DNA from: Methanobacteriota archaeon
Lineage (GTDB): Archaea; Thermoplasmatota; Poseidoniia; Poseidoniales; Thalassarchaeaceae
Reading direction: 5' to 3'
Length of the DNA: 64,000 nucleotides
NCBI GenBank assembly: GCA_002708385.1
Contig: PANM01000013.1
Span: 87,359 to 151,358, forward strand
Shown: positions 1 through 64,000 of the stretch, in pieces
Layout of the letters: each line of letters begins with the position of its first letter
How positions within the stretch are numbered: the first letter of the stretch is position 1
The notes under the pieces: generated by a model
What the model saw: the letters and a program-made list of their open reading frames with translations, nothing else
Databases searched by the model: none
Told to the model about the DNA's origin: nothing
Made by a program: the position numbers and the translations under genes

Positions 1-48
1 CAGGTCATCGAGTAATTCGTTGGGCATATCGAGACTTATCTTTGGCAT
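1..48 (-). CDS. 5'-partial ORF running off the window start (N-terminus MPKISLDMPNELLDDL...)
   Basis: The reverse complement of 1-48 begins with ATG (complement of 46-48) and stays open to the window edge. No homology is assignable from 16 residues. Confidence 0.15.
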   Translation of the reverse strand, partial: MPKISLDMPNELLDDL

Positions 49-103
49 GGTTGTGCGTAAACGTCCTCATTTTAGATATTACTGTAGTATTATTCCAGTA
101 ATA

Positions 104-412
104 CTATGATAAAACAACGGTTAATTCAGGATAATTTATACAAATTGTAGCTGACCTATCTCTAATCTGAGAAAAATGAACCATAATTTCGGAATGATCT
201 ATACTTGTACCTAACATGTTTGAAAGAACTGAAATTCCTCCCTGAATGACACCTGCTTCGAGGAAGGCATCATTGCTAATTTGACCAGAGTTTCTTAGTG
301 ATGCTAGCTCTAGTGACAAGTCTTCAGCAATTTGTTTCGCGGTCTCAAATGTCAACCTGTTTTCATCCAACAACTGACCTAGTTCTTGCAACATGGTAAA
401 TCGTCTAACCAA
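104..412 (-). CDS. Hypothetical small helical protein (102 aa)
   Basis: Intact ORF, co-oriented with and immediately downstream of the epimerase and mutase genes. I recognise no motif. Confidence 0.35.
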   Translation of the reverse strand: MVRRFTMLQELGQLLDENRLTFETAKQIAEDLSLELASLRNSGQISNDAFLEAGVIQGGISVLSNMLGTSIDHSEIMVHFSQIRDRSATICINYPELTVVLS

Positions 413-441
413 TTACTTTTCACTATTACTTCCCACAACGT

Positions 442-843
442 CTAGTGTTCAACGAGTTCAACTAAAACTCCTCCAGTTGAAGAGGGGTGAACAAATGCTA
501 TTTTTGTGCCATTGGCACCAAATACTGGCTCTTCATTTATCATACGAATACCCAATGATTTTAACTTCTTTATTGAAGAATTTATATCATCGGTTTTTAC
601 TGCTATTTGTTGAACTCCTTCGCCCCTCTTTGTTAGGAACTGTCCAATAGGTGTATCTGAACCTAAAGGTTCTAAGAGCTCTATTTTTGGGCCGCCTGAG
701 GAGGTTTGAAAAAACCTAATTTTAACTCCCTGTTCCTCATTTAATTGGTCAATACCTTGAATAAAACCGAGACTACTCCAAAATTCACTATGATCCTCTA
801 AGGAATGGGTGGCTATTCCAATGTGATCTATTCCTTCGCTCAT
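442..843 (-). CDS. Methylmalonyl-CoA epimerase (VOC/glyoxalase-fold)
   Basis: The HIGIAT...EFW...G and C-terminal GVLVELVE pattern is typical of VOC-family methylmalonyl-CoA epimerases. It sits directly downstream of the mutase. I trimmed the start to the ATG at 841-843 (MSEGIDHIGIA), which abuts the mutase stop at 845; the track ORF extends to 876. Confidence 0.6.
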   Translation of the reverse strand: MSEGIDHIGIATHSLEDHSEFWSSLGFIQGIDQLNEEQGVKIRFFQTSSGGPKIELLEPLGSDTPIGQFLTKRGEGVQQIAVKTDDINSSIKKLKSLGIRMINEEPVFGANGTKIAFVHPSSTGGVLVELVEH

Positions 844-844
844 A

Positions 845-2506
845 TCAGACACCACTCGGAGCAATCCAGGTACCAAAAACGTCCCTAAGTACGTCGTTTA
901 CCTCTCCCAATGTGACTTCTTCTTTGTAAGCTTCAATCATTATTTCTAGTAAATTTTCATTATTTTTGGCTGCTCTTCGGATACCTTGTAGGTGTTGTTG
1001 AATAACGAAATTATCGCGATTAATTTTCATCTCAAGTAGTTGATTGATTTGATTTTGTGATTTTGAGGGGTCAATGATATGGCCAAATTTTGCGGACTCA
1101 TCCGATTCACTGAATTTGTTTACTCCGACCACAGAAGTTTCCCCGCTTTCTATAGCCTGTAATTGGTTCCAAGCGGACTCATGAATTTCTCGTTGCTGAT
1201 ATCCTGATATTACACAATTCATTGCACCCCCATTAGATTCTATTGATTCTATTAATTTCTTAGATTCATCATACAACTTAGTTGTTAATTCTTCTACTAA
1301 ATATGAACCAGCTAATGGATCCACTGTAGTAGGTATATTTGTTTCATGGGCTAAAATTTGTTGAGTTCTAAGAGCGAGTAATGCCGATTCCTCGGTAGGT
1401 AAGCCAATTGCTTCATCGTAAGAGTTAGTATGGAGGCTCTGTGTGCCTCCAAGTACAGCAGCTAAAGCTTGGTAAGCTACTCTAACTGAATTATTAATCG
1501 GTTGTTGGGCAGTTAGTGTCACTCCAGCAGTTTGAGTGTGAAATCTCAACATAGTTGATTTCGGATTATTCGGTTGAAATCTTTCAGTGACTAGATCATA
1601 CCATAGTTTTCTAGCTGATCTAAATTTTGCTACTTCCTCGAAAAAATCATTATGACAACCAAAAAAGAATGAAATCCTTGGTGCAACATCATCTATGTCA
1701 ATCCCTACGTTGACCGCTTGTTGAATATACTCCAACCCATTTGACAGTGTAAAGGCAATTTCTTGAGTAGCTGTACATCCTGCCTCCCTCATGTGATAAC
1801 CGCTGACTGATATAGTATTCCAAAGGGGAGTGTTTTCCTTACTCCATGACATTAAATCGGTGGTTAATCTAATAGATTCCAAAGGGGGGAAAATATACAG
1901 CCCTCTGGCTATATATTCCTTCAATATGTCATTTTGAACGGTGCCTCTTAGTTCATTTCTAGGCACACCCTTTTCATCCGCATAAGCTACATAAAGAGCA
2001 AATAATGAAGTTGCAGGTGCATTAATTGTCATAGATGTTGATACAATAGACAAATCTATGCCCTCGAATAAGTCTCTCATATCGTGGATTGAATCTATTG
2101 CGACCCCTACCTTACCCACCTCGCCTATAGCCAAATCTGAATCAGAATCTAATCCTAGTTGGGTAGGTAAATCGAAAGCAACGGAGAGGCCTGATTGGCC
2201 CTTGGATAAAAGTTCATGAAATCTCAAATTGGTAGATTTTGCATTTGAAAAACCAGCATATTGTCTCATAGTCCACAGTTTATCTAAGTACATGTTTTTG
2301 TGGATTCCCCGTGTATAAGGTGGATCACCAGATGAACCTAATGATTGATGAGAAAATTCTATCCCATTTAGTGTATTAATTGTTGGGTGACTGGAGCGAT
2401 CAGTAGTCAAACCTTCCCCACCTACGTCACTATCCATAGTTACCCGAAGTGGATAAGATGCATGAACTCTATGTAAAAAAGGTCTATCTCCTGATTGTAT
2501 AATCAT
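845..2506 (-). CDS. Methylmalonyl-CoA mutase, large catalytic (substrate-binding) subunit without B12-binding domain
   Basis: About 550 aa. Mutase motifs are present: RQYAGFS, GLSVAFDLPTQ, SMTINAPA and TQTAGVTLTAQQPINN. The first track codon is TTG; an ATG lies at 2504-2506. Confidence 0.85.
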   Translation of the reverse strand: MIIQSGDRPFLHRVHASYPLRVTMDSDVGGEGLTTDRSSHPTINTLNGIEFSHQSLGSSGDPPYTRGIHKNMYLDKLWTMRQYAGFSNAKSTNLRFHELLSKGQSGLSVAFDLPTQLGLDSDSDLAIGEVGKVGVAIDSIHDMRDLFEGIDLSIVSTSMTINAPATSLFALYVAYADEKGVPRNELRGTVQNDILKEYIARGLYIFPPLESIRLTTDLMSWSKENTPLWNTISVSGYHMREAGCTATQEIAFTLSNGLEYIQQAVNVGIDIDDVAPRISFFFGCHNDFFEEVAKFRSARKLWYDLVTERFQPNNPKSTMLRFHTQTAGVTLTAQQPINNSVRVAYQALAAVLGGTQSLHTNSYDEAIGLPTEESALLALRTQQILAHETNIPTTVDPLAGSYLVEELTTKLYDESKKLIESIESNGGAMNCVISGYQQREIHESAWNQLQAIESGETSVVGVNKFSESDESAKFGHIIDPSKSQNQINQLLEMKINRDNFVIQQHLQGIRRAAKNNENLLEIMIEAYKEEVTLGEVNDVLRDVFGTWIAPSGV

Positions 2507-3224
2507 CAACGACTGAATTTAGTTTTTCTGCTTGTGCATCATCTAAAATACCTTCATTTTGTTTGTCTAAAATAAATTGTTTCGCGTCTTGGGTGGTTTG
2601 CCTTTCTCCCTTAGCCCAAATTGAACCTAATAGTGAAGAATGGTATTCCTCTGCAACATCAATGTCCTTCAATAGTCCTCGGACTTCGTATTTGTATTCC
2701 ATATGTCTTGACCGGTCTAATCTTTGTTCTTTGGTAGCAGGTTGAAATTTAGGTTTAGGTCTTCTGAAGGATTTGACCGGTTTTGTTGGCGTGGACTTGA
2801 CTGGTTTTTGTTGTTTCTCGGCAATTGCGTTAGCATTGGCTCTAGCCTTAGTCGCTTCAATAATTTCCATTGCTTTTGAGCTAGTGGTGGGTAATTCCTC
2901 TTCAGATTCTTGTTCTTCTACGGTTGACAGGCCTCTTGTTCGCCTTTTCGTAACACCAAGTACTTGTTCTTCCAGTATTGACTCATCTTCGTTTACCGTA
3001 ATTTCTTTTTCATGCGTCTTTTCCGGTTGTGATTTTGTTTTTTGTTTGACAGTGGTTTTGGCCTTAGGAGGTATTTGTGTTGGAGGTAAACTAGGTTTAG
3101 CCGGTGTAGCTTTAGTGGGTGTTGAAACGACGCTTTTCTTGGAAGGTGGTTTCGGTGATTTGCCCCCTGATGATTTATCGAAAATATTCCGAGGCTCACT
3201 TCGTGGTTTCCTACGTCGCTGCAC
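2484..3224 (-). CDS. Hypothetical protein with Lys/Pro/Thr-rich low-complexity N-terminal half and a conserved-looking C-terminal domain
   Basis: Intact 246-aa ORF. It has a KPxKP-type basic tail like two other proteins in the window. It overlaps the mutase 5' end by about 23 nt. Confidence 0.4.
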   Translation of the reverse strand: MQRRRKPRSEPRNIFDKSSGGKSPKPPSKKSVVSTPTKATPAKPSLPPTQIPPKAKTTVKQKTKSQPEKTHEKEITVNEDESILEEQVLGVTKRRTRGLSTVEEQESEEELPTTSSKAMEIIEATKARANANAIAEKQQKPVKSTPTKPVKSFRRPKPKFQPATKEQRLDRSRHMEYKYEVRGLLKDIDVAEEYHSSLLGSIWAKGERQTTQDAKQFILDKQNEGILDDAQAEKLNSVVDDYTIRR

Positions 3225-3288
3225 TATATTTCCATCCTATATCTCTAATCGCAGGTAGAATCCTTGTTAAGACTTCGCAATTAGACAC

Positions 3289-4299
3289 TTAATCCCATTC
3301 CACTAATGTATGATCGGTTCTTAGCGAAGGGTTCACCAAACTATCATTGTATTTGGTGATTGAGTTTGATTCTAACATTCTCCTTCCTAACTCAGCTATC
3401 ATAGTCCCATTATCAATACAGTATTGTTTTTCTGGCCAGACACCAATAGACCCTCTTTGTCCACACATTACTTGTGTCATCTCTCTTATCCTTTCGTTAC
3501 AGGCTACACCACCGCCAAGTAATAATTCACGCTTTCCAGTATGAGCCAATGCTCTTTCGGCTACCTCAATGCAAGCAGAAAATGCATGTTCCTGTAACGA
3601 CCAACATACAGCCCCTAATTCATGGCCTTCATTGATTCTTTGTAAAGCCGCATTTAACAAACCTGAGAAATTTAAATCCATACCTTGAACACTGTATGGT
3701 AAAGGAATTTCTTCAACATCAGCTGCAGGGTTTAATTCGTGCCATTCTTTTGCTAGTTTCTCGATTTTTGGCCCACCCGGGAAGGCCAATCCTTGTGTTC
3801 TAGCAAATTTATCTAACATATTACCTATGCCTATATCCAATGTTTCTCCTAATACTTGGTATCTGTCACCAGCTCTAGCGATAACCTGAGTGTTACCTCC
3901 GCTGACATAAAGTAAGACTGGGTCTTTACACCCTGTTTGATTTCTGCCGATTTCAATATGTGCCACACAGTGATTTACCCCTATTAGGGGAACTTGCCAA
4001 TGTTCTGCAAGCGCCCTTGATACATTAGCTCCAATTCGAAGGCAAGGTCCTAATCCTGGACCTTGACTGTAGGCAATAGCTTCAATTTGTGAACGGTCTA
4101 TTTTTTCTGTTTTCATTAATTTATCTATTAACTGACTAGATAACTCTGAGTGGTGGTCGGCTGCTTCCCTGGGGTGTATTCCTCCCTCTTCCGGTCTATA
4201 CAAGGCTGAGTGTGATTTGCGTGGAATACCGCATAAAGTTACTAGGCCAAATGAAAAGGTGTGAGCGGTGCTCTCTACCCCTATGATTACCTTGTTCAC
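3289..4299 (-). CDS. kae1: tRNA N6-adenosine threonylcarbamoyltransferase Kae1 (KEOPS catalytic subunit)
   Basis: N-terminal IIGVESTAHTFSFGLV and metal-binding GVNHCVAHIEIG (His-x-x-His), about 330 aa, are typical of Kae1/TsaD. Confidence 0.85.
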   Translation of the reverse strand: MNKVIIGVESTAHTFSFGLVTLCGIPRKSHSALYRPEEGGIHPREAADHHSELSSQLIDKLMKTEKIDRSQIEAIAYSQGPGLGPCLRIGANVSRALAEHWQVPLIGVNHCVAHIEIGRNQTGCKDPVLLYVSGGNTQVIARAGDRYQVLGETLDIGIGNMLDKFARTQGLAFPGGPKIEKLAKEWHELNPAADVEEIPLPYSVQGMDLNFSGLLNAALQRINEGHELGAVCWSLQEHAFSACIEVAERALAHTGKRELLLGGGVACNERIREMTQVMCGQRGSIGVWPEKQYCIDNGTMIAELGRRMLESNSITKYNDSLVNPSLRTDHTLVEWD

Positions 4300-4349
4300 A
4301 TGGCTTTGAGTGGTGAACTACATATCAATGAAACGTTTGTATCTCTTCA

Positions 4350-5615
4350 ATGAGCCTGTTGCTGCTGAATACTGGGCCTATAGCTACCATCGATAATGGT
4401 GATCCAACAATTCCGCTGACCGGCAGCGATATGAGTGATACCGAGACACTCACTCTGCCATCTGGAAATGGGGTATTTATTGAAAATGGTATCATAAAAA
4501 AAATCGAACAATCGGATTGTTTATCTAATGAATTTGGTTCTGAAGATACGAAAGATTTGACTGTAATTGATTGTAATTATCAAGCCATTATACCCGGATT
4601 TGTGGACTCTCATACACATCTATTGTGGGATGGTGATCGCTCTAATGAAATGCAATTACGCCAACAAGGACTTACCTATTCTGATATAGCTAATCTCGGT
4701 GGTGGAATTAACAAAACTGTAGAATTTACCAGAAATGCTCCTCTAGAGAAATTACTTGCTTTGGGTAGAAACCGAATAGAACGAGCAGTAAACCTAGGCA
4801 TTACAACTATCGAATGTAAAAGTGGCTATGGATTGGATATTGAATCTGAAATCAAATTATTAAAAGCCTCGAACATATTATCCGGAACATCGCTTGTAGA
4901 TATTCATTCAACATGGCTAGGGGCTCATGATATTCCCAAAGGTGTGAAGGCTGGAGATTATGTAGAGTCATTAATATCTGAACAATTACCCGCTGTTGTT
5001 GAACAAGGATATGCAAAATATTGCGATGTTTTCTGTGAACCCGGTTGGTTCACTCTAGAACAGACAGAGGACATAGTGAAGGCCGCCAAGACATATGGGT
5101 TTACACCAAGATTACATGTAGACGAATTTGTAGATGGGAATGGATTGCAATTAGCAGCAGAACTAGGTGCCGTCAGTGGCGATCATGTAGGGCACTCTTC
5201 GGATGAAGCCAGAGAATACGCGACCAAATCTGGAACCATGCAAACCTTCCTCCCTGGAACTCCCTATGTTCTTGGCCACCATCTAAATTCCCCATTACGT
5301 CGTTGTGTAGATAATAATTGGCAATTTTCGCTGGCTACGGACTTCAATCCTAATTGTCAAACATTGTCAATTCCTTTTGTAGGTAGTCTGGCTACACATC
5401 GTCTAAACCTAACCCCATTAGAAGCACTCGTGGCTGTAACTCGTAATCCCGCCACTACACTACTGGATTCAACTAATTCACTAGTCCCCGGAAGCATAAG
5501 GGAAGGCGGACCTGCAGATTTACTAATATTGAATTCTCAACACATAGATGCTTGGTGTCAAATGCCAGGGGATAATCCAATCCATCATACAATCAAGTCC
5601 GGCCTCATATTGTAA
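4350..5615 (+). CDS. hutI: Imidazolonepropionase (amidohydrolase superfamily)
   Basis: The metal-ligand motif DSHTHL plus KSGYGLD and downstream His/Asp ligands match HutI. The rest of the histidine-utilisation set lies nearby. Confidence 0.8.
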   Translation: MSLLLLNTGPIATIDNGDPTIPLTGSDMSDTETLTLPSGNGVFIENGIIKKIEQSDCLSNEFGSEDTKDLTVIDCNYQAIIPGFVDSHTHLLWDGDRSNEMQLRQQGLTYSDIANLGGGINKTVEFTRNAPLEKLLALGRNRIERAVNLGITTIECKSGYGLDIESEIKLLKASNILSGTSLVDIHSTWLGAHDIPKGVKAGDYVESLISEQLPAVVEQGYAKYCDVFCEPGWFTLEQTEDIVKAAKTYGFTPRLHVDEFVDGNGLQLAAELGAVSGDHVGHSSDEAREYATKSGTMQTFLPGTPYVLGHHLNSPLRRCVDNNWQFSLATDFNPNCQTLSIPFVGSLATHRLNLTPLEALVAVTRNPATTLLDSTNSLVPGSIREGGPADLLILNSQHIDAWCQMPGDNPIHHTIKSGLIL

Positions 5616-6092
5616 AATAGTTAAGGCTAATACAGAACACCATTTCACAACACGCGATTCCTTATAATTAATTATCAATTTACAACAGTACGTTGGGAGC
5701 CAAACATAGAATGTGACTAAGATTATGTAATTATCATTCCAAACTCGAGCATCTGTGAACTGATAACAGTAGTTATCGGCCTTAGATTAGTAGTCCCACC
5801 TTAACATAGGCTCTCAGTACGACGATTTTTGATTATCAGAGGAAAATTACCAATTCCTCCCTCATAGACGCATTAAAATTTCTCCAATACATCGGAGATA
5901 CATGACAGAAGGAATTTCCGGCTTCTGTATGAAATGTAAACACAGGCGAATCATATCTAATCCGACTAATGTTAAGATGAGTAATGGCCGAATTAGAGTC
6001 ACAGGACATTGTAGCTGGAAAAACTGTGATGGAAAAATTTCCAAGATCATTTCATAGATGGAAGACTAAAGGCAGAATCATTCATTTGGGAG

Positions 6093-6098
6093 AATATA
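6093..6098 (+). promoter_or_regulatory. Putative TATA-like element (AATATA) about 17-22 nt upstream of tRNA-Val
   Basis: An A/T hexamer lies at the expected distance for an archaeal tRNA promoter. A 5-bp leader hairpin GCCCA/TGGGC follows at 6099-6118. Confidence 0.2.
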
Positions 6099-6114
6099 GC
6101 CCACTAAGATATCT

Positions 6115-6190
6115 GGGCTCGTGGTCTAGGGGTTATGACGTCGCCTTGACATGGCGAAGATCGCAGGTTCAATTCCTGCCGAGCCCACCA
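6115..6190 (+). tRNA. tRNA-Val (anticodon GAC) with genomically encoded 3' CCA
   Basis: I folded a full cloverleaf by hand. The acceptor GGGCUCG pairs with CGAGCCC, the D-stem is GUCU/UGAC, and the anticodon stem is UCGCC/GGCGA. The loop is UUGACAU, the T-stem GCAGG/CCUGC, the T-loop UUCAAUU and the discriminator A73. CCA is at 6188-6190. Confidence 0.9.
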
Positions 6191-6208
6191 GATAATTTAT
6201 TTCACCTA

Positions 6209-6934
6209 TTAGTGGTTTTCAAATGTATATGAAAATCTGATTCTACCCTTACCTTTGTTTTTCTTACCAACATATTCAATGAAGGGGATTTTTGCAGTAT
6301 TGTCAACATGGGTACCTGCACATGGGCACAGATCAATGTCTTCTACTTCTACAACTCTTAGTTCCTTAACGGAGGACGGAATTCTGTCCATGAATTTAGT
6401 GTGTCTCATTTGTTCATGTCCCATAATTTGCTCACGTGACCATTGATGGATGTTGACTGGTATGTTTTTACTCAAGATACCATTTACAGTTGACACTAAT
6501 ACATCGGGTTCGAATTGCGATTTATCTTCGAATAGTAAATCTACCCTGGATTTATCAAATGTTAATTGATTCCCGACAGTTTCAGCACCCCAAATATCTT
6601 CGGCTATCGCTGACACAATGTGTTGTGCTGTGTGCATACTTGTGTGTCTATTCCTACGTTCAACATCTATGTGACAGGTAATTAAATCACCCATTTCGAA
6701 AAGGTCTGGTTCCTCAACAGGATGGGCGATCATATCCCCTGAAACTACCTCATGCATTTTCGATTTACTTTCTTTAGATTTGATTATGCCCGTATCCCCA
6801 GGTTGACCTCCCCCCCGAGGGTAGCAATAAGTAGATTTTAGGAATATATTGTCTCCCTGAATATCTACGATTTCCGAAATAAAAGGTTTTGGATTTAGAC
6901 CAGGATGTTGTGTCATATGCATTTTTTCTTGCAT
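6209..6934 (-). CDS. alaX: AlaX-type trans-editing protein (alanyl-tRNA synthetase editing-domain homolog, AlaX-M size)
   Basis: The zinc-binding editing motifs HTAQH and CPCAGTH (CxxxH) are present, at about 240 aa. The track ORF starts with TTG at 6964; the in-frame ATG at 6932-6934 gives MQEKMHM. Confidence 0.7.
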   Translation of the reverse strand: MQEKMHMTQHPGLNPKPFISEIVDIQGDNIFLKSTYCYPRGGGQPGDTGIIKSKESKSKMHEVVSGDMIAHPVEEPDLFEMGDLITCHIDVERRNRHTSMHTAQHIVSAIAEDIWGAETVGNQLTFDKSRVDLLFEDKSQFEPDVLVSTVNGILSKNIPVNIHQWSREQIMGHEQMRHTKFMDRIPSSVKELRVVEVEDIDLCPCAGTHVDNTAKIPFIEYVGKKNKGKGRIRFSYTFENH

Positions 6935-6938
6935 GGAA

Positions 6939-8462
6939 TCACCCAAAAATTTCGTGCGGATCAACCAACAACATCGAATTTGCTAGTGATTGACATTCCT
7001 GACTCATTACTCTATCTCCTTCGAATGGTTCAACATATTTACGAACCCATTTTTTCAAATTAACTACGCCATTTCCGGGTTGAATCGATAATCTTTCTAG
7101 TGATTCTATTGAACAAACCAATTCGTTAGCAATAACTTGAGATAGTAATGTTGTTGATTTTAGAGACCGAAATGTTCCTGTGGCCCCCATTGATACATGA
7201 TCTTCCTTACCCATGCTAACAGGAACATTAGACGTAGTTACTGGGTTCGACAAAAGATGTAATTCTGCTATGCAGGCCGCAGCGACATATTGTACAATCA
7301 TATATCCGCTTTCCAATCCTTCATCAATAGCTAAGAAAGCCGATTGGCCACCCCAATTAGGGTCAAGGACTTGGTTAATTCTACGCTCCGCAATTGATGC
7401 TAGTTCGTGGCACGCAACCGCTATAGAATCACTAGCGAGGGCTAAGTTTTGTCCATGGAAATTACCACCACTGATTATTTCTGAACCATTTTTTCCATAG
7501 AATACTAATGGGTTATCTGTAGCGCTATTGATTTCTATTTTTAGTAACCTTCGAGTCTCAATAGCTATGTCAATTACAGGACCATGGACCTGTGGCACAC
7601 ATCTGAAACAATATGCGTCTTGTACTCTATCACAATCTTCGTGGGATAGTTTAACTTGTGAGTTATGCAAGAATCCAGCGATTCTTGATGCAGATATCAG
7701 TTGTCCTCTCTGAGGCCTATTGTTGTGAATTCGTGGGTCAAAAGGGGAATGAGAACCCCTAATGGCTTCTAATGAACATGCTGCGGAAGCATCTGCGAAC
7801 AGTAATAATCGTTCTAAATTTAACAACGTTAGAGAAAGGTATGTGCACATTTGGCTTGTTCCATTAATCAGTGATAGCCCTTCTTTTGCTTGTAACTTTA
7901 CAGGCTTCAGATTATTTTCGATAAGAATCTCTGAGGTAGGATATTCCTTCCAGCCCGATTTACCCCTAACCAAACAACTTCCTTCCCCAATTAGTCCTAA
8001 GGCCATATGTGACAACGGGGCTAGGTCCCCAGAAGCACCTAATGAGCCAATTCTAGGTATAATTGGGGCGATACCTAGGTTAATCATTTCAATTAGTAAT
8101 TTCACAACCTCTGGTCGAATTCCTGATACGCCTTTTGCTAGTGAATTTGCACGATATACCATCATTAAAAGTACATGTTCAGGGTCCATGAGCTCACCAA
8201 CTCCACAAGCATGACTACGTATCAGGTTAGTCTGTAACTTGGCTAATTCAGTCTCATCAATTTTGACTGAAGACATCGCCCCAAATCCAGTATTTATTCC
8301 ATAAACTACTTGATCAGAATTTACAATCTCCTCCACTACCTGTCTAGATTGCGACATTCTATCGATAGCTTGGTCGCACAGAACTAAAGTGGATTGACCA
8401 ATTGATGCAGAATATGCAGACTCGATAGTGAGTGTTTGACCATCGATTAGAACAGTGGCCAT
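6939..8462 (-). CDS. hutH: Histidine ammonia-lyase
   Basis: The MIO-forming Ala-Ser-Gly triad sits in GASGDLAPLSHMA, at about 507 aa with ammonia-lyase family conservation throughout. Confidence 0.9.
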   Translation of the reverse strand: MATVLIDGQTLTIESAYSASIGQSTLVLCDQAIDRMSQSRQVVEEIVNSDQVVYGINTGFGAMSSVKIDETELAKLQTNLIRSHACGVGELMDPEHVLLMMVYRANSLAKGVSGIRPEVVKLLIEMINLGIAPIIPRIGSLGASGDLAPLSHMALGLIGEGSCLVRGKSGWKEYPTSEILIENNLKPVKLQAKEGLSLINGTSQMCTYLSLTLLNLERLLLFADASAACSLEAIRGSHSPFDPRIHNNRPQRGQLISASRIAGFLHNSQVKLSHEDCDRVQDAYCFRCVPQVHGPVIDIAIETRRLLKIEINSATDNPLVFYGKNGSEIISGGNFHGQNLALASDSIAVACHELASIAERRINQVLDPNWGGQSAFLAIDEGLESGYMIVQYVAAACIAELHLLSNPVTTSNVPVSMGKEDHVSMGATGTFRSLKSTTLLSQVIANELVCSIESLERLSIQPGNGVVNLKKWVRKYVEPFEGDRVMSQECQSLANSMLLVDPHEIFG

Positions 8463-8483
8463 GATGTTGCCGAGTCAGGACCA

Positions 8484-10499
8484 TCAAATAGACTCATCGT
8501 GCATATCAAATAGTCTATCCAATAGATTCCGATCAACTAAATTTGGAATAGTTATGCCAAGTTTATCGTCTAAATCCATGGCCCTTTCAACTGTCCAAAT
8601 GGCCCCCTCATTTCTAGCCCATGAACGCCTAGCTAATCCATTCAAAACATCCCAACTTATCATTGAATTAATTCTACCTTGAGAATCATCTGAACCATCT
8701 ATCAATAATCCAAATCCGCCGTTAATTACTTCCCCCCAGCCTACACCTCCCCCATTGTGTAAACTCGTCCATGTTGCTCCTCTAAACGAATCACCCACAA
8801 AATTCTGAATAGCCATATCGGCAGTGAACATGGAGCCATCCCGAATATTTGCAGTTTCACGATAGGGACTATCGGTACCCCCCACATCGTGGTGATCTCG
8901 GCCAAGAACTATCGGGGCTGAAATTAATCCCTCGCTGATTGCTCTGTTAAAAGCGCTAGCAATCATTGACCGCCCTTTTTCATCAGCATACAAAATTCGG
9001 GCTTTACTACCCACAACCAAATTGTGTTTTTCCGCCTCTAAAATCCAACGAATATTATCCTGATATTGTGTCTCAATTTCATTAGGACAATTACTGGCTA
9101 ATTCTCTAAGTACTTCTACCGCTATTTCATCTGTAATACTGAGATCTTCATCAGAACCTGAAGTGCATACCCATCTGAAAGGACCGAATCCATAATCAAA
9201 GCACATAGGGCCCATGATGTCCTCAACATATGATGGATACTTGAAGGAACCATCTTCTTCAACAATATCTGCATTAGCCCTGCTTGATTCTAGAAGGAAG
9301 GCATTACCATAATCCCAAAAAACTGTACCTCTACTACATAATCGATTAATGCTTTTTACATGTCTTCTAAGAGTACTATGAACCGCTTCTTTGAACTTTT
9401 CAGGATAATTAATCAACAGAGATTTAGATTCAGTTAATGTATAATCTACAGGCATATAACCACCCAGCCACGGATTATGTAAACTGGTTTGATCACTCGC
9501 TAGGTGTGGTGTAAATTCTATTTCTACCATATATTCCAATAAGTCAACTATATTGCCTACATATCCTAATGATACTGCTTCTTTCGATGTGACAGCGGTT
9601 TTAGCCCTCAATATTAAATCATCCAAGTTGTCATAAATCTCGGTCAACCAACCTTGGGAATACCTTTTCTCGGCTACAATAGGGTCAATTTCCGCAATGA
9701 TACATACGGCACCAGCAATAACGGCAGCTTTAGCCTGCGCTCCACTCATTCCACCTAGGCCAGAAGTTACGTAGACAATCCCGCCTAAATCTGAATCGTT
9801 TGGGACATTGAGGTATTTTCTAGCCGCATTCAAGATTGTAATTGTAGTTCCGTGGACAATCCCCTGTGGGCCAATGTACATGTATGAGCCAGCTGTCATT
9901 TGTCCATATTGCGACACCCCTAATGCGTTCATTTTCTCATAATCTTCTTGTGAAGAATAATTAGGAATAACCATTCCATTTGTTACAACCACCATAGGTG
10001 CATCTTTGTTTGATGGAAATAGCCCTAATGGATGGCCAGAATACATAACAAGAGTTTGATTTTCTGCCATTGTTGACAGATATTTCATAGTTAGAAGGTA
10101 TTGAGCCCAATTTTGGAAAACAGATCCATTCGTACCGTATGTGACTAGTTCATGGGGAAATTGTGCGACTTTTGGGTCTAGATTATTTTGTATCATCAAC
10201 ATAATTGAAGCCGCGGAAAGTGATTTTGCATTGTAATGGTGAATTGGTCTTGCATGGATCTCATATTCAGGCCTAAATCGATGCATGTATATGTGACCAT
10301 AATCATTCAACTCATTGAGAAATTCTTTCGATAATTTATCATGCCAATTATCTGGAAAATATCGTAGAGCATTTTCTATTGCAAGTTTTTTCTCAGAGTT
10401 TGACAATACTTGCGGCCTCTTTGGTGCGTGAGGAACTGAATCATCTATTGTGGCTGCAGGAGGTAAATCTCGTGGAATCCCAATTGTGTAATCTATCAT
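8484..10499 (-). CDS. hutU: Urocanate hydratase, long form (671 aa) with about 90-aa N-terminal extension
   Basis: Urocanase core motifs NNLDPKVAQFP, YGQMTAGSYMYIGPQGIVHGT, GLGGMSGAQ, GRDHHDVGGTDSPYRETA and SLHNGGGVGWG are present. N-terminal residues 20-90 (VPHAP...ALRYFP...YGHIYMHRF) go beyond the bacterial enzyme, which is about 557 aa. Confidence 0.9.
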   Translation of the reverse strand: MIDYTIGIPRDLPPAATIDDSVPHAPKRPQVLSNSEKKLAIENALRYFPDNWHDKLSKEFLNELNDYGHIYMHRFRPEYEIHARPIHHYNAKSLSAASIMLMIQNNLDPKVAQFPHELVTYGTNGSVFQNWAQYLLTMKYLSTMAENQTLVMYSGHPLGLFPSNKDAPMVVVTNGMVIPNYSSQEDYEKMNALGVSQYGQMTAGSYMYIGPQGIVHGTTITILNAARKYLNVPNDSDLGGIVYVTSGLGGMSGAQAKAAVIAGAVCIIAEIDPIVAEKRYSQGWLTEIYDNLDDLILRAKTAVTSKEAVSLGYVGNIVDLLEYMVEIEFTPHLASDQTSLHNPWLGGYMPVDYTLTESKSLLINYPEKFKEAVHSTLRRHVKSINRLCSRGTVFWDYGNAFLLESSRANADIVEEDGSFKYPSYVEDIMGPMCFDYGFGPFRWVCTSGSDEDLSITDEIAVEVLRELASNCPNEIETQYQDNIRWILEAEKHNLVVGSKARILYADEKGRSMIASAFNRAISEGLISAPIVLGRDHHDVGGTDSPYRETANIRDGSMFTADMAIQNFVGDSFRGATWTSLHNGGGVGWGEVINGGFGLLIDGSDDSQGRINSMISWDVLNGLARRSWARNEGAIWTVERAMDLDDKLGITIPNLVDRNLLDRLFDMHDESI

Positions 10500-10502
10500 T
10501 CA

Positions 10503-11126
10503 CTACCACCCTAGACGGTTTGTAAATATACTATTGATTTCAATTATTGTATTGTTGCATTGATTCAATTTGTGAACGCATTTCTCATCTAAATCTGACT
10601 TTGCATCCCCTTCCAGATATTGTGTATTGATTTTCACGTTGTAAGCTGCTATTTTAGCAGACGCCAATGCCAATTCAGAAGCCGAAGCTAGGTCGGTTAG
10701 TGCATTTACATTACAATTTGGAACTAGTGTAGAAATAGTTTTCAAAAGAATACAAGCATAATCTAAGATCTCTAAGGGGGCTGATGCCGCACCAATTGTA
10801 GCCTCCGTTATCGCTTTTTTCTTGGTCATTGCATCAGTATCCTTGGGTAATCTATATGCATTCATAACTTCATCAAAGGCCAATGCATCATTTTGCGCTA
10901 ACCGGATTGAAAATCCTAAATTAGCATCTTCGGATTCTATAATTTTATTTGCAATGTCGTGGCCATCTATCCATTTTTCACTTTTAACAGTTAATCTGGC
11001 AACCATTATCGTGAGTGCATGAGCATGGGCTAATGTGAGGCCAGCCACAGAACCCCCACCAGGAGTGGGCGCCGAAGAAGAAATTGAATCTAAGACATCC
11101 CTGTAACCATCATTCAATGTGATCAC
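10503..11126 (-). CDS. Formiminotetrahydrofolate cyclodeaminase (stand-alone FTCD C-domain)
   Basis: The cyclodeaminase signature APTPGGGSVAGLTLAHAHAL is present. It overlaps the upstream transferase gene by 17 nt. Confidence 0.75.
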   Translation of the reverse strand: MITLNDGYRDVLDSISSSAPTPGGGSVAGLTLAHAHALTIMVARLTVKSEKWIDGHDIANKIIESEDANLGFSIRLAQNDALAFDEVMNAYRLPKDTDAMTKKKAITEATIGAASAPLEILDYACILLKTISTLVPNCNVNALTDLASASELALASAKIAAYNVKINTQYLEGDAKSDLDEKCVHKLNQCNNTIIEINSIFTNRLGW

Positions 11127-12156
11127 CTCTAATTGCCCACTCGATTATATTCGAATTAGGGTCAAAATCTTCTAGTTTGTTTAACATCAATCCGTTAATG
11201 GCATAATCTACTAATTCCTGTTCACTAGCGTCCGGATTATTTCCATAATGCTGCCCGGCGGCAAGAATTGCTTCCAGTGGGACTAATCCAACCAATTCAG
11301 AAGAAATTGCCTGTAACCCTAATTTGGATGCTTCAATTCTTATAGCATCCGTAACCTGATGTAAGCCTGTCGAGTTAAAATCTAGTAAATTCATGGATAC
11401 TTGGGCAGTTTTGTCGTCATACATCCATCCTGCTGCCTGCAGATTAGAAAATATCCCGGGTTGCCTCAATGGTTTACCATTTGCATCTTTAATGGTACTT
11501 CCTTCTTCATCTTTAATAAGGTGACCACTAGTTCTAATTTTTCCAGCGATTTGATTAGCTTGTGATTTGTTGTCGGTATTCAAATTCACATTGTATGCTA
11601 TCAATAAATTTCGTCCACCAGTAGCTGTAACTCCCATTTTAGGAGTGAATTGACTTGGTCCATAATCAGGTTTCCATTCTGGTTGGGATAGTTTATCTTG
11701 AAATCCTTCATATTCCCCTCTTCGTATATCCGGTAATCTAACTCTTTGAGTTAATTTGGCAGATTCGGCATAGAGATAAATGGGTAGGTTATGTTTGGTA
11801 GAAATCGCCTTACCATAACGATGAGACAAGTCTACACAATCATCCATAGATACGTTACTTATGGGTATGAATGGAACCACATCAACTGCTCCCATTCTAG
11901 CGTGTTCCCCAGAATGCATTGTCATATCGATTAATTCTAATGCTATTGATGTACATTGAACCACAGTATCAAGTACAGATTCGGGATCACCTACCATGGT
12001 TACTACAGTTCGATTGAAATCCACTCCCATATCAATATCTAATAGCGTGACTCCTTCATTATCGAGTATTGGTTGAATTATTCTGTCGATTATTGTTTTA
12101 TCCCTACCCTCACTAAAGTTCGGTACACATTCAACCAAACGGGACGTCATCAGCAT
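11110..12156 (-). CDS. ftcD: Glutamate formimidoyltransferase (FTCD N-domain homolog)
   Basis: The hallmark N-terminus VECVPNFSEGRD is present, at about 348 aa. Confidence 0.85.
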   Translation of the reverse strand: MLMTSRLVECVPNFSEGRDKTIIDRIIQPILDNEGVTLLDIDMGVDFNRTVVTMVGDPESVLDTVVQCTSIALELIDMTMHSGEHARMGAVDVVPFIPISNVSMDDCVDLSHRYGKAISTKHNLPIYLYAESAKLTQRVRLPDIRRGEYEGFQDKLSQPEWKPDYGPSQFTPKMGVTATGGRNLLIAYNVNLNTDNKSQANQIAGKIRTSGHLIKDEEGSTIKDANGKPLRQPGIFSNLQAAGWMYDDKTAQVSMNLLDFNSTGLHQVTDAIRIEASKLGLQAISSELVGLVPLEAILAAGQHYGNNPDASEQELVDYAINGLMLNKLEDFDPNSNIIEWAIRGDHIE

Positions 12157-12188
12157 ATCCTCGAATTAGATGTTGATGAGGCTTATCA

Positions 12189-13478
12189 TCATCCATACAG
12201 TGCTTCAGGATTGCTCTTTCCTAGGTCTAATCTATTTTCGTTGATAATCTCTAATGCCAAATTTATGTCTTTTCGTGAAATTGAATTTCGATTATTGCTA
12301 ATCGCGTTCAATCCGGCTTCCATAATTAATGCCTTCAATTCCGCCCCACTAAATCCTTTGGTTTGTTTGGAAACTTGTTGGAGATTTACTTCCTTATCAG
12401 TAGGAATTCCCTTGGAAATTATTTGCAGAATATCTAGCCTACCCTCTTTGTCAGGTAATCCGATTTCAATAATTCTATCTAAACGACCGGGTCGCAACAG
12501 TGCTTTATCCAATAACTCCGGCCGATTGGTAGCAGCGATAATTTTGATATTGGAAGTAGCTTCGAAACCATCCATTTCAGCTAATAATTGCATCAAAGTC
12601 CTTTGAACCTCCCTATCACCGGATGTCGAGGAGTCTAATCTCTTTGACCCGATAGCGTCTATTTCATCTATGAAAATAATGGTTGGGGACTTTTGTTTCG
12701 CAAGGTCAAATAATTCACGGACTAATCTGCCTCCTTCACCGATATACTTCTGAGCGAGTTCTGAGCCTACTAAGCCGATGAAAGTAGCAGAGGTGGAATT
12801 TGCAAGTGCCCTTGCCATCATGGTCTTTCCTGTTCCAGGGGGCCCAGTCAATAAGACACCTTTAGGTGGAGTTAAACCCATTTTTCTGAAGGTTTCAGGC
12901 TTATTCAATGGCAATTCAATCGATTGTTTTAATTGGTTAATTTGTTCTTGCATTCCACCAATTTCTTCATACAAAGTATCTGGTTTTTCGATAATTTCTC
13001 TAGACGCCACTAAGGGATCCCAACCATCATTAAGAATGTCGATAACGGTTAGGGTATCCTGATTCATAGAAATTCTAGTTCCCGGCTTTAGTAAATCTCT
13101 ATCAATATTAGAATTGACCGAAACTTGGAATACTGTACCGTTAGAACTCCTGACAATAGCATGATTTTCTGTTAAATCTTGAATGTAACCTACTATGAAT
13201 GGTGGTTCTCGCATTATTCGAATTTCATCATCAAGTCTAGAAATTCGCTTTTTTAATTGATTGATCTCATTCTCTAAGAATAACTTTTCAGTAAGTAAAT
13301 TTTGGGAAGTTTGGGTTAATTCATTGACTTGTTTACGCAATTCTGCAACAGGGGTTTTATTTAGAGAATTCACTCTATCTTCTGAGCCTGACCCTGCTGA
13401 CATGAATATGGACATGTTCCCCATGTTTTGACATTTACCTCGCGAAGATATGATGACTGAGTACCGTTTCGCATACAT
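12189..13478 (-). CDS. pan: Proteasome-activating nucleotidase (PAN, AAA+ ATPase)
   Basis: An N-terminal coiled coil precedes Walker A GPPGTGKT, Walker B IIFIDEIDA and the second region of homology. The C-terminus LYG fits the HbYX proteasome-docking motif. The true start may be an internal Met about 20 codons in. Confidence 0.85.
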   Translation of the reverse strand: MYAKRYSVIISSRGKCQNMGNMSIFMSAGSGSEDRVNSLNKTPVAELRKQVNELTQTSQNLLTEKLFLENEINQLKKRISRLDDEIRIMREPPFIVGYIQDLTENHAIVRSSNGTVFQVSVNSNIDRDLLKPGTRISMNQDTLTVIDILNDGWDPLVASREIIEKPDTLYEEIGGMQEQINQLKQSIELPLNKPETFRKMGLTPPKGVLLTGPPGTGKTMMARALANSTSATFIGLVGSELAQKYIGEGGRLVRELFDLAKQKSPTIIFIDEIDAIGSKRLDSSTSGDREVQRTLMQLLAEMDGFEATSNIKIIAATNRPELLDKALLRPGRLDRIIEIGLPDKEGRLDILQIISKGIPTDKEVNLQQVSKQTKGFSGAELKALIMEAGLNAISNNRNSISRKDINLALEIINENRLDLGKSNPEALYG

Positions 13479-13967
13479 GTGTCTGATTGCGAACTATGTG
13501 GGTCAAACCAGGTTTCTACATACCGCACAAAAGCTTCTGGGGCAGTAATCTATGCTTGTATGAGATGTATTGAAAAATTGGGTCTAGACAAACCAATTTT
13601 GACCAACAATCGCCCTATTACCCCTAATCATAACCGATTAAAAGTCACACCTAGAAATGATATAATGAAGAAATCAGAAAAGGAATTAGCACATGATTTT
13701 CACATTAGAATCCGGAAGGCTAGGGAATCAAAAGGCTGGGAACAAAGAGAATTTGCAAGGAGGATGAACGAACGATTGAATATTGTTCAAAGGACGGAAA
13801 ATGGCAATCGCCCTCCAGACAATTTAATAAAAAAAATAGAGAAGGTGCTGGATATCGAATTAATGGTTGATTCTGAGCCATCTAATACCAGACAAACATC
13901 AACTGGCACTTCCCGAAACATGACCATTGGGGACGCTTACGACGATCTGTTTTCACGGAGAGAATGA
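13479..13967 (+). CDS. mbf1: Archaeal multiprotein-bridging factor 1 (aMBF1): N-terminal zinc ribbon plus Cro/C1-type HTH
   Basis: CELCGS...CMRC zinc ribbon, then an HTH segment (LAHDFHIRIRKARESKGWEQREFARRMNE), about 160 aa. Confidence 0.7.
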   Translation: MSDCELCGSNQVSTYRTKASGAVIYACMRCIEKLGLDKPILTNNRPITPNHNRLKVTPRNDIMKKSEKELAHDFHIRIRKARESKGWEQREFARRMNERLNIVQRTENGNRPPDNLIKKIEKVLDIELMVDSEPSNTRQTSTGTSRNMTIGDAYDDLFSRRE

Positions 13968-14508
13968 CTTGGAAGATATACCACTACATGTCATACATCT
14001 AGCTCAAGATGACCCCAAAAAGTGTACTAGTAGGAAATTATCGAGAAATGGGTTGTGTCATTTACACACAAACCTGCGACAAGCACCAAAGAGAGGGCTG
14101 TTACTAGACCCTCTATCTGGTGTTCTAATTGGGCCCGAGGATTATAATACTCTCAAAAGAGGAGCCGCAATTGTAAGTCTAGATTGTTCATGGAAGGAAA
14201 TAGATAATTCTATTAAATATCTTAATGAAAAAACAAATTTAGACAACAGAACATTACCTGTAGTACTAGCTGCAAACCCAATTTCATGGGGAAAACCGGG
14301 GAGACTTTCTAATGTCGAGGCGTTCGCAGTTTCATTAATTATTTTTGAACAATGGGAACAAGCTAGGTCTATACTACAGCCATTCAAGTTCGGAGATGAA
14401 TTCTTTAATCTAAATCGACTACCCTTAGAGGCATACTCACAGGCCAAATCGAATACAGAATTAGCTGAATTACAGTGGGAATTTTTCGACAAACCTGAGC
14501 ACGTTTAA
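13927..14508 (+). CDS. tsr3: Tsr3-family rRNA aminocarboxypropyltransferase (DUF367)
   Basis: The conserved N-terminal HLAQDDPKKCTSRKL resembles the Tsr3 DDPK(K/R)CTG(R/K)KL signature. It overlaps mbf1 by 41 nt, so the start is uncertain. Confidence 0.55.
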   Translation: MGTLTTICFHGENDLEDIPLHVIHLAQDDPKKCTSRKLSRNGLCHLHTNLRQAPKRGLLLDPLSGVLIGPEDYNTLKRGAAIVSLDCSWKEIDNSIKYLNEKTNLDNRTLPVVLAANPISWGKPGRLSNVEAFAVSLIIFEQWEQARSILQPFKFGDEFFNLNRLPLEAYSQAKSNTELAELQWEFFDKPEHV

Positions 14509-16643
14509 CGAACTCCGGAACCAGGCCCGATATCTCCGTCAGTAGTAAGGAGGGTTACGTTACCCTCTGAATCCTCTGCTGCTAACATCATGCCTTCTGA
14601 CATTATACCACGTAGTTTTCTAGGTTTCAAATTAGCCACAAATACTACTGACTTACCTACTAAATCTTCTACAGAATAATATGATTTTAAACCCGCACAA
14701 ACAGTTCTTGTCGACTCTGGTCCATCTTCTATAGTAACTACATATAATTTATCCGCATTAGGATGATTTTCAACGGATAATACCCTGCCAGTTTTCATTT
14801 CTACTTTCATAAAATCCTCGAATTCGATGTAATCCACTTCCTCTTTTGGCGGTTCCGCCAAGGCACTCTCTCTATTGAGTATTTCATCGATATCTAATTT
14901 TGTAAAAAGTGCTACAGGCTTGTTACCAAACCAATTCAATGGTCTTTCTAAATCAGCTGCGGAATCCCACAATTTGTCACTGAGTTTGTCGGATTCACCT
15001 AATTGTAACCACAATTTTTCAGCTTGGAATGGCATAAACGGGTATGTTAGAATTGCCAAAGCTTGGCAGGCTCTCCAACAAGCAGATAATGCACTTAGTG
15101 AACGATTCCTTTCTACTGAATCTTCATGTTTCATGTACGCCCAAGGTTCCGCCTGTTGAAGATATGAATTACCTGCTTGAGAGATGTTCATTATATGTCT
15201 CAATGCTTCTTTGAACCTCTGCCTTTCCATCGATTCAATAGCAGAACTGATAGAACTAGAAATTAATTCATAAAATTTGGAATGGTCACTCTCATTGTCG
15301 AATTCTATCAGTGGATTAATGCCCGAATTGGTTAATCGATTCGTTAAGGTTAGTACTCGGTGTACGAAATTACCATAATTGCCTATTAATTCATTATTTA
15401 CACGCTCTACATAATCCTCCCATCTAAAATCTGTATCATGTCCTTCTGGCATATTTATTGTAAGGTAATACCTTAGTGTATCCGGATCATATCTTTCTAG
15501 AAACGCTGGCAACCAAACTCCATGTTTTCTAGACTTACTAAATTGGCCCCCTTGTAACATTAAATATTCATTAGCGGCTACATTATCTTCGAGATGTAAC
15601 TGTTTATCTGTGTCTCTAGATTTATTCAATCCCATTAAGATTGCAGGCCAAATTATTGTGTGGAATGGAATGTTGTCCTTACCCATAAAATAGATATGTT
15701 TCAAATCTTGATTATCCTTCTTTATCCACCAATTTTCCCAAGCATTGTTGGAGTCAGGATGCTCAATAGCATATTTTTCAGCCCAAATTCTAGCGGTTGT
15801 ATAGTATCCTTGAACTGCTTCAAACCAAACATAAATTCTCTTATTCTCCCATTCTTTATCGTTAATGGGTACTTCAATACCCCATTCTAAATCTCTAGTT
15901 ATCGCTCTTGGCCGAAGACCCATATTGAGCCAATTTTTAGTCATCGCCTTGACATTCGGTTTCCATACAGTCTTTCTATCGCTTGAGTGATCTTCAAGGT
16001 CACTTTGAAAGATATCTAATCTGTAAAACAAATGGTCTGTATCTCGGATTTCTATTGCTGCATCAGGATTAGACTTAGATCTGGGTGTTTTCAATTCGTG
16101 AGCTTCGTAAGTAGATCCACAAGAATCACATTGATCCCCACGTGCATCGGGATTGCCACAATTAGGGCAGGTGCCCAAAACATACCTATCTGGTAGAAAC
16201 TTGACTTGATTATTTCCGTTGATTTCACAGTATTGTTGCATAGTTTGTTTTTCCAATAATCCTGCTTTATAGAGATCTAGAAATACCTCTTGTACGATTT
16301 CTTTATGCCGAGGGTCAGTTGTCCTATTGTAAAGAGCTCCACCAAATTCTATCCCCCTAGGATCTACATTTTCATTCCATGAACATCCTAAATCAGCTAA
16401 TGCCTTGGAATTAACAGTGTGGAATTCGTCTACAACATCTTGAGGGGAAATTCCTGCTTCTTCAGCAGTTACTGTGATTGGAGTACCGTGTTCATCTGAA
16501 CCGCTTAGCATCAATACTCTACGGCCCATGGCCCTCTCGTACTTGTACTGAATATCTGCAGGTAGAGAATTACCTGCAACATGACCTAGGTGTAAGGGCC
16601 CATTTGCATAAGGCCATGCCATGAATATAGTGGTAAATTCCAT
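14505..16643 (-). CDS. metG: Methionyl-tRNA synthetase with C-terminal EMAP/Trbp111-like tRNA-binding domain
   Basis: HIGH is present (PLHLGHV) with a KMSKS-like KFSKS. Two CxxC knuckles (CPNCGN...CDSCGS) and a C-terminal OB domain follow. I trimmed the start to the ATG at 16641-16643 (MEFTTIFMAWPYANGPLHLGHV). Confidence 0.9.
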   Translation of the reverse strand: MEFTTIFMAWPYANGPLHLGHVAGNSLPADIQYKYERAMGRRVLMLSGSDEHGTPITVTAEEAGISPQDVVDEFHTVNSKALADLGCSWNENVDPRGIEFGGALYNRTTDPRHKEIVQEVFLDLYKAGLLEKQTMQQYCEINGNNQVKFLPDRYVLGTCPNCGNPDARGDQCDSCGSTYEAHELKTPRSKSNPDAAIEIRDTDHLFYRLDIFQSDLEDHSSDRKTVWKPNVKAMTKNWLNMGLRPRAITRDLEWGIEVPINDKEWENKRIYVWFEAVQGYYTTARIWAEKYAIEHPDSNNAWENWWIKKDNQDLKHIYFMGKDNIPFHTIIWPAILMGLNKSRDTDKQLHLEDNVAANEYLMLQGGQFSKSRKHGVWLPAFLERYDPDTLRYYLTINMPEGHDTDFRWEDYVERVNNELIGNYGNFVHRVLTLTNRLTNSGINPLIEFDNESDHSKFYELISSSISSAIESMERQRFKEALRHIMNISQAGNSYLQQAEPWAYMKHEDSVERNRSLSALSACWRACQALAILTYPFMPFQAEKLWLQLGESDKLSDKLWDSAADLERPLNWFGNKPVALFTKLDIDEILNRESALAEPPKEEVDYIEFEDFMKVEMKTGRVLSVENHPNADKLYVVTIEDGPESTRTVCAGLKSYYSVEDLVGKSVVFVANLKPRKLRGIMSEGMMLAAEDSEGNVTLLTTDGDIGPGSGVR

Positions 16644-16801
16644 ACACGAATACCTCTGACTATTGCTAGTATTGTGTCTTCCGAACTCCATCATATTTAT
16701 GGCTGCATCCCCATTACAGAAGTCGGAGCACGTACATCTGTGACACACTACGTACTTAACTCGAAATTAGATTCTGCTCGGAATCTAGAGGTGATTAATC
16801 C

Positions 16802-17872
16802 TTGAATCCGTGGACACTATTAACACTCTACGCTATTCTTGCGATTGGAGTATCTTTCCTTTGTAGCATACTAGAAGCTGTCTTACTCTCCACAACAAGA
16901 GGGCACGTAGTAAGTATGACCGAATCTCATCCAAAAAGCAGTAAACTATGGATAGGATACAAAGACGACCCCGAAAAACCCCTTACAGCTATCCTTACTC
17001 TAAACACAATCGCTCACACAGTTGGCGCACTAGGGGTAGGTAGTCAGATCGCTAGAATTTACGCAGATGATACTGATTATGACCTGATTCACGGAGTAGC
17101 TTCGGCAATTCTAACATTAGGTGTGTTGTTATTTTCTGAGATTTTGCCAAAAACCGTTGGTACATTATATTGGAGAAAACTCACAGTTTCATCTGGATAC
17201 ATGCTTAGAATCTTGATCGTTTCGTCCTGGATAATTGTAAGACCTGTAGAGATAATTCGAGCAATGCTACCTGCAGTAGAAACCGAGACAGTGACTAGAG
17301 ATGAGTTATCTGTACTTGCCGATATAGCAGAGGAATCGGATATCATTGAAGAAGATGAAGAAGCAGTAATTCAAAACCTGCTAAAGTTAAGAGATTTAGA
17401 AGTTCAGAAAATTATGACTCCTAGAGTTGTAGTAGTCCACGTGTCAGCAACTGAAACAGTCCGAGAAGTTTTGGATAGGCTACCCATCATGATTTACGGA
17501 AGAATGCCAGTTGTGGGTGGTGGCATAGACAACGTTACAGGATTGGTATTACGAAGTGAGATTCTTAGAAGAGCAGCCGCAGATGAATTTGATACAACTA
17601 TGGCGGATATATCTAGAGAAGCAGTTACATGCAGATACGATGATTCCGTCGATAAGGCATTAGATATTCTGTTAGAAAACAAATCACAAATTATGATCGT
17701 TCGGGATGACTTCGGAGGAACTGTAGGTCTGGTTACTATGGAAGACGTTATTGAGACCTTACTTGGTGTAGAGATTGTTGATGAAGAAGACCAGGATGCT
17801 ATCGAGGAAGGAGCCGCTACTGAAGACCTTCGAGAACTGGCTATGAGGCGTAATAACGATAGTGAAGAGTAG
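16802..17872 (+). CDS. CNNM/CorC-type membrane protein (DUF21 transmembrane domain plus CBS pair)
   Basis: An N-terminal 4-TM DUF21-like region is followed by two CBS-like segments and an acidic tail. No CorC_HlyC C-domain is evident. Confidence 0.65.
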   Translation: MNPWTLLTLYAILAIGVSFLCSILEAVLLSTTRGHVVSMTESHPKSSKLWIGYKDDPEKPLTAILTLNTIAHTVGALGVGSQIARIYADDTDYDLIHGVASAILTLGVLLFSEILPKTVGTLYWRKLTVSSGYMLRILIVSSWIIVRPVEIIRAMLPAVETETVTRDELSVLADIAEESDIIEEDEEAVIQNLLKLRDLEVQKIMTPRVVVVHVSATETVREVLDRLPIMIYGRMPVVGGGIDNVTGLVLRSEILRRAAADEFDTTMADISREAVTCRYDDSVDKALDILLENKSQIMIVRDDFGGTVGLVTMEDVIETLLGVEIVDEEDQDAIEEGAATEDLRELAMRRNNDSEE

Positions 17873-18075
17873 TAATCTCTCATTAGAATGTATTACTTAC
17901 TGTAACAATCACTATTTGTATATGTATATGCGTCAAGTACTAGTCAATCATTTATGATTAAACAAATACCGCTAGGAAGTCAAGGGTTCGTTACCTCTGA
18001 ACAGGGATTAGGAATGATGTCAATAGGAATCAGTGATTGTGAACCTAGTATTCAAAATAACCCAAATCGTTAGAA

Positions 18076-18876
18076 TCATTCTGAGCTTTCTTGCTCGTCA
18101 AGGAATCCTTTAGATTCAGTCCAATCACTAACGCTCTCTAAGCGCTTTAGCCATCCCTTGGCATTAGTTGATTTGGTGGTTTTAACTAACCATACACCAC
18201 CGAATATTGTATCCCATAGCCCTAAGTCGCCTCGAAGCCTGTACATGATATAATCAATTAACGGAGGAAACAAAAGTAAAACACCGACGGCGGAGAATAT
18301 CTTCCCAGTTGTAGAAGATGGAATTTCACTCGTCAATGTAAAAATTGTAATTATACCTATAATGACTAGTGGGAATGTTAAGCCTTTGATAGTTAGGAAA
18401 ATTGCGAATGGTGGCTCACCTCTGCTGTTGACGTATTGAGTTCTGCTGACCCAATTACCCACTGTACGCTTACGAGCGTAATTCGGCATAAAACCCAGAT
18501 TGAAACAAATTAGAACTATCCCCAGTATTACAAAGATGGTTGGATTAATATTTGCTCCCCAAGCCGAAACCGCCAGTAGTGGTATGGTCCAACCATAACT
18601 GATTATGAAGTCGAAAAATCTTCTAACGAATTTTTGACCTGTCGTTGCCATTTCATAGCCATCAGGAAGTTCCTTTTTGACTCTAGGCGTTCGAGGTTTC
18701 TTTTCTTTAACGGGTTTAGTTTTCTTTGGTTTGGCAGCCGTTTTGGCTTTGGCAGGTTTAGGTTTTGCAGCTTTGGCAGGTTTAGCCTTGGCTACAGCTT
18801 TAGTCGGTTGAATGCCTTTTGTTTCAGGTGGTTTATTCTCAACCTCAACATTACCGGCTTTTTCTAATAATCCCAA
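18076..18876 (-). CDS. RDD-family-like membrane protein with Lys/Ala/Pro-rich N-terminal tail
   Basis: A KPAKAAKPKPAKAK tail is followed by FVRRFFDFIISY and multi-TM segments reminiscent of the RDD family. Confidence 0.45.
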   Translation of the reverse strand: MGLLEKAGNVEVENKPPETKGIQPTKAVAKAKPAKAAKPKPAKAKTAAKPKKTKPVKEKKPRTPRVKKELPDGYEMATTGQKFVRRFFDFIISYGWTIPLLAVSAWGANINPTIFVILGIVLICFNLGFMPNYARKRTVGNWVSRTQYVNSRGEPPFAIFLTIKGLTFPLVIIGIITIFTLTSEIPSSTTGKIFSAVGVLLLFPPLIDYIMYRLRGDLGLWDTIFGGVWLVKTTKSTNAKGWLKRLESVSDWTESKGFLDEQESSE

Positions 18877-18897
18877 AATATCATCTCCATAACTGCT

Positions 18898-19755
18898 CTA
18901 ATCTGAGTATACCTGACCCATCTGTTGGAACATATTGAATCCTTCTGATTGCACGAACTCATTTATCTTGTCGTCGGGTAAGTCCCCTAGAACCCTGTTT
19001 ATCATAGTGAAGAACTCTTTTCGAGTGGATTCATCCATGGATTCAGGATTTGCACCAACTTTCTGGAATAATTCAAAGTCAACAGACTGAATGAATGAGT
19101 TAACAAATTCATCTGGCATATTACCTAATAGATCGTTAACTATAGAAAAGAATTCTGGGAATAAATCCTGACTTGTTTTGTCTCTTTCGATAGATTCCTG
19201 GTTTTCTGAAATATCTTCAGTTTCCGATGTGGTTTTTGGTACAGCCTTAGCTTTTGCAACAGGTTTTGCTTTCGCGACCGGCTTAGCCTGCGGAATCTCA
19301 TCTGTATCGGATTCTGGTGATGAAATGAGTTCAACAGTTGGTTTAATGTCGCGCATTTCTTTTTGTTGCTTCTTCCTCAAGACAATAATTTCTCTATCTA
19401 ATTCAGAACCAAATCTATCTGTAAATCTATCCAATAGAGTTCCAACCTCCCCAGTGGCGATTCGGTCTATATGACCATACATTTGGTCTCTTTTATCAGC
19501 AGATAATGCAGGATTTTCCATCTTACGTTTTTGCCAAGCACTTTGGAAATCATCTGGTTCATCACTTTCTACTTGTTCCAATTCTACCGGAGTCTCACTA
19601 GGAATATCGATACCCGGAGGTGGAGGAGGGGATGAAACATCATTTTCATTAGAATCTCCTTGATTAGAATCCGATATTGGCGGTGGAATAGGTAGTCCAG
19701 GAGGTGGCGGTGGAAGCGGAAGTTCATCCCAGTTTTCTTCATCGCCGTCAGACAA
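18898..19755 (-). CDS. Hypothetical acidic protein with poly-Pro tracts and an internal duplicated about 35-aa motif
   Basis: PPPPPGLPIPPP and PPPPPGIDIP tracts, a KPVAKAKPVAKAK stretch, and two C-terminal repeats (F..V/I..LG.MPD.F/I.N.F.QS..F..FQ..G). Confidence 0.4.
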   Translation of the reverse strand: MSDGDEENWDELPLPPPPPGLPIPPPISDSNQGDSNENDVSSPPPPPGIDIPSETPVELEQVESDEPDDFQSAWQKRKMENPALSADKRDQMYGHIDRIATGEVGTLLDRFTDRFGSELDREIIVLRKKQQKEMRDIKPTVELISSPESDTDEIPQAKPVAKAKPVAKAKAVPKTTSETEDISENQESIERDKTSQDLFPEFFSIVNDLLGNMPDEFVNSFIQSVDFELFQKVGANPESMDESTRKEFFTMINRVLGDLPDDKINEFVQSEGFNMFQQMGQVYSD

Positions 19756-19831
19756 GGTTACACCCCGGTGAACACAGGTAAAATGGACCTACTATTCAAT
19801 ATTCTCCAAATACGAGTAAGAAAGGTAGGAG

Positions 19832-21025
19832 TCAGTTAGAGATTCGTTTTGCCCAACCTTTCAAACATAGGAAAATTGCGAGTGCTTCAGAAACCTCGTA
19901 AATTTCACCTGTTGAACCAGATATTTCACGCCCCCCTAGGCTTGCAGTCACATCGTCAATTAGGAATTCAACCATTGTTTTATTGTCCTGGCTGAAGACT
20001 ATAGACTCAGTTAGAGGATCGAAGGGATTTGAACCATCAGGATCTAACCTATCAAATGGAATTTCTGTTACTCTTAATCCACACTTGCCATGCAAGCTTC
20101 CAAGATGCCGAATTACACGTTTGACATCAACTGTGACGTTTTCATCAGTTTCACCGGCGGTACCTAATACTACTGATTTATCTAACTTAACTAATTCCCA
20201 AAATATATCAGTATCTTTACCAAATACTGCCAAATTGTGGTCTTTGGACAACCTAGCGAGTCTATCTTCTATCAGAGTTCCTTCCGCCAATCGAGATATT
20301 CGATTTACGCTTACATTTCGATTTGATGGGCTAGAATTCAATAGATCATAAAATTCGTCGATATATTTGCTGGAATCAGTTTCTTTATTCCCAATAGTAG
20401 ATAATTTGGAAAGTACACTTTGCATACCAATATCCATTCTATCCCTCCAACCACTATTTCCGCCAGCTAAAATAGCCCCTACTTCCAAACCCTCACCACG
20501 AATGTAGGAAACAATTTCTCTCCTGGCATTGGAATCTAAACCCATCATCAATGGGTCTCTTACATGAATGTGGAATCCTCTATGACCCGAGAATGTGAAT
20601 TGTGCAAACTGTTTTTGCATTCCAAATTCTGGTTCTAGAAAATCATTCCATAGACTCCAAGCTTGTTCCTGGATCAGATTAATCATGGTGGGGAAGTCAG
20701 CATCAGACACTCCAGGTAAGTGATCTCCATCCAAATCAAAAATAAGATCTGCACCCAACCAGTTTTTGTCTACCATTTTCCTTTCTAGTGGATGTTTGTA
20801 GTAGGCCGTACTGTGAAAGCAAGAGTGAGGTCCTCTTTGTTGCAGATAGGCTAGGAGAGATTCTTCGGTACTAAATGCTCTGTGTCTATCTACCGGTTTA
20901 TCACCCCATTGAATAAACATCCATTCACGATTACGTAATCGAGGTGGTGTCCATATATCAGTAGGTTGCAGAGAGTTGTAGTACCTTGAGAATCTCAAGG
21001 CGAACCTACTCCAACCCTCAGCCAC
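19832..21025 (-). CDS. priS: DNA primase small (catalytic) subunit PriS
   Basis: The catalytic motif is ADLIFDLDGDH, with a downstream SGHRGFHIHV-type motif. The track start is GTG at 21023-21025. Confidence 0.75.
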   Translation of the reverse strand: MAEGWSRFALRFSRYYNSLQPTDIWTPPRLRNREWMFIQWGDKPVDRHRAFSTEESLLAYLQQRGPHSCFHSTAYYKHPLERKMVDKNWLGADLIFDLDGDHLPGVSDADFPTMINLIQEQAWSLWNDFLEPEFGMQKQFAQFTFSGHRGFHIHVRDPLMMGLDSNARREIVSYIRGEGLEVGAILAGGNSGWRDRMDIGMQSVLSKLSTIGNKETDSSKYIDEFYDLLNSSPSNRNVSVNRISRLAEGTLIEDRLARLSKDHNLAVFGKDTDIFWELVKLDKSVVLGTAGETDENVTVDVKRVIRHLGSLHGKCGLRVTEIPFDRLDPDGSNPFDPLTESIVFSQDNKTMVEFLIDDVTASLGGREISGSTGEIYEVSEALAIFLCLKGWAKRISN

Positions 21026-21085
21026 AACTCAAGGAAAAGGGGGGGGCTGATGAATACAACGTAATGAGAGGGTCTGAATAATCAT

Positions 21086-21280
21086 TCAATCTAGATCTAA
21101 ATCACCGACTTCTTTACCTTCAGTCGATGGGGATGCCCCAGTTTTCTCTATGTATGCCTCTATACAAAGATAATCGCCGTCCAATACAATTGCTTCGCCA
21201 AATGTCAATGCTTTACCTGTAACTGCACAAACGGGGCCTAATTGTCCTGATGCAGTAGATAGTTTGGAAGCGTCTGGCAT
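21086..21280 (-). CDS. Possible small protein (about 64 aa, MPDASKLSTASGQLGPVCAVTGK...)
   Basis: Open frame in the 347-nt priS/mqnD divergent spacer. No recognisable motif; it may be non-coding. Confidence 0.15.
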   Translation of the reverse strand: MPDASKLSTASGQLGPVCAVTGKALTFGEAIVLDGDYLCIEAYIEKTGASPSTEGKEVGDLDLD

Positions 21281-21372
21281 GAATATGGGCAGTTGTAATT
21301 CCTTCTTGATACTTACCTTTGTTCTGATTGAATAATACAAGCGGTTTATTACTAGTTTGCCACGGGCCAAAC

Positions 21373-22230
21373 ATGGACACAGATTCACAGCATATTCGCA
21401 TAGGCCATTCGCCAGACCCAGATGACGCATTCATGTTCTATGCTCTCACCACAGGTGTATTGGATACTCCCGGAAGGGAATATGAGCATGTATTGTTAGA
21501 TATCCAGACATTGAACGAAAAAGCATTGAATAAAGAATACGAAATTTCTGCTGTGAGCATTCATTCATTCCCAAAAATTATCGAAAATTACGCCTTGATG
21601 AATTGTGGAGCGTCTATGGGTGAAGGATACGGTCCTATGTTGATTGCAAATCAGGAATTTACTGTAGATGAAGCCAGATCCAAAACCATAGCAATTCCTG
21701 GTCTTGACACATCTGCTTACCTAGCACTAAGATTGGCATGGGGAGATGTCAACGTAGAGGTGGTTCCATTCGATGAAATTCTCCCCTCCGTTGTTGCCGG
21801 AAGGTTTGATGTGGGACTAATTATTCATGAAGGACAACTTACTTGGAAGGATGAGGGTGTTTATCTCATTCAGGATATGGGTGTATTGTGGAATGAAAAG
21901 ACAGGATTGCCATTACCACTGGGGGGAAATGTTGTACGACGTGATCTTGGAGAGGATTTATGCAAAATGTTATCTGATGATGTTAAACGATCAATCAAAC
22001 ATTCTATAGAAAACCCAGATTTAGCCTTAGAATTCGCAAAAAAATGGGGTCGAGGAATAGACGATGATACAAATCGAGAATTTGTACAAATGTATGTCAA
22101 CGATCGGACTTTGGACTATGGTGAATCGGGGAGAAAAGCAGTTAGATTATTTCTTTCAGAAGGACAAAAAATTGGCATGGTAGACCCTAATCTAGACACA
22201 GATGGTATCGAATTCATCGGGGCTGAATAA
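21373..22230 (+). CDS. mqnD: MqnA/MqnD-family enzyme, probably 1,4-dihydroxy-6-naphthoate synthase (MqnD)
   Basis: The N-terminus IRIGHSPDPDDAFMFYAL resembles the MqnD GxSPCPND motif. I trimmed the start to the ATG at 21373. Confidence 0.6.
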   Translation: MDTDSQHIRIGHSPDPDDAFMFYALTTGVLDTPGREYEHVLLDIQTLNEKALNKEYEISAVSIHSFPKIIENYALMNCGASMGEGYGPMLIANQEFTVDEARSKTIAIPGLDTSAYLALRLAWGDVNVEVVPFDEILPSVVAGRFDVGLIIHEGQLTWKDEGVYLIQDMGVLWNEKTGLPLPLGGNVVRRDLGEDLCKMLSDDVKRSIKHSIENPDLALEFAKKWGRGIDDDTNREFVQMYVNDRTLDYGESGRKAVRLFLSEGQKIGMVDPNLDTDGIEFIGAE

Positions 22231-22710
22231 ATGACGGAAAACATACCAGAAAGATCCGAGTTTGACTCCGTTGATCCAGCACCTCCAAGTGATGGAAATA
22301 ACGTCTCGAATCTACGAAATACTCTTTGTGATGAAAATGAAAAAATGTTTCAAAGAATGCGGGCCTTATTTGCCCTTAGGAATATTGGTGGGAAAGAATC
22401 TGTTGATGCTCTGGCTGCCGCATACAGGTCTAAATCGGCATTGTTGAAACATGAGATAGCATATGTGATGGGCCAAATGCAGGATACTAATGCCGTACCT
22501 CACCTGATTGATAGATTGGAAGATAAAGATGAGGATATTATGGTGAGACATGAAGCTGCGGAAGCATTGGGTGCAATTGGCGATAGAACTGCTTTGTCTG
22601 TCCTAGAAAAATTCGTAAATGATGATGAAGTAGTCATCGCAGAATCATGTGAAGTAGCTCTAGATTTGTTGGAATGGGTAGCTAGTAAGAGATTGGATTA
22701 TTCGGATTAA
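22231..22710 (+). CDS. Half-size deoxyhypusine hydroxylase-like HEAT-repeat protein (two His-Glu motifs)
   Basis: 159 aa with ALFALRNIGG, SALLKHEIAYVMGQMQD and IMVRHEAAEALGAIGD matching the diiron-ligand HE repeats of one lobe of eukaryotic DOHH. Its ATG directly follows the mqnD stop. Confidence 0.55.
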   Translation: MTENIPERSEFDSVDPAPPSDGNNVSNLRNTLCDENEKMFQRMRALFALRNIGGKESVDALAAAYRSKSALLKHEIAYVMGQMQDTNAVPHLIDRLEDKDEDIMVRHEAAEALGAIGDRTALSVLEKFVNDDEVVIAESCEVALDLLEWVASKRLDYSD

Positions 22711-23507
22711 ATCTCTAAGTTAGCCCAAGTTGGTTCTTCAGATATCTGACAAACCTCCTTTAGGAATTTTGAAAGACCTTTATGAGATTCTTCATCTAAT
22801 GTATTTCTTACCTCGTTATCGAAGTAATGCTGCATTCGTATTTTATCAATACCTGTAGATGAAGATGATTGCTCAATTACCAATGATTTTTTTGTTGGAA
22901 TGGTATTAAATTCTTCATAATTCTGTAATAAATCAGCATGTATAGCCGATATTTGGCTGATCGGTGCATCTTTTCGGCAAGCAAATACACCAAAGACCAT
23001 AGGTAATTTGGTAACTTTGGTCCATTCCCCCCCTAAATCTAAACAAACTAATTCAGGATAATTTTCAGCTGCATTTAATGCCCTGTCTCCGATTAGTAAC
23101 GCCCCATCGCATGTGGCTAACATAGAATCTAAGTCAGGGCCGGTTTCAATACATTTTGGATCTAGTCCTTTGTGTTCAAGTAGCCATCGTAAAAGGACCT
23201 TAGAAGTGGAAGAATCTGAAGGTAATGCTATATCTCGCATATCGGTTAAATCTCTACTTCCAAAAAGAATAACCGAACCAACAGCACCCATAGCAACTAT
23301 TCCAAGATTAGGTAGTAACATCAATTCATCTTGGTGTTTAGCATAATCAGCTGCCGGTATGGGTGCCGTTAGACAATCTCTCCTTAGCACGTGACCTGTT
23401 AACCACGCAGGAGGCGCTGATAGGATTGTCCATTTAGAATTTAAACCATGGAAAAGGGGGTCGCAATTAGTAAAAGCAACTCTTCCAATTACATTCGTCC
23501 AAGCCAT
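22707..23507 (-). CDS. mqnA: MqnA/MqnD-family enzyme, probably chorismate dehydratase (MqnA)
   Basis: Periplasmic-binding-protein-like fold family. The N-terminus IGRVAFTNCDPLFHGL resembles the MqnA GRISYLNxxPLxYGL pattern. Confidence 0.55.
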   Translation of the reverse strand: MAWTNVIGRVAFTNCDPLFHGLNSKWTILSAPPAWLTGHVLRRDCLTAPIPAADYAKHQDELMLLPNLGIVAMGAVGSVILFGSRDLTDMRDIALPSDSSTSKVLLRWLLEHKGLDPKCIETGPDLDSMLATCDGALLIGDRALNAAENYPELVCLDLGGEWTKVTKLPMVFGVFACRKDAPISQISAIHADLLQNYEEFNTIPTKKSLVIEQSSSSTGIDKIRMQHYFDNEVRNTLDEESHKGLSKFLKEVCQISEEPTWANLEI

Positions 23508-23518
23508 AATCTGACACC

Positions 23519-24745
23519 TTATACTAATAGCGGAAGAGAAGTGGATTTAGTAACTTGAACATTTTCTATGTTAAATTTGGAATAAACTGTGTTTCTTCTT
23601 ACTGCTATTTGCCCTGTTTCATGTATTAATCGGATTAAATCCTGATTACTCGAATCTAAAGCAGTTGTACTACCTGCTGAATGCATAATTTCTTCGTGAC
23701 CTACTGTTCCATCTATATCGTCGGCGCCTGAGAGAAGAGCTAATTGTGCAACATCGTCTCCAATATTCATTCTGTATGCTTTAATGTGCGGTATGTTATC
23801 TAGCATCAATCTAGAGATTGCAATCATCCTTAATATTTCATTGGAGCTAGCTAGTTGCGCTTCTGGCAAACGACTAAAATCTGGTAAAAATGGGTAGGGG
23901 ACAAAACATTGGAAGCCATTTGTTTCATCTTGTAATTGTCGAAGTAAATCTAAATGTACGATTCTATCTTGAATGGTTTCAATCGTACCAAATAACATAG
24001 TGCAATTAGTCGGTATGCCTAACGTATGTGCCTCCTTATGAATATTCAAATATTCATTACTGGATTCCTTGCCTCTACAAATTCTATCTCTAATCTTGTC
24101 GACAAGAATTTCCGCCCCACCACCAGGAATGGAATCCAATCCGGAATTCTTGAGGCGTTGTAATGTTTCTTTAACAGTTAAGTTAGACCTTTTTGATAGG
24201 TGTTTGATTTCAACTGCAGTAAGGGATTTAATATGTATATGCGGAAATTTCGTTTTGGCACTTCTGTAGAGGTCTTCATAATGAGTAATATCCCATACCG
24301 GATGTAGACCACCAACAGAGTGTACTTCATCAATACTAGAAGAAAAACGTTCGATTCTGTGAAGATATTCGTCTATGCTCAATTCATACGCTTCATCATG
24401 GCGTGGGCCTTTTCTAAATGCACAAAATCGACATGCTAAAACACAAATGTTTGTGGTATTTACGTGTAGATTTTGATTAAAATAAATTTGATTATCAAAT
24501 CTAGATTGTTTGACCATGTTAGCCAGTGTAAATAGCGAATTAATGTTGGTAACAGAATACAGTGCCTTCCCCAAATTTGGTTTAATCCGGCCTTCTTCAA
24601 TTAACGAATTTAAGGCTCTCAATAGTGTTGGATTATTAGAAATAGAGGTAGGAATTGGCATAATGCTAAGTCGATTTCTCCAATTCAAATCCCCTCCGAG
24701 GGGAGCAGGATATGACTCTTGTGATGTATCCACAACACCCGCCAA
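23519..24745 (-). CDS. Radical-SAM enzyme of the MqnC/MqnE (CofH-like) family, futalosine pathway
   Basis: The CxxxCxxC cluster is CVLACRFCAF, and family conservation is CofH/MqnC/MqnE-like. An alternative ATG lies at 24659-24661. I cannot tell MqnC from MqnE by eye. Confidence 0.65.
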   Translation of the reverse strand: MAGVVDTSQESYPAPLGGDLNWRNRLSIMPIPTSISNNPTLLRALNSLIEEGRIKPNLGKALYSVTNINSLFTLANMVKQSRFDNQIYFNQNLHVNTTNICVLACRFCAFRKGPRHDEAYELSIDEYLHRIERFSSSIDEVHSVGGLHPVWDITHYEDLYRSAKTKFPHIHIKSLTAVEIKHLSKRSNLTVKETLQRLKNSGLDSIPGGGAEILVDKIRDRICRGKESSNEYLNIHKEAHTLGIPTNCTMLFGTIETIQDRIVHLDLLRQLQDETNGFQCFVPYPFLPDFSRLPEAQLASSNEILRMIAISRLMLDNIPHIKAYRMNIGDDVAQLALLSGADDIDGTVGHEEIMHSAGSTTALDSSNQDLIRLIHETGQIAVRRNTVYSKFNIENVQVTKSTSLPLLV

Positions 24746-24830
24746 ATTATCCTCTAACTTGAATCCATCTGTAATTTGTAGAAACCACTTGCCCGGAAAT
24801 CATCAAAGGCCCTTTTGACTACCCGAACAC

Positions 24831-25652
24831 GTGGAAGCCTCTAACCCGTCAATTGAAAGTTTAGAACAAACCGCAAATGAATGTAGAAAATCAATAATTC
24901 AAATGATCCACAAAGCGGGCGCCGGACATCCTGGTGGATCATTATCTGCGATCGATATTTTAGTTGCTCTTTATGGAACACAGATGAATTTTGACGTAAA
25001 TGACAGAAATTCTCCGACGCGTGATAGATTCATAATGAGTAAAGGCCATGCATCTCCGGCAGTATATTCTATTTTACACCAACATGGTTTCATTCAACAA
25101 TCAGATTTAGATGGTTTTAGAACACTTGGTTCAGTTTGTCAAGGCCACGTAGATATGAAATGGACTAATGGTGTAGATTTTTCAGCAGGCAGTCTCGGAA
25201 TGGGATTGTCATTCGGGATTGGTACTGCATTAGCAGCAAGATTGGACAATCGTTCCTACCAAACATGGGTTATGTTAGGTGATGGAGAAACTCAAGAAGG
25301 ACAAATTTGGGAGGCAATGATGGCTGCAAATTATCATGAATTGAATAATCTTCATGTGATTGTGGATCGGAATAGAATTCAAAATGATGATTTCGTAAAT
25401 GTACAAATGGAGGTTGGCGATTTAGCCTCAAAAATCAAATCTTTCGGTTGGGAAGTTAAGGAAATAGATGGGCATAACATGGAAGAAATTACAGAGGCAT
25501 TACAATGGTCATTGAATTCCACAAGACCATCTGCTATTGTAGCACATACCGTGAAAGGAAAAGGAGTATCATTCATGGAGGATAACCCATCTTTCCATGG
25601 TAAAGCTCCTAACGACACTGAATTAATTCAAGCACTGGAGGAGTTATCATGA
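24831..25652 (+). CDS. Transketolase, N-terminal (TPP-binding) subunit
   Basis: GHPGGSLS, the TPP-binding GDGE, and split-gene organisation typical of archaea. Confidence 0.85.
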   Translation: MEASNPSIESLEQTANECRKSIIQMIHKAGAGHPGGSLSAIDILVALYGTQMNFDVNDRNSPTRDRFIMSKGHASPAVYSILHQHGFIQQSDLDGFRTLGSVCQGHVDMKWTNGVDFSAGSLGMGLSFGIGTALAARLDNRSYQTWVMLGDGETQEGQIWEAMMAANYHELNNLHVIVDRNRIQNDDFVNVQMEVGDLASKIKSFGWEVKEIDGHNMEEITEALQWSLNSTRPSAIVAHTVKGKGVSFMEDNPSFHGKAPNDTELIQALEELS

Positions 25653-26593
25653 GCGCTCCATCAACTGGTGGGGCTAGCAGGGATGGGTATGGGAAAGCAT
25701 TGCTAAACATTGCCGATGACCCTAGAGTAGTAGTGATAGAAGCAGATTTAGGAAAATCTACCAAATCTTGCCTTTTTAGAGAAAAATACCCGGAAAGAAC
25801 CGTTTCCCTTGGTATAGCCGAACAAAATATGGTTTTGGTAGCCGCCGGCCTTGCATCATGTGGTAAAGTCCCCTTTGCGAGTACATTTGCAATTTTCACA
25901 GAACGAGCTTTCGAACAAGTTAGGAATGGATTAGCAAGACCGGGATTAGTGGCTCACATCTGTGGAAGTCATGGTGGAATTCATACTGGAACAGATGGTA
26001 GTAGTGCTCAATCAATCGAAGATCTCGCTCTTTACAGAACCATACCAAATATGACAGTCTTACACCCTAGTGATGATTTATCAGCTACTGAATTAACACA
26101 ACAATTACTAGACTACCACGAATCCTCCTACACAAGAACCGCCAGAAATAAGACTCCAAGAATCTACACAGAAAAAACTGTAAAATCCCTTCAGATAGGC
26201 AAGGGCACCATTCTATCCGAAGGAGATTCTGTCGCAATTATTGCAATAGGAGTTATGGTCCATAAAGCTCTGATGGCAGCTGAAAATCTTCGTAAAGAAG
26301 GCATTAATGTAACAGTTATCGATATGCATACTATCAAACCAATAGATACTGAATTATTGGATGATCTAGCCAATAATGTACAAGGAATAGTTACTGTGGA
26401 AGATCATTCAATTATTGGCGGATTGGGTTCTGCAGTTAGTGAATATCTTAGCGAAAATAATCCTACCCGAGTTGTTAAGATTGGAGTAGATGATAGGTTC
26501 GGAGAGAGCGGAGGCAGTGAAGAGTTACTGGAACTCGTAGGTTTGACCATTGAGAGTATTGAGTCCGCTGTAAGGTCAATCGTTGAATTATGA
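25649..26593 (+). CDS. Transketolase, C-terminal (pyrimidine-binding) subunit
   Basis: It overlaps the N-subunit by 4 nt (ATGA). Transketolase central and C-terminal domain conservation is present. Confidence 0.85.
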   Translation: MSAPSTGGASRDGYGKALLNIADDPRVVVIEADLGKSTKSCLFREKYPERTVSLGIAEQNMVLVAAGLASCGKVPFASTFAIFTERAFEQVRNGLARPGLVAHICGSHGGIHTGTDGSSAQSIEDLALYRTIPNMTVLHPSDDLSATELTQQLLDYHESSYTRTARNKTPRIYTEKTVKSLQIGKGTILSEGDSVAIIAIGVMVHKALMAAENLRKEGINVTVIDMHTIKPIDTELLDDLANNVQGIVTVEDHSIIGGLGSAVSEYLSENNPTRVVKIGVDDRFGESGGSEELLELVGLTIESIESAVRSIVEL

Positions 26594-26633
26594 ATTGTAA
26601 GTACCACATAATTGGGTTTGATTCAAGAACAGA

Positions 26634-27164
26634 ATGGATTGGGGATTGTCTGTGACCAGCCTAGATGAGGTCAAGAAACTCCTTGATGGGAAGGTAGATC
26701 CAGAAGGGTTGGAAATCAATTCTGAACTCTATGAAATGGCAGAATCGATTTATGGGAGAGAAGCATTGGAACAGATGGGAATAGACGCTCCCGCTAGACC
26801 TACAGATAGTATTGTACAACCTAATGGGAATGCTAAACATGAAGTACAAATGCCCGTAGAACCAATTCCTCAACCTGAAATACCCCCTCCAAAACCAAAA
26901 AAACGTTCATGGTGGATCTTTATCCCATCGTTAATAATCACAATTACAATAATAGTAAATTTCGTGAGAGGGATAGGATGGATATTGCCATTATGCGACC
27001 CTCCTAATAGCGGAACAGTATGTCAGGATAAACTAATCTTGACGAGGATCATAGAATATCAATCTCCAGATTCATGGAGTCAGACAATGCAATTGGAACT
27101 CCTCGAAGTTGGAATTTCATCCTTTTTACTCATTGTAATGTTATTTTCAATAAGAAAAAGATAA
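26634..27164 (+). CDS. Hypothetical membrane protein (2 TM) with Pro-rich linker
   Basis: A hydrophilic N-domain, a PQPEIPPPKPKK stretch and two hydrophobic helices. Confidence 0.35.
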   Translation: MDWGLSVTSLDEVKKLLDGKVDPEGLEINSELYEMAESIYGREALEQMGIDAPARPTDSIVQPNGNAKHEVQMPVEPIPQPEIPPPKPKKRSWWIFIPSLIITITIIVNFVRGIGWILPLCDPPNSGTVCQDKLILTRIIEYQSPDSWSQTMQLELLEVGISSFLLIVMLFSIRKR

Positions 27165-27166
27165 TT

Positions 27167-28687
27167 TTAGTACATTCTAGCTAAATGTTGTTTATTTGTT
27201 GTCATTTTTCCAGTTACTACACATGGTTGTGGTTCTGAATATGGTTCGGAACAATCACCTAAAAATGTCAGCCCAGTTGCTTTTTCTAAAATTTCTGCAT
27301 GAGAGTCATTCCCATCGAATGCAAATTCGTAAACCTTACCCTCTTCTAATGGAGAATTCAATTTCCATCCATTATCAGTTTCAGTTATTCCGGGGAATTT
27401 TACTACAAATTTCTTCATATGTTCACTAGACCGTTGTCTTAATTCAGACTCAATATCGCCTATTGCCTGTGAAACAATTTCCAGTAGTAGATTTGAATCA
27501 TGACTATCTTTTCCTCCCGTTCTTAATGTCATAACAAATTGACCAGATTTAAGGTCCCTTGGGCCTACTTCTATTCTAATGGGAACGCCTTTTATCTCCC
27601 AATCATAGTGTTTTGCGCCTGGACGTATATCTCTGTCATCAACCCTGACCCTATAACCATTAGAATGAAGTTGTTCTGCAATATTTTTGACTTTGAGGAT
27701 TACATTATCATCGAGATGTTCAGCTACTGGCATAATTACAATCTGAATTGGAGCCACTTTAGGAGGGAAAATCAAACCGGAATCATCACCATGCATACCA
27801 ACAATCGCCCCTAACATTCGCTCTGACATTCCAAATGTCGTTTGGTGACAAAATTTAGTCTCTCCATTTACATCTTCATACTTTAATTCGAAGGCTTTAG
27901 CCCATTGGTCTTTGTAATGATGGTATGTAGCAACTTGTAATGTTCTTCCATTTGGCATTACTACATCAACAGCATTGGAATACCAAGCACCAGGGAATGT
28001 ATCCCAAACTGGTCTTTTTGAAATCAAAGCTGGAAAACATAGGTCATGGAGTAGGTTCTGCACAATGATGGCATCTTCTTTGATTTGTGCATCTGCACCA
28101 GATTGATCTTTATGGGCTGTGTGTGCTTCGAAAAAGTGAATTTCTCTAACGCGAATAAATGATCTGGTTTGTTTTGTTTCATATCGGAAAGTATTCACAA
28201 TTTGGAACGTTTTCAATGGTAAATCACTGTGTGACCTTACCCAAAGTGGGAACATCGTATACATAGGGGTCTCACTAGTAGGCCTGAGAAACATGGGCAA
28301 ATCTAATTCATTCTCACCCGCATGTTTGACCCAATAGACTTCCTTCTTGAATCCAGCGTCATCCTCATCCAATCTGAGTTCACTGGGGTCTACTCCCTGT
28401 TCCCTAGCCATTTTTAATAAGGAAACCAGTTTGTTTTCTTTCTCCAGTAAATCTTCCGGAACCAAGAGAGGAAAGTTGTATTCTTCATGACCTGTTCGAT
28501 CCATTTCGGCTCTTGTAAGTCCGTCTATAAGCATCATAGCTTTCCAACCATATGGTTTCCAAACGTCCATTCCTTTGATTGGATACCTCTTGTCAACTAA
28601 GTCTGCTATTTCAACAATAGCGGGATACCAGAGGTTAAAATCTTCCTTTGAAGGAATGCCCCTCTTGGCCTTGTCGCGAGACGCCAT
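27167..28687 (-). CDS. proS: Prolyl-tRNA synthetase (archaeal/eukaryotic type)
   Basis: Class II motifs and a C-terminal zinc-binding domain, about 506 aa. Confidence 0.9.
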   Translation of the reverse strand: MASRDKAKRGIPSKEDFNLWYPAIVEIADLVDKRYPIKGMDVWKPYGWKAMMLIDGLTRAEMDRTGHEEYNFPLLVPEDLLEKENKLVSLLKMAREQGVDPSELRLDEDDAGFKKEVYWVKHAGENELDLPMFLRPTSETPMYTMFPLWVRSHSDLPLKTFQIVNTFRYETKQTRSFIRVREIHFFEAHTAHKDQSGADAQIKEDAIIVQNLLHDLCFPALISKRPVWDTFPGAWYSNAVDVVMPNGRTLQVATYHHYKDQWAKAFELKYEDVNGETKFCHQTTFGMSERMLGAIVGMHGDDSGLIFPPKVAPIQIVIMPVAEHLDDNVILKVKNIAEQLHSNGYRVRVDDRDIRPGAKHYDWEIKGVPIRIEVGPRDLKSGQFVMTLRTGGKDSHDSNLLLEIVSQAIGDIESELRQRSSEHMKKFVVKFPGITETDNGWKLNSPLEEGKVYEFAFDGNDSHAEILEKATGLTFLGDCSEPYSEPQPCVVTGKMTTNKQHLARMY

Positions 28688-28736
28688 GATTATACTCGCA
28701 ATACATAATCGCTTGAATGTGACGATGATAAAGGCC

Positions 28737-29924
28737 TCAATAATCGGTGATTAGGTTGCATATCGACTTAGCCAAACCGCTGTCAGTTGTTATTTTCTCT
28801 ACTGTACCATCAGAATGGACTATTCGGGCTCTCAATGACTTAGAATCGTGCATTTCTTCAAATATATTTGCAACTACTGCATCTACACCATATGTTTGAA
28901 TTTGTTGTTTGGCTCTGTTAATTAATGTAGATTCATCAACATTAGTTTCTAATTTGAATCCTATGCGAATCGAATCTTTGACTAGACCTTGAAGTTCTCT
29001 GATGTGCTTTTTGCCAGGTTTTAATTTGAGGACCCATTCTTCAGCACCGCTAGGTTTCTTTCCGGTTTCAGGGTCTGTAAAATAATCTAAAACTGCTGCT
29101 GCATGTATCCATACATCAGGATTGTCGCGTTTTGCTACTGTTCGACAAACAGATAACATTCCATCCGGTGTACCATCTCTGTACACGGTTGGTAAAGCAA
29201 ATGTTGGTCGTGCAGAAGTTTTTCCAACGATACAAATTACATCGTGACCCATTCGGTACAAATATTCGGAAATAAGCCAACCAGTTCTACCAGATGAGGC
29301 GTTTTGAATTGCCCTAACCGCATCTACTGGTGCCCTATTAGCACCTAGAGTAATTGCAACTGTTTTGGAGTTGGGATCATTATTTGCGATATGGCACAAA
29401 GAGGCTACTATGGAAATTGGATCTGGTTGTTTTAACTTCCCTTCTTCTATTTCATTCAATATCACATGACTCCCTTCATTTTTTAGTTCCTCAATGAGAT
29501 TTGAGGTTACTGGATCATCGAATAAATCATTATGCATAGAGGGCACAAAAACAAGTTTGGAACCTCGACCTCTGGTGGCGGAAAGAGCCATCAAGAGAGG
29601 TGAATCGATTATTCCATGGATATGTTTAGCAATTGTGTTTCTAGTCGCAGGAGCTATTAACACAATATCGAAATCTTCTAATTGTGACATTTCACTACTC
29701 CAATCTAGATGTACTTCATTATCAGCCCCCCAAGATACAGCTAAAGGAGTAACAATTTTTGTCGCCTCTTCGCTCATTACAACCGTTAAATCCGCTTGAT
29801 GCCGTCTTAACTCTCTCGTGAGTCTAATTGATTCGACAGAAGCTATACCTCCTGATATGGCTAACAATACTCGTTTCCCAGCCAGAGCATCACTATGGAT
29901 AGCGACGCCGGTGTCCTTTGTCAC
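28737..29924 (-). CDS. coaBC: Bifunctional phosphopantothenoylcysteine decarboxylase / phosphopantothenate-cysteine ligase
   Basis: An N-terminal flavoprotein domain (LLAISGGIA) is followed by a C-terminal CoaB ligase domain, about 395 aa. Confidence 0.8.
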   Translation of the reverse strand: MTKDTGVAIHSDALAGKRVLLAISGGIASVESIRLTRELRRHQADLTVVMSEEATKIVTPLAVSWGADNEVHLDWSSEMSQLEDFDIVLIAPATRNTIAKHIHGIIDSPLLMALSATRGRGSKLVFVPSMHNDLFDDPVTSNLIEELKNEGSHVILNEIEEGKLKQPDPISIVASLCHIANNDPNSKTVAITLGANRAPVDAVRAIQNASSGRTGWLISEYLYRMGHDVICIVGKTSARPTFALPTVYRDGTPDGMLSVCRTVAKRDNPDVWIHAAAVLDYFTDPETGKKPSGAEEWVLKLKPGKKHIRELQGLVKDSIRIGFKLETNVDESTLINRAKQQIQTYGVDAVVANIFEEMHDSKSLRARIVHSDGTVEKITTDSGLAKSICNLITDY

Positions 29925-30001
29925 AACACCCCGATAGTATGTATGTTCAAGAGTGCGTCGGCTTCCGTTGAAGTCTTAGAGGAAGGTCGATTCGCAGATA
30001 T

Positions 30002-30556
30002 ATGGCCAATAGTGATTTTGAATTATTCAGTCGTAGATTGATTACTTTTGGCCTCTTGGACCTGCTAATTATAGTATTGATATTTAGCACGTTATCATTC
30101 ACTAAAAATTCGATAATTTTAGGCCTTAGCCTCGGATTCGGTTTATTTTCAGTTTTTTATGGTATCATTGTAATTATTGGATTTGCGAGGCGAAACCATC
30201 ATTACGAAATCAAGTTAGCTAATTTCTTATCATTTGTTTCAGGATTTTTCCTAATGATTGGAGCTATACAAGTTTTGATAGCAATACTCGCAAATGACTT
30301 AATCCTGAGTTTACAAGGAATTTTATTGATTTTACTAGCTAATTCCACACGTAAAAGGACCTTTACACTCAGACATCCAACATATATTTCTTGGTATAGG
30401 CAGCATGCAAATTCTGCTCCAGTTTTGGGAACAAATGAAGTATTTGCTACCTGCCCGAATTGTAACAGTTTACTAGCAGTCGTACCACAATTATTGACAG
30501 CAAAAGATAAATGTCCACATTGTAGTGGTTTTTTGGTAATACGAGAAGAAGAATGA
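30002..30556 (+). CDS. Hypothetical multi-TM membrane protein with C-terminal zinc ribbon
   Basis: Four hydrophobic helices, then CPNCN...CPHC. Confidence 0.35.
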   Translation: MANSDFELFSRRLITFGLLDLLIIVLIFSTLSFTKNSIILGLSLGFGLFSVFYGIIVIIGFARRNHHYEIKLANFLSFVSGFFLMIGAIQVLIAILANDLILSLQGILLILLANSTRKRTFTLRHPTYISWYRQHANSAPVLGTNEVFATCPNCNSLLAVVPQLLTAKDKCPHCSGFLVIREEE

Positions 30557-30557
30557 T

Positions 30558-31691
30558 TCAAACTTTCTCCAAAGCAGTCGCTATCCCCATTCCCCCACCA
30601 ATACACATAGTTGCTATTGCTTTTTGGGAATCTGTTCTGTCCAGGAGGGAGGCTGCTTTGCAGGTAATTCTGGCTCCTGAAGCCCCTAATGGATGACCGA
30701 TTGAAATAGCACCTCCATCTAAATTGACTTTACTTACATCTATACCTAATTCATTGATACAAGCCAAACTTTGGGAAGAAAACGCTTCGTTAATTTCGAA
30801 GATATCAACTTCATCCAGATCCCATCCTGCTCTTTCAAGACATAGTAATGTAGAGGCAACAGGCCCCATCCCCATAAATTCAGGAGCGCAACCTGTTACA
30901 GCAGTTGAGACAATCCTAGCCAACGGTTTTAGGGAATTTTCTTGAGCGAATTCCTCACTACATATAATTGCAAAAACCGCGCCATCAGTTAATGGCGATG
31001 AGGTAGCAGCAGTAACAGAACCTCCTTCTTTGAATACTGGTTTCAATTTCTCTATAGATTCTAGATTTGTTTCATGTCGTATACAACCATCTTCTGAAAC
31101 TAACCCGTCAGCGGTATTAACTCTACATATTTCAGCATCAAAATTACCATTTTTTTGGGCAAAGGATGATTTTTCATGAGAGAGTAGTGCGAATGTATCT
31201 TGGTTTACTCTATCGATGGCATATTTATCCGCTACATTCTCAGCAGTCACCCCCATGTTGATGTAAGCTTCAGGATAGGTTTCTTCCAAACTAGGACTCG
31301 GTGACCAATTGAAGCCCCTTCTCTTAACTCTAGACATTGACTCAATTCCCCCAACTAGGAAGCAATCACCCCATCCGCATTCTATATTCGCAGCCGCCAC
31401 GTGAATAGCTTCCATAGAAGAACCACAAAGACGATTGAAAGTAGCCCCAGGTATTGTATTAGGTAATCCAGCAAGGAACGCTAACATTCTACCTAAGTTG
31501 TACCCCTGTTCACCTTCCGGATAAGCACATCCAACTAAAACATCATCAAATGAAGAGGGTGGGATTTTAGACCGTGAAATCAACTCCCTAGCTACTTGGC
31601 CGCCCATTTCATCAGGTCTAATTTTCTTCAACCTACCTTTGTGGGCTCGATCAAATGGCGACCTCATCCAATCGACTATAACCGCTCCCAT
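30558..31691 (-). CDS. Thiolase (acetyl-CoA C-acetyltransferase, archaeal type)
   Basis: The active-site Cys sits in NRLCGSSMEAI, with the C-terminal GHPLGASGAR and CIGGGMG thiolase signatures. Confidence 0.8.
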   Translation of the reverse strand: MGAVIVDWMRSPFDRAHKGRLKKIRPDEMGGQVARELISRSKIPPSSFDDVLVGCAYPEGEQGYNLGRMLAFLAGLPNTIPGATFNRLCGSSMEAIHVAAANIECGWGDCFLVGGIESMSRVKRRGFNWSPSPSLEETYPEAYINMGVTAENVADKYAIDRVNQDTFALLSHEKSSFAQKNGNFDAEICRVNTADGLVSEDGCIRHETNLESIEKLKPVFKEGGSVTAATSSPLTDGAVFAIICSEEFAQENSLKPLARIVSTAVTGCAPEFMGMGPVASTLLCLERAGWDLDEVDIFEINEAFSSQSLACINELGIDVSKVNLDGGAISIGHPLGASGARITCKAASLLDRTDSQKAIATMCIGGGMGIATALEKV

Positions 31692-31749
31692 GACCTACCC
31701 CTATGGGGATGGACGATAACTATTGAGTAATATCAATTATGAATGTGGG

Positions 31750-31772
31750 TTCAAGACCGGCGGGTTCTTGAA
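31750..31772. promoter_or_regulatory. Perfect 7-bp inverted repeat (TTCAAGA-9nt-TCTTGAA) in the thiolase/kptA divergent spacer
   Basis: Seen directly in sequence. Because it lies between divergent starts it is more likely an operator than a terminator. Confidence 0.2.
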
Positions 31773-31794
31773 AGATAAATAAGTCCGCTACAAT

Positions 31795-32481
31795 ATGATA
31801 AGAGAATGCTCCAAACATGGGTTCTATGCCGATGACCACTTATGCCCAGCATGTAATGAAGAAGGGAAATTCATTATGAGGACGGGGGAGCGTAATAGCC
31901 TTGCCAGAAGACTAGCTTTAGTGTTGAGGCACGCCCCCGAAAAATTCGATCTTGAAATGGATATAAATGGTTGGATTGACGTCAAAGATATCATCAAACA
32001 ATTCAAAAAAGGTGGAAAAAGATTTCATTGGTTACGGCCACATCATTTCAGAGCAATTGCTGAAACCGACCCAAAGGGAAGGTACGAAATTAGAGGGAAT
32101 ACAATTCGGGCAACCTATGGCCATACACTAGAGATAGAACTTGACCTACCTACAGATAACATCCCAGACACTCTTTATTTCCCATGTGATCCTGAACAGT
32201 GTGACAACCTACTCGAAGTCGGACTTACACCTAGTGGTAGGGCACATGTTCACCTATCCGCAACGATTCGTAATGCCGCGGAAGCAGGTCATGTTCACTT
32301 TTCACTGCCAACCATTTTAGAAGTCGATACTGCACAAATGAATGCTGCAGGGGAAACCATTTGGCATGCTGGAGTTACAGTATATCTAACCGAAAGTGTG
32401 CCACCTGAATATTTGTCAGTAATCGATAACGATGACCCAGAATATCTTGTAGCAAGGGCACGTTGGACTGAAGAAGAGTGA
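31795..32481 (+). CDS. kptA: RNA 2'-phosphotransferase KptA/Tpt1 with N-terminal zinc-ribbon extension
   Basis: Tpt1 core motifs LALVLRHAP, GHVHLS and HVHFSLP are present, preceded by CSKHGFYADDHLCPACN. Confidence 0.75.
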   Translation: MIRECSKHGFYADDHLCPACNEEGKFIMRTGERNSLARRLALVLRHAPEKFDLEMDINGWIDVKDIIKQFKKGGKRFHWLRPHHFRAIAETDPKGRYEIRGNTIRATYGHTLEIELDLPTDNIPDTLYFPCDPEQCDNLLEVGLTPSGRAHVHLSATIRNAAEAGHVHFSLPTILEVDTAQMNAAGETIWHAGVTVYLTESVPPEYLSVIDNDDPEYLVARARWTEEE

Positions 32482-32482
32482 A

Positions 32483-32884
32483 TTACTGAAATTCCCCACA
32501 AAGGGAACAGAAATCTAAATCTCCCAATAGTTCTGCATCACATTTATTACATCTGCCTACTGAATGTTTTTCTGATTTCACTTCAGTTTCGTTAATCACC
32601 CTGACGGGTTCATCACGAGTTATGAACGGATTGTCTATAGAATCATTCAATTTCATATTTTGTTTGAAATTGATACATTCTTGTATTGCGTTTTGTAATC
32701 TATTAGATACACGAATTCTTTCTTCTTGTGATTCAATTCTATCTAAATCAGCCAGTCTACTTTGTAACCATCTTTGAAATCTGTCGAGTTCACTGGTATC
32801 AGACATATACCTCGCAAAAGGATGGGGGAAATTAACCTGACCTGTGATAGTCCGTAAAATTTCTCCAATTACAGGATAACACAA
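32483..32884 (-). CDS. Hypothetical protein with C-terminal C4 zinc ribbon
   Basis: CNKCDAELLGDLDFCSLCG at the C-terminus; no other recognisable motif. Confidence 0.3.
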   Translation of the reverse strand: MCYPVIGEILRTITGQVNFPHPFARYMSDTSELDRFQRWLQSRLADLDRIESQEERIRVSNRLQNAIQECINFKQNMKLNDSIDNPFITRDEPVRVINETEVKSEKHSVGRCNKCDAELLGDLDFCSLCGEFQ

Positions 32885-32885
32885 A

Positions 32886-33707
32886 ATGCCCCATCCCCTG
32901 GCCGAACTGATAATTGTGGCTCACATCTTGGTAAAATTTGGTGGCGGCCTAATTACAGATAAATCCCAATTAAAGACCATTAATCAGGGAGCTATTACTG
33001 AATTATCTGTGTTGATTCATTATCTAATCAATAATAACCATCAGGTTACGATTGTTCATGGTGCTGGGTCTTTCGGCCATCTTAAAGCAAAAAAATGGCA
33101 AATATCTGAAGGCGCTATTTCTGAAATTGAAAAGGAACAATTAGTTGCTGTAGCGGCAATCCGTAAAGATATGAAGGAACTTAATTCCTACATAACCAAG
33201 GAATTGGTAATACAAGGTGTAGAATCAATAAGTTTCCCGCCTTCAAATTGGGCCCGAGGTATCGGTCCAAATTTCAAAGGTTCATTAGCCGATATCGCAA
33301 GTTGTCCACAAAATACTGTAGCCATAACATTTGGAGACGTGGTAGATTGTGAAGAACCAAGGAATTTTGGAATCCTATCTGGTGATGATTTAATGGTAAG
33401 ACTTGCCAAGGAAATCGACGGTATCACACACTGCATTTTTCTTCTAGGAGACACTGAGGGATTACTAACAGCACCACCTTCTGACCCAAAATCCAAATTA
33501 GTCCCGACTTGGTCAAGGAATCGAACAATAAATGGAGAACACAACACATCTGAGGATGTTACGGGAGGAATTTTTCTTAAATTAGAATCCGCAGCTGAAA
33601 TCACCCAAGTGGTCTCTAATGTTTGGTTCTTAGACGGTAGAAATCCAAATCGCGTAAAGCAATTAATTGAGGCTGGGCATACGATAGGCACTCGAATCGT
33701 CCCCTGA
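32886..33707 (+). CDS. ipk: Isopentenyl phosphate kinase (amino-acid-kinase family)
   Basis: The AAK-family glycine-rich motif VKFGGGLITDK is present, with His in VHGAGSFGH. Size and context (alternative mevalonate pathway) fit. Confidence 0.65.
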   Translation: MPHPLAELIIVAHILVKFGGGLITDKSQLKTINQGAITELSVLIHYLINNNHQVTIVHGAGSFGHLKAKKWQISEGAISEIEKEQLVAVAAIRKDMKELNSYITKELVIQGVESISFPPSNWARGIGPNFKGSLADIASCPQNTVAITFGDVVDCEEPRNFGILSGDDLMVRLAKEIDGITHCIFLLGDTEGLLTAPPSDPKSKLVPTWSRNRTINGEHNTSEDVTGGIFLKLESAAEITQVVSNVWFLDGRNPNRVKQLIEAGHTIGTRIVP

Positions 33708-33774
33708 TTCGCCTTAAGCAACATCATAATCCATTTCCATTATAGGATGAATGCACTTCAAAGGACTGTAAATC

Positions 33775-35463
33775 ATGACCGCTACTTCGACTCCACTGGA
33801 TGGCTTGGATACTTCTCAAGTAGATATGATGGAAGAATTGTGCCTATGCCTAGATGAAAATGACAATGTCATAGATTCCTCGAGCAAATTAACCACTCAC
33901 TATGGAGAAGGCATTAGACATAGAGCATTCAGTGTACTAATTTTTGACTCCAATGATCGTTTGTTGGTGCAACAGCGGTCTACAGACAAAATTACATTCC
34001 CTGGGGTTTGGGCTAATTCCTGTTGTAGCCACCCATTAAACATGACAGGAGAAAATGGAGATCCAGTAGAGGGAGTAATTAAAGCTGCAAAACGGAAGTT
34101 AAATCAAGAATTAGGTATACCAGAAAATGTTACGAATAATTGGAAGTTCAACCACATTGGTAGATTTGAATATAAATGTCGTTGGGACCAAGATTGGGTA
34201 GAACACGAAATTGATCATGTATTAATTGTAAGAGCGGACTGTGAAACCAATCATAATAGGAATGAAATTCAGGCAATCGATTGGTTAGACAAAAAAGCTC
34301 TAAGTGAAATGATGGAAGGTAAAGGTAGATGGAAGAGTCAACTAATAGCACCCTGGTTTCAAGCGATATACGTCAATTTCCTAAATTCGAATGATTTTAC
34401 TTTAGAAGAGATAATTGATAATCCCATCAAAGAAATCATTAGATGTGAGGAATTATCTGTGAATCATCCGTCTAATTCCGCTAGTAATGTATTATCCGCA
34501 CTGGAGAATCACAGAGATATTGTCGAGTCAATAATCGAAGATAGTCTATTAAAAATACAACAAGAACGATTGCGTGGTGCAATGTCACACCTCTTTACCG
34601 GCGGTGGAAAACGACTGAGGGCTATACTTCCTAGGCTAGTAGGCAATGCAGTAGGGAATGGGCATCAAGGCCATTATACACTTGGAGCTTGTATCGAAAT
34701 CATACACAACTTCACTTTGGTTCATGATGATATTATGGATCAAGACCCAATAAGGAGAGGACTTGATGCAGTTCACGTAGCATATGACGATGCAACCGCC
34801 ATAAACGCCGGTGACGCGATGTTGGCATTGGGCTTTGAAATGCTGGCTGACAGCGAACACATACAAGATTCTCAACTTCGACAAGTAGTCAGTGCAATTG
34901 GAGAAATGGTTAGGCATGTCGCTGAAGGGCAACAAGAAGATTTCGAATTTGAAGAAAGAGAAAATGTTTCTGAGGAAGAATACATAGCGATGATTGCCGG
35001 AAAAACTAGTGCTATGTTCAAGACCTGTGCCGAGACTGGAACAATTTTAGCCGGAAAAGATAAGTCAACGATAGAAAACATGGCTAAATGGGGCCTTAAC
35101 CTGGGATTATGTTTCCAAATTATGGATGATTATATTGATATGACCAGTGACACAGAAACTCTCGGTAAACCTGCTGGAAGTGACATAATTCAAGGTAAAA
35201 GAACACTGATTGCTATACATGCTCTTGAGAGTGGTGCTAATCTACCAAATTTCAGGAAATTGTTTGGAACAGACTCCGATAATTTGACTGATTTATCTAC
35301 AGCCGTTGAAGAACTTCGAGATAATGGTTCAATTCAATATGCTTTAGATAGAGCATTGGAACATCATAAAATCGCCCATGACTGTTTAGACAAACTAGAT
35401 CAGTCGGAATCAGTCAATCTACTAAGAGATATGACGGATTTCCAATTGGTTAGAATCAATTGA
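33775..35463 (+). CDS. Fusion protein: type-1 isopentenyl-diphosphate isomerase (Nudix fold) plus short-chain (geranyl)geranyl diphosphate synthase
   Basis: The N-terminal about 200 aa carry IDI1 signatures HRAFSVLIF, ITFPGVWANSCCSHPL and WVEHEIDHVLIV. The C-terminal about 330 aa carry the trans-prenyltransferase FARM LVHDDIMDQD and SARM FQIMDDYID. It is one uninterrupted ORF. Confidence 0.8.
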   Translation: MTATSTPLDGLDTSQVDMMEELCLCLDENDNVIDSSSKLTTHYGEGIRHRAFSVLIFDSNDRLLVQQRSTDKITFPGVWANSCCSHPLNMTGENGDPVEGVIKAAKRKLNQELGIPENVTNNWKFNHIGRFEYKCRWDQDWVEHEIDHVLIVRADCETNHNRNEIQAIDWLDKKALSEMMEGKGRWKSQLIAPWFQAIYVNFLNSNDFTLEEIIDNPIKEIIRCEELSVNHPSNSASNVLSALENHRDIVESIIEDSLLKIQQERLRGAMSHLFTGGGKRLRAILPRLVGNAVGNGHQGHYTLGACIEIIHNFTLVHDDIMDQDPIRRGLDAVHVAYDDATAINAGDAMLALGFEMLADSEHIQDSQLRQVVSAIGEMVRHVAEGQQEDFEFEERENVSEEEYIAMIAGKTSAMFKTCAETGTILAGKDKSTIENMAKWGLNLGLCFQIMDDYIDMTSDTETLGKPAGSDIIQGKRTLIAIHALESGANLPNFRKLFGTDSDNLTDLSTAVEELRDNGSIQYALDRALEHHKIAHDCLDKLDQSESVNLLRDMTDFQLVRIN

Positions 35464-37671
35464 TTAATCCGTGTAGTTTGCTTCAGTAGGAACTTCAGGC
35501 TTGAGGCCTTTTCGTTCTCTGATTTCACCGACTGTCTTTTCGAAAAGCGATGGTGGCAACATCTCAAAACCTGCATTTTCGGTATTCCAAACAGCCCTTC
35601 CTTGACTGGCGGCTCGAATATCGTTTGAGAATCCAAAAGTTTCCCCTACTGGCATTTTTCCGATAACAGAAGCAGTTCCACCATCCACCGGCATGTCTTC
35701 AATAATTCCTCGGCGATTTGTAACCTCTCGAGTAACCCCCCCAATCACATCATTTGGAGCGTCGACCCGTATGTTTTGCATTGGCTCTAGGATGACTGGA
35801 CGGGAACGAATGAGTGCACCCCTACAGGCATTTCTAACCGCTGGAATAGTTTGAGCTGGACCACGGTGAATTGCATCCTCGTGTAATTTTGCATCTACTA
35901 GTCTCATCATGACTCCCATCATTGGTTCTTCTGCTAGAGGGCCTTTCTTGCAGACTTCGTTGAATCCTTCAATAATCAACTCTCTTGTCTCGTGTAGGTT
36001 TTGAATACCTTTTGTGTCGTTAACTAGAACATTTGTTCCGTGAATAGCATATATTTTCCTCATCAAGTCTTTTGACATTCCGTATTCCGCGAATCGGTTC
36101 CCAATTTCTTTGGCATCCTTGTTTCTTACGGTTCCATCTCCAAATACACCCTCACGTAATGCTTGAATTACATCTGTGGGTAATGGTTCCGCTTCAATAT
36201 AAAATCTGTTGTGTCGATTAGGCGATTTTCCTTCAAAGGCCCGTCCATCATTGTTAGATTCGATTGATTCTCTGTAAACAACAATCGGTTCACTGACCTT
36301 TACTTTGATACCCTGTTCTTCTTCCAATCTATATACGGTGATTTCTAGATGTAACTCTCCCATCCCCGCAAGTAATGCTTCGCCGGTCTCTTGATTCGTA
36401 GACACTTGAAGTGATGCATCCGACTTAGCAAGACCTCTAAGTGCATCAATAAATTTCGGTAGGTCTTTCATAGCTTTTGGTTCGACGGCCACAGTAACTA
36501 CTGGTTCCGAATAGTGGCGTATTGCCTCGAAGGGTTCGGAATCTTTGTCTCTAGAAATTGTTACACCCGCTGCTGCACTTCGAATACCAGTAATTGCAGC
36601 TATATTTCCAGCGGTTACCGATGGGACTTGGATTCGATCTCCACCGACCATCATGGCAACTTGTTGCACTCGCTCTGCTTTTGCAGCCCCAATAGCCCAA
36701 AGAGATTCTCCGTGTTTTATTGATCCGGAGTAAACTCTTCCTACAGCGACTTCACCTGCGTGTGGGTCCATCCAAATTTTAGTTATCATCAGTGAAAGAG
36801 GTCCACCAGAGTCGCACTCCATCATAGCCTTGCCTTCTTCTGAATCGAGATCTCCTTGCCAGATGTTGGGGATTCTGTATTTTTGTGATTCTACTGGTGA
36901 AGGTAGAGTCTCCACAGCCATGTCGAGTAGAACTTTGTGGACCGGTGCCTTCTTTGCAAGACCGCGCTGGTCATCAGCCGCGCAATGCTCGAAAATATCT
37001 TTGAAATTTAATCCAGATTTTTGCATATAAGGAACTGACATCCCCCAGTTATAATATGCTGAGCCAAATGCTACTGTTCCATTCTGAACCGATACTTGCC
37101 ATTCCTTCCGGACATCTTCCGGAGCAAAAGTAGAGATCAAATTATTGACTTTAACAATGATTTTCTCAAACCGGGCCATCATTTCCGGACCATCTATTTG
37201 TAATTCATTGATTAAACGGTCTACCTTGTTAATAAACAGTACAGGCCTTACCTTCTCTTTCAATGCCTGACGGACTACAGTCTCAGTCTGAGGCATGGTA
37301 CCTTCAACAGCACATGCAAGGATTATACAACCATCTACAGCTCTCATAGCTCGAGTAACGTCACCGCCAAAATCGACGTGCCCTGGAGTATCAATTAGGT
37401 TGATGAGATAGTCATCTTCACCTACCAAGTGAACCATAGAAGCGCTTGCCGCATTGATAGTAATCCCCCGTGCTGATTCTTGTTCGTCGAAATCCAATAC
37501 TCTGGATTTACCGGCAAGGTCTTCGGACATCATACCTGCTCCGGCAATCAAGTTGTCGGAGAGTGTGGTTTTACCGTGGTCAATGTGTGCAGCGATTGCT
37601 AGATTCCTAATTCTGTCACGCATATGCATAACTTCTGTTGCTCTTGCAATATTGTCTTCCTTTCGGCCCAT
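35464..37671 (-). CDS. fusA: Translation elongation factor 2 (aEF-2)
   Basis: G1 AHIDHGKTT, DTPGHVDF, NKVDR, and the diphthamide-site region DAIHRGPAQTIP. Confidence 0.95.
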   Translation of the reverse strand: MGRKEDNIARATEVMHMRDRIRNLAIAAHIDHGKTTLSDNLIAGAGMMSEDLAGKSRVLDFDEQESARGITINAASASMVHLVGEDDYLINLIDTPGHVDFGGDVTRAMRAVDGCIILACAVEGTMPQTETVVRQALKEKVRPVLFINKVDRLINELQIDGPEMMARFEKIIVKVNNLISTFAPEDVRKEWQVSVQNGTVAFGSAYYNWGMSVPYMQKSGLNFKDIFEHCAADDQRGLAKKAPVHKVLLDMAVETLPSPVESQKYRIPNIWQGDLDSEEGKAMMECDSGGPLSLMITKIWMDPHAGEVAVGRVYSGSIKHGESLWAIGAAKAERVQQVAMMVGGDRIQVPSVTAGNIAAITGIRSAAAGVTISRDKDSEPFEAIRHYSEPVVTVAVEPKAMKDLPKFIDALRGLAKSDASLQVSTNQETGEALLAGMGELHLEITVYRLEEEQGIKVKVSEPIVVYRESIESNNDGRAFEGKSPNRHNRFYIEAEPLPTDVIQALREGVFGDGTVRNKDAKEIGNRFAEYGMSKDLMRKIYAIHGTNVLVNDTKGIQNLHETRELIIEGFNEVCKKGPLAEEPMMGVMMRLVDAKLHEDAIHRGPAQTIPAVRNACRGALIRSRPVILEPMQNIRVDAPNDVIGGVTREVTNRRGIIEDMPVDGGTASVIGKMPVGETFGFSNDIRAASQGRAVWNTENAGFEMLPPSLFEKTVGEIRERKGLKPEVPTEANYTD

Positions 37672-37773
37672 TTTCTCAACCTCTAGTTGGGCCGGCGACC
37701 TGACATCGGTTCATAAATCCGATTGTATCACTACGTGATACAAAACGAAAGTCCCCCGTGTTGGAAATTGCCA

Positions 37774-38388
37774 TCATCGTGCGGATGCTGCAATTCTTTC
37801 AATCTCATCTTTCTTACCAACAGCAAATGATGCGACATCACCCGCTGCGGCTTTATTGAGTTCGGAAATTATACCCTGAGTTAGAGTTCTAGTACTCTTT
37901 GCAGTGGCTGAAGTGCAGCCTACTGACAGATTCCTCAAAGCCACATCGAGCCTCCTACTTGGAGAGGAATCTACAGCCTTTGGTTGGCTCACAGCACCGA
38001 ACTTAATTCGTGTGGTTTCTTCACAGGGGGCGGAGTTTACTATTGCATTGATAAAATGTTGAAGTGGGTTCTCACCAGTTTTCTCGGCGATATTGTCGAG
38101 AGCTGATTCAAATGCTTTTGCACAATGTTGTTTTTTACCGCTAAATTTACCAGTTCTCATTAGATTATTGATGAATCTCTCAATTACAGATAGTTTTGAT
38201 TTACCAAACCATGCATTAGCATGCCTTCCTCCACTATGAGGGGTGCCTATTGTTGTTAGATTGATGTAGGGAGCTAAACCCGGGTCTCCGCATACAACTT
38301 CTTGTGCGTCCCATTTGCCAAATACCATTGTTCCGATACCGGCTATCGGTGCAGCTTGTTGTGGTTCGCTTTCTGTCATGAAAATCAC
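37774..38388 (-). CDS. rps7: Ribosomal protein uS7
   Basis: S7 family conservation, and the conserved S12-S7-EF2 order. Confidence 0.9.
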
Positions 38389-38867
38389 CTGATCGGTTTT
38401 TCTTTTCGTCCACGAACCATCTCATCAAGAGAGACTCCGTTGACCTTGATAACCTTGAATCGGACTCCTGGCAAATCTCCGTATGAACGACCCATTCTAC
38501 CTCCAATTCCTTCGACGAGTACTTCATCGTGTTCGTCGATGAAAGAAATTGCTCCGTCCCCTGGTGCGAATGCGGTCAATTTGTTTCCTGTGCGAATTAG
38601 TGAAATCTTGACGGCCTTACGAATACCTGAGTTTGGTTGCTTAGCCTCAATTCCAACCTTTTCGATTACAATACCCTTAGCTTGAGTTGACCCTCGAAGG
38701 GGATCATGCTTGAGAACGCCTCCTTGGCGCCTCTTGTTTTCACGGTTCTTGAATTTCCTTTCGTTCCAACGGAACCTCTTACGATCCTTCTTCATTTTCG
38801 GTCCAGAGAACAAACCACGACCCAGTACAAACACCTCGAAGGAACGCCCCGCCGACCTACCCCCCAT
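38385..38867 (-). CDS. rps12: Ribosomal protein uS12
   Basis: [30 protein letters not shown] is the classic S12 core. I trimmed the start to the ATG at 38865-38867; the track ORF runs to 39014 on a non-ATG start. Confidence 0.85.
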
Positions 38868-38955
38868 ATAAGAGCGTGACGGACTCACCAAAGGTGTGGT
38901 GTATAGTGGCCAATCTTCACCAACATTCAAGCAGCAGTCGCGTCGGGTAGCAATC

Positions 38956-40227
38956 ATGGCCTTTAGGGACCTATTGGTAGGAGCTGTGGAAGTTGATGAC
39001 CCAATTAGTGTCAATCACGGAATGCTGAATCATTCTGAATTGATAAATCACAAGGCTGTAGTATTCAATAATATTCCAGAATCAGATGGCCTTAGGTCGG
39101 CAGTAAATGTCCTCGCTAGAGATCGTTTGTGCGAAATTTTCAATATTAGTCCAGGCGAATTAATCGATGTTCTTGCATGGGCTATGGCTAATCCTTCAGA
39201 ACCCCAATTAGTCGATTCAAATAATGCCCCTGTACTAGAAAATACTCAAGAATGTGTAGACCTCACAAAATTACCAATTCCATGGCACTACCCAGAAGAC
39301 AGAGGGCGATATCAATCCGCTTCTGTCATTATTGCTGAATATCAAGGTGTTAGAAATATGTCATTCCATCGGCAATTTCTTCGAGACGAAAATCATTGCG
39401 TGTCTAGATTTGTGCCAAGGCATCTAAGGACCATGACCGATAAAGCTAGGGCAAATGGAGAAGAAATTGACATTGCTGTAATTAATGGGCCGGACGCTAC
39501 TGTATTACTAGCCGCCGCAATGTCATTTACTCATGACTTAGATGAATTAACTGTTGCTGCAGCGTTGCACGAGAAATTACATGGTAAGCCACTGGAATTA
39601 GTCACATTATCCAATGGTATTGAGGTGCCAGCTGATTCGGAATATGCCATGGAAGCCAAAATTACATTGGCAGACGATGATGAAGGACCATATGTAGACA
39701 TCACTGGAACAGTAGACGATGTTAGGCAAGAACCAGTAATCCAATACGATGCAGTTCATCATAGAAACCAGGCTGTTTTCCACGCCCTTATTCCAGCAGA
39801 GGTTGAACATCGAACATTAATGGGTCTACCTAGGGCACCAACAATCAAAGCAGCGGTCAACGAAGTTGTGCCCTGTTCAGATGTATACATGACAGATGGC
39901 GGAAGCGGATGGTTGTCTGCAGTTGTTGCAATAGAACCCAAGAAAGACGGCGATGGCATGAAGGCAATCAAAGCTGCTCTACATGGTCATGGTTCTATGA
40001 AGCAGGTCACTGTTGTTGATACTGATATTGATTGTTCTAATCCGGTTCGGGTAGAATGGGCATTGATGACAAGATGGCAACCAGACAAAGATACTTTGAT
40101 TTTATCAAATCAAAAAGGCTCAAGTTTAGATCCATCTCGGGGAGAAGACGGGTTGACAAGTAAGATTGGAATCGATGCAACTCTACCTCCTGGAATAGAT
40201 CGTAAACCGTATCAAAGCGTATTATGA
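38956..40227 (+). CDS. UbiD-family (prFMN-dependent) decarboxylase
   Basis: An MAFRDL N-terminus like UbiD, with family conservation throughout. I trimmed the start to the ATG at 38956. Confidence 0.7.
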
Positions 40228-40236
40228 GGTAGTAAC

Positions 40237-41220
40237 ATGAGGACGGCCGATATCGGTGTAAGCCTCCAACATCCAAGAAGGAGCCTTGGTAACAGGTACA
40301 GAAGCCAAGCAGAGAAATTCTTCAAATTAAATGAAAAAGATATCACAAATTTGTCTTGGGCTGAACAGAGTGCTAGACAAGCAGTCTTACACGATTTTAC
40401 TCATCCAGACAATTGGAGAATTTTACTTGAAATCAAAGTATCATTGCACGATAATGAAGGTATACGGTCTGTACTGGATGAGGTGTTTCTAATCCTAGGA
40501 CGCGATCCCGAACTATTATCCCAAATTAACAAAGATAACTTGTTGGATTCAGCATCAAATTTACTTGAAGCCGCTTTATCAGTAGATCCATTAGATCCAG
40601 ATGATTGGTGGAATTTAACCATGAAAGAAGGAGGTGTTGAGGGTTTCTGTGAGAGAATACGACGGCTAGATTTCACTGACCCTCGTGCAAATATTTTATT
40701 TTCCAGAAGAATGGAAAGATTACTAGAACATGGATTTGAAGAGGAGTATCTTGATTTAACCAAGAAATTACTAGCCCAAAGACCCTCGAATCATGAAGCC
40801 TGGGATAGAATGGGTAAACTCCATGAAAGGAGAAATGAATATGACTTAGCCTGGTTTTGTTATGATCAAGCCCAAGCACATTCCACTAGCCTAAAATCTA
40901 GGGAAGAATTTAGAACAAGAATGGAAGACAAAATTGATGGGCGAACCACAAAACCATGGAAATCACCAGATATATCAGATAGAGTAGAGTTTCTCACCCG
41001 CATGCAATCTTTAGCCGAAAATAAACATCAAGATACGATTTCATCAATTGGTGAAAGCACCGAAGAACAAGGATTAACAGAATTACAAATCGCAGAAGAA
41101 TTGCTGACTAAAGACGGAATTTCTGAGGCATTCTTCATCGCTAGGCGTCTTGCAGCAGAAGGAGATTCGGAAGCTAAATCATTGGCGGAAAGAATTCAAG
41201 AGATGATGAGAAATGAATAG
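40237..41220 (+). CDS. Hypothetical alpha-helical protein (327 aa)
   Basis: It follows the UbiD gene after a 9-nt gap and overlaps the downstream Nudix gene by 8 nt. Confidence 0.4.
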   Translation: MRTADIGVSLQHPRRSLGNRYRSQAEKFFKLNEKDITNLSWAEQSARQAVLHDFTHPDNWRILLEIKVSLHDNEGIRSVLDEVFLILGRDPELLSQINKDNLLDSASNLLEAALSVDPLDPDDWWNLTMKEGGVEGFCERIRRLDFTDPRANILFSRRMERLLEHGFEEEYLDLTKKLLAQRPSNHEAWDRMGKLHERRNEYDLAWFCYDQAQAHSTSLKSREEFRTRMEDKIDGRTTKPWKSPDISDRVEFLTRMQSLAENKHQDTISSIGESTEEQGLTELQIAEELLTKDGISEAFFIARRLAAEGDSEAKSLAERIQEMMRNE

Positions 41221-41617
41221 CGAAACGAATTGGGTCGTTGTTTGGGCGGTTCCAACGCAAGAATTAGAAATGCCATGTTGGTTAATGGTTAGACATAAAG
41301 AACGTGGCTGGGAATTACCCGGTGGTTTAATGATAGAAAATGAAACGTATGATATTGCTGCATTAAGGGAACTTTATGAAGAGTCAGGACTTCTAGGTAT
41401 TGCAACAAATTTCGAAACTGATTTAGTCAAAGATGGTGTTGTGGTCAGAGTTATTGTTGACGAAGAACCACAGCCATACGGTTGGGATTCAAATGATGAA
41501 AAAATACTCGAAGTTGGTTGGTGTGTTGACATTCCCGCTGACTTATATTGGGGAGAAGAAGAGATTCAAAAAATAATCAATCATGATTGGAGCGCTTCTA
41601 GTAGTCTTTCGTCCTGA
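41213..41617 (+). CDS. Nudix hydrolase
   Basis: The Nudix box GGLMIENETYDIAALRELYEESGL fits Gx5Ex7REUxEExGU. Confidence 0.7.
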   Translation: MNSETNWVVVWAVPTQELEMPCWLMVRHKERGWELPGGLMIENETYDIAALRELYEESGLLGIATNFETDLVKDGVVVRVIVDEEPQPYGWDSNDEKILEVGWCVDIPADLYWGEEEIQKIINHDWSASSSLSS

Positions 41618-42531
41618 ATTTTATCCTTCTTTGTGCTTATCGTTTCAATCCAATTTTGATTATTTAGCATAATTGCAGCGTCGATTATCATTCCTAAATC
41701 ATTACGTTCAGTACCGCTCACATCTCTTGATAAAATCGGTATTATATTTTCTATCAATTCTACAACATCTAGTTTGTTGGAAGGTATCCAAGAAGAACCA
41801 GGGGAAGATCGAGGTTGAGCATTTTCAATTCTAACATCCATCCGTGGAGCATCATCTACAACTTCTTCCAAGGCTATATCTAACCATTCGAGGGAAGCTA
41901 CAAGTGATTCCGCCTCCATATTTGATTCGAGAAATAAATGCCTGGCAGTCCATAGGTGCCTCATTGCTGAATCTAGATCTTCCATTGATAACAAAATTCG
42001 ACCGACCTCTAAACGAGATAATCCTCTTATTTCATTGGGGAATCCTGATTCTTTGGTAATGTCAGCATGGACTGCTAAAGCCATCATAACCTCACCACGA
42101 TTACTGTGCCATGTAGCTTGATTTAGCATTGCAATACCATGCAAAGCCGAGTGGGGCGATATTGCATTGAGTCTTTCAGCACACCACCTTAGTTCTGCAC
42201 CAGAAACTTCCTGGCCCTCTAAGGCAAGTAGTGCACGTTCCATTCTAATTCTAACTTCACATTCTAAATCACGTTCCTCACCCGATCTAGAACGTTCCAA
42301 TAGTTCAGAACTTGTCACACTCGCGTTAGCAATATCTCCTTCCATCAACAAGCCCTGTAGCCCAATTAAATCTCGTTGAAGTGGAGTTAATAGAGTTAGA
42401 ATCTCATCGGGCCCAGGTATATTTTCTAAAATCATGCTTGATGCTATTAGAAAGATGGAATCCTTTGGTAGGTCAGAAATTTCAATTACCCCAAGATTTA
42501 ATTTTTCTAAGAGGAGTTTTATGTCATTCAT
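41581..42531 (-). CDS. Hypothetical helical protein (316 aa), last gene of the exosome/proteasome superoperon
   Basis: Intact ORF with no motif. Its 3' end overlaps the convergent Nudix gene by 37 nt. Confidence 0.35.
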   Translation of the reverse strand: MNDIKLLLEKLNLGVIEISDLPKDSIFLIASSMILENIPGPDEILTLLTPLQRDLIGLQGLLMEGDIANASVTSSELLERSRSGEERDLECEVRIRMERALLALEGQEVSGAELRWCAERLNAISPHSALHGIAMLNQATWHSNRGEVMMALAVHADITKESGFPNEIRGLSRLEVGRILLSMEDLDSAMRHLWTARHLFLESNMEAESLVASLEWLDIALEEVVDDAPRMDVRIENAQPRSSPGSSWIPSNKLDVVELIENIIPILSRDVSGTERNDLGMIIDAAIMLNNQNWIETISTKKDKIQDERLLEALQS

Positions 42532-42542
42532 TTTATCACTCC

Positions 42543-43517
42543 TTATGCTAGATTCGCCAATATAATTGATTCCAATTCAACTTCATCACAGATTCCTGAC
42601 CAACCGGCTGCACCAGGGTGCCCACCACCCTCTCCACCCAATCTATTGGCTAAATTTTCCATAAATTTACCCAAATCAATACCCTTTTTTGTAGCTGTTT
42701 GACTAGCCCTAGCACTTAATCTAACATTATCTGATTGTCTTTTGTAAACGAATGCAGCATGTGCTCCAGATGATAGTAAAGCGTGGGCAACTAATCCTTC
42801 ATTGGTACCAGCCCTAGTAATTGCAACCATAAATTCCCCAACCTCTGATATTTTAGAACGGGAGACTGCTTTGTGGATTGATATTCTTTGAGAGTGATTC
42901 AAATCTTCACTTTCCATTTTTTCTATAATGTCGACAGGGTTTACTCCGGATAATTCACTTATTTCGGACACTCTCTTATGGCAACCAGGCCTAGAATGCT
43001 TGAATCGACCAGTATCAGATATGATTGCTGACAAAAGGAGGGAACCCTGATTTGGGCTAGGTTCAAGATTTTCTAATTTCATCCACTCCCAAATCATTTC
43101 TGCAGTTGAAGAACAATCCCCAATTAACTCAAGGGTTTCTTTAGGCCAATCATCAGATGCAGCAGAGTGATGATCAACGACACAAATAGGGACGTCTGGG
43201 AGCCGGAAACCAACCTGACTAGGTGAAGCACAATCGACAATTATCAAACCGGCCAATGTGCGAGGAAAAACCGGTCTCTTTGGGTCAATGTGGAAGAAGT
43301 TATAGTCAACCTCATCGAGCATCTTTTTTGCCAAACCACCCATGTAAATACCACAAGTTTTGGAGTCCGCTGATATAGCAGAACATAGCACAATTCCAGA
43401 ACCAATGGTATCCATATCACCATTTTTATGAGTGATTATTGCTATTGGCCCATTTGAAGAATATTTTTCTAACCAATCACTCAATTGGGACATATCTATT
43501 GACATCAAAACCCTCAA
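42543..43517 (-). CDS. DHH/DHHA1 phosphoesterase (NrnA-like)
   Basis: DHH motifs HKNGDMDTIGS and VVDHH, with the C-terminal DHHA1 glycine-rich GGGHPGAAG. Confidence 0.7.
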   Translation of the reverse strand: MRVLMSIDMSQLSDWLEKYSSNGPIAIITHKNGDMDTIGSGIVLCSAISADSKTCGIYMGGLAKKMLDEVDYNFFHIDPKRPVFPRTLAGLIIVDCASPSQVGFRLPDVPICVVDHHSAASDDWPKETLELIGDCSSTAEMIWEWMKLENLEPSPNQGSLLLSAIISDTGRFKHSRPGCHKRVSEISELSGVNPVDIIEKMESEDLNHSQRISIHKAVSRSKISEVGEFMVAITRAGTNEGLVAHALLSSGAHAAFVYKRQSDNVRLSARASQTATKKGIDLGKFMENLANRLGGEGGGHPGAAGWSGICDEVELESIILANLA

Positions 43518-43820
43518 TCAATCAGCGTTTTCTGTGGCAACTTTGTACTCAGCAAGTAACTCTTCTTCTCTTTCGTTCAAATTACTTAGATGAGTTTCAA
43601 GTGTTTCTTTAGTTGATCCCAAATCATCCCCGAGGGATTCCCTATCTTCAACTTCCAATAGTACACCGCCAAGAGCACGGTAAACCGCCCTGTCTGGAGA
43701 TTGATTATTTAGCGCCTCTATAGTCAAGGATACCTCGTTGTATTGTGCTGTTAAAGATTGGATTTGGCTTCGAATAATCTGTAATTCTTGAACGATGCTT
43801 TGAAGTTGTTGTTGTTCCAT
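43518..43820 (-). CDS. pfdB: Prefoldin beta subunit
   Basis: About 100-aa coiled coil with central beta-hairpin motif YRALGGVLLEV. Its position matches the conserved archaeal superoperon. Confidence 0.6.
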   Translation of the reverse strand: MEQQQLQSIVQELQIIRSQIQSLTAQYNEVSLTIEALNNQSPDRAVYRALGGVLLEVEDRESLGDDLGSTKETLETHLSNLNEREEELLAEYKVATENAD

Positions 43821-43833
43821 GTAGGTTCACCCC

Positions 43834-44070
43834 TTACTCTACTGATTTTAATGCGTCGTGAGCAGCGGCAAGTCCTCTCATTACGGTATTCCAACGTGCT
43901 CTCATATCTACGAATAACGGCTCGAATTCTTCAACAATAATCATATCTTGGTTAAGACTAACTTCCGCTTCTGTAGTTAATGCAGCAAACAAAGAATTAG
44001 CATATTTGCTGGTGACTCGCAAAGATAAGTTGAGTGGTTCACTCTTCTTCATCGCTGACATTTTCTTCAC
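43834..44070 (-). CDS. Possible KEOPS subunit Pcc1
   Basis: About 78 aa, ending in the helix MRARWNTVMRGLAAAHDAL, which resembles the Pcc1 RAxxNSxLRWL pattern. It overlaps the 3' end of the L37ae ORF by 32 nt. Confidence 0.35.
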   Translation of the reverse strand: MKKMSAMKKSEPLNLSLRVTSKYANSLFAALTTEAEVSLNQDMIIVEEFEPLFVDMRARWNTVMRGLAAAHDALKSVE

Positions 44071-44413
44071 CAGCTAACTTGCGTTCGTATTCCAAGGCTG
44101 CTTGTTGAGCAATCACAGTCATGTCAGTGGCTGTGGCACCTTCCATGCCACGCCTGATTACTCGGGTATTGGCATCGGTAGCACGAGTAAATGGTTCCCA
44201 AACACCGCCTGAAAATTTATGACCGCATTTTTTGCATTCCCATATACCTGCTACTTGACGCGTTACCTTTTGGTAATGGCATACCGGACATGTATAATTT
44301 CGAGACTTCTTCTTTAGCGCTGCCCCTGCCCTTCTTCGTACACTTACACCATATCGTGAACCATACTTTGCAGTAGCACCGAGTTTTTGAGTTCTCTTTG
44401 CCATTTCACTCAC
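44039..44413 (-). CDS. rpl37ae: Ribosomal protein eL43 (L37ae) with acidic C-terminal extension
   Basis: Zinc ribbon CPVCHYQKV...CKKCGHKF is present. It is about 30 aa longer than usual, ending in EENVSDEEE. Confidence 0.8.
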   Translation of the reverse strand: MSEMAKRTQKLGATAKYGSRYGVSVRRRAGAALKKKSRNYTCPVCHYQKVTRQVAGIWECKKCGHKFSGGVWEPFTRATDANTRVIRRGMEGATATDMTVIAQQAALEYERKLAGEENVSDEEE

Positions 44414-45200
44414 CTTCTAATTTTTCGTTCACTAAATCTCGGAGTTCGGCACATCTTGAGCGGGCCTCATCCATGATGTCAGCGAATTCGGCGGCCGTGA
44501 AGATTCCCTTTAGACCCTTCTGCAATGAATGGACGTGATCATCATCACCCAAGGTTATGTGTATCCTTTCATCACCACCGAGTTCTTCTCTCTTGTCGGC
44601 ATCATATACAAATCTGCCACCGACCTTATGGTAAGAACACATTATAGGAGTCTTGGATACCTCTAATGGCATATCTTCTCCAACTTCAAATCTCTCAGCA
44701 GGGACAGTTGCACTGCGAAGAGCAGCAATTGCTGCAAGTCCAAATGCATCGAATAAATTACCATCATCCGATACTGCAAATACGTCAAGGATAACCTGCC
44801 AAGCTTTTTCTCCCGGAATGATGCACAAATCTTCGGTATTAATACAACCTGATTCCCTAATTCCCCTGTCCACAACTCGACCAAGTTCGATCGATTCGGC
44901 ACTAGGCGGTCCTGCTTCCCAATTTCTACCGGCTACCGGTCTGACTTCAGCACTGCACATGAGACCGCCTTCATTAGGTCGGTCGGGGTAAGGTGTCATG
45001 ATCTGAAATTTGACGCCAGCTAATACAATAGTGTCCCCCATTCTTACTCTAGCTGAACCCTCTGCACGTGGTAGACAATTGATTTCTAATTCTACATCTC
45101 GTCCTTCAAATCTCTGACGACCGTCATGCCTCTTGTCTTCGAGTGCTAATTCTGCTAGATGAGAGCGTAGTAATTTAGGCACTAATGGTATGCTCATCAT
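44406..45200 (-). CDS. rrp42: Exosome complex component Rrp42
   Basis: RNase PH-like fold at 264 aa, in the conserved order after Rrp41. Confidence 0.8.
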   Translation of the reverse strand: MMSIPLVPKLLRSHLAELALEDKRHDGRQRFEGRDVELEINCLPRAEGSARVRMGDTIVLAGVKFQIMTPYPDRPNEGGLMCSAEVRPVAGRNWEAGPPSAESIELGRVVDRGIRESGCINTEDLCIIPGEKAWQVILDVFAVSDDGNLFDAFGLAAIAALRSATVPAERFEVGEDMPLEVSKTPIMCSYHKVGGRFVYDADKREELGGDERIHITLGDDDHVHSLQKGLKGIFTAAEFADIMDEARSRCAELRDLVNEKLEGE

Positions 45201-45913
45201 TCATCGCCTCCCTTTAGCGCTCTAACCATCTCTTCATGTATCACCTTAGCAGCTTCCATATTGTAGTCCCATGCTTCTTGGAATTGTTCAGGAGATAAGT
45301 CTCCATCCATCTGTAAGAAAACTAATTCGCCAGTATTCGGCAAAATACCCATTGGTAGATCTGCTTCACCATAATTGTCCTCTTCTTTGTTGAGGTCACA
45401 AACTACTATGTCGTGAACTTTTCCACTAGCAACTGAAACCACCATATCAGTCATCGGAATTCCTGCATGAGCAAGGGCGACGGATGCTGCAGTTATTCCC
45501 GCACATCGTGTACCAGCTTCAGCACAAATAATCTCTATTTCAACTCGGATTTTACTTCTTGGATAAAGTTCCGTAAGTACAACACTCTCCAATGCTTCTG
45601 CAGTTACTTTCGAAATTTCTCTACTTCGGCGATTAAATCCAGGTCGGATTCTGTCAGTGGTTGAAAACGGCGCCATATTATACCGGACGTCTAAGACGGC
45701 CCTATCTTGCCGTTGGATCTTTCTCGGGTGGGCTTCCATTGGCCCGTATACTGCAGCAATGCAGTCATTCAGTCCCCAGCGAATTCTTGCTGAACCGTCG
45801 GCTACTGGAATAACTCCTGTTTCTATTGATACCGGACGAACCTCATCTTTTGTTCTACCATCTAGGCGTATTCCGTTATCATCTATACACTGTACATCTC
45901 CATATCCGCCCAT
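45197..45913 (-). CDS. rrp41: Exosome complex exonuclease Rrp41 (RNase PH family)
   Basis: RLDGRTKDEVRP, a phosphate-binding arginine motif, and GTRCAGITAASVAL. Confidence 0.85.
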   Translation of the reverse strand: MGGYGDVQCIDDNGIRLDGRTKDEVRPVSIETGVIPVADGSARIRWGLNDCIAAVYGPMEAHPRKIQRQDRAVLDVRYNMAPFSTTDRIRPGFNRRSREISKVTAEALESVVLTELYPRSKIRVEIEIICAEAGTRCAGITAASVALAHAGIPMTDMVVSVASGKVHDIVVCDLNKEEDNYGEADLPMGILPNTGELVFLQMDGDLSPEQFQEAWDYNMEAAKVIHEEMVRALKGGDE

Positions 45914-46629
45914 CAGGCATCACCTCCAAATTCTTCTACCTTAGCTTCGGTTAGTAAAGCGTTTAATCGATCTCTGGCATTAATGATACCATCTAGGTCA
46001 CCATCAATCCAAACGCGACCATTGTCACCAGCAACTACTCTACATTCTGTATCTTCCTTGAGTTGGCGTAGATTATTTCCACCTCGGCCGATTAGTCTAC
46101 CGAGTAAGTGTGGATCAATTTCTTCAACGCTTCCAGAGCGAATTGCGCGCAGACCCATGCCTTTCATCGTCACAACGCTAGAATGATTTTCTTCTACTTC
46201 TTGAACGCGGCATAGAATAGCATCTCCAATATCCAGAACCTTTCTTATTCCACCGAATTCAGCCTTAGAAGGACCGAGACTCATTGGTAAAATAGCGTTG
46301 AAAGGTGCTCCGATATCGATGAACCAGATATTACTGGTACAACCTTCGATATATCCTATCACCAAATCGCTAGGCCGGGGCACATAGGATGTGCGCCGTG
46401 GCTCTATCGAGACGGTACCGCCCCGATTGTTCATTCTTCCTTGCTTCAAAGCACGAAGTCGGCCGTTAATGGCCAGGACACCGTGTCCTGCTTCGTACTC
46501 CCCAGAATCGCCTAGGTCGTCCCCAGGGGCGACAAGCAGGGGTGCTTGTCGGGATCTACGCGGTCCGTCCGCGCCATTGTCTCCACTCATGTTATCGAGC
46601 CGCGCGACCGACCCACCATTCATAACCAT
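45913..46629 (-). CDS. rrp4: Exosome RNA-binding subunit Rrp4 (N-terminal domain, S1, KH)
   Basis: The N-domain VAPGDDLG is followed by an S1 domain and the KH GXXG motif LIGRGGNNLRQL. The first about 85 codons are unusually GC-rich. Confidence 0.8.
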   Translation of the reverse strand: MVMNGGSVARLDNMSGDNGADGPRRSRQAPLLVAPGDDLGDSGEYEAGHGVLAINGRLRALKQGRMNNRGGTVSIEPRRTSYVPRPSDLVIGYIEGCTSNIWFIDIGAPFNAILPMSLGPSKAEFGGIRKVLDIGDAILCRVQEVEENHSSVVTMKGMGLRAIRSGSVEEIDPHLLGRLIGRGGNNLRQLKEDTECRVVAGDNGRVWIDGDLDGIINARDRLNALLTEAKVEEFGGDA

Positions 46630-46665
46630 ATATGCTCACACCTACGGTGTGTCTAAAGATGAAAA

Positions 46666-47373
46666 CTAATCCAATTCCTTCACATCAAGGCCTGAGCTTC
46701 TTTTTGCCACCCTACTTATCAAATCTGATTTCATACCACCAGGACATTCTACAACGCAAGCCCACGAACCATCGGCCAACCACTCTTCCCTTTGAATAGA
46801 GTCTCTAATCAATTGGTACACACCACCGTAATCCTTACCTTGAATTCTAAAAGCCAATCTAACAGTAATAAATTGAAGTGGAATTAATGCTCTTATTGCA
46901 TCTACAGCATTCTGAACCTGGCGCTCAACCGACAGAAATGGATCCACACTAAAACGAGCCTCAGCAAGTGCATTTTCGATTCTAGTTGGTGGATGTGGAC
47001 CTCGTGTTTTTGGATCGGTGGCTGTAGTAGCGATTGCATTAACGATTTGTTTCCGTTTTGTTTCTACCATTTTTTTCCTTTGAACAGTCGTTAATTGAAT
47101 AGTGCCTTCTCTGAGGATTTTATCAACGCATACGATTAATTCAACACTACCAAAGATATTCTCTAACGCATCAGAAGTGGGGCGGTCACCTGATTTAACA
47201 TCTGACCAAACTTCATCTGTAGCCAACAAATCTTCAATGATAACAGCATCATTATTCTCTTTCCACTGTGCTACCAGTTCCGGGTCTACAAGAATCTCGA
47301 AGCGATTCCCGCCTTTCTCGAGACGGGCTATGACAGCATCATCGAGACTAACCATGAATCGGGAGGGAGACAT
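46666..47373 (-). CDS. sdo1: SBDS-family ribosome maturation protein
   Basis: N-terminal FYSH domain conservation, ARLEKGGNRFEI. Confidence 0.85.
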   Translation of the reverse strand: MSPSRFMVSLDDAVIARLEKGGNRFEILVDPELVAQWKENNDAVIIEDLLATDEVWSDVKSGDRPTSDALENIFGSVELIVCVDKILREGTIQLTTVQRKKMVETKRKQIVNAIATTATDPKTRGPHPPTRIENALAEARFSVDPFLSVERQVQNAVDAIRALIPLQFITVRLAFRIQGKDYGGVYQLIRDSIQREEWLADGSWACVVECPGGMKSDLISRVAKRSSGLDVKELD

Positions 47374-47406
47374 TAGCCCTTAGAACAATCGGGATGAGAT
47401 TCCCAA

Positions 47407-48117
47407 TTAGTTAAGCTTGGTTAGGTGTGAAAGTGTGGCTTCTTTGTCCAATTTTGTGTATCCATTTCCGTCTACAACAGCAATCTCCACAGCATCGTGG
47501 TTCAAATCTTCTTCGATTGAATCCCTGAGGGCTTCCAAGCCCATCTTTATCGCTGCATTTTGTGTCATGTTTTCTTTCCATTTCGATTCAAAATGGTCTA
47601 TTACGGTTGAACGGCCACGACCAATAGCACCGGCGTGGTATGACTGATACGCACCTGATGGGTCTGTCTCAAACAGATGCACACCATCAGCGTCAACACC
47701 TGCGATTAACAATGCTGTACCAAAGGGTCTTGCTCCACCATATTGTGTGAATGATTGCATGTAATCACACATTTTTTTGACAAGTGTAGTTACAGGTATA
47801 GCGTCTCCATAAGTCATCCGGTTAACTTGACATTGAACTCGAGCTCTGTCAACCAGTTGTCGAGCATCTGCAACTAGTCCAGAAGTTGTGAACCCAACAT
47901 GATTGTCGATTTGGTACATCTTTTCGATAGAATCAATGATTACCAATTTACTGGAAATTCTTTTGTCGACAATTAATACAACTCCATCACGAAATTTTAG
48001 ACCAACTGTTGTTGTGCCTCTTTTTACTGATTCACGAGCATACTCTACTTGGTATAGACGTCCGTCTGGTGAAAAGGTCGATACTCCATGGTCATATCCT
48101 CGTCCGCTCGGCTGCAT
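47407..48117 (-). CDS. psmA: Proteasome alpha subunit
   Basis: YDHGVSTFSPDGRLYQVEYA N-terminus, about 236 aa. I trimmed the start to the ATG at 48115-48117. Confidence 0.9.
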   Translation of the reverse strand: MQPSGRGYDHGVSTFSPDGRLYQVEYARESVKRGTTTVGLKFRDGVVLIVDKRISSKLVIIDSIEKMYQIDNHVGFTTSGLVADARQLVDRARVQCQVNRMTYGDAIPVTTLVKKMCDYMQSFTQYGGARPFGTALLIAGVDADGVHLFETDPSGAYQSYHAGAIGRGRSTVIDHFESKWKENMTQNAAIKMGLEALRDSIEEDLNHDAVEIAVVDGNGYTKLDKEATLSHLTKLN

Positions 48118-48264
48118 TACAATCGTAATTCTCCTGAGCCGGCCTCTTATCAACCTTGACCGCAATGCTGTCTGGTGATTTGCAGAATGGTATAACCTGA
48201 AATTTACAAGATCGGGATTTAGTTGAATAGGCTAATTGATTGCTAGGGACTAGTTCGGAAGTCC

Positions 48265-49032
48265 GTGCGCGTTGCTATCTTAGCCTCAGGAGGAAAAGAT
48301 TCCACCTATGCTTGCTGGTGGGCTATCATGCAAGGATGGAAGGTCGAGGCTCTGATTACTATCCACATAACTAATGACGATTCTATGATGTTCCAAATCC
48401 CTAACACTTCAATTGCAGGACTTCAAGCATACTCTATGGGTGTGCCTTGGTTGCCGATTTTATCAGATGGTAAGCAAGAAGAGGAGATTTCTGATTTGGA
48501 AAATGGAATAAATGGCCATACTGACGTACAGGATGCGTTTGAACGAGTTGTTTTCGATACCGAAGTTATCGAGTTTTCTGATGACTTACACTTACAATTA
48601 TCAGTTTTGGAAATCGATGCGCTTGTAGTAGGAGCGCTTCGTTCGGACTACCAAAAAACAAGGATTGAACGTATGTGTGAAAAAATTGGGATAATCTCGT
48701 ACTGCCCACTTTGGCATCATGAACCAAAAGAACATATGCAATCCTTGGTAGAACATGGATTCGATGTTCGTATTGTTTCCGTATCAACCGATGGTTTAGG
48801 GCAGGAATGGCTAGGGAAACAAATCACTCAACAATCCCTCAAAGACCTCATAAAAATTTCCACCAAATTCAGATTCAACTTAGACGGAGAGGGTGGGGAG
48901 TTTGAGACGATTGTAGTTGACGCCCCGCATATGAGTCAATCAATCGAGGTTTCGGGCCACTCCGAATGGAAAGGAAATAGAGGAACTTGGATTCTAGATT
49001 CAGCAACAATTTCTAAATTCCAACCATCCTAA
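48265..49032 (+). CDS. Dph6-like PP-loop ATPase (diphthine-ammonia ligase / MJ0570 family)
   Basis: PP-loop SGGKDS, VGALRSDYQKTRIE and the family signature GEGGEFET are present. Confidence 0.7.
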   Translation: MRVAILASGGKDSTYACWWAIMQGWKVEALITIHITNDDSMMFQIPNTSIAGLQAYSMGVPWLPILSDGKQEEEISDLENGINGHTDVQDAFERVVFDTEVIEFSDDLHLQLSVLEIDALVVGALRSDYQKTRIERMCEKIGIISYCPLWHHEPKEHMQSLVEHGFDVRIVSVSTDGLGQEWLGKQITQQSLKDLIKISTKFRFNLDGEGGEFETIVVDAPHMSQSIEVSGHSEWKGNRGTWILDSATISKFQPS

Positions 49033-49097
49033 CCGGGACCTTAGGCATCCGCTAGCCTCAAGGGGGGTAGTCAAGTCGAAGGCACACGGGGAACACA

Positions 49098-50444
49098 GTG
49101 TCAGTCTCACCACTGGATTACCGATATGGACGACCCGAAGCTAAAGAAATCTGGTCTAGGGAAGGTCGACACAGTAGACAATTAGAGGTAGAAAGAGCCC
49201 TGGTATGGGCTCACTGCCAACTTGGCCGAGTATCCGCAGAACACTACGATATGATTGCTGATATCTCAGACCCAGGTATTGTCACCGCAAATAGGGTGGA
49301 CGAAATTGAAGCCGAAACACGGCATGATATAATGGCACTAACAAAGGCCATGGCAGAAAAGGCCGGAGAAGCGGCTTGGTGCATACATTTGGGTGCGACA
49401 AGCAATGATATTGTGGATTCTGCTGTAGCCCTACAGATTAGAGATTCAATCAAATTACAAAGAAAGAGTTTGCTGAGGCTACTCTCGACCCTCTGTGATT
49501 TAGCAGAGAGAGAAAGAGATACAGTAATGCTCGGTAGAACACATGGCCAAGCAGCTGTACCGATTACATTCGGGCTAAAGATCGCTGTTTTTGTAGATGA
49601 ATTCAGAAGACATCTTGTAAGGTTAGACGAATTAGAATCGAGAGCGATTACAGGAAAATTCCTAGGAGCTGTCGGAACAGGTGCAGCGCAAGGTGAGAAT
49701 GCAAAAGAATTGCAACAACTAATCCTTCAACATCTAGGATTAACGGTACCAGTAGCGACAACACAAGTGGTTGGAAGGGATCGCTACATCGAATGGGTTG
49801 GTTGGATGTCTAATGTAGCCGCCTCAGTTGAAAAGTTACTACAAGAAGTAAGGAATCTACAACGCTCAGAAATAGCCGAAGTTGGCGAATGGTTCGATGT
49901 AGAAAAGCAAGTTGGTTCTTCTACAATGGCTCACAAAAGAAACCCAATTACTGCCGAGAATGCTTCTGGTTTAGCAAGAATTGTTCGCGCCATGATTATC
50001 CCCTCCTATGAAAATGCTCTATTGTGGCACGAGAGGGATTTAGCTAATTCTTCAAGTGAACGATTCACCCTTTCTCATGCAATGATTTTATTGGATGATA
50101 TTCTGGCAAAATCAGACAGAGTTATGAGTAAATGCGTGGTTGACACCGAGAGAATGTTAGCAAACATAGAATCTCAAAAAGGGCTAGTGATGGCAGAGAA
50201 AATAATGTTAGCATTGGTCAATGAAGGTATTCACAGAGACCAAGCCCACGAAATATTACGAGCAGCTTCAATGGTGGCAGTTGCTGAAAATCGTCATCTT
50301 CGATCAGTTTGTGGAGAAGATGATTCGGTAACTAGTGCCTTTACCTCAGAAGAATTAGACCAACTATTCGACCCCTCAAGTCACCTTGGAGTCAGTGGTG
50401 AAATTGTAGACGAAGCAATAGCACTGGCAAGAGCGATGATTTAG
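49098..50444 (+). CDS. purB: Adenylosuccinate lyase
   Basis: The fumarate-lyase signature GSSTMAHKRNP is present, at about 448 aa. Confidence 0.9.
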   Translation: MSVSPLDYRYGRPEAKEIWSREGRHSRQLEVERALVWAHCQLGRVSAEHYDMIADISDPGIVTANRVDEIEAETRHDIMALTKAMAEKAGEAAWCIHLGATSNDIVDSAVALQIRDSIKLQRKSLLRLLSTLCDLAERERDTVMLGRTHGQAAVPITFGLKIAVFVDEFRRHLVRLDELESRAITGKFLGAVGTGAAQGENAKELQQLILQHLGLTVPVATTQVVGRDRYIEWVGWMSNVAASVEKLLQEVRNLQRSEIAEVGEWFDVEKQVGSSTMAHKRNPITAENASGLARIVRAMIIPSYENALLWHERDLANSSSERFTLSHAMILLDDILAKSDRVMSKCVVDTERMLANIESQKGLVMAEKIMLALVNEGIHRDQAHEILRAASMVAVAENRHLRSVCGEDDSVTSAFTSEELDQLFDPSSHLGVSGEIVDEAIALARAMI

Positions 50445-50487
50445 CAATAGTAATGCTAATCCACCCTGAGTTTTACAGACTCCAATA

Positions 50488-51057
50488 ATGCTTGACCTAG
50501 AATCCGGCCCGGTTCACGTTTCTGTGGAGGAGGGAATAGGAGGGACTAGCCTCTGTCTAAGCCTTGCAGTAGATGTATTAAAGTCTAATTTTCGTGTTGT
50601 CTGGTTAGGTAGAAATACGTTACATCCTCAAAGGACTCAAGAGATATTTTCAGGACTTAACGGATCTCAATTGGATAGATTTTTTTTCATGGAGTTTACC
50701 ACAAATTTACTTGCTAGGGTCAACGCTTTGAACCCCCTAATCAAAAGATTAGACGAAACTGACTTGATTGTCATTGATGATTGGTGTCCCTCTTCAGGCA
50801 GAGCAACTGCTGATGATTTGAAAGCGGTACGTAATTTGATTTCGACAACAAACAATACTAGGTTAATCTTGACTTCAAAGGCCTATGAATCACCATCTGC
50901 AGACGAATACAAATGGAAGAGCAGGGGTTCTCAAATTTCTGGATTAAGGCAAGTTTGGTTATTGAGGGAAGAAGGCATTAGAAATTATCGCAAACTAATC
51001 GACGGCGAACAACAAACCAGATTGAGACTGAGTGAATCTGGTTTTTCCATTGTTTGA
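50488..51057 (+). CDS. Degenerate RecA/KaiC-superfamily ATPase-like protein (Walker A lacking Lys-Thr/Ser)
   Basis: GIGGTSLCLSLA stands where GxxGxGKT is expected, and a Walker-B-like DLIVIDDW follows. 189 aa. Confidence 0.35.
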   Translation: MLDLESGPVHVSVEEGIGGTSLCLSLAVDVLKSNFRVVWLGRNTLHPQRTQEIFSGLNGSQLDRFFFMEFTTNLLARVNALNPLIKRLDETDLIVIDDWCPSSGRATADDLKAVRNLISTTNNTRLILTSKAYESPSADEYKWKSRGSQISGLRQVWLLREEGIRNYRKLIDGEQQTRLRLSESGFSIV

Positions 51058-51060
51058 TTA

Positions 51061-51300
51061 TTATTCAGAATCAAATCTTTCAGTTAATAATTTATCAAGT
51101 TCAGCCAATGCATTAGCGTCTGGTTCTTCGAGGCTCTGCGGATTTCTGGCATTACCGGAATAATCTTCAGTCTCAAATATTATTTTCTGACGACGTTTTT
51201 GTCGTAATCTTAGTAAAACCCATATCAATAAGCCTGCAGACATTGACAATAACACAGAGATAATATTCTGGCCATCTGCCATACCTTCACCACACAACAC
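51061..51300 (-). CDS. Small single-TM membrane protein (79 aa)
   Basis: One hydrophobic helix and a basic RQKRRQK stop-transfer stretch. It abuts the tiaS stop. Confidence 0.3.
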   Translation of the reverse strand: MLCGEGMADGQNIISVLLSMSAGLLIWVLLRLRQKRRQKIIFETEDYSGNARNPQSLEEPDANALAELDKLLTERFDSE

Positions 51301-52578
51301 TTAGTCTTGATTATTCTGTCCAATTGGAAGCCCTCTATCCAAAGGTTTTGCCAAATGTCTCCTGTTGGATGGAGTAGGTTCAACCCATCCTTGATGTTCT
51401 GTCCTAAAGGAGGGTGATGCTGTCTCCCAAACTTTAACCTTTAATTTACCACATGTCTTACATCGCAGACCTTGACCTATACCTGCACTTCTCATTGTTT
51501 TACCGCAACATTGTGGCCTATTCCCTATTCTAGGAGCTGGGACTTTCAATCTTAGTCTCTCTAAATGTACTTCAGTTGAGGGAGAAGTTAGTCCCATCCA
51601 ATCAACCACATCGCCCACTTTCAATCTCCGTAACCTAGAATTAACCTCGCCACTTTCTGAGAAAGCAACAAGTGTTGCAGATTTAGACCCTGTCCAAATT
51701 CTTACTGAGGAATGACCTCCTTGGACCTCTAAGGGGTTAGTCAATACAATTCCACTTTCATATCCTAACAAATGGTCATCTGAAATTTGGTTTGTCCTGT
51801 GAATCGCCCAAGATTCACTATTTTCCACGTCATCTCTGCCCTGTAAATACTGATGTGCTGATTCTGCTTCAGATAGCGATTCGGCTCTAATGCCGTACAG
51901 TACGGGACAATTTGTTCTAGGCATTATCATTCCCCTACCAGTCGTTGGGTCTCTGTTTGCAAAGGTATTAGGGTACTTTTCGGACATAGAATTCACTGCT
52001 TCAATTGATACTTTCCTGGTTGACCGAATTTTATCTTTGAATCTCCATGCAATCAATTCCCAAGTGCTTTGAATGTTAGGCATCCAAGCTATGGCAGAAG
52101 AAGCACCTATGATCCCATATGGAATGTCTTCTATGGCATACATTTTTGTTGAATTTGGAATATTGGCAACACGTGTGATTAGAGATACTTCTTTCCTAAC
52201 TGCATCCCAATACATTTGTTCCGGAAAATCTTCCAAAGCCAATAATAGACAAGGAGATGGTTTTTGGCCGTTTTCGGGATATTTGGTTTGTATCTCTTCA
52301 TTCAATTCTTCAATAAACTCTCTACAAATCCAGTCTACGGAATCTAAAGTGTGAGTATCCACTGTGCAGATTGCTGAGAGGGCCGCATTACCTCTAGTTC
52401 GTTCTGGCGCGAATGGCCAGAGTCTGACTAATCTTCTTTCTTTAATCTCAAATCCATCAATAGACTCTTCCATTCGGCTTAGTAAGCGTTGGAAATGTTC
52501 TGTAGTACAGGCGTAATCGATATGGTCAGTGTCATCCAATCCGATTCGGATGACACTTTTCGTATGGGTACCGCTCAC
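51301..52578 (-). CDS. tiaS: tRNA(Ile2) 2-agmatinylcytidine synthetase TiaS
   Basis: N-terminal kinase-like IRIGLDDTDHIDYACTT, central NCPVLYGIRAES, and a C-terminal zinc ribbon CCGKTMRSAGIGQGLRCKTCG with RRHLAKPL. Confidence 0.85.
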   Translation of the reverse strand: MSGTHTKSVIRIGLDDTDHIDYACTTEHFQRLLSRMEESIDGFEIKERRLVRLWPFAPERTRGNAALSAICTVDTHTLDSVDWICREFIEELNEEIQTKYPENGQKPSPCLLLALEDFPEQMYWDAVRKEVSLITRVANIPNSTKMYAIEDIPYGIIGASSAIAWMPNIQSTWELIAWRFKDKIRSTRKVSIEAVNSMSEKYPNTFANRDPTTGRGMIMPRTNCPVLYGIRAESLSEAESAHQYLQGRDDVENSESWAIHRTNQISDDHLLGYESGIVLTNPLEVQGGHSSVRIWTGSKSATLVAFSESGEVNSRLRRLKVGDVVDWMGLTSPSTEVHLERLRLKVPAPRIGNRPQCCGKTMRSAGIGQGLRCKTCGKLKVKVWETASPSFRTEHQGWVEPTPSNRRHLAKPLDRGLPIGQNNQD

Positions 52579-53231
52579 GCGGTACCCCCCAGTATGGAAT
52601 CAACAACACCTGAGATTCCTATTTCAGGGTCGCACCGAATCGCTCTGACTCCGAAGTTCTCCGCCGCAGCCATATCGACACCTCTGTCACCCACCATGAA
52701 TGAGGTTGACTCATCAGGTCTTTCGTCCCATTCATTATCGAAACGTAATTTTAGGCCTTGGAAATCCGGATCTATTGAGGCGGCATCAATGAGTTGTCGT
52801 CCTGCCTCTAACATTCCAGGATTAGGCTTTCGTGCCCAAGCCCCATCCCATGGCGCATAAGGTGAAAACAAAATTAAATCAAGATGAGCATCTGAATCCT
52901 CAGAAAGTAATCTAGTCCTGATTTCGGCATGAATATCATCTAGATTTTCTGAGTCCCAATGACCTCTGCCGATTGGTGATTGGTTGGTGACCACTACTAC
53001 TCTATACCCCGCTCTTCTCAATTTACCAATTGCTAAGCCAGCACCTGGTAACAATTCAACTTCTGATGGAGAATTAACGTAATGCTCACTGCCTATGTTG
53101 ATTACACCATCTCGGTCAAGATAAGCGATTCTACCATCCCAATTTTTGTTATTTGGCAAGCTGATTAAATCCAAACTATCTGTTAATTCCGCAGATTCGC
53201 GGTGAGGTACCAACATAGTATCACTTTCCAT
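52575..53231 (-). CDS. gmhB: HAD-IIIA phosphatase, GmhB-like (D,D-heptose 1,7-bisphosphate phosphatase)
   Basis: HAD motif I LDRDGVIN, motif II VVTNQS, and a GmhB-like spacing. Confidence 0.6.
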   Translation of the reverse strand: MESDTMLVPHRESAELTDSLDLISLPNNKNWDGRIAYLDRDGVINIGSEHYVNSPSEVELLPGAGLAIGKLRRAGYRVVVVTNQSPIGRGHWDSENLDDIHAEIRTRLLSEDSDAHLDLILFSPYAPWDGAWARKPNPGMLEAGRQLIDAASIDPDFQGLKLRFDNEWDERPDESTSFMVGDRGVDMAAAENFGVRAIRCDPEIGISGVVDSILGGTA

Positions 53232-53790
53232 GATTGGCTTTTGTGGCTTCTTTCACAATGTGATTGATGATTAATTGCATATCTTCAATTCGCTCCATAG
53301 AGGTGGTGGGAACTACGATTGCTACATCGACCATTCCTGCTAACTTACCACCGTTACCACCGTTGTAATTTCCAGTAATTGCTGCAGTTCTGCAACCCGC
53401 TTTTTTGGCGGCCAAAATACCATTTAGAACATTAGGTGAATTACCAGAGCCTGAATACGCGATAACCAAATCTCCAGATTTAGTAAAAGTAGACAATTGG
53501 CCTGCGAAAACGTTCGCATAATCAGTATCGTTGGCCCAAGCTGTAAACGAGGATATGTTATCTGTGTGAGCAATGGTTGGAATTCCAAGTTCTTTAGACC
53601 AATCTCCGGCACTGTGAGAGGGGGTAGCAGCGCTTCCACCATTCCCAATCATGTGTATTGTTCCACCACTTCCTGATACTGTGTTTATCTCGTTCCAAAG
53701 TGATTCGATTTGGGATTTTGAAACCTCGGACAAGGTTCTTTTCAAATCATCAAGATAATCTCCTGCGAATGAATCAAAATCAAACGCCAT
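53221..53790 (-). CDS. gmhA: SIS-domain phosphoheptose isomerase
   Basis: GNGGSAATPSH plus a C-terminal SIS domain, about 189 aa. Confidence 0.7.
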   Translation of the reverse strand: MAFDFDSFAGDYLDDLKRTLSEVSKSQIESLWNEINTVSGSGGTIHMIGNGGSAATPSHSAGDWSKELGIPTIAHTDNISSFTAWANDTDYANVFAGQLSTFTKSGDLVIAYSGSGNSPNVLNGILAAKKAGCRTAAITGNYNGGNGGKLAGMVDVAIVVPTTSMERIEDMQLIINHIVKEATKANHGK

Positions 53791-54844
53791 GTTAATTCCT
53801 CGAGGAGACCGAAGAGGGCATCATATTTACGAGTTGATGGCCACAGTCAATCCAATGGAAGAGCCTATTGGCGCGGGTTTGGCGGCATTAGCCGAGTCAT
53901 TAGGGACTTCGAGTGAGGCGCTTAGGTTACTAATTGGAAGCATTGGAATGTTGCTTTTGGCACTATCATTTGCAAGGTCTAATGATAATTGGTCGGGTAA
54001 AATAGCCGCAATAGGATGGATTCTTCTAGGTTTGTTCTTCTATCTTCTTTCAGATTACTATGTCAAACTTGGAGATCCTGTTTTGGTAATAATGACCGCT
54101 GGAGCATTACCAGGCGGATTATTCTTAGCATGGTTTGAAACCGTAGGGAAATCAGAAACGTCATTTGAGACTAATCAATCACTAGTATGGTTCAGAGGAA
54201 TGGTAGCATGGTCAATGATTCCGTATCAGATTGTATATTGTGTGCCTTATTTGAATATCGCATTTGTAATGATGACAGCCCATAGTGCTGAATGGATGTT
54301 AGAGTTTGTTGGACTTGGGTCTTATACAATGGGCGAAGTCATGGTTGACCTTCGTGATGGAGATCAAGTTCCATTAAGTGAATGGGATGGAAGTATGCTA
54401 CTTCTAACTCAACCCCTTGGGGATGGGGGATTCTTCATCCCAATGTATCATTCAACAGGTGAAGAAGTAGGAATCGGATTCATTTTGAGTTGTTCAGGAC
54501 TACAATCAATGATCATTTTTGTAGGAGCAATTGTAGCACTTCAAACAGTGCCTTGGAATAGAAGGATTCGGGGTTTGCTGATTTCTGTGCCGACTATTCA
54601 TATCCTTAACACATTCAGGAATGCAGGAATAGTTTGGTTAGAGGTTAATTACCACAATTGGGAGTTTTTAGGTTTGAACATGTTTGACTTTTCTCATAGT
54701 TATGCCGCTAAGGCTGCTAGCCTATTCGCGATGTTTTTGATGGCAATAGCTCTGTTCGACCTTCTACCTGAATTACACAAAAATATAATGCAATTATTAC
54801 CAAAGAAATTACGAGGGAAATCAGATTCTTCAACGACTTCGTAA
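53789..54844 (+). CDS. Archaeosortase/exosortase-family integral membrane protein
   Basis: 8-9 TM helices. A candidate active-site Cys (ILSCSGLQS) and conserved Arg (NTFRNAG) are spaced as in EpsH/ArtA. Confidence 0.45.
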   Translation: MLIPRGDRRGHHIYELMATVNPMEEPIGAGLAALAESLGTSSEALRLLIGSIGMLLLALSFARSNDNWSGKIAAIGWILLGLFFYLLSDYYVKLGDPVLVIMTAGALPGGLFLAWFETVGKSETSFETNQSLVWFRGMVAWSMIPYQIVYCVPYLNIAFVMMTAHSAEWMLEFVGLGSYTMGEVMVDLRDGDQVPLSEWDGSMLLLTQPLGDGGFFIPMYHSTGEEVGIGFILSCSGLQSMIIFVGAIVALQTVPWNRRIRGLLISVPTIHILNTFRNAGIVWLEVNYHNWEFLGLNMFDFSHSYAAKAASLFAMFLMAIALFDLLPELHKNIMQLLPKKLRGKSDSSTTS

Positions 54845-57800
54845 TCTTTCGTAGAATTTTCCTTTCAATGGCATATCATGTTCCCAGGCAAATTCTTTCA
54901 TTACCCTCAAGGCCTCTTTTTCCAAATCAGAATCGCCTACAAAATCGGTAATGCGAATTACCCCCTCCCTTGTGTTTGCCTTGAATGCCGCAATTGGTTC
55001 TTCTCTATGGAATACAAGGTACGCCGAACCATAACCAAACCTTTCTCTCAATAGACTGCCATAATAATGTATCAATGGATCTGATGGAGGGATGACTAAA
55101 TCACGAGTTCTACTTAAACCATCTGAACCATCTAGCAAATCATGCCTACCCCAACATACATCATGCATATCATCAACAAGGAAACCTTTGATCAATGTAC
55201 CATCTTCTTCGAATTCTCGCATTACATCAGAAATTTCTTCAGCAGAGAAGGGCGACCCTGCCAACCTTTCGACTTGTTTTAGAGTAATAACAGGAAAATC
55301 TTTGACTAAATCTCTTAGGAAGTCACGTTTTACTTCCCATAAATCAGACGAAGATATTGGTTCAACTGCTTTGAACCCTCCACGATAATCTTGCACTAAG
55401 TGTCCACTACGAACTAAGGGTGAAATCAGTTTTCGAAATTCCCCTCTCTTCATAGCGTGACGTTCCATGAAAATTGAAGGGTCATGATGTTCTCTGAAAA
55501 ACTGTAGAATTTCCTCGTCTTCTTCTGGAGGTTGAATATTTCGAATTGTCAATAATTTTTGGAAATGAAGCATCTTCGCCCAAACAAGGTGCCCCCTCAA
55601 ATTTGTACCTTGGTGTAATTGATGAGCCGCAGCCATTGACTTGAGGTCAACCCTGAACATTTCACAACGACCTCGGAGGGCAAAGTCATCCCTTAATTCG
55701 TCTAAGTGGTCGAGAGCTAAAGTTTCATTTTCATGACGGGTTTTCTGATGTAATGAATGGTGATGGAAGAGAATTCGATTAATCTTCTTTCTAGGCATTG
55801 GGTCTACTATTCCGCCCCTAATGTATCGCTCTCCATCACCCATAGATTCGAAACCGAGATCTGAGAGAATCTGCTGCACATTTTCATCACATTCGTGAAC
55901 GGGGACTCCGTTGAACGCGTGAATAACTGATACATCGATTAACCTATCACGATAATTTTCTAATAATTCGTCGAATGTGGTTTTGAATTCATCGAGATAA
56001 GAATGTGGGATATTGATATCCTTGATTTCAAGGTAATCATTAACCACGAACATCAATATTCTCCCAACCGGATCTACACCCTTGAATACCGGATGATACC
56101 AGCCTTGCTTGAGCATTAGTCGGACTTCTTGAATAAAGCGTGAACAGAATGGATCTGATTGAGAAACTATTCTCATTTTGCGATCTTCTGCCATAGGAGA
56201 GAGGAGTTTTTCAGCATCTTCGTGGCTGGAATAATAATCCGTAGGGTCTGGCTGTAATGCAACTACCCGAGCAATTTTTCCAGCATTTTCTAAGTCACGT
56301 AGAGTTTCAGCCAACTCCTCAACTGGTCGCGATACAAAGAATCTCAGTGTATGTAGTCTAACTGGTCCGATTCTTTCGATTAGTGTTTTTACCGCCTCAT
56401 CAAAATTCATCGGTTTAACCCTATCATGGATTTTATGGAATACTGCAAGTGAGCGTTTCCTATTCGGCAGTTCAATGTATTTTTTGCCGATAATTAACTG
56501 CCTCTCTAAATTTGATAGAGCACTCTTCAATGACCTTTGAATGTGAGCATTTTCTTTGCCCTTGGGATAACCATCGAATAATTCGATTCGACTCATACCT
56601 TCCTTAGGTATCTTCTCTAGTAATTCCTCCTCTAGGGGCCCTATCCAAGGGTCTCCCCTTAGACCAAGAACCAGTGGCAACTGGTCGTCCATTGTGTAAC
56701 CAACTCGATTGTGTAACAAACGCCCATTGACTACATCAGGATCGTGTTTGATATCTTTCCAATCACGGAATCTGTAATCTTTAACTCGATGTAACATCTC
56801 ATCTCTTCTTTGAACTAAAATCAGATTTCTAATCGCATCAGCAGGCTCATCATATTGAGTAAATGATTTATGTAAAATCAAAGTTTGCAGAGTTCGATAA
56901 TCTACAACTTCGACTTGACCACCGGTGATCCTATACTCATCAACACGGAGGATGTATTCCCCATCTTCGGTTTGGGTAAAGAATCCAATAGAGACTAAAT
57001 TCCTCATTTCTAATTCCTGTAAAACCGATTCAACTTGACCACGCGGGAATGGTAATCTACTGGCGAGTTTATCCAATGTCCGGGGGCCTTCTGAGCCCAA
57101 CATGTCCAATAATTTCAACCTGAGACAATCCATAGGATCAGACAGATAAGTTTCTTTCCAATTAGCCGGTTTTCCATCCTTGTAGTCCACTCCCATATCA
57201 AAGGTCAGACCACCGGTGTAGAGAGCCCTAAGGTCATCCATTTCATCAGCACCGGAAGCTGCAAGGCATCCCAGAGTTCCGTGTACTCCAGCCATCCTTT
57301 CTGAGAACCACTTGTCATCGATTTGTTCTAACCCGGTATTCCGGACCTTGGTAATCAAACCCCGCTCTGCCAATTCGTAAACCCATTCTCTAAGTTGTTC
57401 GAATTCTACATCTTTCAACTTCTCAGAATAAAGCGGATGAGTTAGTGATTTTTCTAGCCCACCTCCCATATCCATAAGTCTCAATAATCCAGAAGGAGAA
57501 TCTGGAACTGCTACCTTATCTTGGTAATACTGAGCTAATCTTTCTCGGTCTAAGTCGGTAGCAAGTGACCTAGCTCCCAGCAATCGCCGCAAAATTTCTG
57601 GATCTATATCTTTGATAAGATAGGCTCGAGTTCTTAGACTGAGCAAATCTTCGAAAGAGGACATGAATAATGTCATTCCAAGTGGCGATGGCATCTTCAC
57701 TTTACGATGAACAATTCGTACGTTTTCACTGTCCATTCTTGAGATGAAATCAGCCAATTCCTTCATTTCTAAATCGAAATTCATAATTTCATTCATGGCT

Positions 57801-60121
57801 TCTCTAATTACTACTGAATCTTCCATTTGACGATGCGAACGCAAAATCTGTTCTGCTCGAGTTTGAAATTGTTTCGGACTTACTTCATCTGCCCCAATCC
57901 TACGCGGATTAAGCATACTGCGGCTTGAAACTTCACGGAATCGTTTTGCAAATAACTGTGAATCTAACATATATCTTTGCAGAACTTCTCTACTAGAATC
58001 ATCCCTGAATAAATCTGAAATTTTAGATATCTCAACCTCATGACTTAATTTTATCATGAATCCATTTTCATCAAAAGAAATTTCATTGACTAGAACATTA
58101 TCTCTTACAGCAATTCCAGCAAATAAATATCCAAGCGCTAAATTAAATGCTCTACCCCTACAAGTTGTAACGATGTAAGTAGGAAGTGGGGCCGCTACTT
58201 GTTCTACGATAATTCGATCTCTACTCGGAACTTGGAATGTAGTAGCACAGTGCTCATCAAGATAATTCCCTAGTGCATTTGCAATTGGCTTATTCAAGCC
58301 ATAAACGTCCATCAATAGCGGTCTTACATCACGACCCATCCTTACAATATGGGATGCGCGGTCAAGTACATCCAATACCTCGTAACTTAACTCGTTGGTA
58401 CGCGAATTTGCTTCTCCGGCCCAAGACGGAATTGTTGGTCGATAACCTGTAGCAGATGTTACATTTACTCTAGTCCCTTGAACATTAGATACTCGGTAAG
58501 TTGACCCACCGAGTAGGAATACATCGCCATTTCTCATACTAGCAACGAATCCACTGGATAATTGTCCAACAAGAGTCCCATCTGAGGTAAATACGAGGTA
58601 ATTATTGTCGGGAGCGATTGTTCCGATATTTGTGTAATAGATCATTTGAGCATATCCACGCTTGCCAAAGCGATTATCTTCCCAATCCACCCAAACTCTA
58701 CGTTCTTCTTCTAGAAGGTCTAAAACTTCGATATAATCGTCATATGGAAGAGCTCTATATGGCCACGCAGCAGTAACTAACTCGTATGCATCATCTATAT
58801 CCCATTCACGGATTATAGTTAGTCCAATCATAAATTGAGCTAAAACATCAAGAGAATTTTCTGGGAATTTTAGAAGGTCCATCGAGCCACGTAAAATTCC
58901 ATTTTGCAATGCTACTACTTCCAGTAAATCTTGTGGAGAAGTAGGTAGGAACCTTGCTCTTGGAAGACCTCCTACTTGGTGACCTGCTCGACCTATTCTT
59001 TGCAATGCAGTTGCGATTGAACCAGGGCTACCTACCTGAACAACACAATCAACTGATCCGATGTCAATTCCCATTTCTAAAGACGATGAAGATACTACAC
59101 ATCTTAGATATCCATTCTTAAGCCGCTGTTCAACATCTAAACGAATCGCTTTATCCATTGAACCGTGATGACCCTCTACACCTTCTGTGCCGAGAATTTT
59201 CAATTTCTGAACGGTAGTTTCAGTCATTTGCCTAGTATTAACGAAAACAAGTGTAGTAGTATGAGCTTCAACTATTTCTTTGATACGTTCTACATTGTGG
59301 TCGAGAACTTCCTTGATTGGAAGGGAAGAAAATCGTGGTGTTGGAAGTATGATATCAAGATCTAATTTCCTTGCACCAGAAACCTTTGCTATTGCAACAT
59401 GTTGAGGTTCTGTATCGCTTTCTCTAGAATCAGAAGCCACCAAGAACTCCGCGACAGCTTCCAACGGTTCCATGGTTGCTGATATACCAATACGTTGGAC
59501 ATCCGAGTCAATTACACTATCCATTAGGGCTAAACTCAATGCAAGATGAGTCCCTCTCTTGGTAGGAACCAAAGAATGCATCTCATCGATAACCATCCAT
59601 TTCAAGTCATTTAACAGAGGTCTAAATCGCTTCGAAGCCAGAGCAAGACCAAGTGATTCTGGCGTTGTAATTAGAATATGAGGCGGTGACCTCAACATCT
59701 TTTCTCTTTCTTTTTGAGGAGTGTCTCCTGTTCTCAGACCTACTTTGATTTCTTTTGCTCTTCCTGGAAGATATCTCTCTCTGATTTCAGTCAAAGGACC
59801 AATCAAATTTTTCTGTATGTCATTTGCCAATGCCTTGATTGGTGATATGTACACACATTGAACAGATTTGTCTAAGCTTCCGTCTAAAGATCTGCGGACT
59901 AAGTCATCAATAATTGAAAGAAATGCGGTTAGGGTTTTTCCAGAACCGGTTGGTGAACAAAGTAACAGATGTTCTCCTTTCAAAATACGTGGAATTGCAA
60001 GTTTCTGGGGGTCAGTAAAATCGGGAAATTTATCTTTGAACCAGTTGCGTACGGGGGGAGAAAGGCTATCGAGCAACTGCTCGGTATCCCATGAATCCTC
60101 TACATACTCAATTTTAGGCAT
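54830..60121 (-). CDS. lhr: Lhr-family DExH-box helicase with long C-terminal extension (1763 aa)
   Basis: Lhr-type N-terminus (PVRNWF...PTGSGKTLTAFL), DEMH Walker B, motif VI QRIGRAGH, then about 850 aa of additional sequence. Confidence 0.85.
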   Translation of the reverse strand: MPKIEYVEDSWDTEQLLDSLSPPVRNWFKDKFPDFTDPQKLAIPRILKGEHLLLCSPTGSGKTLTAFLSIIDDLVRRSLDGSLDKSVQCVYISPIKALANDIQKNLIGPLTEIRERYLPGRAKEIKVGLRTGDTPQKEREKMLRSPPHILITTPESLGLALASKRFRPLLNDLKWMVIDEMHSLVPTKRGTHLALSLALMDSVIDSDVQRIGISATMEPLEAVAEFLVASDSRESDTEPQHVAIAKVSGARKLDLDIILPTPRFSSLPIKEVLDHNVERIKEIVEAHTTTLVFVNTRQMTETTVQKLKILGTEGVEGHHGSMDKAIRLDVEQRLKNGYLRCVVSSSSLEMGIDIGSVDCVVQVGSPGSIATALQRIGRAGHQVGGLPRARFLPTSPQDLLEVVALQNGILRGSMDLLKFPENSLDVLAQFMIGLTIIREWDIDDAYELVTAAWPYRALPYDDYIEVLDLLEEERRVWVDWEDNRFGKRGYAQMIYYTNIGTIAPDNNYLVFTSDGTLVGQLSSGFVASMRNGDVFLLGGSTYRVSNVQGTRVNVTSATGYRPTIPSWAGEANSRTNELSYEVLDVLDRASHIVRMGRDVRPLLMDVYGLNKPIANALGNYLDEHCATTFQVPSRDRIIVEQVAAPLPTYIVTTCRGRAFNLALGYLFAGIAVRDNVLVNEISFDENGFMIKLSHEVEISKISDLFRDDSSREVLQRYMLDSQLFAKRFREVSSRSMLNPRRIGADEVSPKQFQTRAEQILRSHRQMEDSVVIREAMNEIMNFDLEMKELADFISRMDSENVRIVHRKVKMPSPLGMTLFMSSFEDLLSLRTRAYLIKDIDPEILRRLLGARSLATDLDRERLAQYYQDKVAVPDSPSGLLRLMDMGGGLEKSLTHPLYSEKLKDVEFEQLREWVYELAERGLITKVRNTGLEQIDDKWFSERMAGVHGTLGCLAASGADEMDDLRALYTGGLTFDMGVDYKDGKPANWKETYLSDPMDCLRLKLLDMLGSEGPRTLDKLASRLPFPRGQVESVLQELEMRNLVSIGFFTQTEDGEYILRVDEYRITGGQVEVVDYRTLQTLILHKSFTQYDEPADAIRNLILVQRRDEMLHRVKDYRFRDWKDIKHDPDVVNGRLLHNRVGYTMDDQLPLVLGLRGDPWIGPLEEELLEKIPKEGMSRIELFDGYPKGKENAHIQRSLKSALSNLERQLIIGKKYIELPNRKRSLAVFHKIHDRVKPMNFDEAVKTLIERIGPVRLHTLRFFVSRPVEELAETLRDLENAGKIARVVALQPDPTDYYSSHEDAEKLLSPMAEDRKMRIVSQSDPFCSRFIQEVRLMLKQGWYHPVFKGVDPVGRILMFVVNDYLEIKDINIPHSYLDEFKTTFDELLENYRDRLIDVSVIHAFNGVPVHECDENVQQILSDLGFESMGDGERYIRGGIVDPMPRKKINRILFHHHSLHQKTRHENETLALDHLDELRDDFALRGRCEMFRVDLKSMAAAHQLHQGTNLRGHLVWAKMLHFQKLLTIRNIQPPEEDEEILQFFREHHDPSIFMERHAMKRGEFRKLISPLVRSGHLVQDYRGGFKAVEPISSSDLWEVKRDFLRDLVKDFPVITLKQVERLAGSPFSAEEISDVMREFEEDGTLIKGFLVDDMHDVCWGRHDLLDGSDGLSRTRDLVIPPSDPLIHYYGSLLRERFGYGSAYLVFHREEPIAAFKANTREGVIRITDFVGDSDLEKEALRVMKEFAWEHDMPLKGKFYERLRSR

Positions 60122-60305
60122 AAGTTCCCCTCACACTATGGCTGTACAGGGGCTTAATTCCCTACATGAATACTTCGTTTGGAAAATCATACAGTACTAC
60201 GTACTGGATAAGCCTAAATCATTGAAACCATGGGTAATTTAGCCAATTTCGTATTTCCCATTGAACTTTGTATTTTGACACTAATAACAACTATCGGAGG
60301 ATGGC

Positions 60306-62057
60306 TTGAAAGATGGTGAGTTAGTCGCCGAAGTGTTGGATATGCCTGACGAGGGACGCTTAGAGAGAATGTCCGCAATGCTGAGGCGTCGGGGAGTAGT
60401 ACTTCCAGCATTCGACATATATGGCGGGGTTTCAGGTCTTATCGACTATGGACCAGTTGGGGCTTCGATAAAAAGAAGATTGACACAAAAGTGGATAGAC
60501 CACTGGTTAAGTCATGGCGACATTGTAGAGATCGATTCACCCACCATAACTCCAGAGGCAGTTCTAGTGGCGAGTGGCCACGTTGGTGAGTTCAATGATT
60601 TGATGACAGAATGCAAAGGCTGCGGTTCTGTTTTTCGTGCAGACCATCTAGTCGAGCACCTACACCCTAATGCAGATTCCTTGAACTCAGATGAAATCGA
60701 TAAGTTACTATCCACTGGAATAGAATGTCCATCTTGTAATGAATCTGAGTGGACCTCCGCCCAACCAATGAATCTGATGTTTTCAACAAAAATAGGCGCG
60801 ATGAGCGCTGGAAGGACTGCATACATGCGCCCAGAAACCGCTCAAGGTATGTTCATGCTATACCCGGCATTATACCGTCATTTCAGACAAAAATTACCCT
60901 TTGGAGCCATTCAAACCGGTAAGGGGTACAGAAACGAAATTAGCCCTAGACAAGGAATGATTCGCCTAAGAGAATTTAACATGGCGGAGTTAGAATATTT
61001 CATCGACCCTGAACATCCTCCATTATCCGATTTAAACCGCAGAACGGAGATAGTTAGCCTTGTCCCAGATCCCGACGGCCCACATGCTGGAGAGTCTAGG
61101 ATGAGTTTCGGAGCCGCTTTAGATGCCGGAATAGTTCGTCACCCAACCGTAGCTTGGTTTTTGGCTAGAACCTGGGATTTCCTAATTGAGGTTGGAATTC
61201 ATCCAGCAAAGATTCGATTCAGACAACATGCTAGTACTGAAATGGCTCACTATGCAGAAGATTGCTGGGATTGTGAAATACATGGAGAACACGGTTGGAT
61301 AGAGTGTGTTGGAATCGCTAACCGAACCTGCCACGATTTGGAGAGTCACGAGTCTCATTCCAATACCAAGTCACTTAGGGCTTGGAGACAATTTGATCAG
61401 CCTCGTTCGCAAACACTGGACAGATTAGTCCCCAATGGTGCAGTAATTGGCCCTACCTTCAGAGGGGATGCAGGTGCTGTGGTTGCTGCCCTTGAACTAC
61501 TTACTGAATTACCAGAATCGTTTCCTTTTGAATTGACATTAGCTAATGGGAATTCAGTAAGTATTCATGAAAGCATGGTTGAAAGGAGAATCGATACTGT
61601 TAACGTCAGTGGAGAATGGTTTACCCCTCATATAATAGAACCTGCTTTTGGTATTGATCGCATTATTTGGCATGTTCTTGACCACGCCTACGAAGAAGTA
61701 GAAAAGGAAGGGGAGGCTTACACATTTCTCAGACTTTCAGAAGGAATATCTAGTGTCGACTGCGTGGTACTACCATTATTCGACAAAGAAGGAATGCCTG
61801 ATCTAGCCAAAGAGATTACCTCGGCGATTAATGCACTTCCTCATTCGAGGGCCGAGATGGACTCAAGTAAATCGATTGGTCGAAGATATGCACGCGCTGA
61901 TGAGATAGGAGTCCCCTGGGCATTAACCGTTGATCACACTTCACTCGAAGACGGAAGTGTGACAGTTAGAAGACGAGATGACCAATTACAAGTTCGAGCC
62001 TTTGTTGACGAAATTCTAACTCGAATGACTAATGGAACCATGCAAGAACTATTCTAA
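60306..62057 (+). CDS. glyS: Glycyl-tRNA synthetase (archaeal/eukaryotic alpha2 type)
   Basis: Class II motifs and a C-terminal anticodon-binding domain, 583 aa. Confidence 0.9.
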   Translation: MKDGELVAEVLDMPDEGRLERMSAMLRRRGVVLPAFDIYGGVSGLIDYGPVGASIKRRLTQKWIDHWLSHGDIVEIDSPTITPEAVLVASGHVGEFNDLMTECKGCGSVFRADHLVEHLHPNADSLNSDEIDKLLSTGIECPSCNESEWTSAQPMNLMFSTKIGAMSAGRTAYMRPETAQGMFMLYPALYRHFRQKLPFGAIQTGKGYRNEISPRQGMIRLREFNMAELEYFIDPEHPPLSDLNRRTEIVSLVPDPDGPHAGESRMSFGAALDAGIVRHPTVAWFLARTWDFLIEVGIHPAKIRFRQHASTEMAHYAEDCWDCEIHGEHGWIECVGIANRTCHDLESHESHSNTKSLRAWRQFDQPRSQTLDRLVPNGAVIGPTFRGDAGAVVAALELLTELPESFPFELTLANGNSVSIHESMVERRIDTVNVSGEWFTPHIIEPAFGIDRIIWHVLDHAYEEVEKEGEAYTFLRLSEGISSVDCVVLPLFDKEGMPDLAKEITSAINALPHSRAEMDSSKSIGRRYARADEIGVPWALTVDHTSLEDGSVTVRRRDDQLQVRAFVDEILTRMTNGTMQELF

Positions 62058-62122
62058 GTGAATTGCAGTTCCAGTAGAATTATCCTACCAATCTTCAAGA
62101 GGCTCCATGACTGGATAGGAGC

Positions 62123-63655
62123 GTGAGCGAAGCGGCGACCATCGAGGACTGGACGGAGAAATATCGTCCAACCAGAATGTCTCAGATGGAAGGGAATGAA
62201 TCACAACTTCGTATGATAACTCAATGGTTAGACAGATGGTCGTCAGGAAAGATTCCTGACAAACGTGGATTATTACTAGTTGGACCACCCGGAGTTGGGA
62301 AGACTACTCTTGCCAAAGCTGTGGCAAAAGAGCGAGGCTGGTCGATTATAGAATTGAATGCCTCCGAGGAAAGAAATGCTGCAGCCATTCGTAGAGCAGC
62401 CACTCGAGGAAGTCAGCATATCTCACTATCAGCATTTTCTACCGGAGGAGAGGTTGGGGAAAAAACAGTAGTTTTACTCGATGAAGTAGACCATTTATCA
62501 GGAGGATTTTCCCAGATTTCTGAAGATAAAATCGATAAAATCCTTTCACCGGAAGAGGAAGAAAAAGCCACTATTAAGGGAGATTCGGGGGGTAAGGCTG
62601 AACTCCTCAATTTGCTAAAGATTACCGAACAACCTGTCATATTGACATGTAACGATGCAATGAGAATGTGGGGTTCAGGACGCCAGTGGCGGAGAAATAG
62701 GGACAGAGTTATGCGCCTTGCAGAAAATATCCAATTCAAACGAGTCGGTAAGGTACACATGAGGAGAATTGCACATAGAGTACTAGATGGAGAAAAATTA
62801 TCCATGGACCCAGAAGCAGTTGAGGCTCTAATCGAAAACAATCCAGGAGATTTGCGGGCATTAGTTAGAGACTTACAGGCGGCATCCGCAATAGGTGGTG
62901 AACACATAGCCTTAGAGGATGTTAGAGCCTTAGCCGAAGTCGCAGAGAGAGACTCACAAATCGATGTATTCAGAGCGCTTAGAGAAGTTTATGCAGCAAA
63001 CAATGGGTATACAGCGAATCGATTGCTAATGAATTCAGACAAGGACCCTGACGAGATGCTAGCGTGGTTTGTCTGGAATAACCAGTCGGTTTTCAGTACC
63101 AAAGAATTAGCTGAAATTTCCAAAGCGATGGTGCTAGCTGATCGTGCATTGGCGACCAAGTTTACCAACAGAGCGTATCGTTCGTGGTATTGGGGTTCTT
63201 CTCTTTCATCTCAAGCAGCAGTATCTGCAAAAAGCGAAGATTCCGCTTCTAAACCCTTCCTAACTTATCCTAACTTCCTAAGAAGAGGGGGGGAGGCTTG
63301 GAGAACTTCTGGCGTTGTAGCATCTCTAGCAGAACAGTCAGGAGCTAGTAAAGCAGCTGTTAGAGAAGACCTCTGGCCCAATCTCCTCGCAGTTCACGAT
63401 GAATCGCTTGGCGGAAATCCAGAGGACTTTTCATTGGCAATGAATTTAGGATTAAGTGGTGAAGATCACCTATCTTTACACGGGATTCCTAAATCAAGAA
63501 GAGATGCAAAGAAGATTCTTGCCGGATTCGATGAATCATTACCCAGCGATGATTGGGAAGAAATCCCAGAGCCAGTACAGCAAATAGAAGAAACAAAAAG
63601 TCAAACAAAAAAAGAAAGTGATGAATCGACGCAATTTTCTTTAGATTCCTTCTAA
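62123..63655 (+). CDS. rfcL: Replication factor C large subunit
   Basis: WTEKYRP, Walker A GPPGVGKTT, and an acidic C-terminal tail ending in a PIP-like QTKKESDESTQFSLDSF. Confidence 0.85.
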   Translation: MSEAATIEDWTEKYRPTRMSQMEGNESQLRMITQWLDRWSSGKIPDKRGLLLVGPPGVGKTTLAKAVAKERGWSIIELNASEERNAAAIRRAATRGSQHISLSAFSTGGEVGEKTVVLLDEVDHLSGGFSQISEDKIDKILSPEEEEKATIKGDSGGKAELLNLLKITEQPVILTCNDAMRMWGSGRQWRRNRDRVMRLAENIQFKRVGKVHMRRIAHRVLDGEKLSMDPEAVEALIENNPGDLRALVRDLQAASAIGGEHIALEDVRALAEVAERDSQIDVFRALREVYAANNGYTANRLLMNSDKDPDEMLAWFVWNNQSVFSTKELAEISKAMVLADRALATKFTNRAYRSWYWGSSLSSQAAVSAKSEDSASKPFLTYPNFLRRGGEAWRTSGVVASLAEQSGASKAAVREDLWPNLLAVHDESLGGNPEDFSLAMNLGLSGEDHLSLHGIPKSRRDAKKILAGFDESLPSDDWEEIPEPVQQIEETKSQTKKESDESTQFSLDSF

Positions 63656-63749
63656 AAAATCAGGTATCAGCAATTAATATGTTTATTTTAAATCATTCAT
63701 AATCTCTCTATCTGGCCTTTAGTGGCTAGTGAATGAGTAACATTGAAGT

Positions 63750-63932
63750 TTGCGAGCACTATCCAGATTCATGACACAATGGGAGTATAGAATTGTAGAA
63801 GATTCAGATTCATCATGGACACAGATTACTAAAATGTTGAATGAGTTGGGCAGTCAGGGTTGGGAATTAGTTTCAACGAGAGGGAAAAAGCCGGGAAAAC
63901 TCAAGGTGTTCTTCTTCAAGAGACCTCTTTGA
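63750..63932 (+). CDS. Small DUF4177-like protein (60 aa)
   Basis: The WEYRIVE...GWELVS pattern resembles DUF4177. Confidence 0.3.
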   Translation: MRALSRFMTQWEYRIVEDSDSSWTQITKMLNELGSQGWELVSTRGKKPGKLKVFFFKRPL

Positions 63933-64000
63933 AACCCCAGTGACTCATCACCGAGTTATAGGGCACCCTTAGCTTCATTTCGATTCTTCGTCTTTTATGT

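Follow-up and report, generated by a model that had tools for sequence, protein, structure and literature searches.

The genes listed in Table 1 raise the question of whether this DNA encodes a complete route of histidine degradation, which branch of the pathway it would follow and in what kind of organism it would operate. An earlier note had proposed a full route from histidine to glutamate, with release of two NH3 and formation of 5,10-methenyl-THF. The six open reading frames it had named all lie at the coordinates it had assigned to them in the window (the whole 64-kb stretch of DNA that was analysed), and the ORF positions agree with its description of hutI as convergent on a minus-strand block of ftcD, cyclodeaminase, hutU, hutH and alaX genes. 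Between hutI and alaX there are also a tRNA-Val gene and a DUF5679-like ORF, both absent from that note.

Table 1. Features of the hut locus and its surroundings (positions refer to the window)
Feature	Position	Strand	Remarks
Epimerase candidate	442-876		glyoxalase-fold
Methylmalonyl-CoA mutase	845-2509		
hutI, imidazolonepropionase, 421 aa	4350..5615	+	TIGR01224 equivalog
DUF5679-like ORF, 51 aa	5902-6057		between hutI and alaX
tRNA-Val(GAC)	6115-6190		between hutI and alaX
alaX-like free-standing alanyl-tRNA editing domain	6209..6964	-	Pfam tRNA_SAD + tRNA-synt_2c C-terminal part
hutH, histidine ammonia-lyase, 507 aa	6939..8462	-	TIGR01225
hutU, urocanate hydratase, long UROC1-like form, 671 aa	8484..10499	-	TIGR01228
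FTCD_C-family protein, 207 aa, putative 5-formimino-THF cyclodeaminase	10503..11126	-	Pfam FTCD_C
ftcD, glutamate formiminotransferase, 348 aa	11110..12156	-	TIGR02024
PAN, proteasome-activating nucleotidase	12189..13478	-	NCBIfam 487 bits, just under 500 cut-off
HTH_3 protein	13479-13967		zinc-ribbon-plus-HTH layout

The genes of the minus-strand block are tightly packed. The genes for FtcD and the FTCD_C protein overlap by 17 nt in different frames, the gap between the FTCD_C gene and hutU is 3 nt, and that between hutU and hutH is 21 nt. If alaX starts at TTG (6964), it overlaps hutH by 26 nt, while an alternative ATG about 30 nt downstream lies about 5 nt past the hutH stop, so the start codon is ambiguous. 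PAN lies directly upstream of ftcD on the same strand (32-nt gap, read from the sequence), and hutI is divergent from kae1, with a spacer of 50 nt. The GC content of the locus (0.39–0.41) is like that of the rest of the window.

Families were assigned by profile searches against NCBIfam equivalog models with curated cut-offs, and against Pfam. HutI, HutH, HutU and FtcD all passed the equivalog cut-offs and the fifth enzyme is an FTCD_C protein, with E-values (1e-40 to 1e-167) indicating that the family matches did not arise by chance. By these assignments the five enzymes cover every step of the proposed route, which upholds the earlier claim on this point. HutH would convert histidine to urocanate and NH3, and the long-form HutU would turn urocanate into 4-imidazolone-5-propionate, whose ring would be opened by HutI to yield N-formimino-L-glutamate. 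FtcD would then produce glutamate and 5-formimino-THF from this compound and THF, and the separate FTCD_C protein would convert 5-formimino-THF to 5,10-methenyl-THF with release of the second NH3. It is very probable that the locus is a functional set of hut genes from a Marine Group II (MGII) archaeon (Thalassarchaeaceae), taking histidine to glutamate and 5,10-methenyl-THF by the formiminotransferase branch. Enzyme activities, co-transcription of the genes and the role of THF itself as acceptor are inferred.

The individual scores support these assignments. HutH obtained 550.7 bits with TIGR01225 (cut-off 539.15), and the HMMER alignment revealed that it keeps every listed catalytic residue of P. 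putida HAL (1GKM), which we take to be Tyr53, His83, the Ala-Ser-Gly MIO triad, Asn195, Tyr280, Arg283, Phe329 and Glu414. Its scores with solved histidases were 347 bits (7TQR), 346 bits (T. cruzi) and 327 bits (P. putida). HutI obtained 324.9 bits with TIGR01224 (cut-off 298.15), and its closest solved relative is the B. subtilis imidazolonepropionase 2BB0 (220 bits). Its translation contains, by eye, the HxH (VDSHTH), LHVDE and ATDFNP motifs, presumably the metal and active-site motifs of the B. subtilis enzyme. FtcD obtained 350.7 bits with TIGR02024 (cut-off 221.25) and has both formiminotransferase subdomains (Pfam FTCD_N, 227 bits, and FTCD, 130 bits). It is 49% identical to a Bacteroidia homologue and shows 48% identity over 321 residues with the rat FTCD formiminotransferase domain (1TT9); in the alignment to the rat protein the GEH(P/A)RMG segment, which we take to be the site of the catalytic His82, is conserved. 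The FTCD_C protein obtained 139 bits with Pfam FTCD_C (cut-off 24.5) and 89 bits with the NCBIfam model of the methenyl-THF cyclohydrolase FchA (cut-off 275), which excludes it from the FchA equivalogs. Its solved relatives are the cyclohydrolase 7VG4 (70 bits), the T. maritima cyclodeaminase 1O5H (49 bits) and the C-domain of rat FTCD (38 bits). The FTCD_C family also includes methenyl-THF cyclohydrolases, and the top solved match of this protein is one of them. We regard the protein as a putative formimino-THF cyclodeaminase (EC 4.3.1.4), because its gene overlaps ftcD and because the proximity of the two genes is conserved in MGII and in five prokaryotic loci.

HutU belongs to the long form of urocanase. 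It obtained 406.3 bits with TIGR01228 (cut-off 375), carries all three Pfam urocanase domains, and its residues 4-665 align full-length with residues 11-677 of the T. cruzi urocanase 6UEK (823 bits, 56% identity), whereas short bacterial urocanases align only from about residue 72-98 on, with at most 344 bits. A length of about 670–680 aa, an N-terminal extension of about 80 aa and full-length alignment with eukaryotic enzymes, all found here, mark the long subfamily. The protein is 62–64% identical to 680-aa homologues from Acidobacteriota, about 50% identical to both a UROC1 fragment from narwhal and a protein from a chrysophyte, and 25–35% identical to short bacterial HutU; a neighbour-joining tree placed it on the long-branch side, apart from the short bacterial forms. 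Judged by its sequence, HutU is the sole protein of the set that is specifically eukaryote-like, and this type also occurs in Acidobacteriota. The long hutU gene of Acidobacteriota is solitary, outside any hut cluster, and so does not point to a donor of the whole operon.

Other roles can be conceived for these enzymes. That the lyase and the hydratase act on ergothioneine and thiourocanate, or on an aromatic amino acid, and not on histidine is highly improbable: the MIO-lyase and urocanase families do include such variants and sub-threshold NCBIfam hits were obtained, but both proteins pass the hutH and hutU equivalog cut-offs, and HutH is far under the cut-offs of the tyrosine and phenylalanine lyase/mutase models. 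Thiourocanate hydratase (289, cut-off 930) and S-methyl-thiourocanate hydratase (332, cut-off 880) scored well short as well; HutH matched the ergothionase 6S7J with 146 bits, against 327–347 bits for histidases, and it conserves the HAL-specific Ser-His motif as well as Glu414. The ergothioneine/thiourocanate and tyrosine/phenylalanine lyase readings were rejected on the strength of these model scores and motifs. FtcD and the FTCD_C protein could instead belong mainly to folate housekeeping, recycling 5-formyl-THF in place of 5-formyl-THF cycloligase, a moonlighting function demonstrated for COG3643 proteins of prokaryotes, whose genes are reported to complement the deletion of ygfA in E. coli. 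This is unlikely, given that ftcD shares a tightly packed block with hutU and hutH, close to hutI, an arrangement conserved across MGII lineages, and since the two roles are not exclusive, an added function is likelier than a replacement. Tetrahydromethanopterin or modified folates serve many archaea, and a pathway as described that uses a modified folate or another pterin as C1 acceptor has a similarly small chance of being correct. A Pfam scan of all ORFs of at least 120 aa found no folate biosynthesis or folate-dependent genes in the window, so the availability of THF is assumed, and archaeal use of tetrahydromethanopterin and modified folates is on record (Maden 2000, as cited in PMC6461988). 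However, FtcD is 48–49% identical to the THF-using rat and Bacteroidia enzymes, and the locus resembles bacterial THF-dependent operons.

The setting proposed by the earlier note, an autotrophic or nitrifying archaeon of the Nitrososphaerota that would use histidine as an organic ammonia source for nitrification, fared differently from its pathway. Only one point favours it, the co-occurrence in the window of methylmalonyl-CoA mutase and an epimerase candidate, which the note had reported and which we also found; the two enzymes also act in the thaumarchaeal 3-hydroxypropionate/4-hydroxybutyrate cycle. However, EF-2 is 93% identical to that of Candidatus Thalassarchaeum sp. (90% to Thalassarchaeaceae and 83% to Marine Group II euryarchaeote MED-G34), and the relatives of HutU carry the name Ca. 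Thalassarchaeaceae. The host is indeed archaeal, as had been claimed, and belongs to Marine Group II (Thermoplasmatota/Poseidoniales, family Thalassarchaeaceae). The mutase and epimerase are also syntenic neighbours in other, heterotrophic MGII contigs, where their natural reading is propionyl-CoA catabolism, and no amo, nirK or carbon-fixation markers were seen among the about 60 annotated ORFs of the window. The window also encodes a thiolase and futalosine-pathway menaquinone genes, consistent with an aerobic heterotroph. The nitrifier reading, to which we would give next to no credence, is already refuted by the taxonomic markers. The Marine Group II lineage, which is uncultured, is described as consisting of proteolytic aerobic (photo)heterotrophs with many amino-acid degradation genes (PMC6461757, PMC6336850; the degradation genes from PMC6461757). 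In such a peptide-scavenging aerobic heterotroph, histidine from degraded protein would be turned into glutamate, providing carbon, nitrogen and, via the TCA cycle, energy, and its breakdown would also supply the one-carbon pool.

The arrangement is conserved among relatives of the host. Nine related MGII contigs (L008-L016, 74–94% HutU identity) share the order PAN-ftcD-FTCD_C-hutU-hutH-alaX, with hutI and kae1 coming next in all seven contigs that reach that far. The dN/dS values of the five pathway genes range from 0.07 to 0.17 (HutU 0.069, HutH 0.091, HutI 0.095 vs L012, FTCD_C 0.122 and FtcD 0.166), and those of kae1 and PAN from 0.055 to 0.105; the five genes are under purifying selection, like the flanking housekeeping genes. 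Because the GC content equals that of the flanks and the arrangement persists over the whole range of HutU identity, recent horizontal acquisition of the hut locus was rejected. No dedicated Hut regulator was found near the hut genes and no histidine or urocanate transporter adjacent to them, and an Rfam scan detected tRNA only, with no riboswitch or leader by the hut genes. The layout of the adjacent HTH_3 protein suggests the archaeal general factor MBF1, not a Hut regulator. The position of the hut genes, wedged among housekeeping PAN, alaX and kae1, suggests that they are expressed along with these neighbours. The alaX-like gene is the last of the minus-strand block and lies outside the pathway; its product has the HxxxH (HTAQH) and CxxxH (CAGTH) zinc motifs and obtained 182.6 bits with NCBIfam AlaXM, below the cut-off of 300. 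PAN, a housekeeping neighbour, is likewise outside the pathway, with co-transcription with the ftcD block possible from its position.

Histidine degradation, urocanate, formimino compounds and folate are unmentioned in Tully 2019, Rinke 2018 (with supplements), Damashek 2021 and Orellana 2019 (main text), so these MGII genomics papers lend no independent support. Among the papers searched, none joined Marine Group II and urocanate, and nothing relevant was found on MGII with tetrahydrofolate, glycine cleavage or SHMT. For the metabolism of Marine Group II, whose members are abundant and thought to feed on peptides, the locus contributes a concrete route of amino-acid breakdown that has apparently gone undiscussed. 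Two ammonium per histidine and a supply of folate-bound C1 units would have a modest bearing on MGII nitrogen remineralisation and on possible cultivation substrates. A more speculative proposal, which we hold to be possible but doubtful, is that Marine Group II-b carries an undescribed chimeric Hut module that combines the long urocanase with the formiminotransferase branch, hints at inter-domain transfer, and is hard-wired among PAN, alaX and kae1 and free of a regulator. If so, one of the most abundant groups of archaea in the surface ocean would constitutively turn histidine from peptides into glutamate, ammonium and C1 units bound to folate. The long urocanase of this proposal is common to eukaryotes and closest to Acidobacteriota homologues, and the sharing of a UROC1-like enzyme between these groups is a small evolutionary curiosity. 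The understanding of the histidine pathway itself is unchanged, and the idea of a histidine-fed nitrifier is unsupported.

Compared with known systems, the earlier note's description of the locus as animal-type, as opposed to bacterial, is misleading: ftcD also lies beside hut genes in prokaryotic loci, and the two FTCD halves are not fused. The one real departure is HutU, which is long and UROC1-like. Mammalian and other eukaryotic HAL, UROC1, AMDHD1 and FTCD perform the same chemistry with the same end products, and their urocanase is of the same long type. However, FTCD of mammals is a fusion of both enzymes in a single bifunctional chain (rat 1TT9, 541 aa), whereas formiminotransferase and cyclodeaminase are encoded by separate ORFs here and by separate genes in all the MGII relatives. 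The match of the FTCD_C protein to the rat C-domain is weak, and HutH scores no better against the T. cruzi histidase than against 7TQR, and only slightly better than against the P. putida enzyme. Three histidine routes are recognised; the formiminotransferase branch is among them and is present in bacteria (PMC3223725), in many of which it is ordinary. A genome-collection scan with back-translated FtcD peptide patterns, too specific to recover any MGII genome, returned only seven bacterial loci. ftcD stands beside hutU and hutI, in some cases with hutH and/or FTCD_C, in five prokaryotic loci (L001, L002, L003, L006 and L019; the sources are Bacteroidia, Acidoferrales and Eubacteriales MAGs and one prokaryotic contig). 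Bacterial COG3643-route Hut operons, such as those of a Bacteroidia MAG (L001) and of the prokaryotic contig (L019), cluster the same five enzyme families with ftcD and FTCD_C separate as in MGII (PMC3223725), and L019, in the order hutH-hutU-ftcD-hutI-FTCD_C, also has a long-form HutU. In contrast to these operons, the MGII set has a different gene order, lies among housekeeping PAN, alaX and kae1 and carries hutI on the opposite strand, and protein identities are only 31–49%. The classical hut operons of Pseudomonas, Klebsiella and Bacillus share the HutH, HutU and HutI steps but differ in their HutG or HutF plus HutG branches, HutC/HutP regulators and short HutU; neither a formiminoglutamase, nor a formiminoglutamate deiminase with formylglutamate deformylase, nor a HutC/HutP-type regulator was found in the locus or the window. 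Among archaea, histidine degradation genes are reported in passing for the Lutacidiplasmatales (PMC9287336), which share the phylum Thermoplasmatota with the MGII host.

Analysis of the ORF list revealed exactly the gene set that the earlier note had read at 4350-12156. Four of the five pathway proteins (HutI, HutH, HutU and FtcD) exceeded their NCBIfam equivalog cut-offs, and the fifth fell into the FTCD_C family. The minus-strand hut genes overlap or are separated by gaps of at most 21 nt, and only 32 nt lie between ftcD and the end of the gene for the proteasome-activating nucleotidase (PAN). Because the hut genes lie so close to PAN and alaX, they may be co-expressed with these housekeeping genes. 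No regulator or transporter gene was found adjoining the hut locus.

Positions of the hut genes and of other features in the window
Feature	Position	Strand	Evidence or remark
Epimerase candidate, glyoxalase-fold	442-876		
Methylmalonyl-CoA mutase	845-2509		
Low-complexity protein, 246 aa	2484-3224	-	between kae1 and methylmalonyl-CoA mutase
hutI	4350-5615	+	ORF list; NCBIfam equivalog 324.9 bits (cut-off 298)
Zinc-ribbon ORF, 51 aa (CxxC...CxxxxC)	5902-6057	+	DUF5679, weak, 23.6 bits (under gathering score 27)
tRNA-Val(GAC)	6115-6190	+	between hutI and alaX
alaX-like gene	6209-6964	-	ORF list
hutH	6939-8462	-	ORF list; NCBIfam equivalog 550.7 bits (cut-off 539)
hutU	8484-10499	-	ORF list; NCBIfam equivalog 406.3 bits (cut-off 375)
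FTCD_C gene	10503-11126	-	ORF list; Pfam FTCD_C 139 bits
ftcD	11110-12156	-	ORF list; NCBIfam FtcD 350.7 bits (cut-off 221)
PAN	12189-13478	-	upstream of ftcD
Two VitK2_biosynth (MqnA/MqnD-like) genes, radical-SAM CofH/MqnC-like gene; UbiD-family decarboxylase further along	21328-24745 and 38896-40227		
NUDIX/polyprenyl synthetase fusion, 562 aa	33775-35463	+	domains at residues 48-184 and 264-513
Lhr-type helicase, 1763 aa	54830-60121	-	

The spacer of about 590 nt between hutI and alaX holds the 51-aa ORF and then the tRNA gene, both unmentioned in the earlier note; a 51-aa DUF5679 ORF occupies the equivalent position in two related contigs (L009 and L010) of Marine Group II archaea (MGII). 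The alaX-like gene encodes a free-standing AlaX-type alanyl-tRNA editing protein with HxxxH and CxxxH motifs, which scores 182.6 bits against the AlaXM equivalog (under the cut-off of 300), and in all MGII relatives examined it either adjoins the stop codon of hutH or extends over it.

The best-supported model for these genes is the standard five-step histidine route. HutH would convert histidine to urocanate and NH3, HutU urocanate to imidazolonepropionate, and HutI imidazolonepropionate to formiminoglutamate; FtcD would then yield glutamate and 5-formimino-THF from formiminoglutamate and THF, and the FTCD_C protein would convert 5-formimino-THF to 5,10-methenyl-THF and NH3. The FTCD_C family includes methenyl-THF cyclohydrolases as well as cyclodeaminases. 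The protein is below equivalog level for FchA (89 bits, cut-off 275) and a cyclohydrolase is its closest match of known structure; because the adjacency of its gene to ftcD is kept in archaea and bacteria, it is presumably a cyclodeaminase. We infer a supply of THF for the fourth step, and no folate gene was found within the 64-kb window. Moonlighting of FtcD in 5-formyl-THF recycling (PMC3223725) would be compatible with the histidine route and could operate alongside it.

The Ala-Ser-Gly triad of histidases is the source of the MIO cofactor. Alignment of HutH to Pseudomonas putida histidase showed that Tyr53, His83, Ala-Ser-Gly, Asn195, Tyr280, Arg283, Phe329 and Glu414, which we take to be the key residues described in the literature, are all conserved. 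With its Ser-His motif and Glu414, HutH probably acts on histidine and not on tyrosine or phenylalanine. FtcD retains the GEHxRMG segment and, across 321 residues, shares 48% identity with the rat FTCD formiminotransferase domain, and HxH, HVDE and DFNP motifs can be read by eye in the unaligned HutI translation. All five hut genes are under purifying selection, because their dN/dS values against the closest relative (contig L012) are low (HutI 0.095, HutH 0.091, HutU 0.069, FTCD_C 0.122, FtcD 0.166; for the housekeeping neighbours Kae1 and PAN the values are 0.055 and 0.105). In the same comparison hutI is much more diverged than the flanking genes (82% amino acid identity and dS of 1.05 to L012 14887-16149, against 94% and 0.3-0.6 for Kae1, HutH and HutU), which could reflect allelic replacement by recombination.

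Nine related MGII contigs (L008-L016) were obtained through their HutU homologues (74-94% identity). The order PAN-ftcD-FTCD_C-hutU-hutH-alaX is present in all nine, hutI and kae1 come next in all seven that are long enough, and further out, where contigs reach, lie MetRS, a CNNM/CBS protein, an MBF1-like HTH protein and methylmalonyl-CoA mutase. The syntenic locus is also carried by Thalassarchaeaceae MAGs such as GCA_049616705.1 and GCA_049619875.1. The locus has the same GC content (0.39-0.41) as its flanks. Judging from the kept gene order and the matching GC, the hut set is an old, vertically inherited trait of the MGII lineage. A recent genomic island is ruled out on the same grounds. 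Between MGII lineages (L014-L016), the catabolic enzyme HutU is more conserved (about 76% identity) than PAN (56-58%).

The earlier note had suggested an autotrophic or nitrifying host, by implication one of the Nitrososphaerota. EF-2 from the window shares 93% identity with that of Candidatus Thalassarchaeum sp. (Thermoplasmatota, Poseidoniia, Poseidoniales), 90% with that of Thalassarchaeaceae and 83% with that of Marine Group II euryarchaeote MED-G34. HutU has its nearest relatives in entries labelled Candidatus Thalassarchaeaceae archaeon, Thermoplasmatota archaeon or Euryarchaeota archaeon. The host therefore belongs to MGII, and a placement in Nitrososphaerota fails. No ammonia-oxidation or carbon-fixation marker was found among the window's ORFs, and the idea of a nitrifier that draws ammonia from histidine is likewise unsupported. 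MGII archaea are described as (photo)heterotrophs that live aerobically, are proteolytic and carry many genes for amino-acid degradation (PMC6461757; PMC6336850). Methylmalonyl-CoA mutase and the epimerase candidate are present as the note had said; the autotrophic or nitrifying lifestyle drawn from them is not borne out, since both are kept as neighbours in contigs of heterotrophic MGII, where they would most plausibly serve propionyl-CoA catabolism.

The window also carries archaeal housekeeping genes (EF-2, S7, S12, L37ae, exosome subunits, proteasome alpha, SBDS, primase and an RFC-like ATPase), MetRS, ProRS-like and other tRNA synthetases, a thiolase, transketolase halves and futalosine-pathway menaquinone genes. 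The MqnA/MqnD-like and CofH/MqnC-like genes form a futalosine-type cluster, which fits a respiring heterotroph. The 562-aa fusion may be an isopentenyl-diphosphate isomerase/prenyl-diphosphate synthase. In the very long Lhr-type helicase the DEAD, Helicase_C, WH_Lhr and DEAD_assoc domains all lie within the first 815 residues, and no Pfam domain was found in the last ~950 residues. The 246-aa protein is rich in Lys, Pro, Thr and Ser and has no Pfam match, as is true of an ORF of 245-247 aa at the equivalent place in L008-L013. GC content rises to 0.44-0.45 at 36000-39000 and 44000-50000 (about 0.40 elsewhere), where the EF-2/S7/S12 and the L37ae, exosome, SBDS and proteasome genes lie.

Both the pathway and the clustering of its genes are already known, as is every enzyme family involved. 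Public MAGs contain automatic annotations of the hut genes (for example 'urocanate hydratase [Candidatus Thalassarchaeaceae archaeon]'), and histidine degradation is listed for another Thermoplasmatota order (PMC9287336). The route is unmentioned in the main text of the MGII genomics papers Tully 2019, Rinke 2018, Damashek 2021 and Orellana 2019 and in the Rinke 2018 supplements, and seems to be an unremarked capacity of MGII.

Judged by sequence, HutU is the only specifically eukaryote-like component. All of the 671-aa protein, its N-terminal extension of some 80 residues included, can be aligned to Trypanosoma cruzi urocanase 6UEK (823 bits, 56% identity), whereas no short bacterial urocanase scores above 344 bits and the identities to these are 25-35%. 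A search over 1.8 billion cluster representatives revealed that long-type urocanases form a compact group, including a narwhal UROC1 fragment, a chrysophyte protein and 680-aa Acidobacteriota proteins. The last are the nearest relatives outside MGII (62-64% identity) and group with MGII HutU in a rough neighbour-joining distance tree of 18 sequences (77% bootstrap); no hut cluster was found at the locus of the Acidobacteriota gene. Transfer from Acidobacteria to Poseidoniales was earlier suspected for unrelated genes (PMC11237513). Another long-form urocanase (654 aa, 52% identical to HutU of the window) lies at 10001-11965 of a 73-kb ENA contig (L020), beside genes with eukaryote-like domains (Skp1, PTPLA, SNF transporter and Asp/Arg hydroxylase); the source of this contig may be a picoeukaryote or a giant virus.

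HutH has no eukaryotic bias (346 bits to T. cruzi histidase, 347 to histidase 7TQR and 327 to the P. putida enzyme), and FtcD is about equally close to Bacteroidia (49% identity) and rat (48%). For these reasons the hut module looks mosaic or ancient, rather than one block from eukaryotes. The earlier note had called the route animal-type, as opposed to bacterial HutG hydrolysis. It does take the formiminotransferase branch, which bacteria and animals both use and which is recognised as one of three ways onward from formiminoglutamate (PMC3223725). The contrast between animal-type and bacterial is misleading, because ftcD adjoins hutU and hutI in bacterial MAG loci from Bacteroidia (L001), Acidoferrales (L002 and L003) and Eubacteriales (L006), some of them with hutH and/or FTCD_C, and because the MGII genes are unfused. 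A further prokaryotic contig (L019) has the order hutH-hutU-ftcD-hutI-FTCD_C. A single fused protein serves as transferase and cyclodeaminase in mammals (rat FTCD, 541 aa), whereas MGII has two genes, which are also separate in bacterial hut loci such as that of Bacteroidia.

Follow-up and report, generated by a model that had tools for sequence, protein, structure and literature searches.

The analyzed 64-kb stretch of DNA (hereafter, the window), which comes from a Marine Group II archaeon (Poseidoniales), contains a complete hut cluster that consists of hutH, hutU, hutI, ftcD, and a cyclodeaminase gene and is conserved across Poseidoniales (Table 1). The hutU gene encodes a 671-aa protein; the ORF starts with ATG and, in agreement with the initial annotation, lies exactly at the coordinates given in Table 1, and the strings quoted in that annotation, SVPHAPKRPQVLSNSEKKLAIENALRYFP...YGHIYMHRFRPEYEIHARP, are present in it. 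The genes are tightly packed, with hutH beginning 21 nt downstream of hutU and hutI located 2.9 kb from hutU, a relative position that is matched in Poseidoniales loci. The HutH, HutI, and FtcD proteins each score above the respective NCBIfam cutoff. The putative Shine-Dalgarno-like motif GGTGG falls inside the 3' end of the gene upstream of hutU. The order PAN-FtcD-CD-HutU-HutH-AlaX-HutI is kept in at least six loci (HutU identity 66–75%), and the nearest named relatives are Ca. Thalassarchaeaceae.

Table 1 Features of the hut locus, in window coordinates
Feature	Coordinates	Strand	Evidence
hutI, imidazolonepropionase, 421 aa	4350..5615	+	TIGR01224, 324.9 bits (cutoff 298)
hutH, histidine ammonia-lyase, 507 aa	6939..8462	-	Pfam Lyase_aromatic; TIGR01225, 550.7 bits (cutoff 539)
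hutU, long-form urocanate hydratase, 671 aa	8484..10499	-	ORF list; three Pfam domains; TIGR01228; PDB 6UEK
Urocanase_C domain, residues 434-638	8586..9200	-	Pfam PF17392, E 1.1e-81; invariant R442, D535, R547
NAD-binding Rossmann-like domain (Urocanase), residues 210-428, motif GLGGMSGAQ	9216..9872	-	Pfam PF01175, E 3.6e-74
Urocanase_N domain, residues 81-207	9879..10259	-	Pfam PF17391, E 3.6e-54; invariant Y121, T202
N-terminal extension, residues 1-78, not present in short forms	10266..10499	-	alignment to 1x87, 2v7g
Formiminotetrahydrofolate cyclodeaminase-domain protein, 207 aa	10503..11126	-	Pfam FTCD_C, E 1.5e-40
Shine-Dalgarno-like GGTGG (putative), 6 nt upstream of hutU ATG	10506..10510	-	read from sequence
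ftcD, glutamate formimidoyltransferase, 348 aa	11110..12156	-	Pfam FTCD_N + FTCD; TIGR02024, 350.7 bits (cutoff 221)

All three urocanase Pfam domains are present in HutU, in the canonical order (E-values from 1e-54 to 1e-81), and the protein scores 406.3 bits against TIGR01228, the hutU equivalog model, above the cutoff of 375; the margin is modest because short forms dominate this model. Long and short urocanases share 102 invariant alignment columns, including the NAD motif GLGGMSGAQ (residues 247–255), where G247 through Q255 are invariant in both forms except for the x position. None of the 63 long and short urocanases in the alignment deviates at residues Y121, T202, R442, D535, or R547, which correspond to Y52, T133, R362, D443, and R455 of the Pseudomonas putida enzyme, reportedly its active-site residues (Kessler et al. 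2004). The counterpart of P. putida E44 is Q113 in HutU, and Gln occupies this position in 55 of the 61 long forms. The top Foldseek match of the HutU model is 6UEK, the urocanate hydratase of Trypanosoma cruzi (TcUH) with NAD+; the overall superposition of the AF2 model on this structure is moderate (TM 0.65), which probably reflects domain orientation. At the sequence level, residues 4–665 of HutU align with residues 11–677 of the 681-aa TcUH (823 bits, E 2e-246, ~56% identity). TcUH shares with the window HutU the extension at the N-terminus, the insertions within the protein, and the C-terminal tail, and it binds NAD+; unlike the window HutU, it is a eukaryotic protein encoded by a monocistronic gene. 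According to PMC12203737, the activity of TcUH (PDB 6UEK; Boreiko et al. 2020, cited therein) has been experimentally confirmed, and formiminoglutamase is the last enzyme of the pathway in T. cruzi; the window cluster encodes FtcD and cyclodeaminase instead. By homology to TcUH, HutU is predicted to convert urocanate and water to 4-imidazolone-5-propionate with bound NAD+. Relatives are already annotated as urocanate hydratase by NCBI, and the window ORF is an ordinary long-form (UROC1-type) urocanase of histidine degradation, that is, a member of a known enzyme class.

The short-form enzymes (P. putida 1UWK/2V7G, Bacillus subtilis 2FKN, Geobacillus 1X87, Legionella 7JFZ; 546–563 aa) share with the window HutU the three-domain catalytic core, the NAD motif, and the active-site positions but are only 35–37% identical to it and lack residues 1–78, the insertions 232–235, 412–416, and 460–474, and the C-terminal tail. 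Alignments with the short bacterial urocanases in the PDB (546–563 aa) start only at query residue 72–98, and the extension has no equivalent in 1x87 or 2v7g. Compared to the P. putida enzyme, HutU contains ~69 additional N-terminal residues, 23 internal, and 22 C-terminal ones; the extension reported in the initial annotation is real, but the size given, about 90 aa, was slightly high (about 70–78 being closer), because the N-terminal excess over P. putida is only ~69 residues. The extension comprises an extended arm (residues 1–33, with the motifs GIP..LP and V(P/S)HAPKR) followed by helices 34–45 and 50–67 (motifs NALRYFP and YGHIYMxRFRP). It is 44–60% identical to the N-termini of bacterial, vertebrate, and T. 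cruzi urocanases, with 24 invariant columns (44% for narwhal UROC1 over the extension only); residues 7–89 are conserved among homologs from all three domains of life, and residues 21–78 show 58–59% identity across the domains of life, the level of the Rossmann domain. The extension is ordered in the 6UEK crystal (659 columns aligned to the 660-residue chain), and AF2 pLDDT is 81–95 across residues 1–100. When the extension alone (90 aa) was used as the query against a library of 50%-identity representatives, 624 cluster representatives were retrieved at E≤1e-3, of which 237 reached E≤1e-10, far beyond chance, mostly short metagenomic fragments; the ten longer matches that were looked up included Acidobacteriota and vertebrate members.

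The resemblance of the extension to the N-terminus of animal UROC1, which had been noted in the initial annotation, proved to be homology, as indicated by the end-to-end alignment with 6UEK and the identity to vertebrate UROC1; alignment with the P. putida enzyme and with vertebrate UROC1 sequences (narwhal, lungfish, axolotl, and lizard) relates the extension to the eukaryotic N-terminus and shows that it is absent from the short forms. We read the extension as an integral, ordered element of HutU that is subject to strong purifying selection; together with the small internal insertions and the C-terminal tail, it defines an old, highly conserved long urocanase subclass. Most likely, the arm and the two helices pack on the core or on a partner subunit. 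A minor point that may be of interest to specialists is that the extension is conserved like the catalytic domains although, in the Pfam search of HutU, no model matches residues 1–80.

The length of about 555 aa that the initial annotation attributed to bacterial urocanases holds for the Pseudomonas and Bacillus enzymes but does not extend to bacteria in general: at least 597 prokaryotic species-representative genomes code for the extension, as detected with patterns (NALRYF and YG[HR]IYM[YH]R) that were derived from a four-sequence alignment, favor Bacteroidota-like and archaeal forms, and would miss the Acidobacteriota (NALRYVP) and Bacillota-type (NALRYIP) proteins. The long forms are 665–690 aa in length, and among the matches listed, 70 of the 80 are bacterial, mostly from Bacteroidota, cultured isolates included. 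Given that this listing covers 80 of the at least 597 genomes, further archaeal phyla may also have long forms. Additional bacterial long forms come from Acidobacteriota and Myxococcota and from a deep lineage of Bacillota/Izemoplasmatales, bringing the number of bacterial phyla to at least four. Identity to the window HutU is 59–65% for bacterial long forms and 56–62% for eukaryotic ones. The Bacteroidota enzymes (665–690 aa; for example, those of Mariniphaga anaerophila DSM 26910, Aquimarina longa SW024, Sphingobacterium, Algoriphagus, and Chryseobacterium) have an extension like that of the window HutU and, at 59–65%, show the highest identity of any non-archaeal group. Their hutU genes, too, are clustered with other hut genes, namely hutH and hutI and, in Bacteroidales, additionally ftcD, but the gene order (HutH-HutI-HutU, or FtcD...HutU-HutH-HutI) differs from that in the window, and the neighboring Hut proteins are 30–42% identical. 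The Bacillota/Izemoplasmatales-type enzymes (Acholeplasmataceae, Ca. Xianfuyuplasma coldseepsis; ~670 aa) possess an extension with V.RAPKR and NALRYIP but form a separate deep clade (100%) and are only 47–50% identical to the window HutU. Among the sampled eukaryotes, the long form is the only form of urocanase found, at ~665–700 aa (677–678 aa in vertebrates, close to the ~676 aa cited for UROC1 in the initial annotation). The eukaryotic urocanases (for example, those of Ambystoma, Protopterus, Branchiostoma, Dictyostelium, Capsaspora, Pythium; 56–62% identity) are of the same length class and architecture as the window HutU but comprise a clade of their own, with no specific kinship to the archaeal clade. 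A literature search on the distinction between long and short urocanases, and on 6UEK, found nothing directly relevant.

Phylogenetic trees were constructed by neighbor-joining from corrected p-distances, with bootstrapping and with two truncated short forms as the only outgroup. The long forms comprise one clade (100% bootstrap), apart from the short forms, within which the window HutU belongs to a Poseidoniales subclade (99–100%) and the eukaryotes are monophyletic (93–94%). At its base, the long-form clade splits into a Bacillota-type clade and a clade of the remaining long forms (each 100%), with bacteria present on both sides. In the main long-form clade, the branching order of archaea, eukaryotes, Bacteroidota, Acidobacteriota, and Myxococcota is weakly supported, at bootstraps of 14–57%. 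An exclusive clade of archaea and eukaryotes was recovered in 1 of 200 replicates and, in a second tree, in 1% of 150 replicates; with three further settings, the sister group of the eukaryotes was purely archaeal in no more than 2% of the replicates. The comparison of long and short forms envisaged in the initial annotation thus yields a single long-form clade but no specific link between archaea and eukaryotes.

The distribution of the long form requires some inter-domain transfer, and bacteria are the likely source; the direction is a parsimony argument because the trees are neighbor-joining ones, with two truncated outgroups and a weakly supported inner order. We read the Poseidoniales gene as a bacterial acquisition because the diversity of the long form is greatest in Bacteria, which are found on both sides of the basal split. 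The HutH, HutI, and FtcD proteins are only 30–42% identical to their counterparts in bacterial loci, compared to ~62% for HutU, so that no donor of the whole cluster was identified among the sampled bacteria. Within Poseidoniales, hutU is best read as ancient and vertically inherited, given the synteny, the 99–100% clade, and the lack of a GC anomaly.

Several alternatives bear on the identity and integrity of the gene. The Pfam domains of HutU start at residue 81, and the short-form alignments start at about residue 79–95, which might suggest that the extension is an annotation artifact, with the true start near residue 80–90 and the upstream part untranslated; a wrong start near residue 90 had been raised in the initial annotation and, on checking, is not the case. 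The likelihood of such an artifact is virtually nil: the extension, residues 7–89 in particular, is conserved among bacteria, vertebrates, and T. cruzi to the same extent as the Rossmann domain, is ordered in 6UEK, and is confidently predicted by AF2; furthermore, the ATG at 10499 is directly preceded by an in-frame TGA and separated by 3 nt from the stop of the upstream gene, with a Shine-Dalgarno-like motif nearby, and the sole internal Met before M100 is M72, within the conserved YGHIYMHRFRP. Nor is HutU likely to be a paralog with a different substrate specificity, for instance, a hydratase of thiourocanate or S-methyl-thiourocanate from ergothioneine catabolism. Thiourocanate-type hydratases do match the query and have the same fold, but the curated cutoffs argue against this identity, which we consider extremely improbable: HutU scores 289.5 bits against NF058530 (cutoff 930) and 331.7 bits against NF058531 (cutoff 880), far below both, in contrast to its score above the TIGR01228 cutoff; hutU lies between hutH and ftcD/hutI, and TcUH, the closest characterized relative, is a urocanase. 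The 63–65% identity of HutU to Bacteroidota enzymes could also raise the suspicion that the hut cluster is a bacterial fragment misjoined to archaeal sequence or a very recent transfer. There is next to no chance of this, however, because archaeal genes tightly flank the cluster on both sides (PAN immediately upstream, AlaXM and Kae1 downstream), with aEF-2, an exosome/SBDS/proteasome-alpha operon, and diphthamide synthase encoded in the same window; an identical protein in an identical arrangement is present on an independent Tara Oceans contig; the arrangement recurs in many Poseidoniales MAGs (HutU identity 66–94%); the GC content of the cluster (0.39–0.41) is the same as that of the flanks; and the closest bacterial homolog is no nearer than 65%.

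The remaining alternative concerns origin. The initial annotation proposed that the eukaryotic enzyme architecture either has an archaeal origin or reflects inter-domain transfer; some transfer is required by the distribution, but an archaeal origin or a transfer between archaea and eukaryotes finds no support, with the joint clade recovered in ~1% of replicates and the long form widespread in bacteria. In its full form, the archaeal scenario holds that the long form arose in Archaea, was inherited vertically by eukaryotes, is ancestral in Poseidoniales, and reached bacteria by transfer. The extension is indeed common to the archaeal and eukaryotic enzymes, and the deep branches within the main long-form clade have poor support. 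Nevertheless, this scenario appears very unlikely considering how rarely the trees recover either the exclusive clade of archaea and eukaryotes or a purely archaeal sister group of eukaryotes, and given that bacterial long forms span at least four phyla and both branches of the fully supported basal split. Moreover, the Poseidoniales-type gene order is retained, in full or in part, at 9 of the 10 archaeal-labeled loci found, the tenth (L027) being without it, and Poseidoniales, as Thermoplasmatota, are no close relatives of the Asgard lineage tied to the origin of eukaryotes. Taken jointly, we are fairly confident that HutU is a long-form urocanase operating in a complete hut pathway, with an integral extension, and that Poseidoniales obtained their copy from bacteria and eukaryotes obtained theirs independently.

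Under this bacterial-acquisition scenario, hutU would have been captured from bacteria once, before the radiation of the order Poseidoniales, and inherited vertically thereafter, whereas eukaryotes would have gained their long-form copy independently of Poseidoniales. In the clustered histidine-to-glutamate pathway, HutH would convert histidine to urocanate in the first step; HutU, as the second enzyme, would produce 4-imidazolone-5-propionate, with tightly bound NAD+ serving as the electrophile; HutI would open the imidazolone ring; and FtcD together with the cyclodeaminase would hand the formimino group to tetrahydrofolate. On Marine Group II, the literature search yielded no directly relevant paper dealing with histidine or urocanate.

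The importance of these findings is small, in that they correct a plausible-sounding lead. Because animals and trypanosomes are already known to have this type of urocanase and many bacteria have it as well, finding it in a marine archaeon is uninformative with respect to the origin of eukaryotes: the "metazoan-like" N-terminus is not a eukaryogenesis signal but the mark of an old long-form subclass with a solved structure, 6UEK. A second minor point that specialists may find of interest is the cluster for histidine catabolism in Poseidoniales, which is complete, conserved, and linked to tetrahydrofolate and fits the proteolytic lifestyle of these archaea (PMC6461757).

The minus-strand open reading frame (ORF) taken by the initial annotation for a urocanase is borne out: the ORF listing of the window gives a frame starting with ATG that includes the peptide strings quoted there. 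Pfam detected three Urocanase domains (see the table) and no domain match in residues 1–80. Against the NCBIfam equivalog model for hutU (TIGR01228), the protein scores 406 bits (cutoff 375). Thiourocanate and S-methyl-thiourocanate hydratase identities were rejected, both models scoring far below their own cutoffs, and the protein does not conform to the criteria for thiourocanate hydratase; judged by sequence, it agrees in every testable respect with urocanate hydratase and with the long-form (UROC1-type) subclass. The possibility that the N-terminal extension results from a misplaced start, the true one lying near residue 90, was examined and the annotated start found correct: an in-frame TGA directly precedes the ATG at 10499, the TAG of the upstream cyclodeaminase gene lies 3 nt before this ATG, a GGTGG motif is located 6 nt upstream of it, and residues 7–89 are conserved (44–60% identity, with 24 invariant columns) with an Acidobacteriota protein, other bacterial-type proteins, narwhal UROC1 and the Trypanosoma cruzi enzyme.

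Coordinates of the features discussed (window positions unless a locus is named; residues in HutU numbering)
Feature	Position	Strand	Residues	Length
hutU	8484..10499	-		671 aa
Urocanase domain (Pfam)			81-207	
Urocanase domain (Pfam)			210-428	
Urocanase domain (Pfam)			434-638	
Segments only in long form			1-78, 232-235, 412-416, 460-474, 641-671	
Codon of Q113	10161-10163	-	113	
hutH	6939-8462	-		
AlaXM-like ORF, TTG start	6209-6964	-		251 aa
Proteasome/exosome superoperon	44406-48165	-		
Lhr-type helicase ORF	54830-60121	-		1763 aa
Long-form hutU of Lewinellaceae MAG JADJWX010000028.1	L065:6001-8502			851 aa

Compared with the Pseudomonas putida urocanase, HutU has about 69 residues more at the N-terminus, 23 more in the interior and 22 more at the C-terminus. 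In a sequence search of the PDB, alignments with the short bacterial enzymes (1x87, 2v7g/1uwk, 2fkn, 7jfz, 7ned and 8q9v; 546–563 aa) begin only at query residues ~72–98; 6uek (681 aa), identified by Foldseek as T. cruzi urocanate hydratase with NAD+, released in 2020, matches residues 4–665 with 823 bits. This alignment from residue 4, together with the presence of narwhal UROC1 in the conserved set, supports the proposed homology of the extension to the N-terminus of eukaryotic UROC1. With a query of 90 residues covering the extension only, the matches at E ≤ 1e-3 numbered 624 cluster representatives; 237 of them reached E ≤ 1e-10. The extension is not a loosely attached tail: residues 21–78 are as conserved between domains of life (58–59% identity) as the Rossmann domain (56–58%). 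AlphaFold2, run with a 30-sequence alignment, predicts an extended arm (residues 1–33) followed by helices 34–45 and 50–67, with block-mean pLDDT of 81–95 across residues 1–100. The extension region is also ordered in the 6UEK crystal, where chain A has 660 modelled residues and the query aligns with it over 659 columns. A putative structural role of the extension, then, would be that of an arm and a helical pair packed on the core domain or on a partner subunit.

The catalytic core of HutU is intact: across long and short forms, 102 alignment columns are invariant, among them GLGGMxGAQ and the P. putida positions Y52, T133, R362, D443 and R455, which we take to be active-site residues. Q113 of HutU corresponds to P. 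putida Glu44 (E44), a position occupied by Gln in 55 of 61 long forms and by Met (including T. cruzi), Lys or Leu in the others; this may reflect a mechanistic difference between the two forms.

The premise that bacterial urocanases are about 555 aa long does not hold. When the extension-only alignment was run against a single genome for each prokaryotic species, at least 600 stretches were obtained, 597 of these confirmed; the 80 loci listed, among at least 597 confirmed, comprise 70 bacterial ones and 10 archaeal metagenome-assembled genomes (MAGs), with complete ORFs of mostly 659–703 aa. The bacterial loci listed are mainly from Bacteroidota (Flavobacteriales, Sphingobacteriales, Saprospiraceae, Cytophagales, Bacteroidales and Chitinophagales) and include cultured strains (Aquimarina longa, Mariniphaga anaerophila DSM 26910, Sphingobacterium spp., Algoriphagus spp. 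and Pseudofulvibacter geojedonensis) and one Myxococcota-labelled MAG. Long forms also occur in Acidobacteriota (680 aa) and, as a more divergent lineage of ~670 aa with 47–50% identity to HutU, in Acholeplasmataceae, Izemoplasmatales, Ca. Xianfuyuplasma and other Bacillota. The eukaryotic relatives of the T. cruzi enzyme (665–733 aa) come from trypanosomes, Amoebozoa, many animal phyla, Capsaspora and an oomycete, so the long form is the general eukaryotic form. In the Lewinellaceae MAG, the long-form ORF carries a ~180-residue in-frame insert in the Rossmann-like domain that strongly matches Pfam DUF559 (E = 9e-36), presumably a Vsr/restriction-endonuclease-like domain, and more weakly REase_MTES_1575; either an assembly error or a mobile endonuclease that has entered the enzyme gene may account for it. 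Three Bacillota-type homologues, P0409 (863 aa), P0410 (794 aa) and P0424 (768 aa), exceed their relatives by 100–190 residues and may be fusions or contain insertions.

HutU is 59–65% identical to bacterial long forms, 56–62% to eukaryotic ones and 35–37% to short forms. The initial annotation had called for a phylogeny of the two forms, and neighbor-joining trees were built from Kimura-corrected distances (63, then 68 sequences; 663 columns), rooted with two short forms. Bootstrap support was 100% for all long forms together, for the Bacillota-type clade and for all other long forms, 99–100% for the Poseidoniales core (14 of 15 archaeal sequences), 94% for core Bacteroidota and 93–94% for eukaryotes. 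An archaeal origin of the eukaryotic enzyme architecture, one of the two explanations offered initially, found no support: an exclusive archaeal-eukaryotic clade was recovered in 1 of 200 replicates and in 1% of 150, and a purely archaeal sister group of eukaryotes in at most 2% when gamma-corrected distances, or only columns shared with short forms, were used. Bootstraps were only 14–57% for the relative placement of the archaeal, eukaryotic, Bacteroidota, Acidobacteriota and Myxococcota lineages inside the main clade. The most parsimonious scenario is a bacterial origin of the long form, given that bacteria lie on both sides of the basal split and carry the long form in at least four phyla, and that the archaeal sequences belong essentially to a single clade at the level of an order; in this scenario, whose direction is inferred, one ancient transfer led into the Poseidoniales stem and the eukaryotic copy arose independently. 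Transfer from bacteria to Poseidoniales is consistent with a published estimate that puts the bacterial contribution to the genes of Group II/III euryarchaea at 29.7% (PMC4122925). Between Poseidoniales and Bacteroidota (window 4350–12156 against loci L003–L081), identity is ~62% for HutU vs 37–42% for HutH, 30–35% for HutI and 38–41% for FtcD, reflecting either unusually slow evolution of the long-form urocanase or different histories of the cluster genes.

Two loci stand apart. In 'Methanobacteriota archaeon AW_metabat.40' (L027, JAAZUV010000091.1), HutU-HutH lacks the upstream PAN-FtcD-CD (CD, cyclodeaminase-domain protein), HutH is only 43% identical to that of the window, and HutU joins the archaeal clade in only 42–50% of bootstraps; the contig, labelled archaeal, may come from a different archaeal lineage, reflect a second acquisition or be misbinned. 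In a MAG labelled Parvularcula sp. (L071, PAIP01000040.1), HutU falls among Flavobacteriia-type sequences and the HutH-HutI-HutU order is Flavobacteria-like, both of which point to a misbinned contig from Bacteroidota and not to a long form in alphaproteobacteria.

'Urocanate hydratase' is the routine annotation of the subclass in Poseidoniales, Bacteroidota, Acidobacteriota and Bacillota genomes, the subclass already has a crystal structure, and the exact HutU sequence is already in public data, so a specialist would find no surprise in it. Our literature search found no publication explicitly discussing the long/short dichotomy of urocanases or its evolution; a carefully made phylogeny might be worth a brief publication.

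The host is a Marine Group II archaeon (Poseidoniales). The window also codes for PAN, Kae1, aEF-2, diphthamide synthase and an archaeal exosome/SBDS/proteasome-alpha operon, and GC around hutU (0.39–0.41) is the same as in the flanks. An identical HutU with the same neighbors is present on a Tara Oceans metagenome contig, and the closest named relatives (75% identity), 'Candidatus Thalassarchaeaceae archaeon' and 'Thermoplasmatota archaeon', are annotated by NCBI as urocanate hydratase. The classic archaeal superoperon (proteasome alpha, SBDS, Rrp4, Rrp41 and Rrp42) has GC of 0.445–0.453 vs ~0.40 elsewhere in the window. In the very large Lhr-type helicase, DEAD, Helicase_C, WH_Lhr and DEAD_assoc are confined to the first ~815 residues, with a weak DprA_WH match near residue 1000; Pfam gave no confident domain in the ~900 C-terminal residues.

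In the window, ftcD (glutamate formimidoyltransferase), the cyclodeaminase-domain gene (a Pfam FTCD_C match), hutU and hutH form a tight same-strand array, with hutI 2.9 kb away on the opposite strand; hutH, hutI and ftcD exceed the curated NCBIfam cutoffs. The AlaXM-like ORF and the 3' end of hutH share 26 nt. On the identical public contig the AlaXM-like product has 241 aa, so the true start is probably about 10 codons downstream of the TTG. Together, hutH, hutU, hutI, ftcD and the cyclodeaminase make up a complete histidine-to-glutamate route, with transfer of the formimino group to tetrahydrofolate. At least six archaeal loci, with HutU proteins 66–75% identical to that of the window, keep the PAN-FtcD-CD-HutU-HutH-AlaX-(HutI) order, and the cluster is therefore old within Poseidoniales. 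Although two Marine Group II genomics papers contain no mention of histidine or urocanate, this histidine-catabolic cluster agrees with the description of Poseidoniales as degraders of amino acids (PMC6461757).

What the first reader, a model, noticed from the sequence alone, without database searches (positions are those of the whole stretch)
22231..22710. Single-lobe (half-size) deoxyhypusine hydroxylase homolog translationally coupled to mqnD
The 159-aa HEAT-repeat protein carries exactly two His-Glu motifs, KHEIAYVMGQ and RHEAAEALGAIG. Flanking DOHH-like segments include ALFALRNIGG, VDPAPP and ESCEVALDLLEW. It looks like one half of the pseudo-symmetric eukaryotic diiron DOHH, which has four HE motifs in two lobes. 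A homodimer could rebuild the diiron site. The enzyme that hydroxylates deoxyhypusine on aIF5A in archaea has not been identified, so this is a candidate. Alternatively, its ATG immediately follows the mqnD stop, which hints at a hydroxylation step in a modified-quinone pathway.
Basis: partly seen in the sequence, partly recalled or inferred. Interest (0 to 1): 0.7.

Follow-up and report, generated by a model that had tools for sequence, protein, structure and literature searches.

The report
Half-size deoxyhypusine hydroxylase in marine archaea
Marine Group II archaea carry a strongly conserved gene for one half of the two-lobed iron enzyme that finishes the hypusine modification of translation factor 5A in eukaryotes. 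Reviews say this enzyme has no archaeal counterpart, so a pair of these halves is a directly testable candidate for it.

Summary
Window 22231-22710 (+) encodes a 159-aa protein of four HEAT hairpins with exactly two His-Glu motifs, and its ATG directly follows the TAA of mqnD.

It is not a generic PBS-lyase HEAT protein. Its best solved relative is human deoxyhypusine hydroxylase (DOHH, 4d4z), E 8e-73. It aligns to both lobes of that enzyme at about 45-50% identity.

It keeps the iron ligands of one lobe (H74, H107, E108), the substrate-contact residues (E75, G81), and all 23 residues conserved in both eukaryotic lobes.

The organism is Marine Group II (Ca. Poseidoniales). The gene sits in one syntenic slot in all 80 species genomes shown. 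It is the most conserved of 12 local genes (dN/dS 0.026). No second lobe or paralog was seen.

The core is equidistant from N and C lobes, but both flanks are C-lobe-like, so its origin is unresolved.

The most likely mechanism is a homodimer that rebuilds the diiron site and hydroxylates deoxyhypusine on aIF5A. This is inferred; my only dimer-like model was unusable.

The mqn adjacency reflects order-wide synteny, and one lineage keeps the gene without mqnD.

I rate it a new variant of a known kind. IMG already auto-labels it, and I found no paper on it.

The parts
22231..22710 (+). Single-lobe DOHH homolog, 159 aa: disordered N-terminal tail followed by four HEAT hairpins (8 helices)
   Evidence: ORF. 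PDB best hit is human DOHH at E 8.3e-73. AF2 model pLDDT 83.7 with 8 helices. Foldseek best match 4d4z, E 1e-9, TMq 0.69-0.75.
22267..22287 (+). SVDPAPP motif (residues 13-19). It equals the inter-lobe linker motif of eukaryotic DOHH, here at the N terminus of a protein that has nothing to link.
   Evidence: Aligned to human 'SVDPAPP'. Present in 143 of 144 MGII orthologs. pLDDT below 50 in the monomer model.
22450..22455 (+). His74-Glu75, first HE motif. It is equivalent to human H56-E57 and H207-E208 (Fe ligand His, substrate-contact Glu).
   Evidence: Alignments. Residue roles from PMC9117371. Invariant in all lobes and all MGII orthologs.
22471..22473 (+). Gly81, equivalent to the conserved Gly of human DOHH implicated in deoxyhypusine binding (aligns with G214)
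   Evidence: Invariant column. Role from PMC9117371.
22549..22554 (+). His107-Glu108, second HE motif. It is equivalent to human H89-E90 and H240-E241 (both Fe ligands).
   Evidence: Roles from PMC9117371.
22684..22707 (+). C-terminal tail (SKRLDYSD; 'NSDSFEYS' in the divergent ortholog P0212), matching the C-terminal tail of eukaryotic DOHH (FxYAD)
   Evidence: Compared by eye with the sequences and the alignment.
21328..22230 (+). mqnD (futalosine-pathway enzyme). Its stop abuts the DOHH-half ATG. Gene callers start it at 21373 (285 aa).
   Evidence: Pfam VitK2_biosynth 4.3e-67. PDB MqnD 3a3u/2czl 4.8e-53. Stop-to-start spacing is -11 to +13 nt in 71 MGII loci.
22707..23507 (-). mqnA (chorismate dehydratase), convergent. 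Its stop codon overlaps the DOHH-half stop (TTAA, 4 nt).
   Evidence: Pfam 5.3e-48. PDB chorismate dehydratase 7ahr 1.1e-19. Sequence.
23519..24745 (-). MqnE/MqnC-type radical SAM enzyme
   Evidence: NCBIfam MqnE 384 bits and MqnC 344 bits, both below their cut-offs; CofH-family subfamily model passes.

Best explanation
The gene encodes a one-lobe member of the deoxyhypusine hydroxylase (DOHH) family. Each 159-aa chain folds into four HEAT hairpins and offers two His and one Glu (H74, H107, E108), which is enough to bind one iron. It also offers the Glu and Gly (E75, G81) that contact the deoxyhypusine side chain in the human enzyme. I propose that two identical chains pair about a two-fold axis with their concave faces together. 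That would recreate the diiron centre which eukaryotic DOHH builds between its two covalently linked, pseudo-symmetric lobes. The conserved N-terminal SVDPAPP arm may dock on the partner subunit as the inter-lobe linker does in eukaryotes. The dimer would bind O2 as a peroxo-diiron(III) species and hydroxylate C2 of the deoxyhypusine residue made on aIF5A by the archaeal deoxyhypusine synthase. This would give Marine Group II archaea true hypusine. The gene is co-transcribed with, and probably translationally coupled to, mqnD, but this looks like conserved gene order rather than shared function.

Shown here: homology, fold, residue conservation, single copy at one locus, and strong purifying selection. 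Inferred: dimerisation, iron binding, substrate and activity.
For: DOHH is by far the closest solved relative, and both of its lobes align.

The closest proteins among 1.84 billion representatives are 280-350-aa two-lobe proteins, all with four HE motifs, at 41-51% identity. The five for which a source gives a name are eukaryotic or labelled DOHH: Geosiphon (hypothetical protein), Trichinella deoxyhypusine hydroxylase, and IMG 'deoxyhypusine monooxygenase'. Giant generic HEAT arrays score only by summing repeats and have essentially no HE motifs: 1 VRHEAAxAL match in 26 arrays over 1000 aa.

The half keeps 23 of 23 residues conserved in both lobes. It also keeps 4 of 5 N-lobe-only and 10 of 13 C-lobe-only conserved residues. 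Eukaryotic lobes carry only about 35% of the other lobe's signature. This is what a subunit that must play both roles would look like.

HMMs of N lobes and of C lobes score it equally (167.3 versus 167.0 bits). Every eukaryotic lobe prefers its own HMM.

The HE pair is kept in 144 of 144 orthologs.

The AF2 monomer (pLDDT 83.7) has 8 helices, and its best fold match is 4d4z.

The gene sits in the same slot in 80 of 80 MGII species genomes. The most divergent half-size cluster (61% identity) is an ortholog in that slot, not a paralog, so a homo-oligomer is needed to obtain four HE motifs.

It is the most conserved of 12 local genes (78.7% mean identity, against 71% for ProRS and 62-69% for MqnA, MqnE and MqnD). 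dN/dS is 0.026. This fits an enzyme that acts on a very conserved macromolecule.

From the literature: the iron ligands and substrate residues of human DOHH (PMC9117371). The lobes form a symmetrical dyad with the active site sandwiched between them (PMC8153317; PMC9040561). [quoted passage not shown] MGII MAGs carry a speDA-speB-DHS-homolog cluster (PMC10407285). Thermoplasma, in the same phylum, contains hypusine (PMC9599864).
Against: There is no experimental or structural evidence for a dimer. A head-to-tail tandem of the sequence, folded without an alignment, gave pLDDT 48 and says nothing.

aIF5A and DHS are not in the window or in any of the fetched MGII loci, so there is no genomic linkage to the proposed substrate pathway. 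I did not confirm either gene in this genome.

The only conserved operon partner is a menaquinone gene.

Nobody has measured hypusine in MGII, which is uncultured.

Crenarchaea that do contain hypusine are reported to lack any DOHH homolog, so archaea evidently have another route. MGII could use that route too.
Confidence: 0.58

Rival explanations
1. It is an iron hydroxylase of DOHH ancestry that acts on something other than aIF5A. Examples would be a menaquinone or futalosine-pathway intermediate, a modified quinone, or another aminoalkylated protein. Its tight operon link with mqnD would then reflect its function.
For: The mqnD stop and this gene's start are -11 to +13 nt apart in 71 loci across the order. 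mqnA and mqnE/C lie immediately downstream on the other strand. There is no linkage to DHS or aIF5A.
Against: The whole 10-kb neighbourhood, including PriS, CNNM, transketolase and ProRS, is equally syntenic, so adjacency is not specific. L081 keeps a 160-aa ortholog behind its own 340-nt intergenic region, with no mqnD or mqnE/C at the locus. In 10-11 lineages a 786-888-aa gene separates it from mqnA. The residues that bind the deoxyhypusine chain in human DOHH are invariant here. It evolves more slowly than all three mqn genes. From my own knowledge, the known futalosine pathway needs no hydroxylation, because 1,4-dihydroxy-6-naphthoate already carries both oxygens.
Confidence: 0.15
2. It is half of a hetero-oligomer. 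It pairs with a different, more divergent HEAT protein encoded elsewhere in the genome, not with itself, to form the active site.
For: Eukaryotic lobes are not identical, which suggests some asymmetry is useful. 264 of the 344 genome hits could not be inspected.
Against: Each of the 80 genomes shown has one locus; the single MAG with two has two fully syntenic copies, which indicates a mixed bin. Among the 150 best of 1.84 billion representatives, the only half-size clusters are orthologs in the same slot. The protein carries both the N-lobe and the C-lobe signatures.
Confidence: 0.1
3. It works as a monomer with a single iron on a 2-His-1-carboxylate site, or it is a non-catalytic HEAT scaffold that merely descends from DOHH.
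For: One lobe supplies exactly 2 His and 1 Glu, the classic mononuclear non-heme iron triad. Pfam and NCBIfam see only HEAT_2/HEAT_PBS, and NCBI names it 'HEAT repeat domain-containing protein'.
Against: Every catalytic and substrate residue is invariant over an order-wide radiation with dN/dS 0.026, which argues against a plain scaffold. No co-substrate-binding features of mononuclear oxygenases are evident. The family chemistry needs two irons to supply two electrons to O2 (PMC9117371).
Confidence: 0.1
4. It is a truncated remnant or pseudogene of a two-lobe gene, or contamination from eukaryotic plankton.
For: Both flanks (SVDPAPP before the lobe, FxY tail after it) are those of the eukaryotic C-terminal lobe.
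Against: Length is fixed at 156-162 aa in the 72 loci where the ORF could be delimited, and at 157-161 aa in the 120 best of 3230 database hits. The gene sits between archaeal genes in MAGs, SAGs and a 1.6-Mb contig. Its GC (0.408) equals the window's (0.411). dN/dS is 0.026.
Confidence: 0.02

Closest known systems
Eukaryotic deoxyhypusine hydroxylase (DOHH / Lia1 / nero; EC 1.14.99.29; PDB 4d4z)
   Same: Same HEAT-hairpin fold. Identity is 43-46% on average, and up to 53%, to each lobe over about 125 residues. HE...33...HE spacing is identical. The Fe-ligand and deoxyhypusine-contact residues are the same. The SVDPAPP motif and the C-terminal FxY tail are shared.
   Different: One lobe (159 aa, two HE motifs) instead of two fused lobes (about 300 aa, four HE motifs). 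It must oligomerise to make a diiron site. It is archaeal and operonic with mqnD. Its core carries both N-lobe and C-lobe signatures and sits equidistant from both.
PBS-lyase-type HEAT proteins (CpcE/CpcF, NblB, YibA, MTH187, artificial alphaRep)
   Same: Same repeat type (Pfam HEAT_2 and HEAT_PBS) and the same generic VRxxAAxALG repeat consensus.
   Different: They have no HE motifs and no iron site. NCBIfam scores are far below cut-off: NblB 42 bits against 300, CpcE 29 against 330. The best single-stretch score is 48 bits, against 115-129 for the DOHH lobes.
Archaeal hypusination as currently described (DHS only; hydroxylase unknown)
   Same: It would act on the same aIF5A deoxyhypusine intermediate that archaeal DHS makes (PMC5178350, PMC6105217).
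   Different: Reviews state that no DOHH ortholog exists in archaea. This protein is one, but I could only show it in Marine Group II, not in the Crenarchaeota where hypusine was measured.

Membership tests
Deoxyhypusine hydroxylase (DOHH) | Sequence similarity to DOHH clearly above that to generic HEAT proteins | tested here: met
   4d4z E 8.3e-73, with 115 and 129 bits per lobe against 48 bits or less per stretch for alphaRep. 41-51% identity to two-lobe representatives.
Deoxyhypusine hydroxylase (DOHH) | HEAT-hairpin fold, four hairpins per lobe | tested here: met
   AF2 model has 8 helices, pLDDT 83.7. Foldseek top hits are 4d4z_A and 4d4z_B, TMq 0.69-0.75.
Deoxyhypusine hydroxylase (DOHH) | Eight HEAT repeats in two lobes with four His-Glu motifs in one polypeptide | tested here: not met
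   Only one lobe with two HE motifs in 159 aa. mqnD lies directly upstream and a convergent mqnA directly downstream, so there is no room for a second lobe. The requirement could be met only by a dimer.
Deoxyhypusine hydroxylase (DOHH) | Iron ligands 2 His + 1 Glu per lobe (human H56/H89/E90 and H207/H240/E241) | tested here: met
   H74, H107 and E108 align to them and are invariant. Roles from PMC9117371.
Deoxyhypusine hydroxylase (DOHH) | Deoxyhypusine-contact residues (human E57/E208 and the conserved Gly, G214) | tested here: met
   E75 and G81 sit in invariant columns. Roles from PMC9117371.
Deoxyhypusine hydroxylase (DOHH) | Diiron centre formed between two lobes; O2-dependent hydroxylation of deoxyhypusine on IF5A | not testable with these tools
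   Needs biochemistry or a multimer model with metals. The tandem AF2 attempt was uninformative.
Deoxyhypusine hydroxylase (DOHH) | Co-occurrence with DHS and IF5A in the same genome | not tested
   Neither gene is in the window or the fetched loci. Literature only: DHS in all archaeal genomes, a DHS homolog in MGII MAGs, aIF5A in all archaea.
PBS-lyase HEAT proteins (CpcE/F, NblB) | Score above the NCBIfam equivalog cut-off | tested here: not met
   NblB 42.1 bits against 300; CpcE 28.9 against 330; CpeY 18.6 against 600.
Futalosine (mqn) pathway component | Obligatory co-occurrence with mqn genes at the locus | tested here: not met
   L081 has the gene without mqnD or mqnE/C beside it. Elsewhere the adjacency is part of region-wide synteny.

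The most novel reading that the evidence does not exclude
The Marine Group II protein is a surviving pre-duplication form of DOHH. On this reading the enzyme first existed as a homodimer of one four-HEAT lobe, and the eukaryotic two-lobe enzyme arose by tandem duplication and fusion of such a gene. Hydroxylation of deoxyhypusine would then predate or parallel eukaryogenesis, and a 'eukaryotic signature' enzyme would have a living prokaryotic prototype.

The evidence does not exclude this. The core is equidistant from N and C lobes. It is closer than either lobe to generic HEAT outgroups: 1.58 against 1.94 and 1.82. Four-cluster quartet analysis gives a perfect star (0.33/0.34/0.33). In the same test eukaryotic C lobes group with C at 0.65 (minimum 0.50) and N lobes with N at 0.58.

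The competing reading is an ancient transfer of a C-terminal half into the MGII ancestor, followed by re-symmetrisation. The C-lobe-like flanks favour that reading.
Probability: 0.25. Interest if true: 0.85.

Novelty: new variant of a known kind. Interest (0 to 1): 0.66.

Why it matters
Papers on hypusine state that archaea have deoxyhypusine synthase but no DOHH ortholog, leaving the last step of archaeal hypusination unexplained (PMC5178350, PMC6105217, PMC8153317). Here is an unmistakable DOHH homolog in one of the most abundant archaeal groups of the surface ocean.

Its one-lobe form turns two questions into simple bench experiments. Does an archaeon make hypusine the eukaryotic way? Can the diiron site of this unusual oxygenase, cited as a case of an oxidase born from a non-enzymatic HEAT scaffold (PMC9040561), be assembled from two identical halves?

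A 159-aa symmetric version would also be a convenient minimal model for the long-lived peroxo-diiron intermediate.

It does not solve hypusination in Crenarchaeota. IMG's pipeline already attaches the DOHH label to these genes, so this is a missed connection rather than a hidden gene.

Tried and rejected
(1) Dimer geometry. I folded a head-to-tail tandem of the protein as a stand-in for a dimer. Without an alignment the model was poor (pLDDT 48, pTM 0.31) and says nothing.

(2) The AlphaFold-database fold search, meant to find other one-lobe relatives, was unavailable.

(3) Spread outside Marine Group II. The genome scan found 344 relatives in 185,579 species genomes but lists only the best 80, all MGII. 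The other 264 are unseen, so restriction to MGII is not proven.

(4) Origin of the half. NJ with bootstrap and four-cluster quartet analysis do not resolve whether it branches before the N/C duplication or with the C lobes.

(5) DHS and aIF5A. Motif scans of the window plus 86 loci (1.49 Mb) and Pfam scans of 36 window ORFs found neither.

(6) Literature searches for any report of DOHH in Poseidoniales, MGII or Asgard found nothing. Park 2006 (PNAS) and Kim 2006 (JBC) are not held.

(7) Rejected readings: pseudogene or contaminant, generic PBS-lyase HEAT protein, and paralogous second half (P0212 turned out to be an ortholog).

Full report
**The observation.** Window 22231-22710 (+) is an ATG-initiated ORF of 159 codons. 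The preceding ORF ends with TAA at 22228-22230, so the ATG follows with no spacer. 'HE' occurs exactly twice: H74-E75 (nt 22450-22455) and H107-E108 (nt 22549-22554). The two motifs are 33 residues apart. The upstream ORF is MqnD (PF02621, 4.3e-67; Thermus MqnD 3a3u/2czl, 4.8e-53). The convergent downstream ORF is MqnA, chorismate dehydratase (7ahr, 1.1e-19); its stop codon overlaps this gene's stop (TTAA). Next comes an MqnE/MqnC-type radical SAM gene.

**What it is.**
- Pfam and NCBIfam see only HEAT_2/HEAT_PBS. The phycobilin-lyase and NblB models score far below their cut-offs.
- A search of all PDB sequences puts human deoxyhypusine hydroxylase (4d4z) first at E 8.3e-73. The query aligns separately to the N lobe (residues 12-138, 115 bits) and to the linker plus C lobe (144-287, 129 bits).
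- The next hits are artificial alphaRep proteins. They reach their totals only by summing many repeats, with 48 bits for the best single stretch.
- An exhaustive HMMER scan of 1.84 billion cluster representatives gives the same picture. Apart from giant HEAT arrays, the best matches are 280-350-aa proteins hit twice at 41-51% identity. All have four HE motifs in two pairs about 33 residues apart.
- Where named, these are eukaryotic or labelled DOHH: Geosiphon (hypothetical protein), Trichinella (deoxyhypusine hydroxylase), and IMG 'deoxyhypusine monooxygenase'.
- The giant arrays contain essentially no HE motifs.
- An AlphaFold2 model from 25 orthologs has mean pLDDT 83.7, above 90 through the core. 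It has a disordered N-terminal 24 residues and eight helices, i.e. four hairpins. Its best structural matches in the PDB are the two chains of 4d4z (E 1e-9, TM 0.69-0.75).

**Organism and distribution.**
- The identical protein and 3230 relatives occur in marine metagenomes and MAGs named Candidatus Poseidoniales or Thalassarchaeaceae, i.e. Marine Group II. The 120 best are all 157-161 aa.
- NCBI calls them 'HEAT repeat domain-containing protein'. IMG calls several 'deoxyhypusine monooxygenase'.
- Among the 150 best representatives, only three clusters are half-size, and all three are MGII.
- A scan of one genome per species (185,579 species) with the motifs VRHEA[AG]EAL and S[AV]L[LF][KR]HE[IV][AG]Y found 344 relatives. 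The 80 shown (72-100% identity) are all MGII MAGs or SAGs, with genomic GC from 33 to 60%. I could not see the other 264.

**Conservation and context.**
- All 144 full-length orthologs examined keep the HE pair. 143 keep SVDPAP, KHEIAYV.GQ and VRHEAAEALGAIG.
- Over 53 loci that contain all seven core neighbours, this protein is the most conserved of twelve genes. Its mean identity is 78.7%, against 71.3% for ProRS, about 70% for the transketolase halves, 69.4% for MqnD, 65.1% for MqnE/C, 62.4% for PriS and 61.5% for MqnA. Against the closest species, dN/dS is 0.016/0.62 = 0.026.
- Gene GC equals the genome's, 0.408 against 0.411.
- The order PriS(-), 64-aa ORF(-), MqnD(+), DOHH-half(+), MqnA(-), MqnE/C(-), transketolase(+) is kept throughout.
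- The MqnD stop and the DOHH-half start lie -11 to +13 nt apart in 71 loci, most often 0, +1 or -8.
- Three things weaken a functional reading of that adjacency. First, the whole region, including unrelated housekeeping genes, is equally syntenic. Second, 10-11 lineages have a 786-888-aa WD40/membrane gene inserted between the half and MqnA. Third, in L081 the half stands alone behind a 340-nt intergenic region next to PriS, with neither MqnD nor MqnE/C at the locus.
- The most divergent half-size cluster (P0212, 61% identity) sits in the same slot, so it is an ortholog and not a second, different half.
- The one MAG with two loci (UBA105) has two fully syntenic copies, which points to a mixed bin.

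**Relation to the two eukaryotic lobes.** I cut 93 two-lobe representatives into N and C lobes and aligned them with four MGII halves.
- The MGII core (residues 26-152) is 43% identical to N lobes and 45.5% to C lobes. N and C lobes are 37% identical to each other.
- An HMM of N lobes scores it 167.3 bits and an HMM of C lobes 167.0 bits. Every eukaryotic N lobe prefers the N model (mean +31.6 bits) and every C lobe the C model (minimum +18.3, mean +38).
- It has 23 of 23 residues conserved in both lobes, 4 of 5 conserved only in N lobes, and 10 of 13 conserved only in C lobes. Eukaryotic lobes carry about 35% of the other lobe's signature.
- By contrast, both flanks are C-lobe-like. The N-terminal EFDSVDPAPP is the inter-lobe linker motif, and the C-terminal tail (RLDYSD; NSDSFEYS in P0212) matches the eukaryotic C terminus FxYAD.
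- Rooted NJ trees and a four-cluster quartet analysis do not resolve the branching. Quartets split 0.33/0.34/0.33 among the three topologies. In the same test, eukaryotic C lobes group with C at 0.65 (minimum 0.50) and N lobes with N at 0.58.
- The half is also closer to generic HEAT outgroups than either lobe is.
- So it is not an ordinary C lobe. It either diverged near the duplication, or it is an ancient C-terminal half that has been re-symmetrised.

**Mechanism.** In human DOHH, H56, H89 and E90 of one lobe and H207, H240 and E241 of the other anchor the two irons. E57, E208 and a conserved Gly bind the deoxyhypusine chain (PMC9117371). The lobes form a symmetrical dyad with the active site between them (PMC8153317; PMC9040561). 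One MGII chain supplies exactly one such set (H74, H107, E108; E75, G81). There is a single gene per genome at one locus, and the subunit carries both lobes' signatures. The economical model is therefore a C2 homodimer that rebuilds the diiron site and hydroxylates deoxyhypusine on aIF5A. I suggest that the conserved SVDPAPP arm is a lobe-lobe contact element and not a mere linker, because it is retained where there is nothing to link. All of this is inference. The tandem-sequence model I tried as a dimer surrogate was unusable (pLDDT 48).

**The pathway around it.** Neither DHS nor aIF5A lies in the window or in the fetched MGII loci. From the literature:
- DHS homologs occur in all archaeal genomes (PMC5178350).
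- aIF5A occurs in all archaea (PMC6105217).
- MGII MAGs carry an arginine decarboxylase, agmatinase and DHS-homolog cluster (PMC10407285).
- Thermoplasma, in the same phylum, contains hypusine (PMC9599864).

From my own knowledge, MGII are aerobic surface-ocean heterotrophs, so O2 is available.

**Comparison with what is known, and novelty.** The closest family is eukaryotic DOHH. The protein passes the tests for similarity, fold, metal ligands and substrate residues. It fails the two-lobe, four-HE architecture as a single chain. Papers from 2016 to 2021 say that no DOHH ortholog has been found in archaea. Searches for hypusine or DOHH together with Poseidoniales, Marine Group II or Asgard returned nothing relevant, and a 2026 review adds nothing. 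IMG's automatic label shows that the similarity is detectable by routine pipelines. I rate it a new variant of a known kind: a one-lobe, presumably homodimeric, archaeal DOHH.

**Verdict.** The function is plausible but unproven. The quinone alternative is weak. Interest is 0.66.

Noticed in passing
L081 3508-3990 and neighbours: One MGII lineage (GC 34%) has the DOHH half directly next to divergent PriS, with no mqnD upstream and no mqnE/C downstream. Only an mqnA-like gene (46% identity) remains before transketolase. I do not know whether the futalosine genes moved or were lost.
   Followed up: partly
L021 6533-9199; L087 6542-8902: In 10-11 MGII lineages a 786-888-aa gene is inserted between the DOHH half and mqnA. 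Pfam records WD40/beta-propeller hits for the L087 product. The L021 product has hydrophobic stretches and an acidic, EF-hand-like C-terminal region (by eye, not tested).
   Followed up: partly
window 21086-21280 (-): A 64-aa ORF with no Pfam hit lies between PriS and mqnD. Gene finders call it in every contig examined, including the divergent L087 lineage. The 114-aa ORF in the mechanical list is an upstream extension of it.
   Followed up: no
window 18076-18876 (-) and 18898-19755 (-): Two hypothetical proteins are conserved across MGII at 32-65% identity. One has an AKPKPAK-rich N terminus followed by hydrophobic segments. The other is acidic and Pro-rich with repeated C-terminal motifs. 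Neither has a Pfam hit on record.
   Followed up: no
window 38896-40227 (+): A UbiD-family decarboxylase lies about 16 kb from the mqnD/A/E group. It may be the menaquinone-pathway decarboxylase, so the pathway genes are dispersed and not in one operon.
   Followed up: no
window 51301-52578 (-): TiaS (tRNA-Ile2 agmatidine synthetase) is present, so the organism uses agmatine. This is relevant to the agmatine-dependent deoxyhypusine route described in haloarchaea.
   Followed up: no
window 54830-60121 (-): A 1763-aa ORF, the largest in the window. I did not examine it.
   Followed up: no
window 6939-12156 (-): A histidine-utilisation block: histidine ammonia-lyase, urocanase, and formiminotransferase with its cyclodeaminase part as a separate ORF.
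   Followed up: no
window 44039-47373 (-): An exosome/translation superoperon segment: L37ae, two RNase PH subunits (Rrp41/42-like), Rrp4, and SBDS.
   Followed up: no
L014 and L015 (both from MAG UBA105): The same MAG contains two fully syntenic copies of the whole region, with DOHH halves at 84% and 86% identity to the window. The bin probably mixes two populations; these are unlikely to be paralogs.
   Followed up: partly
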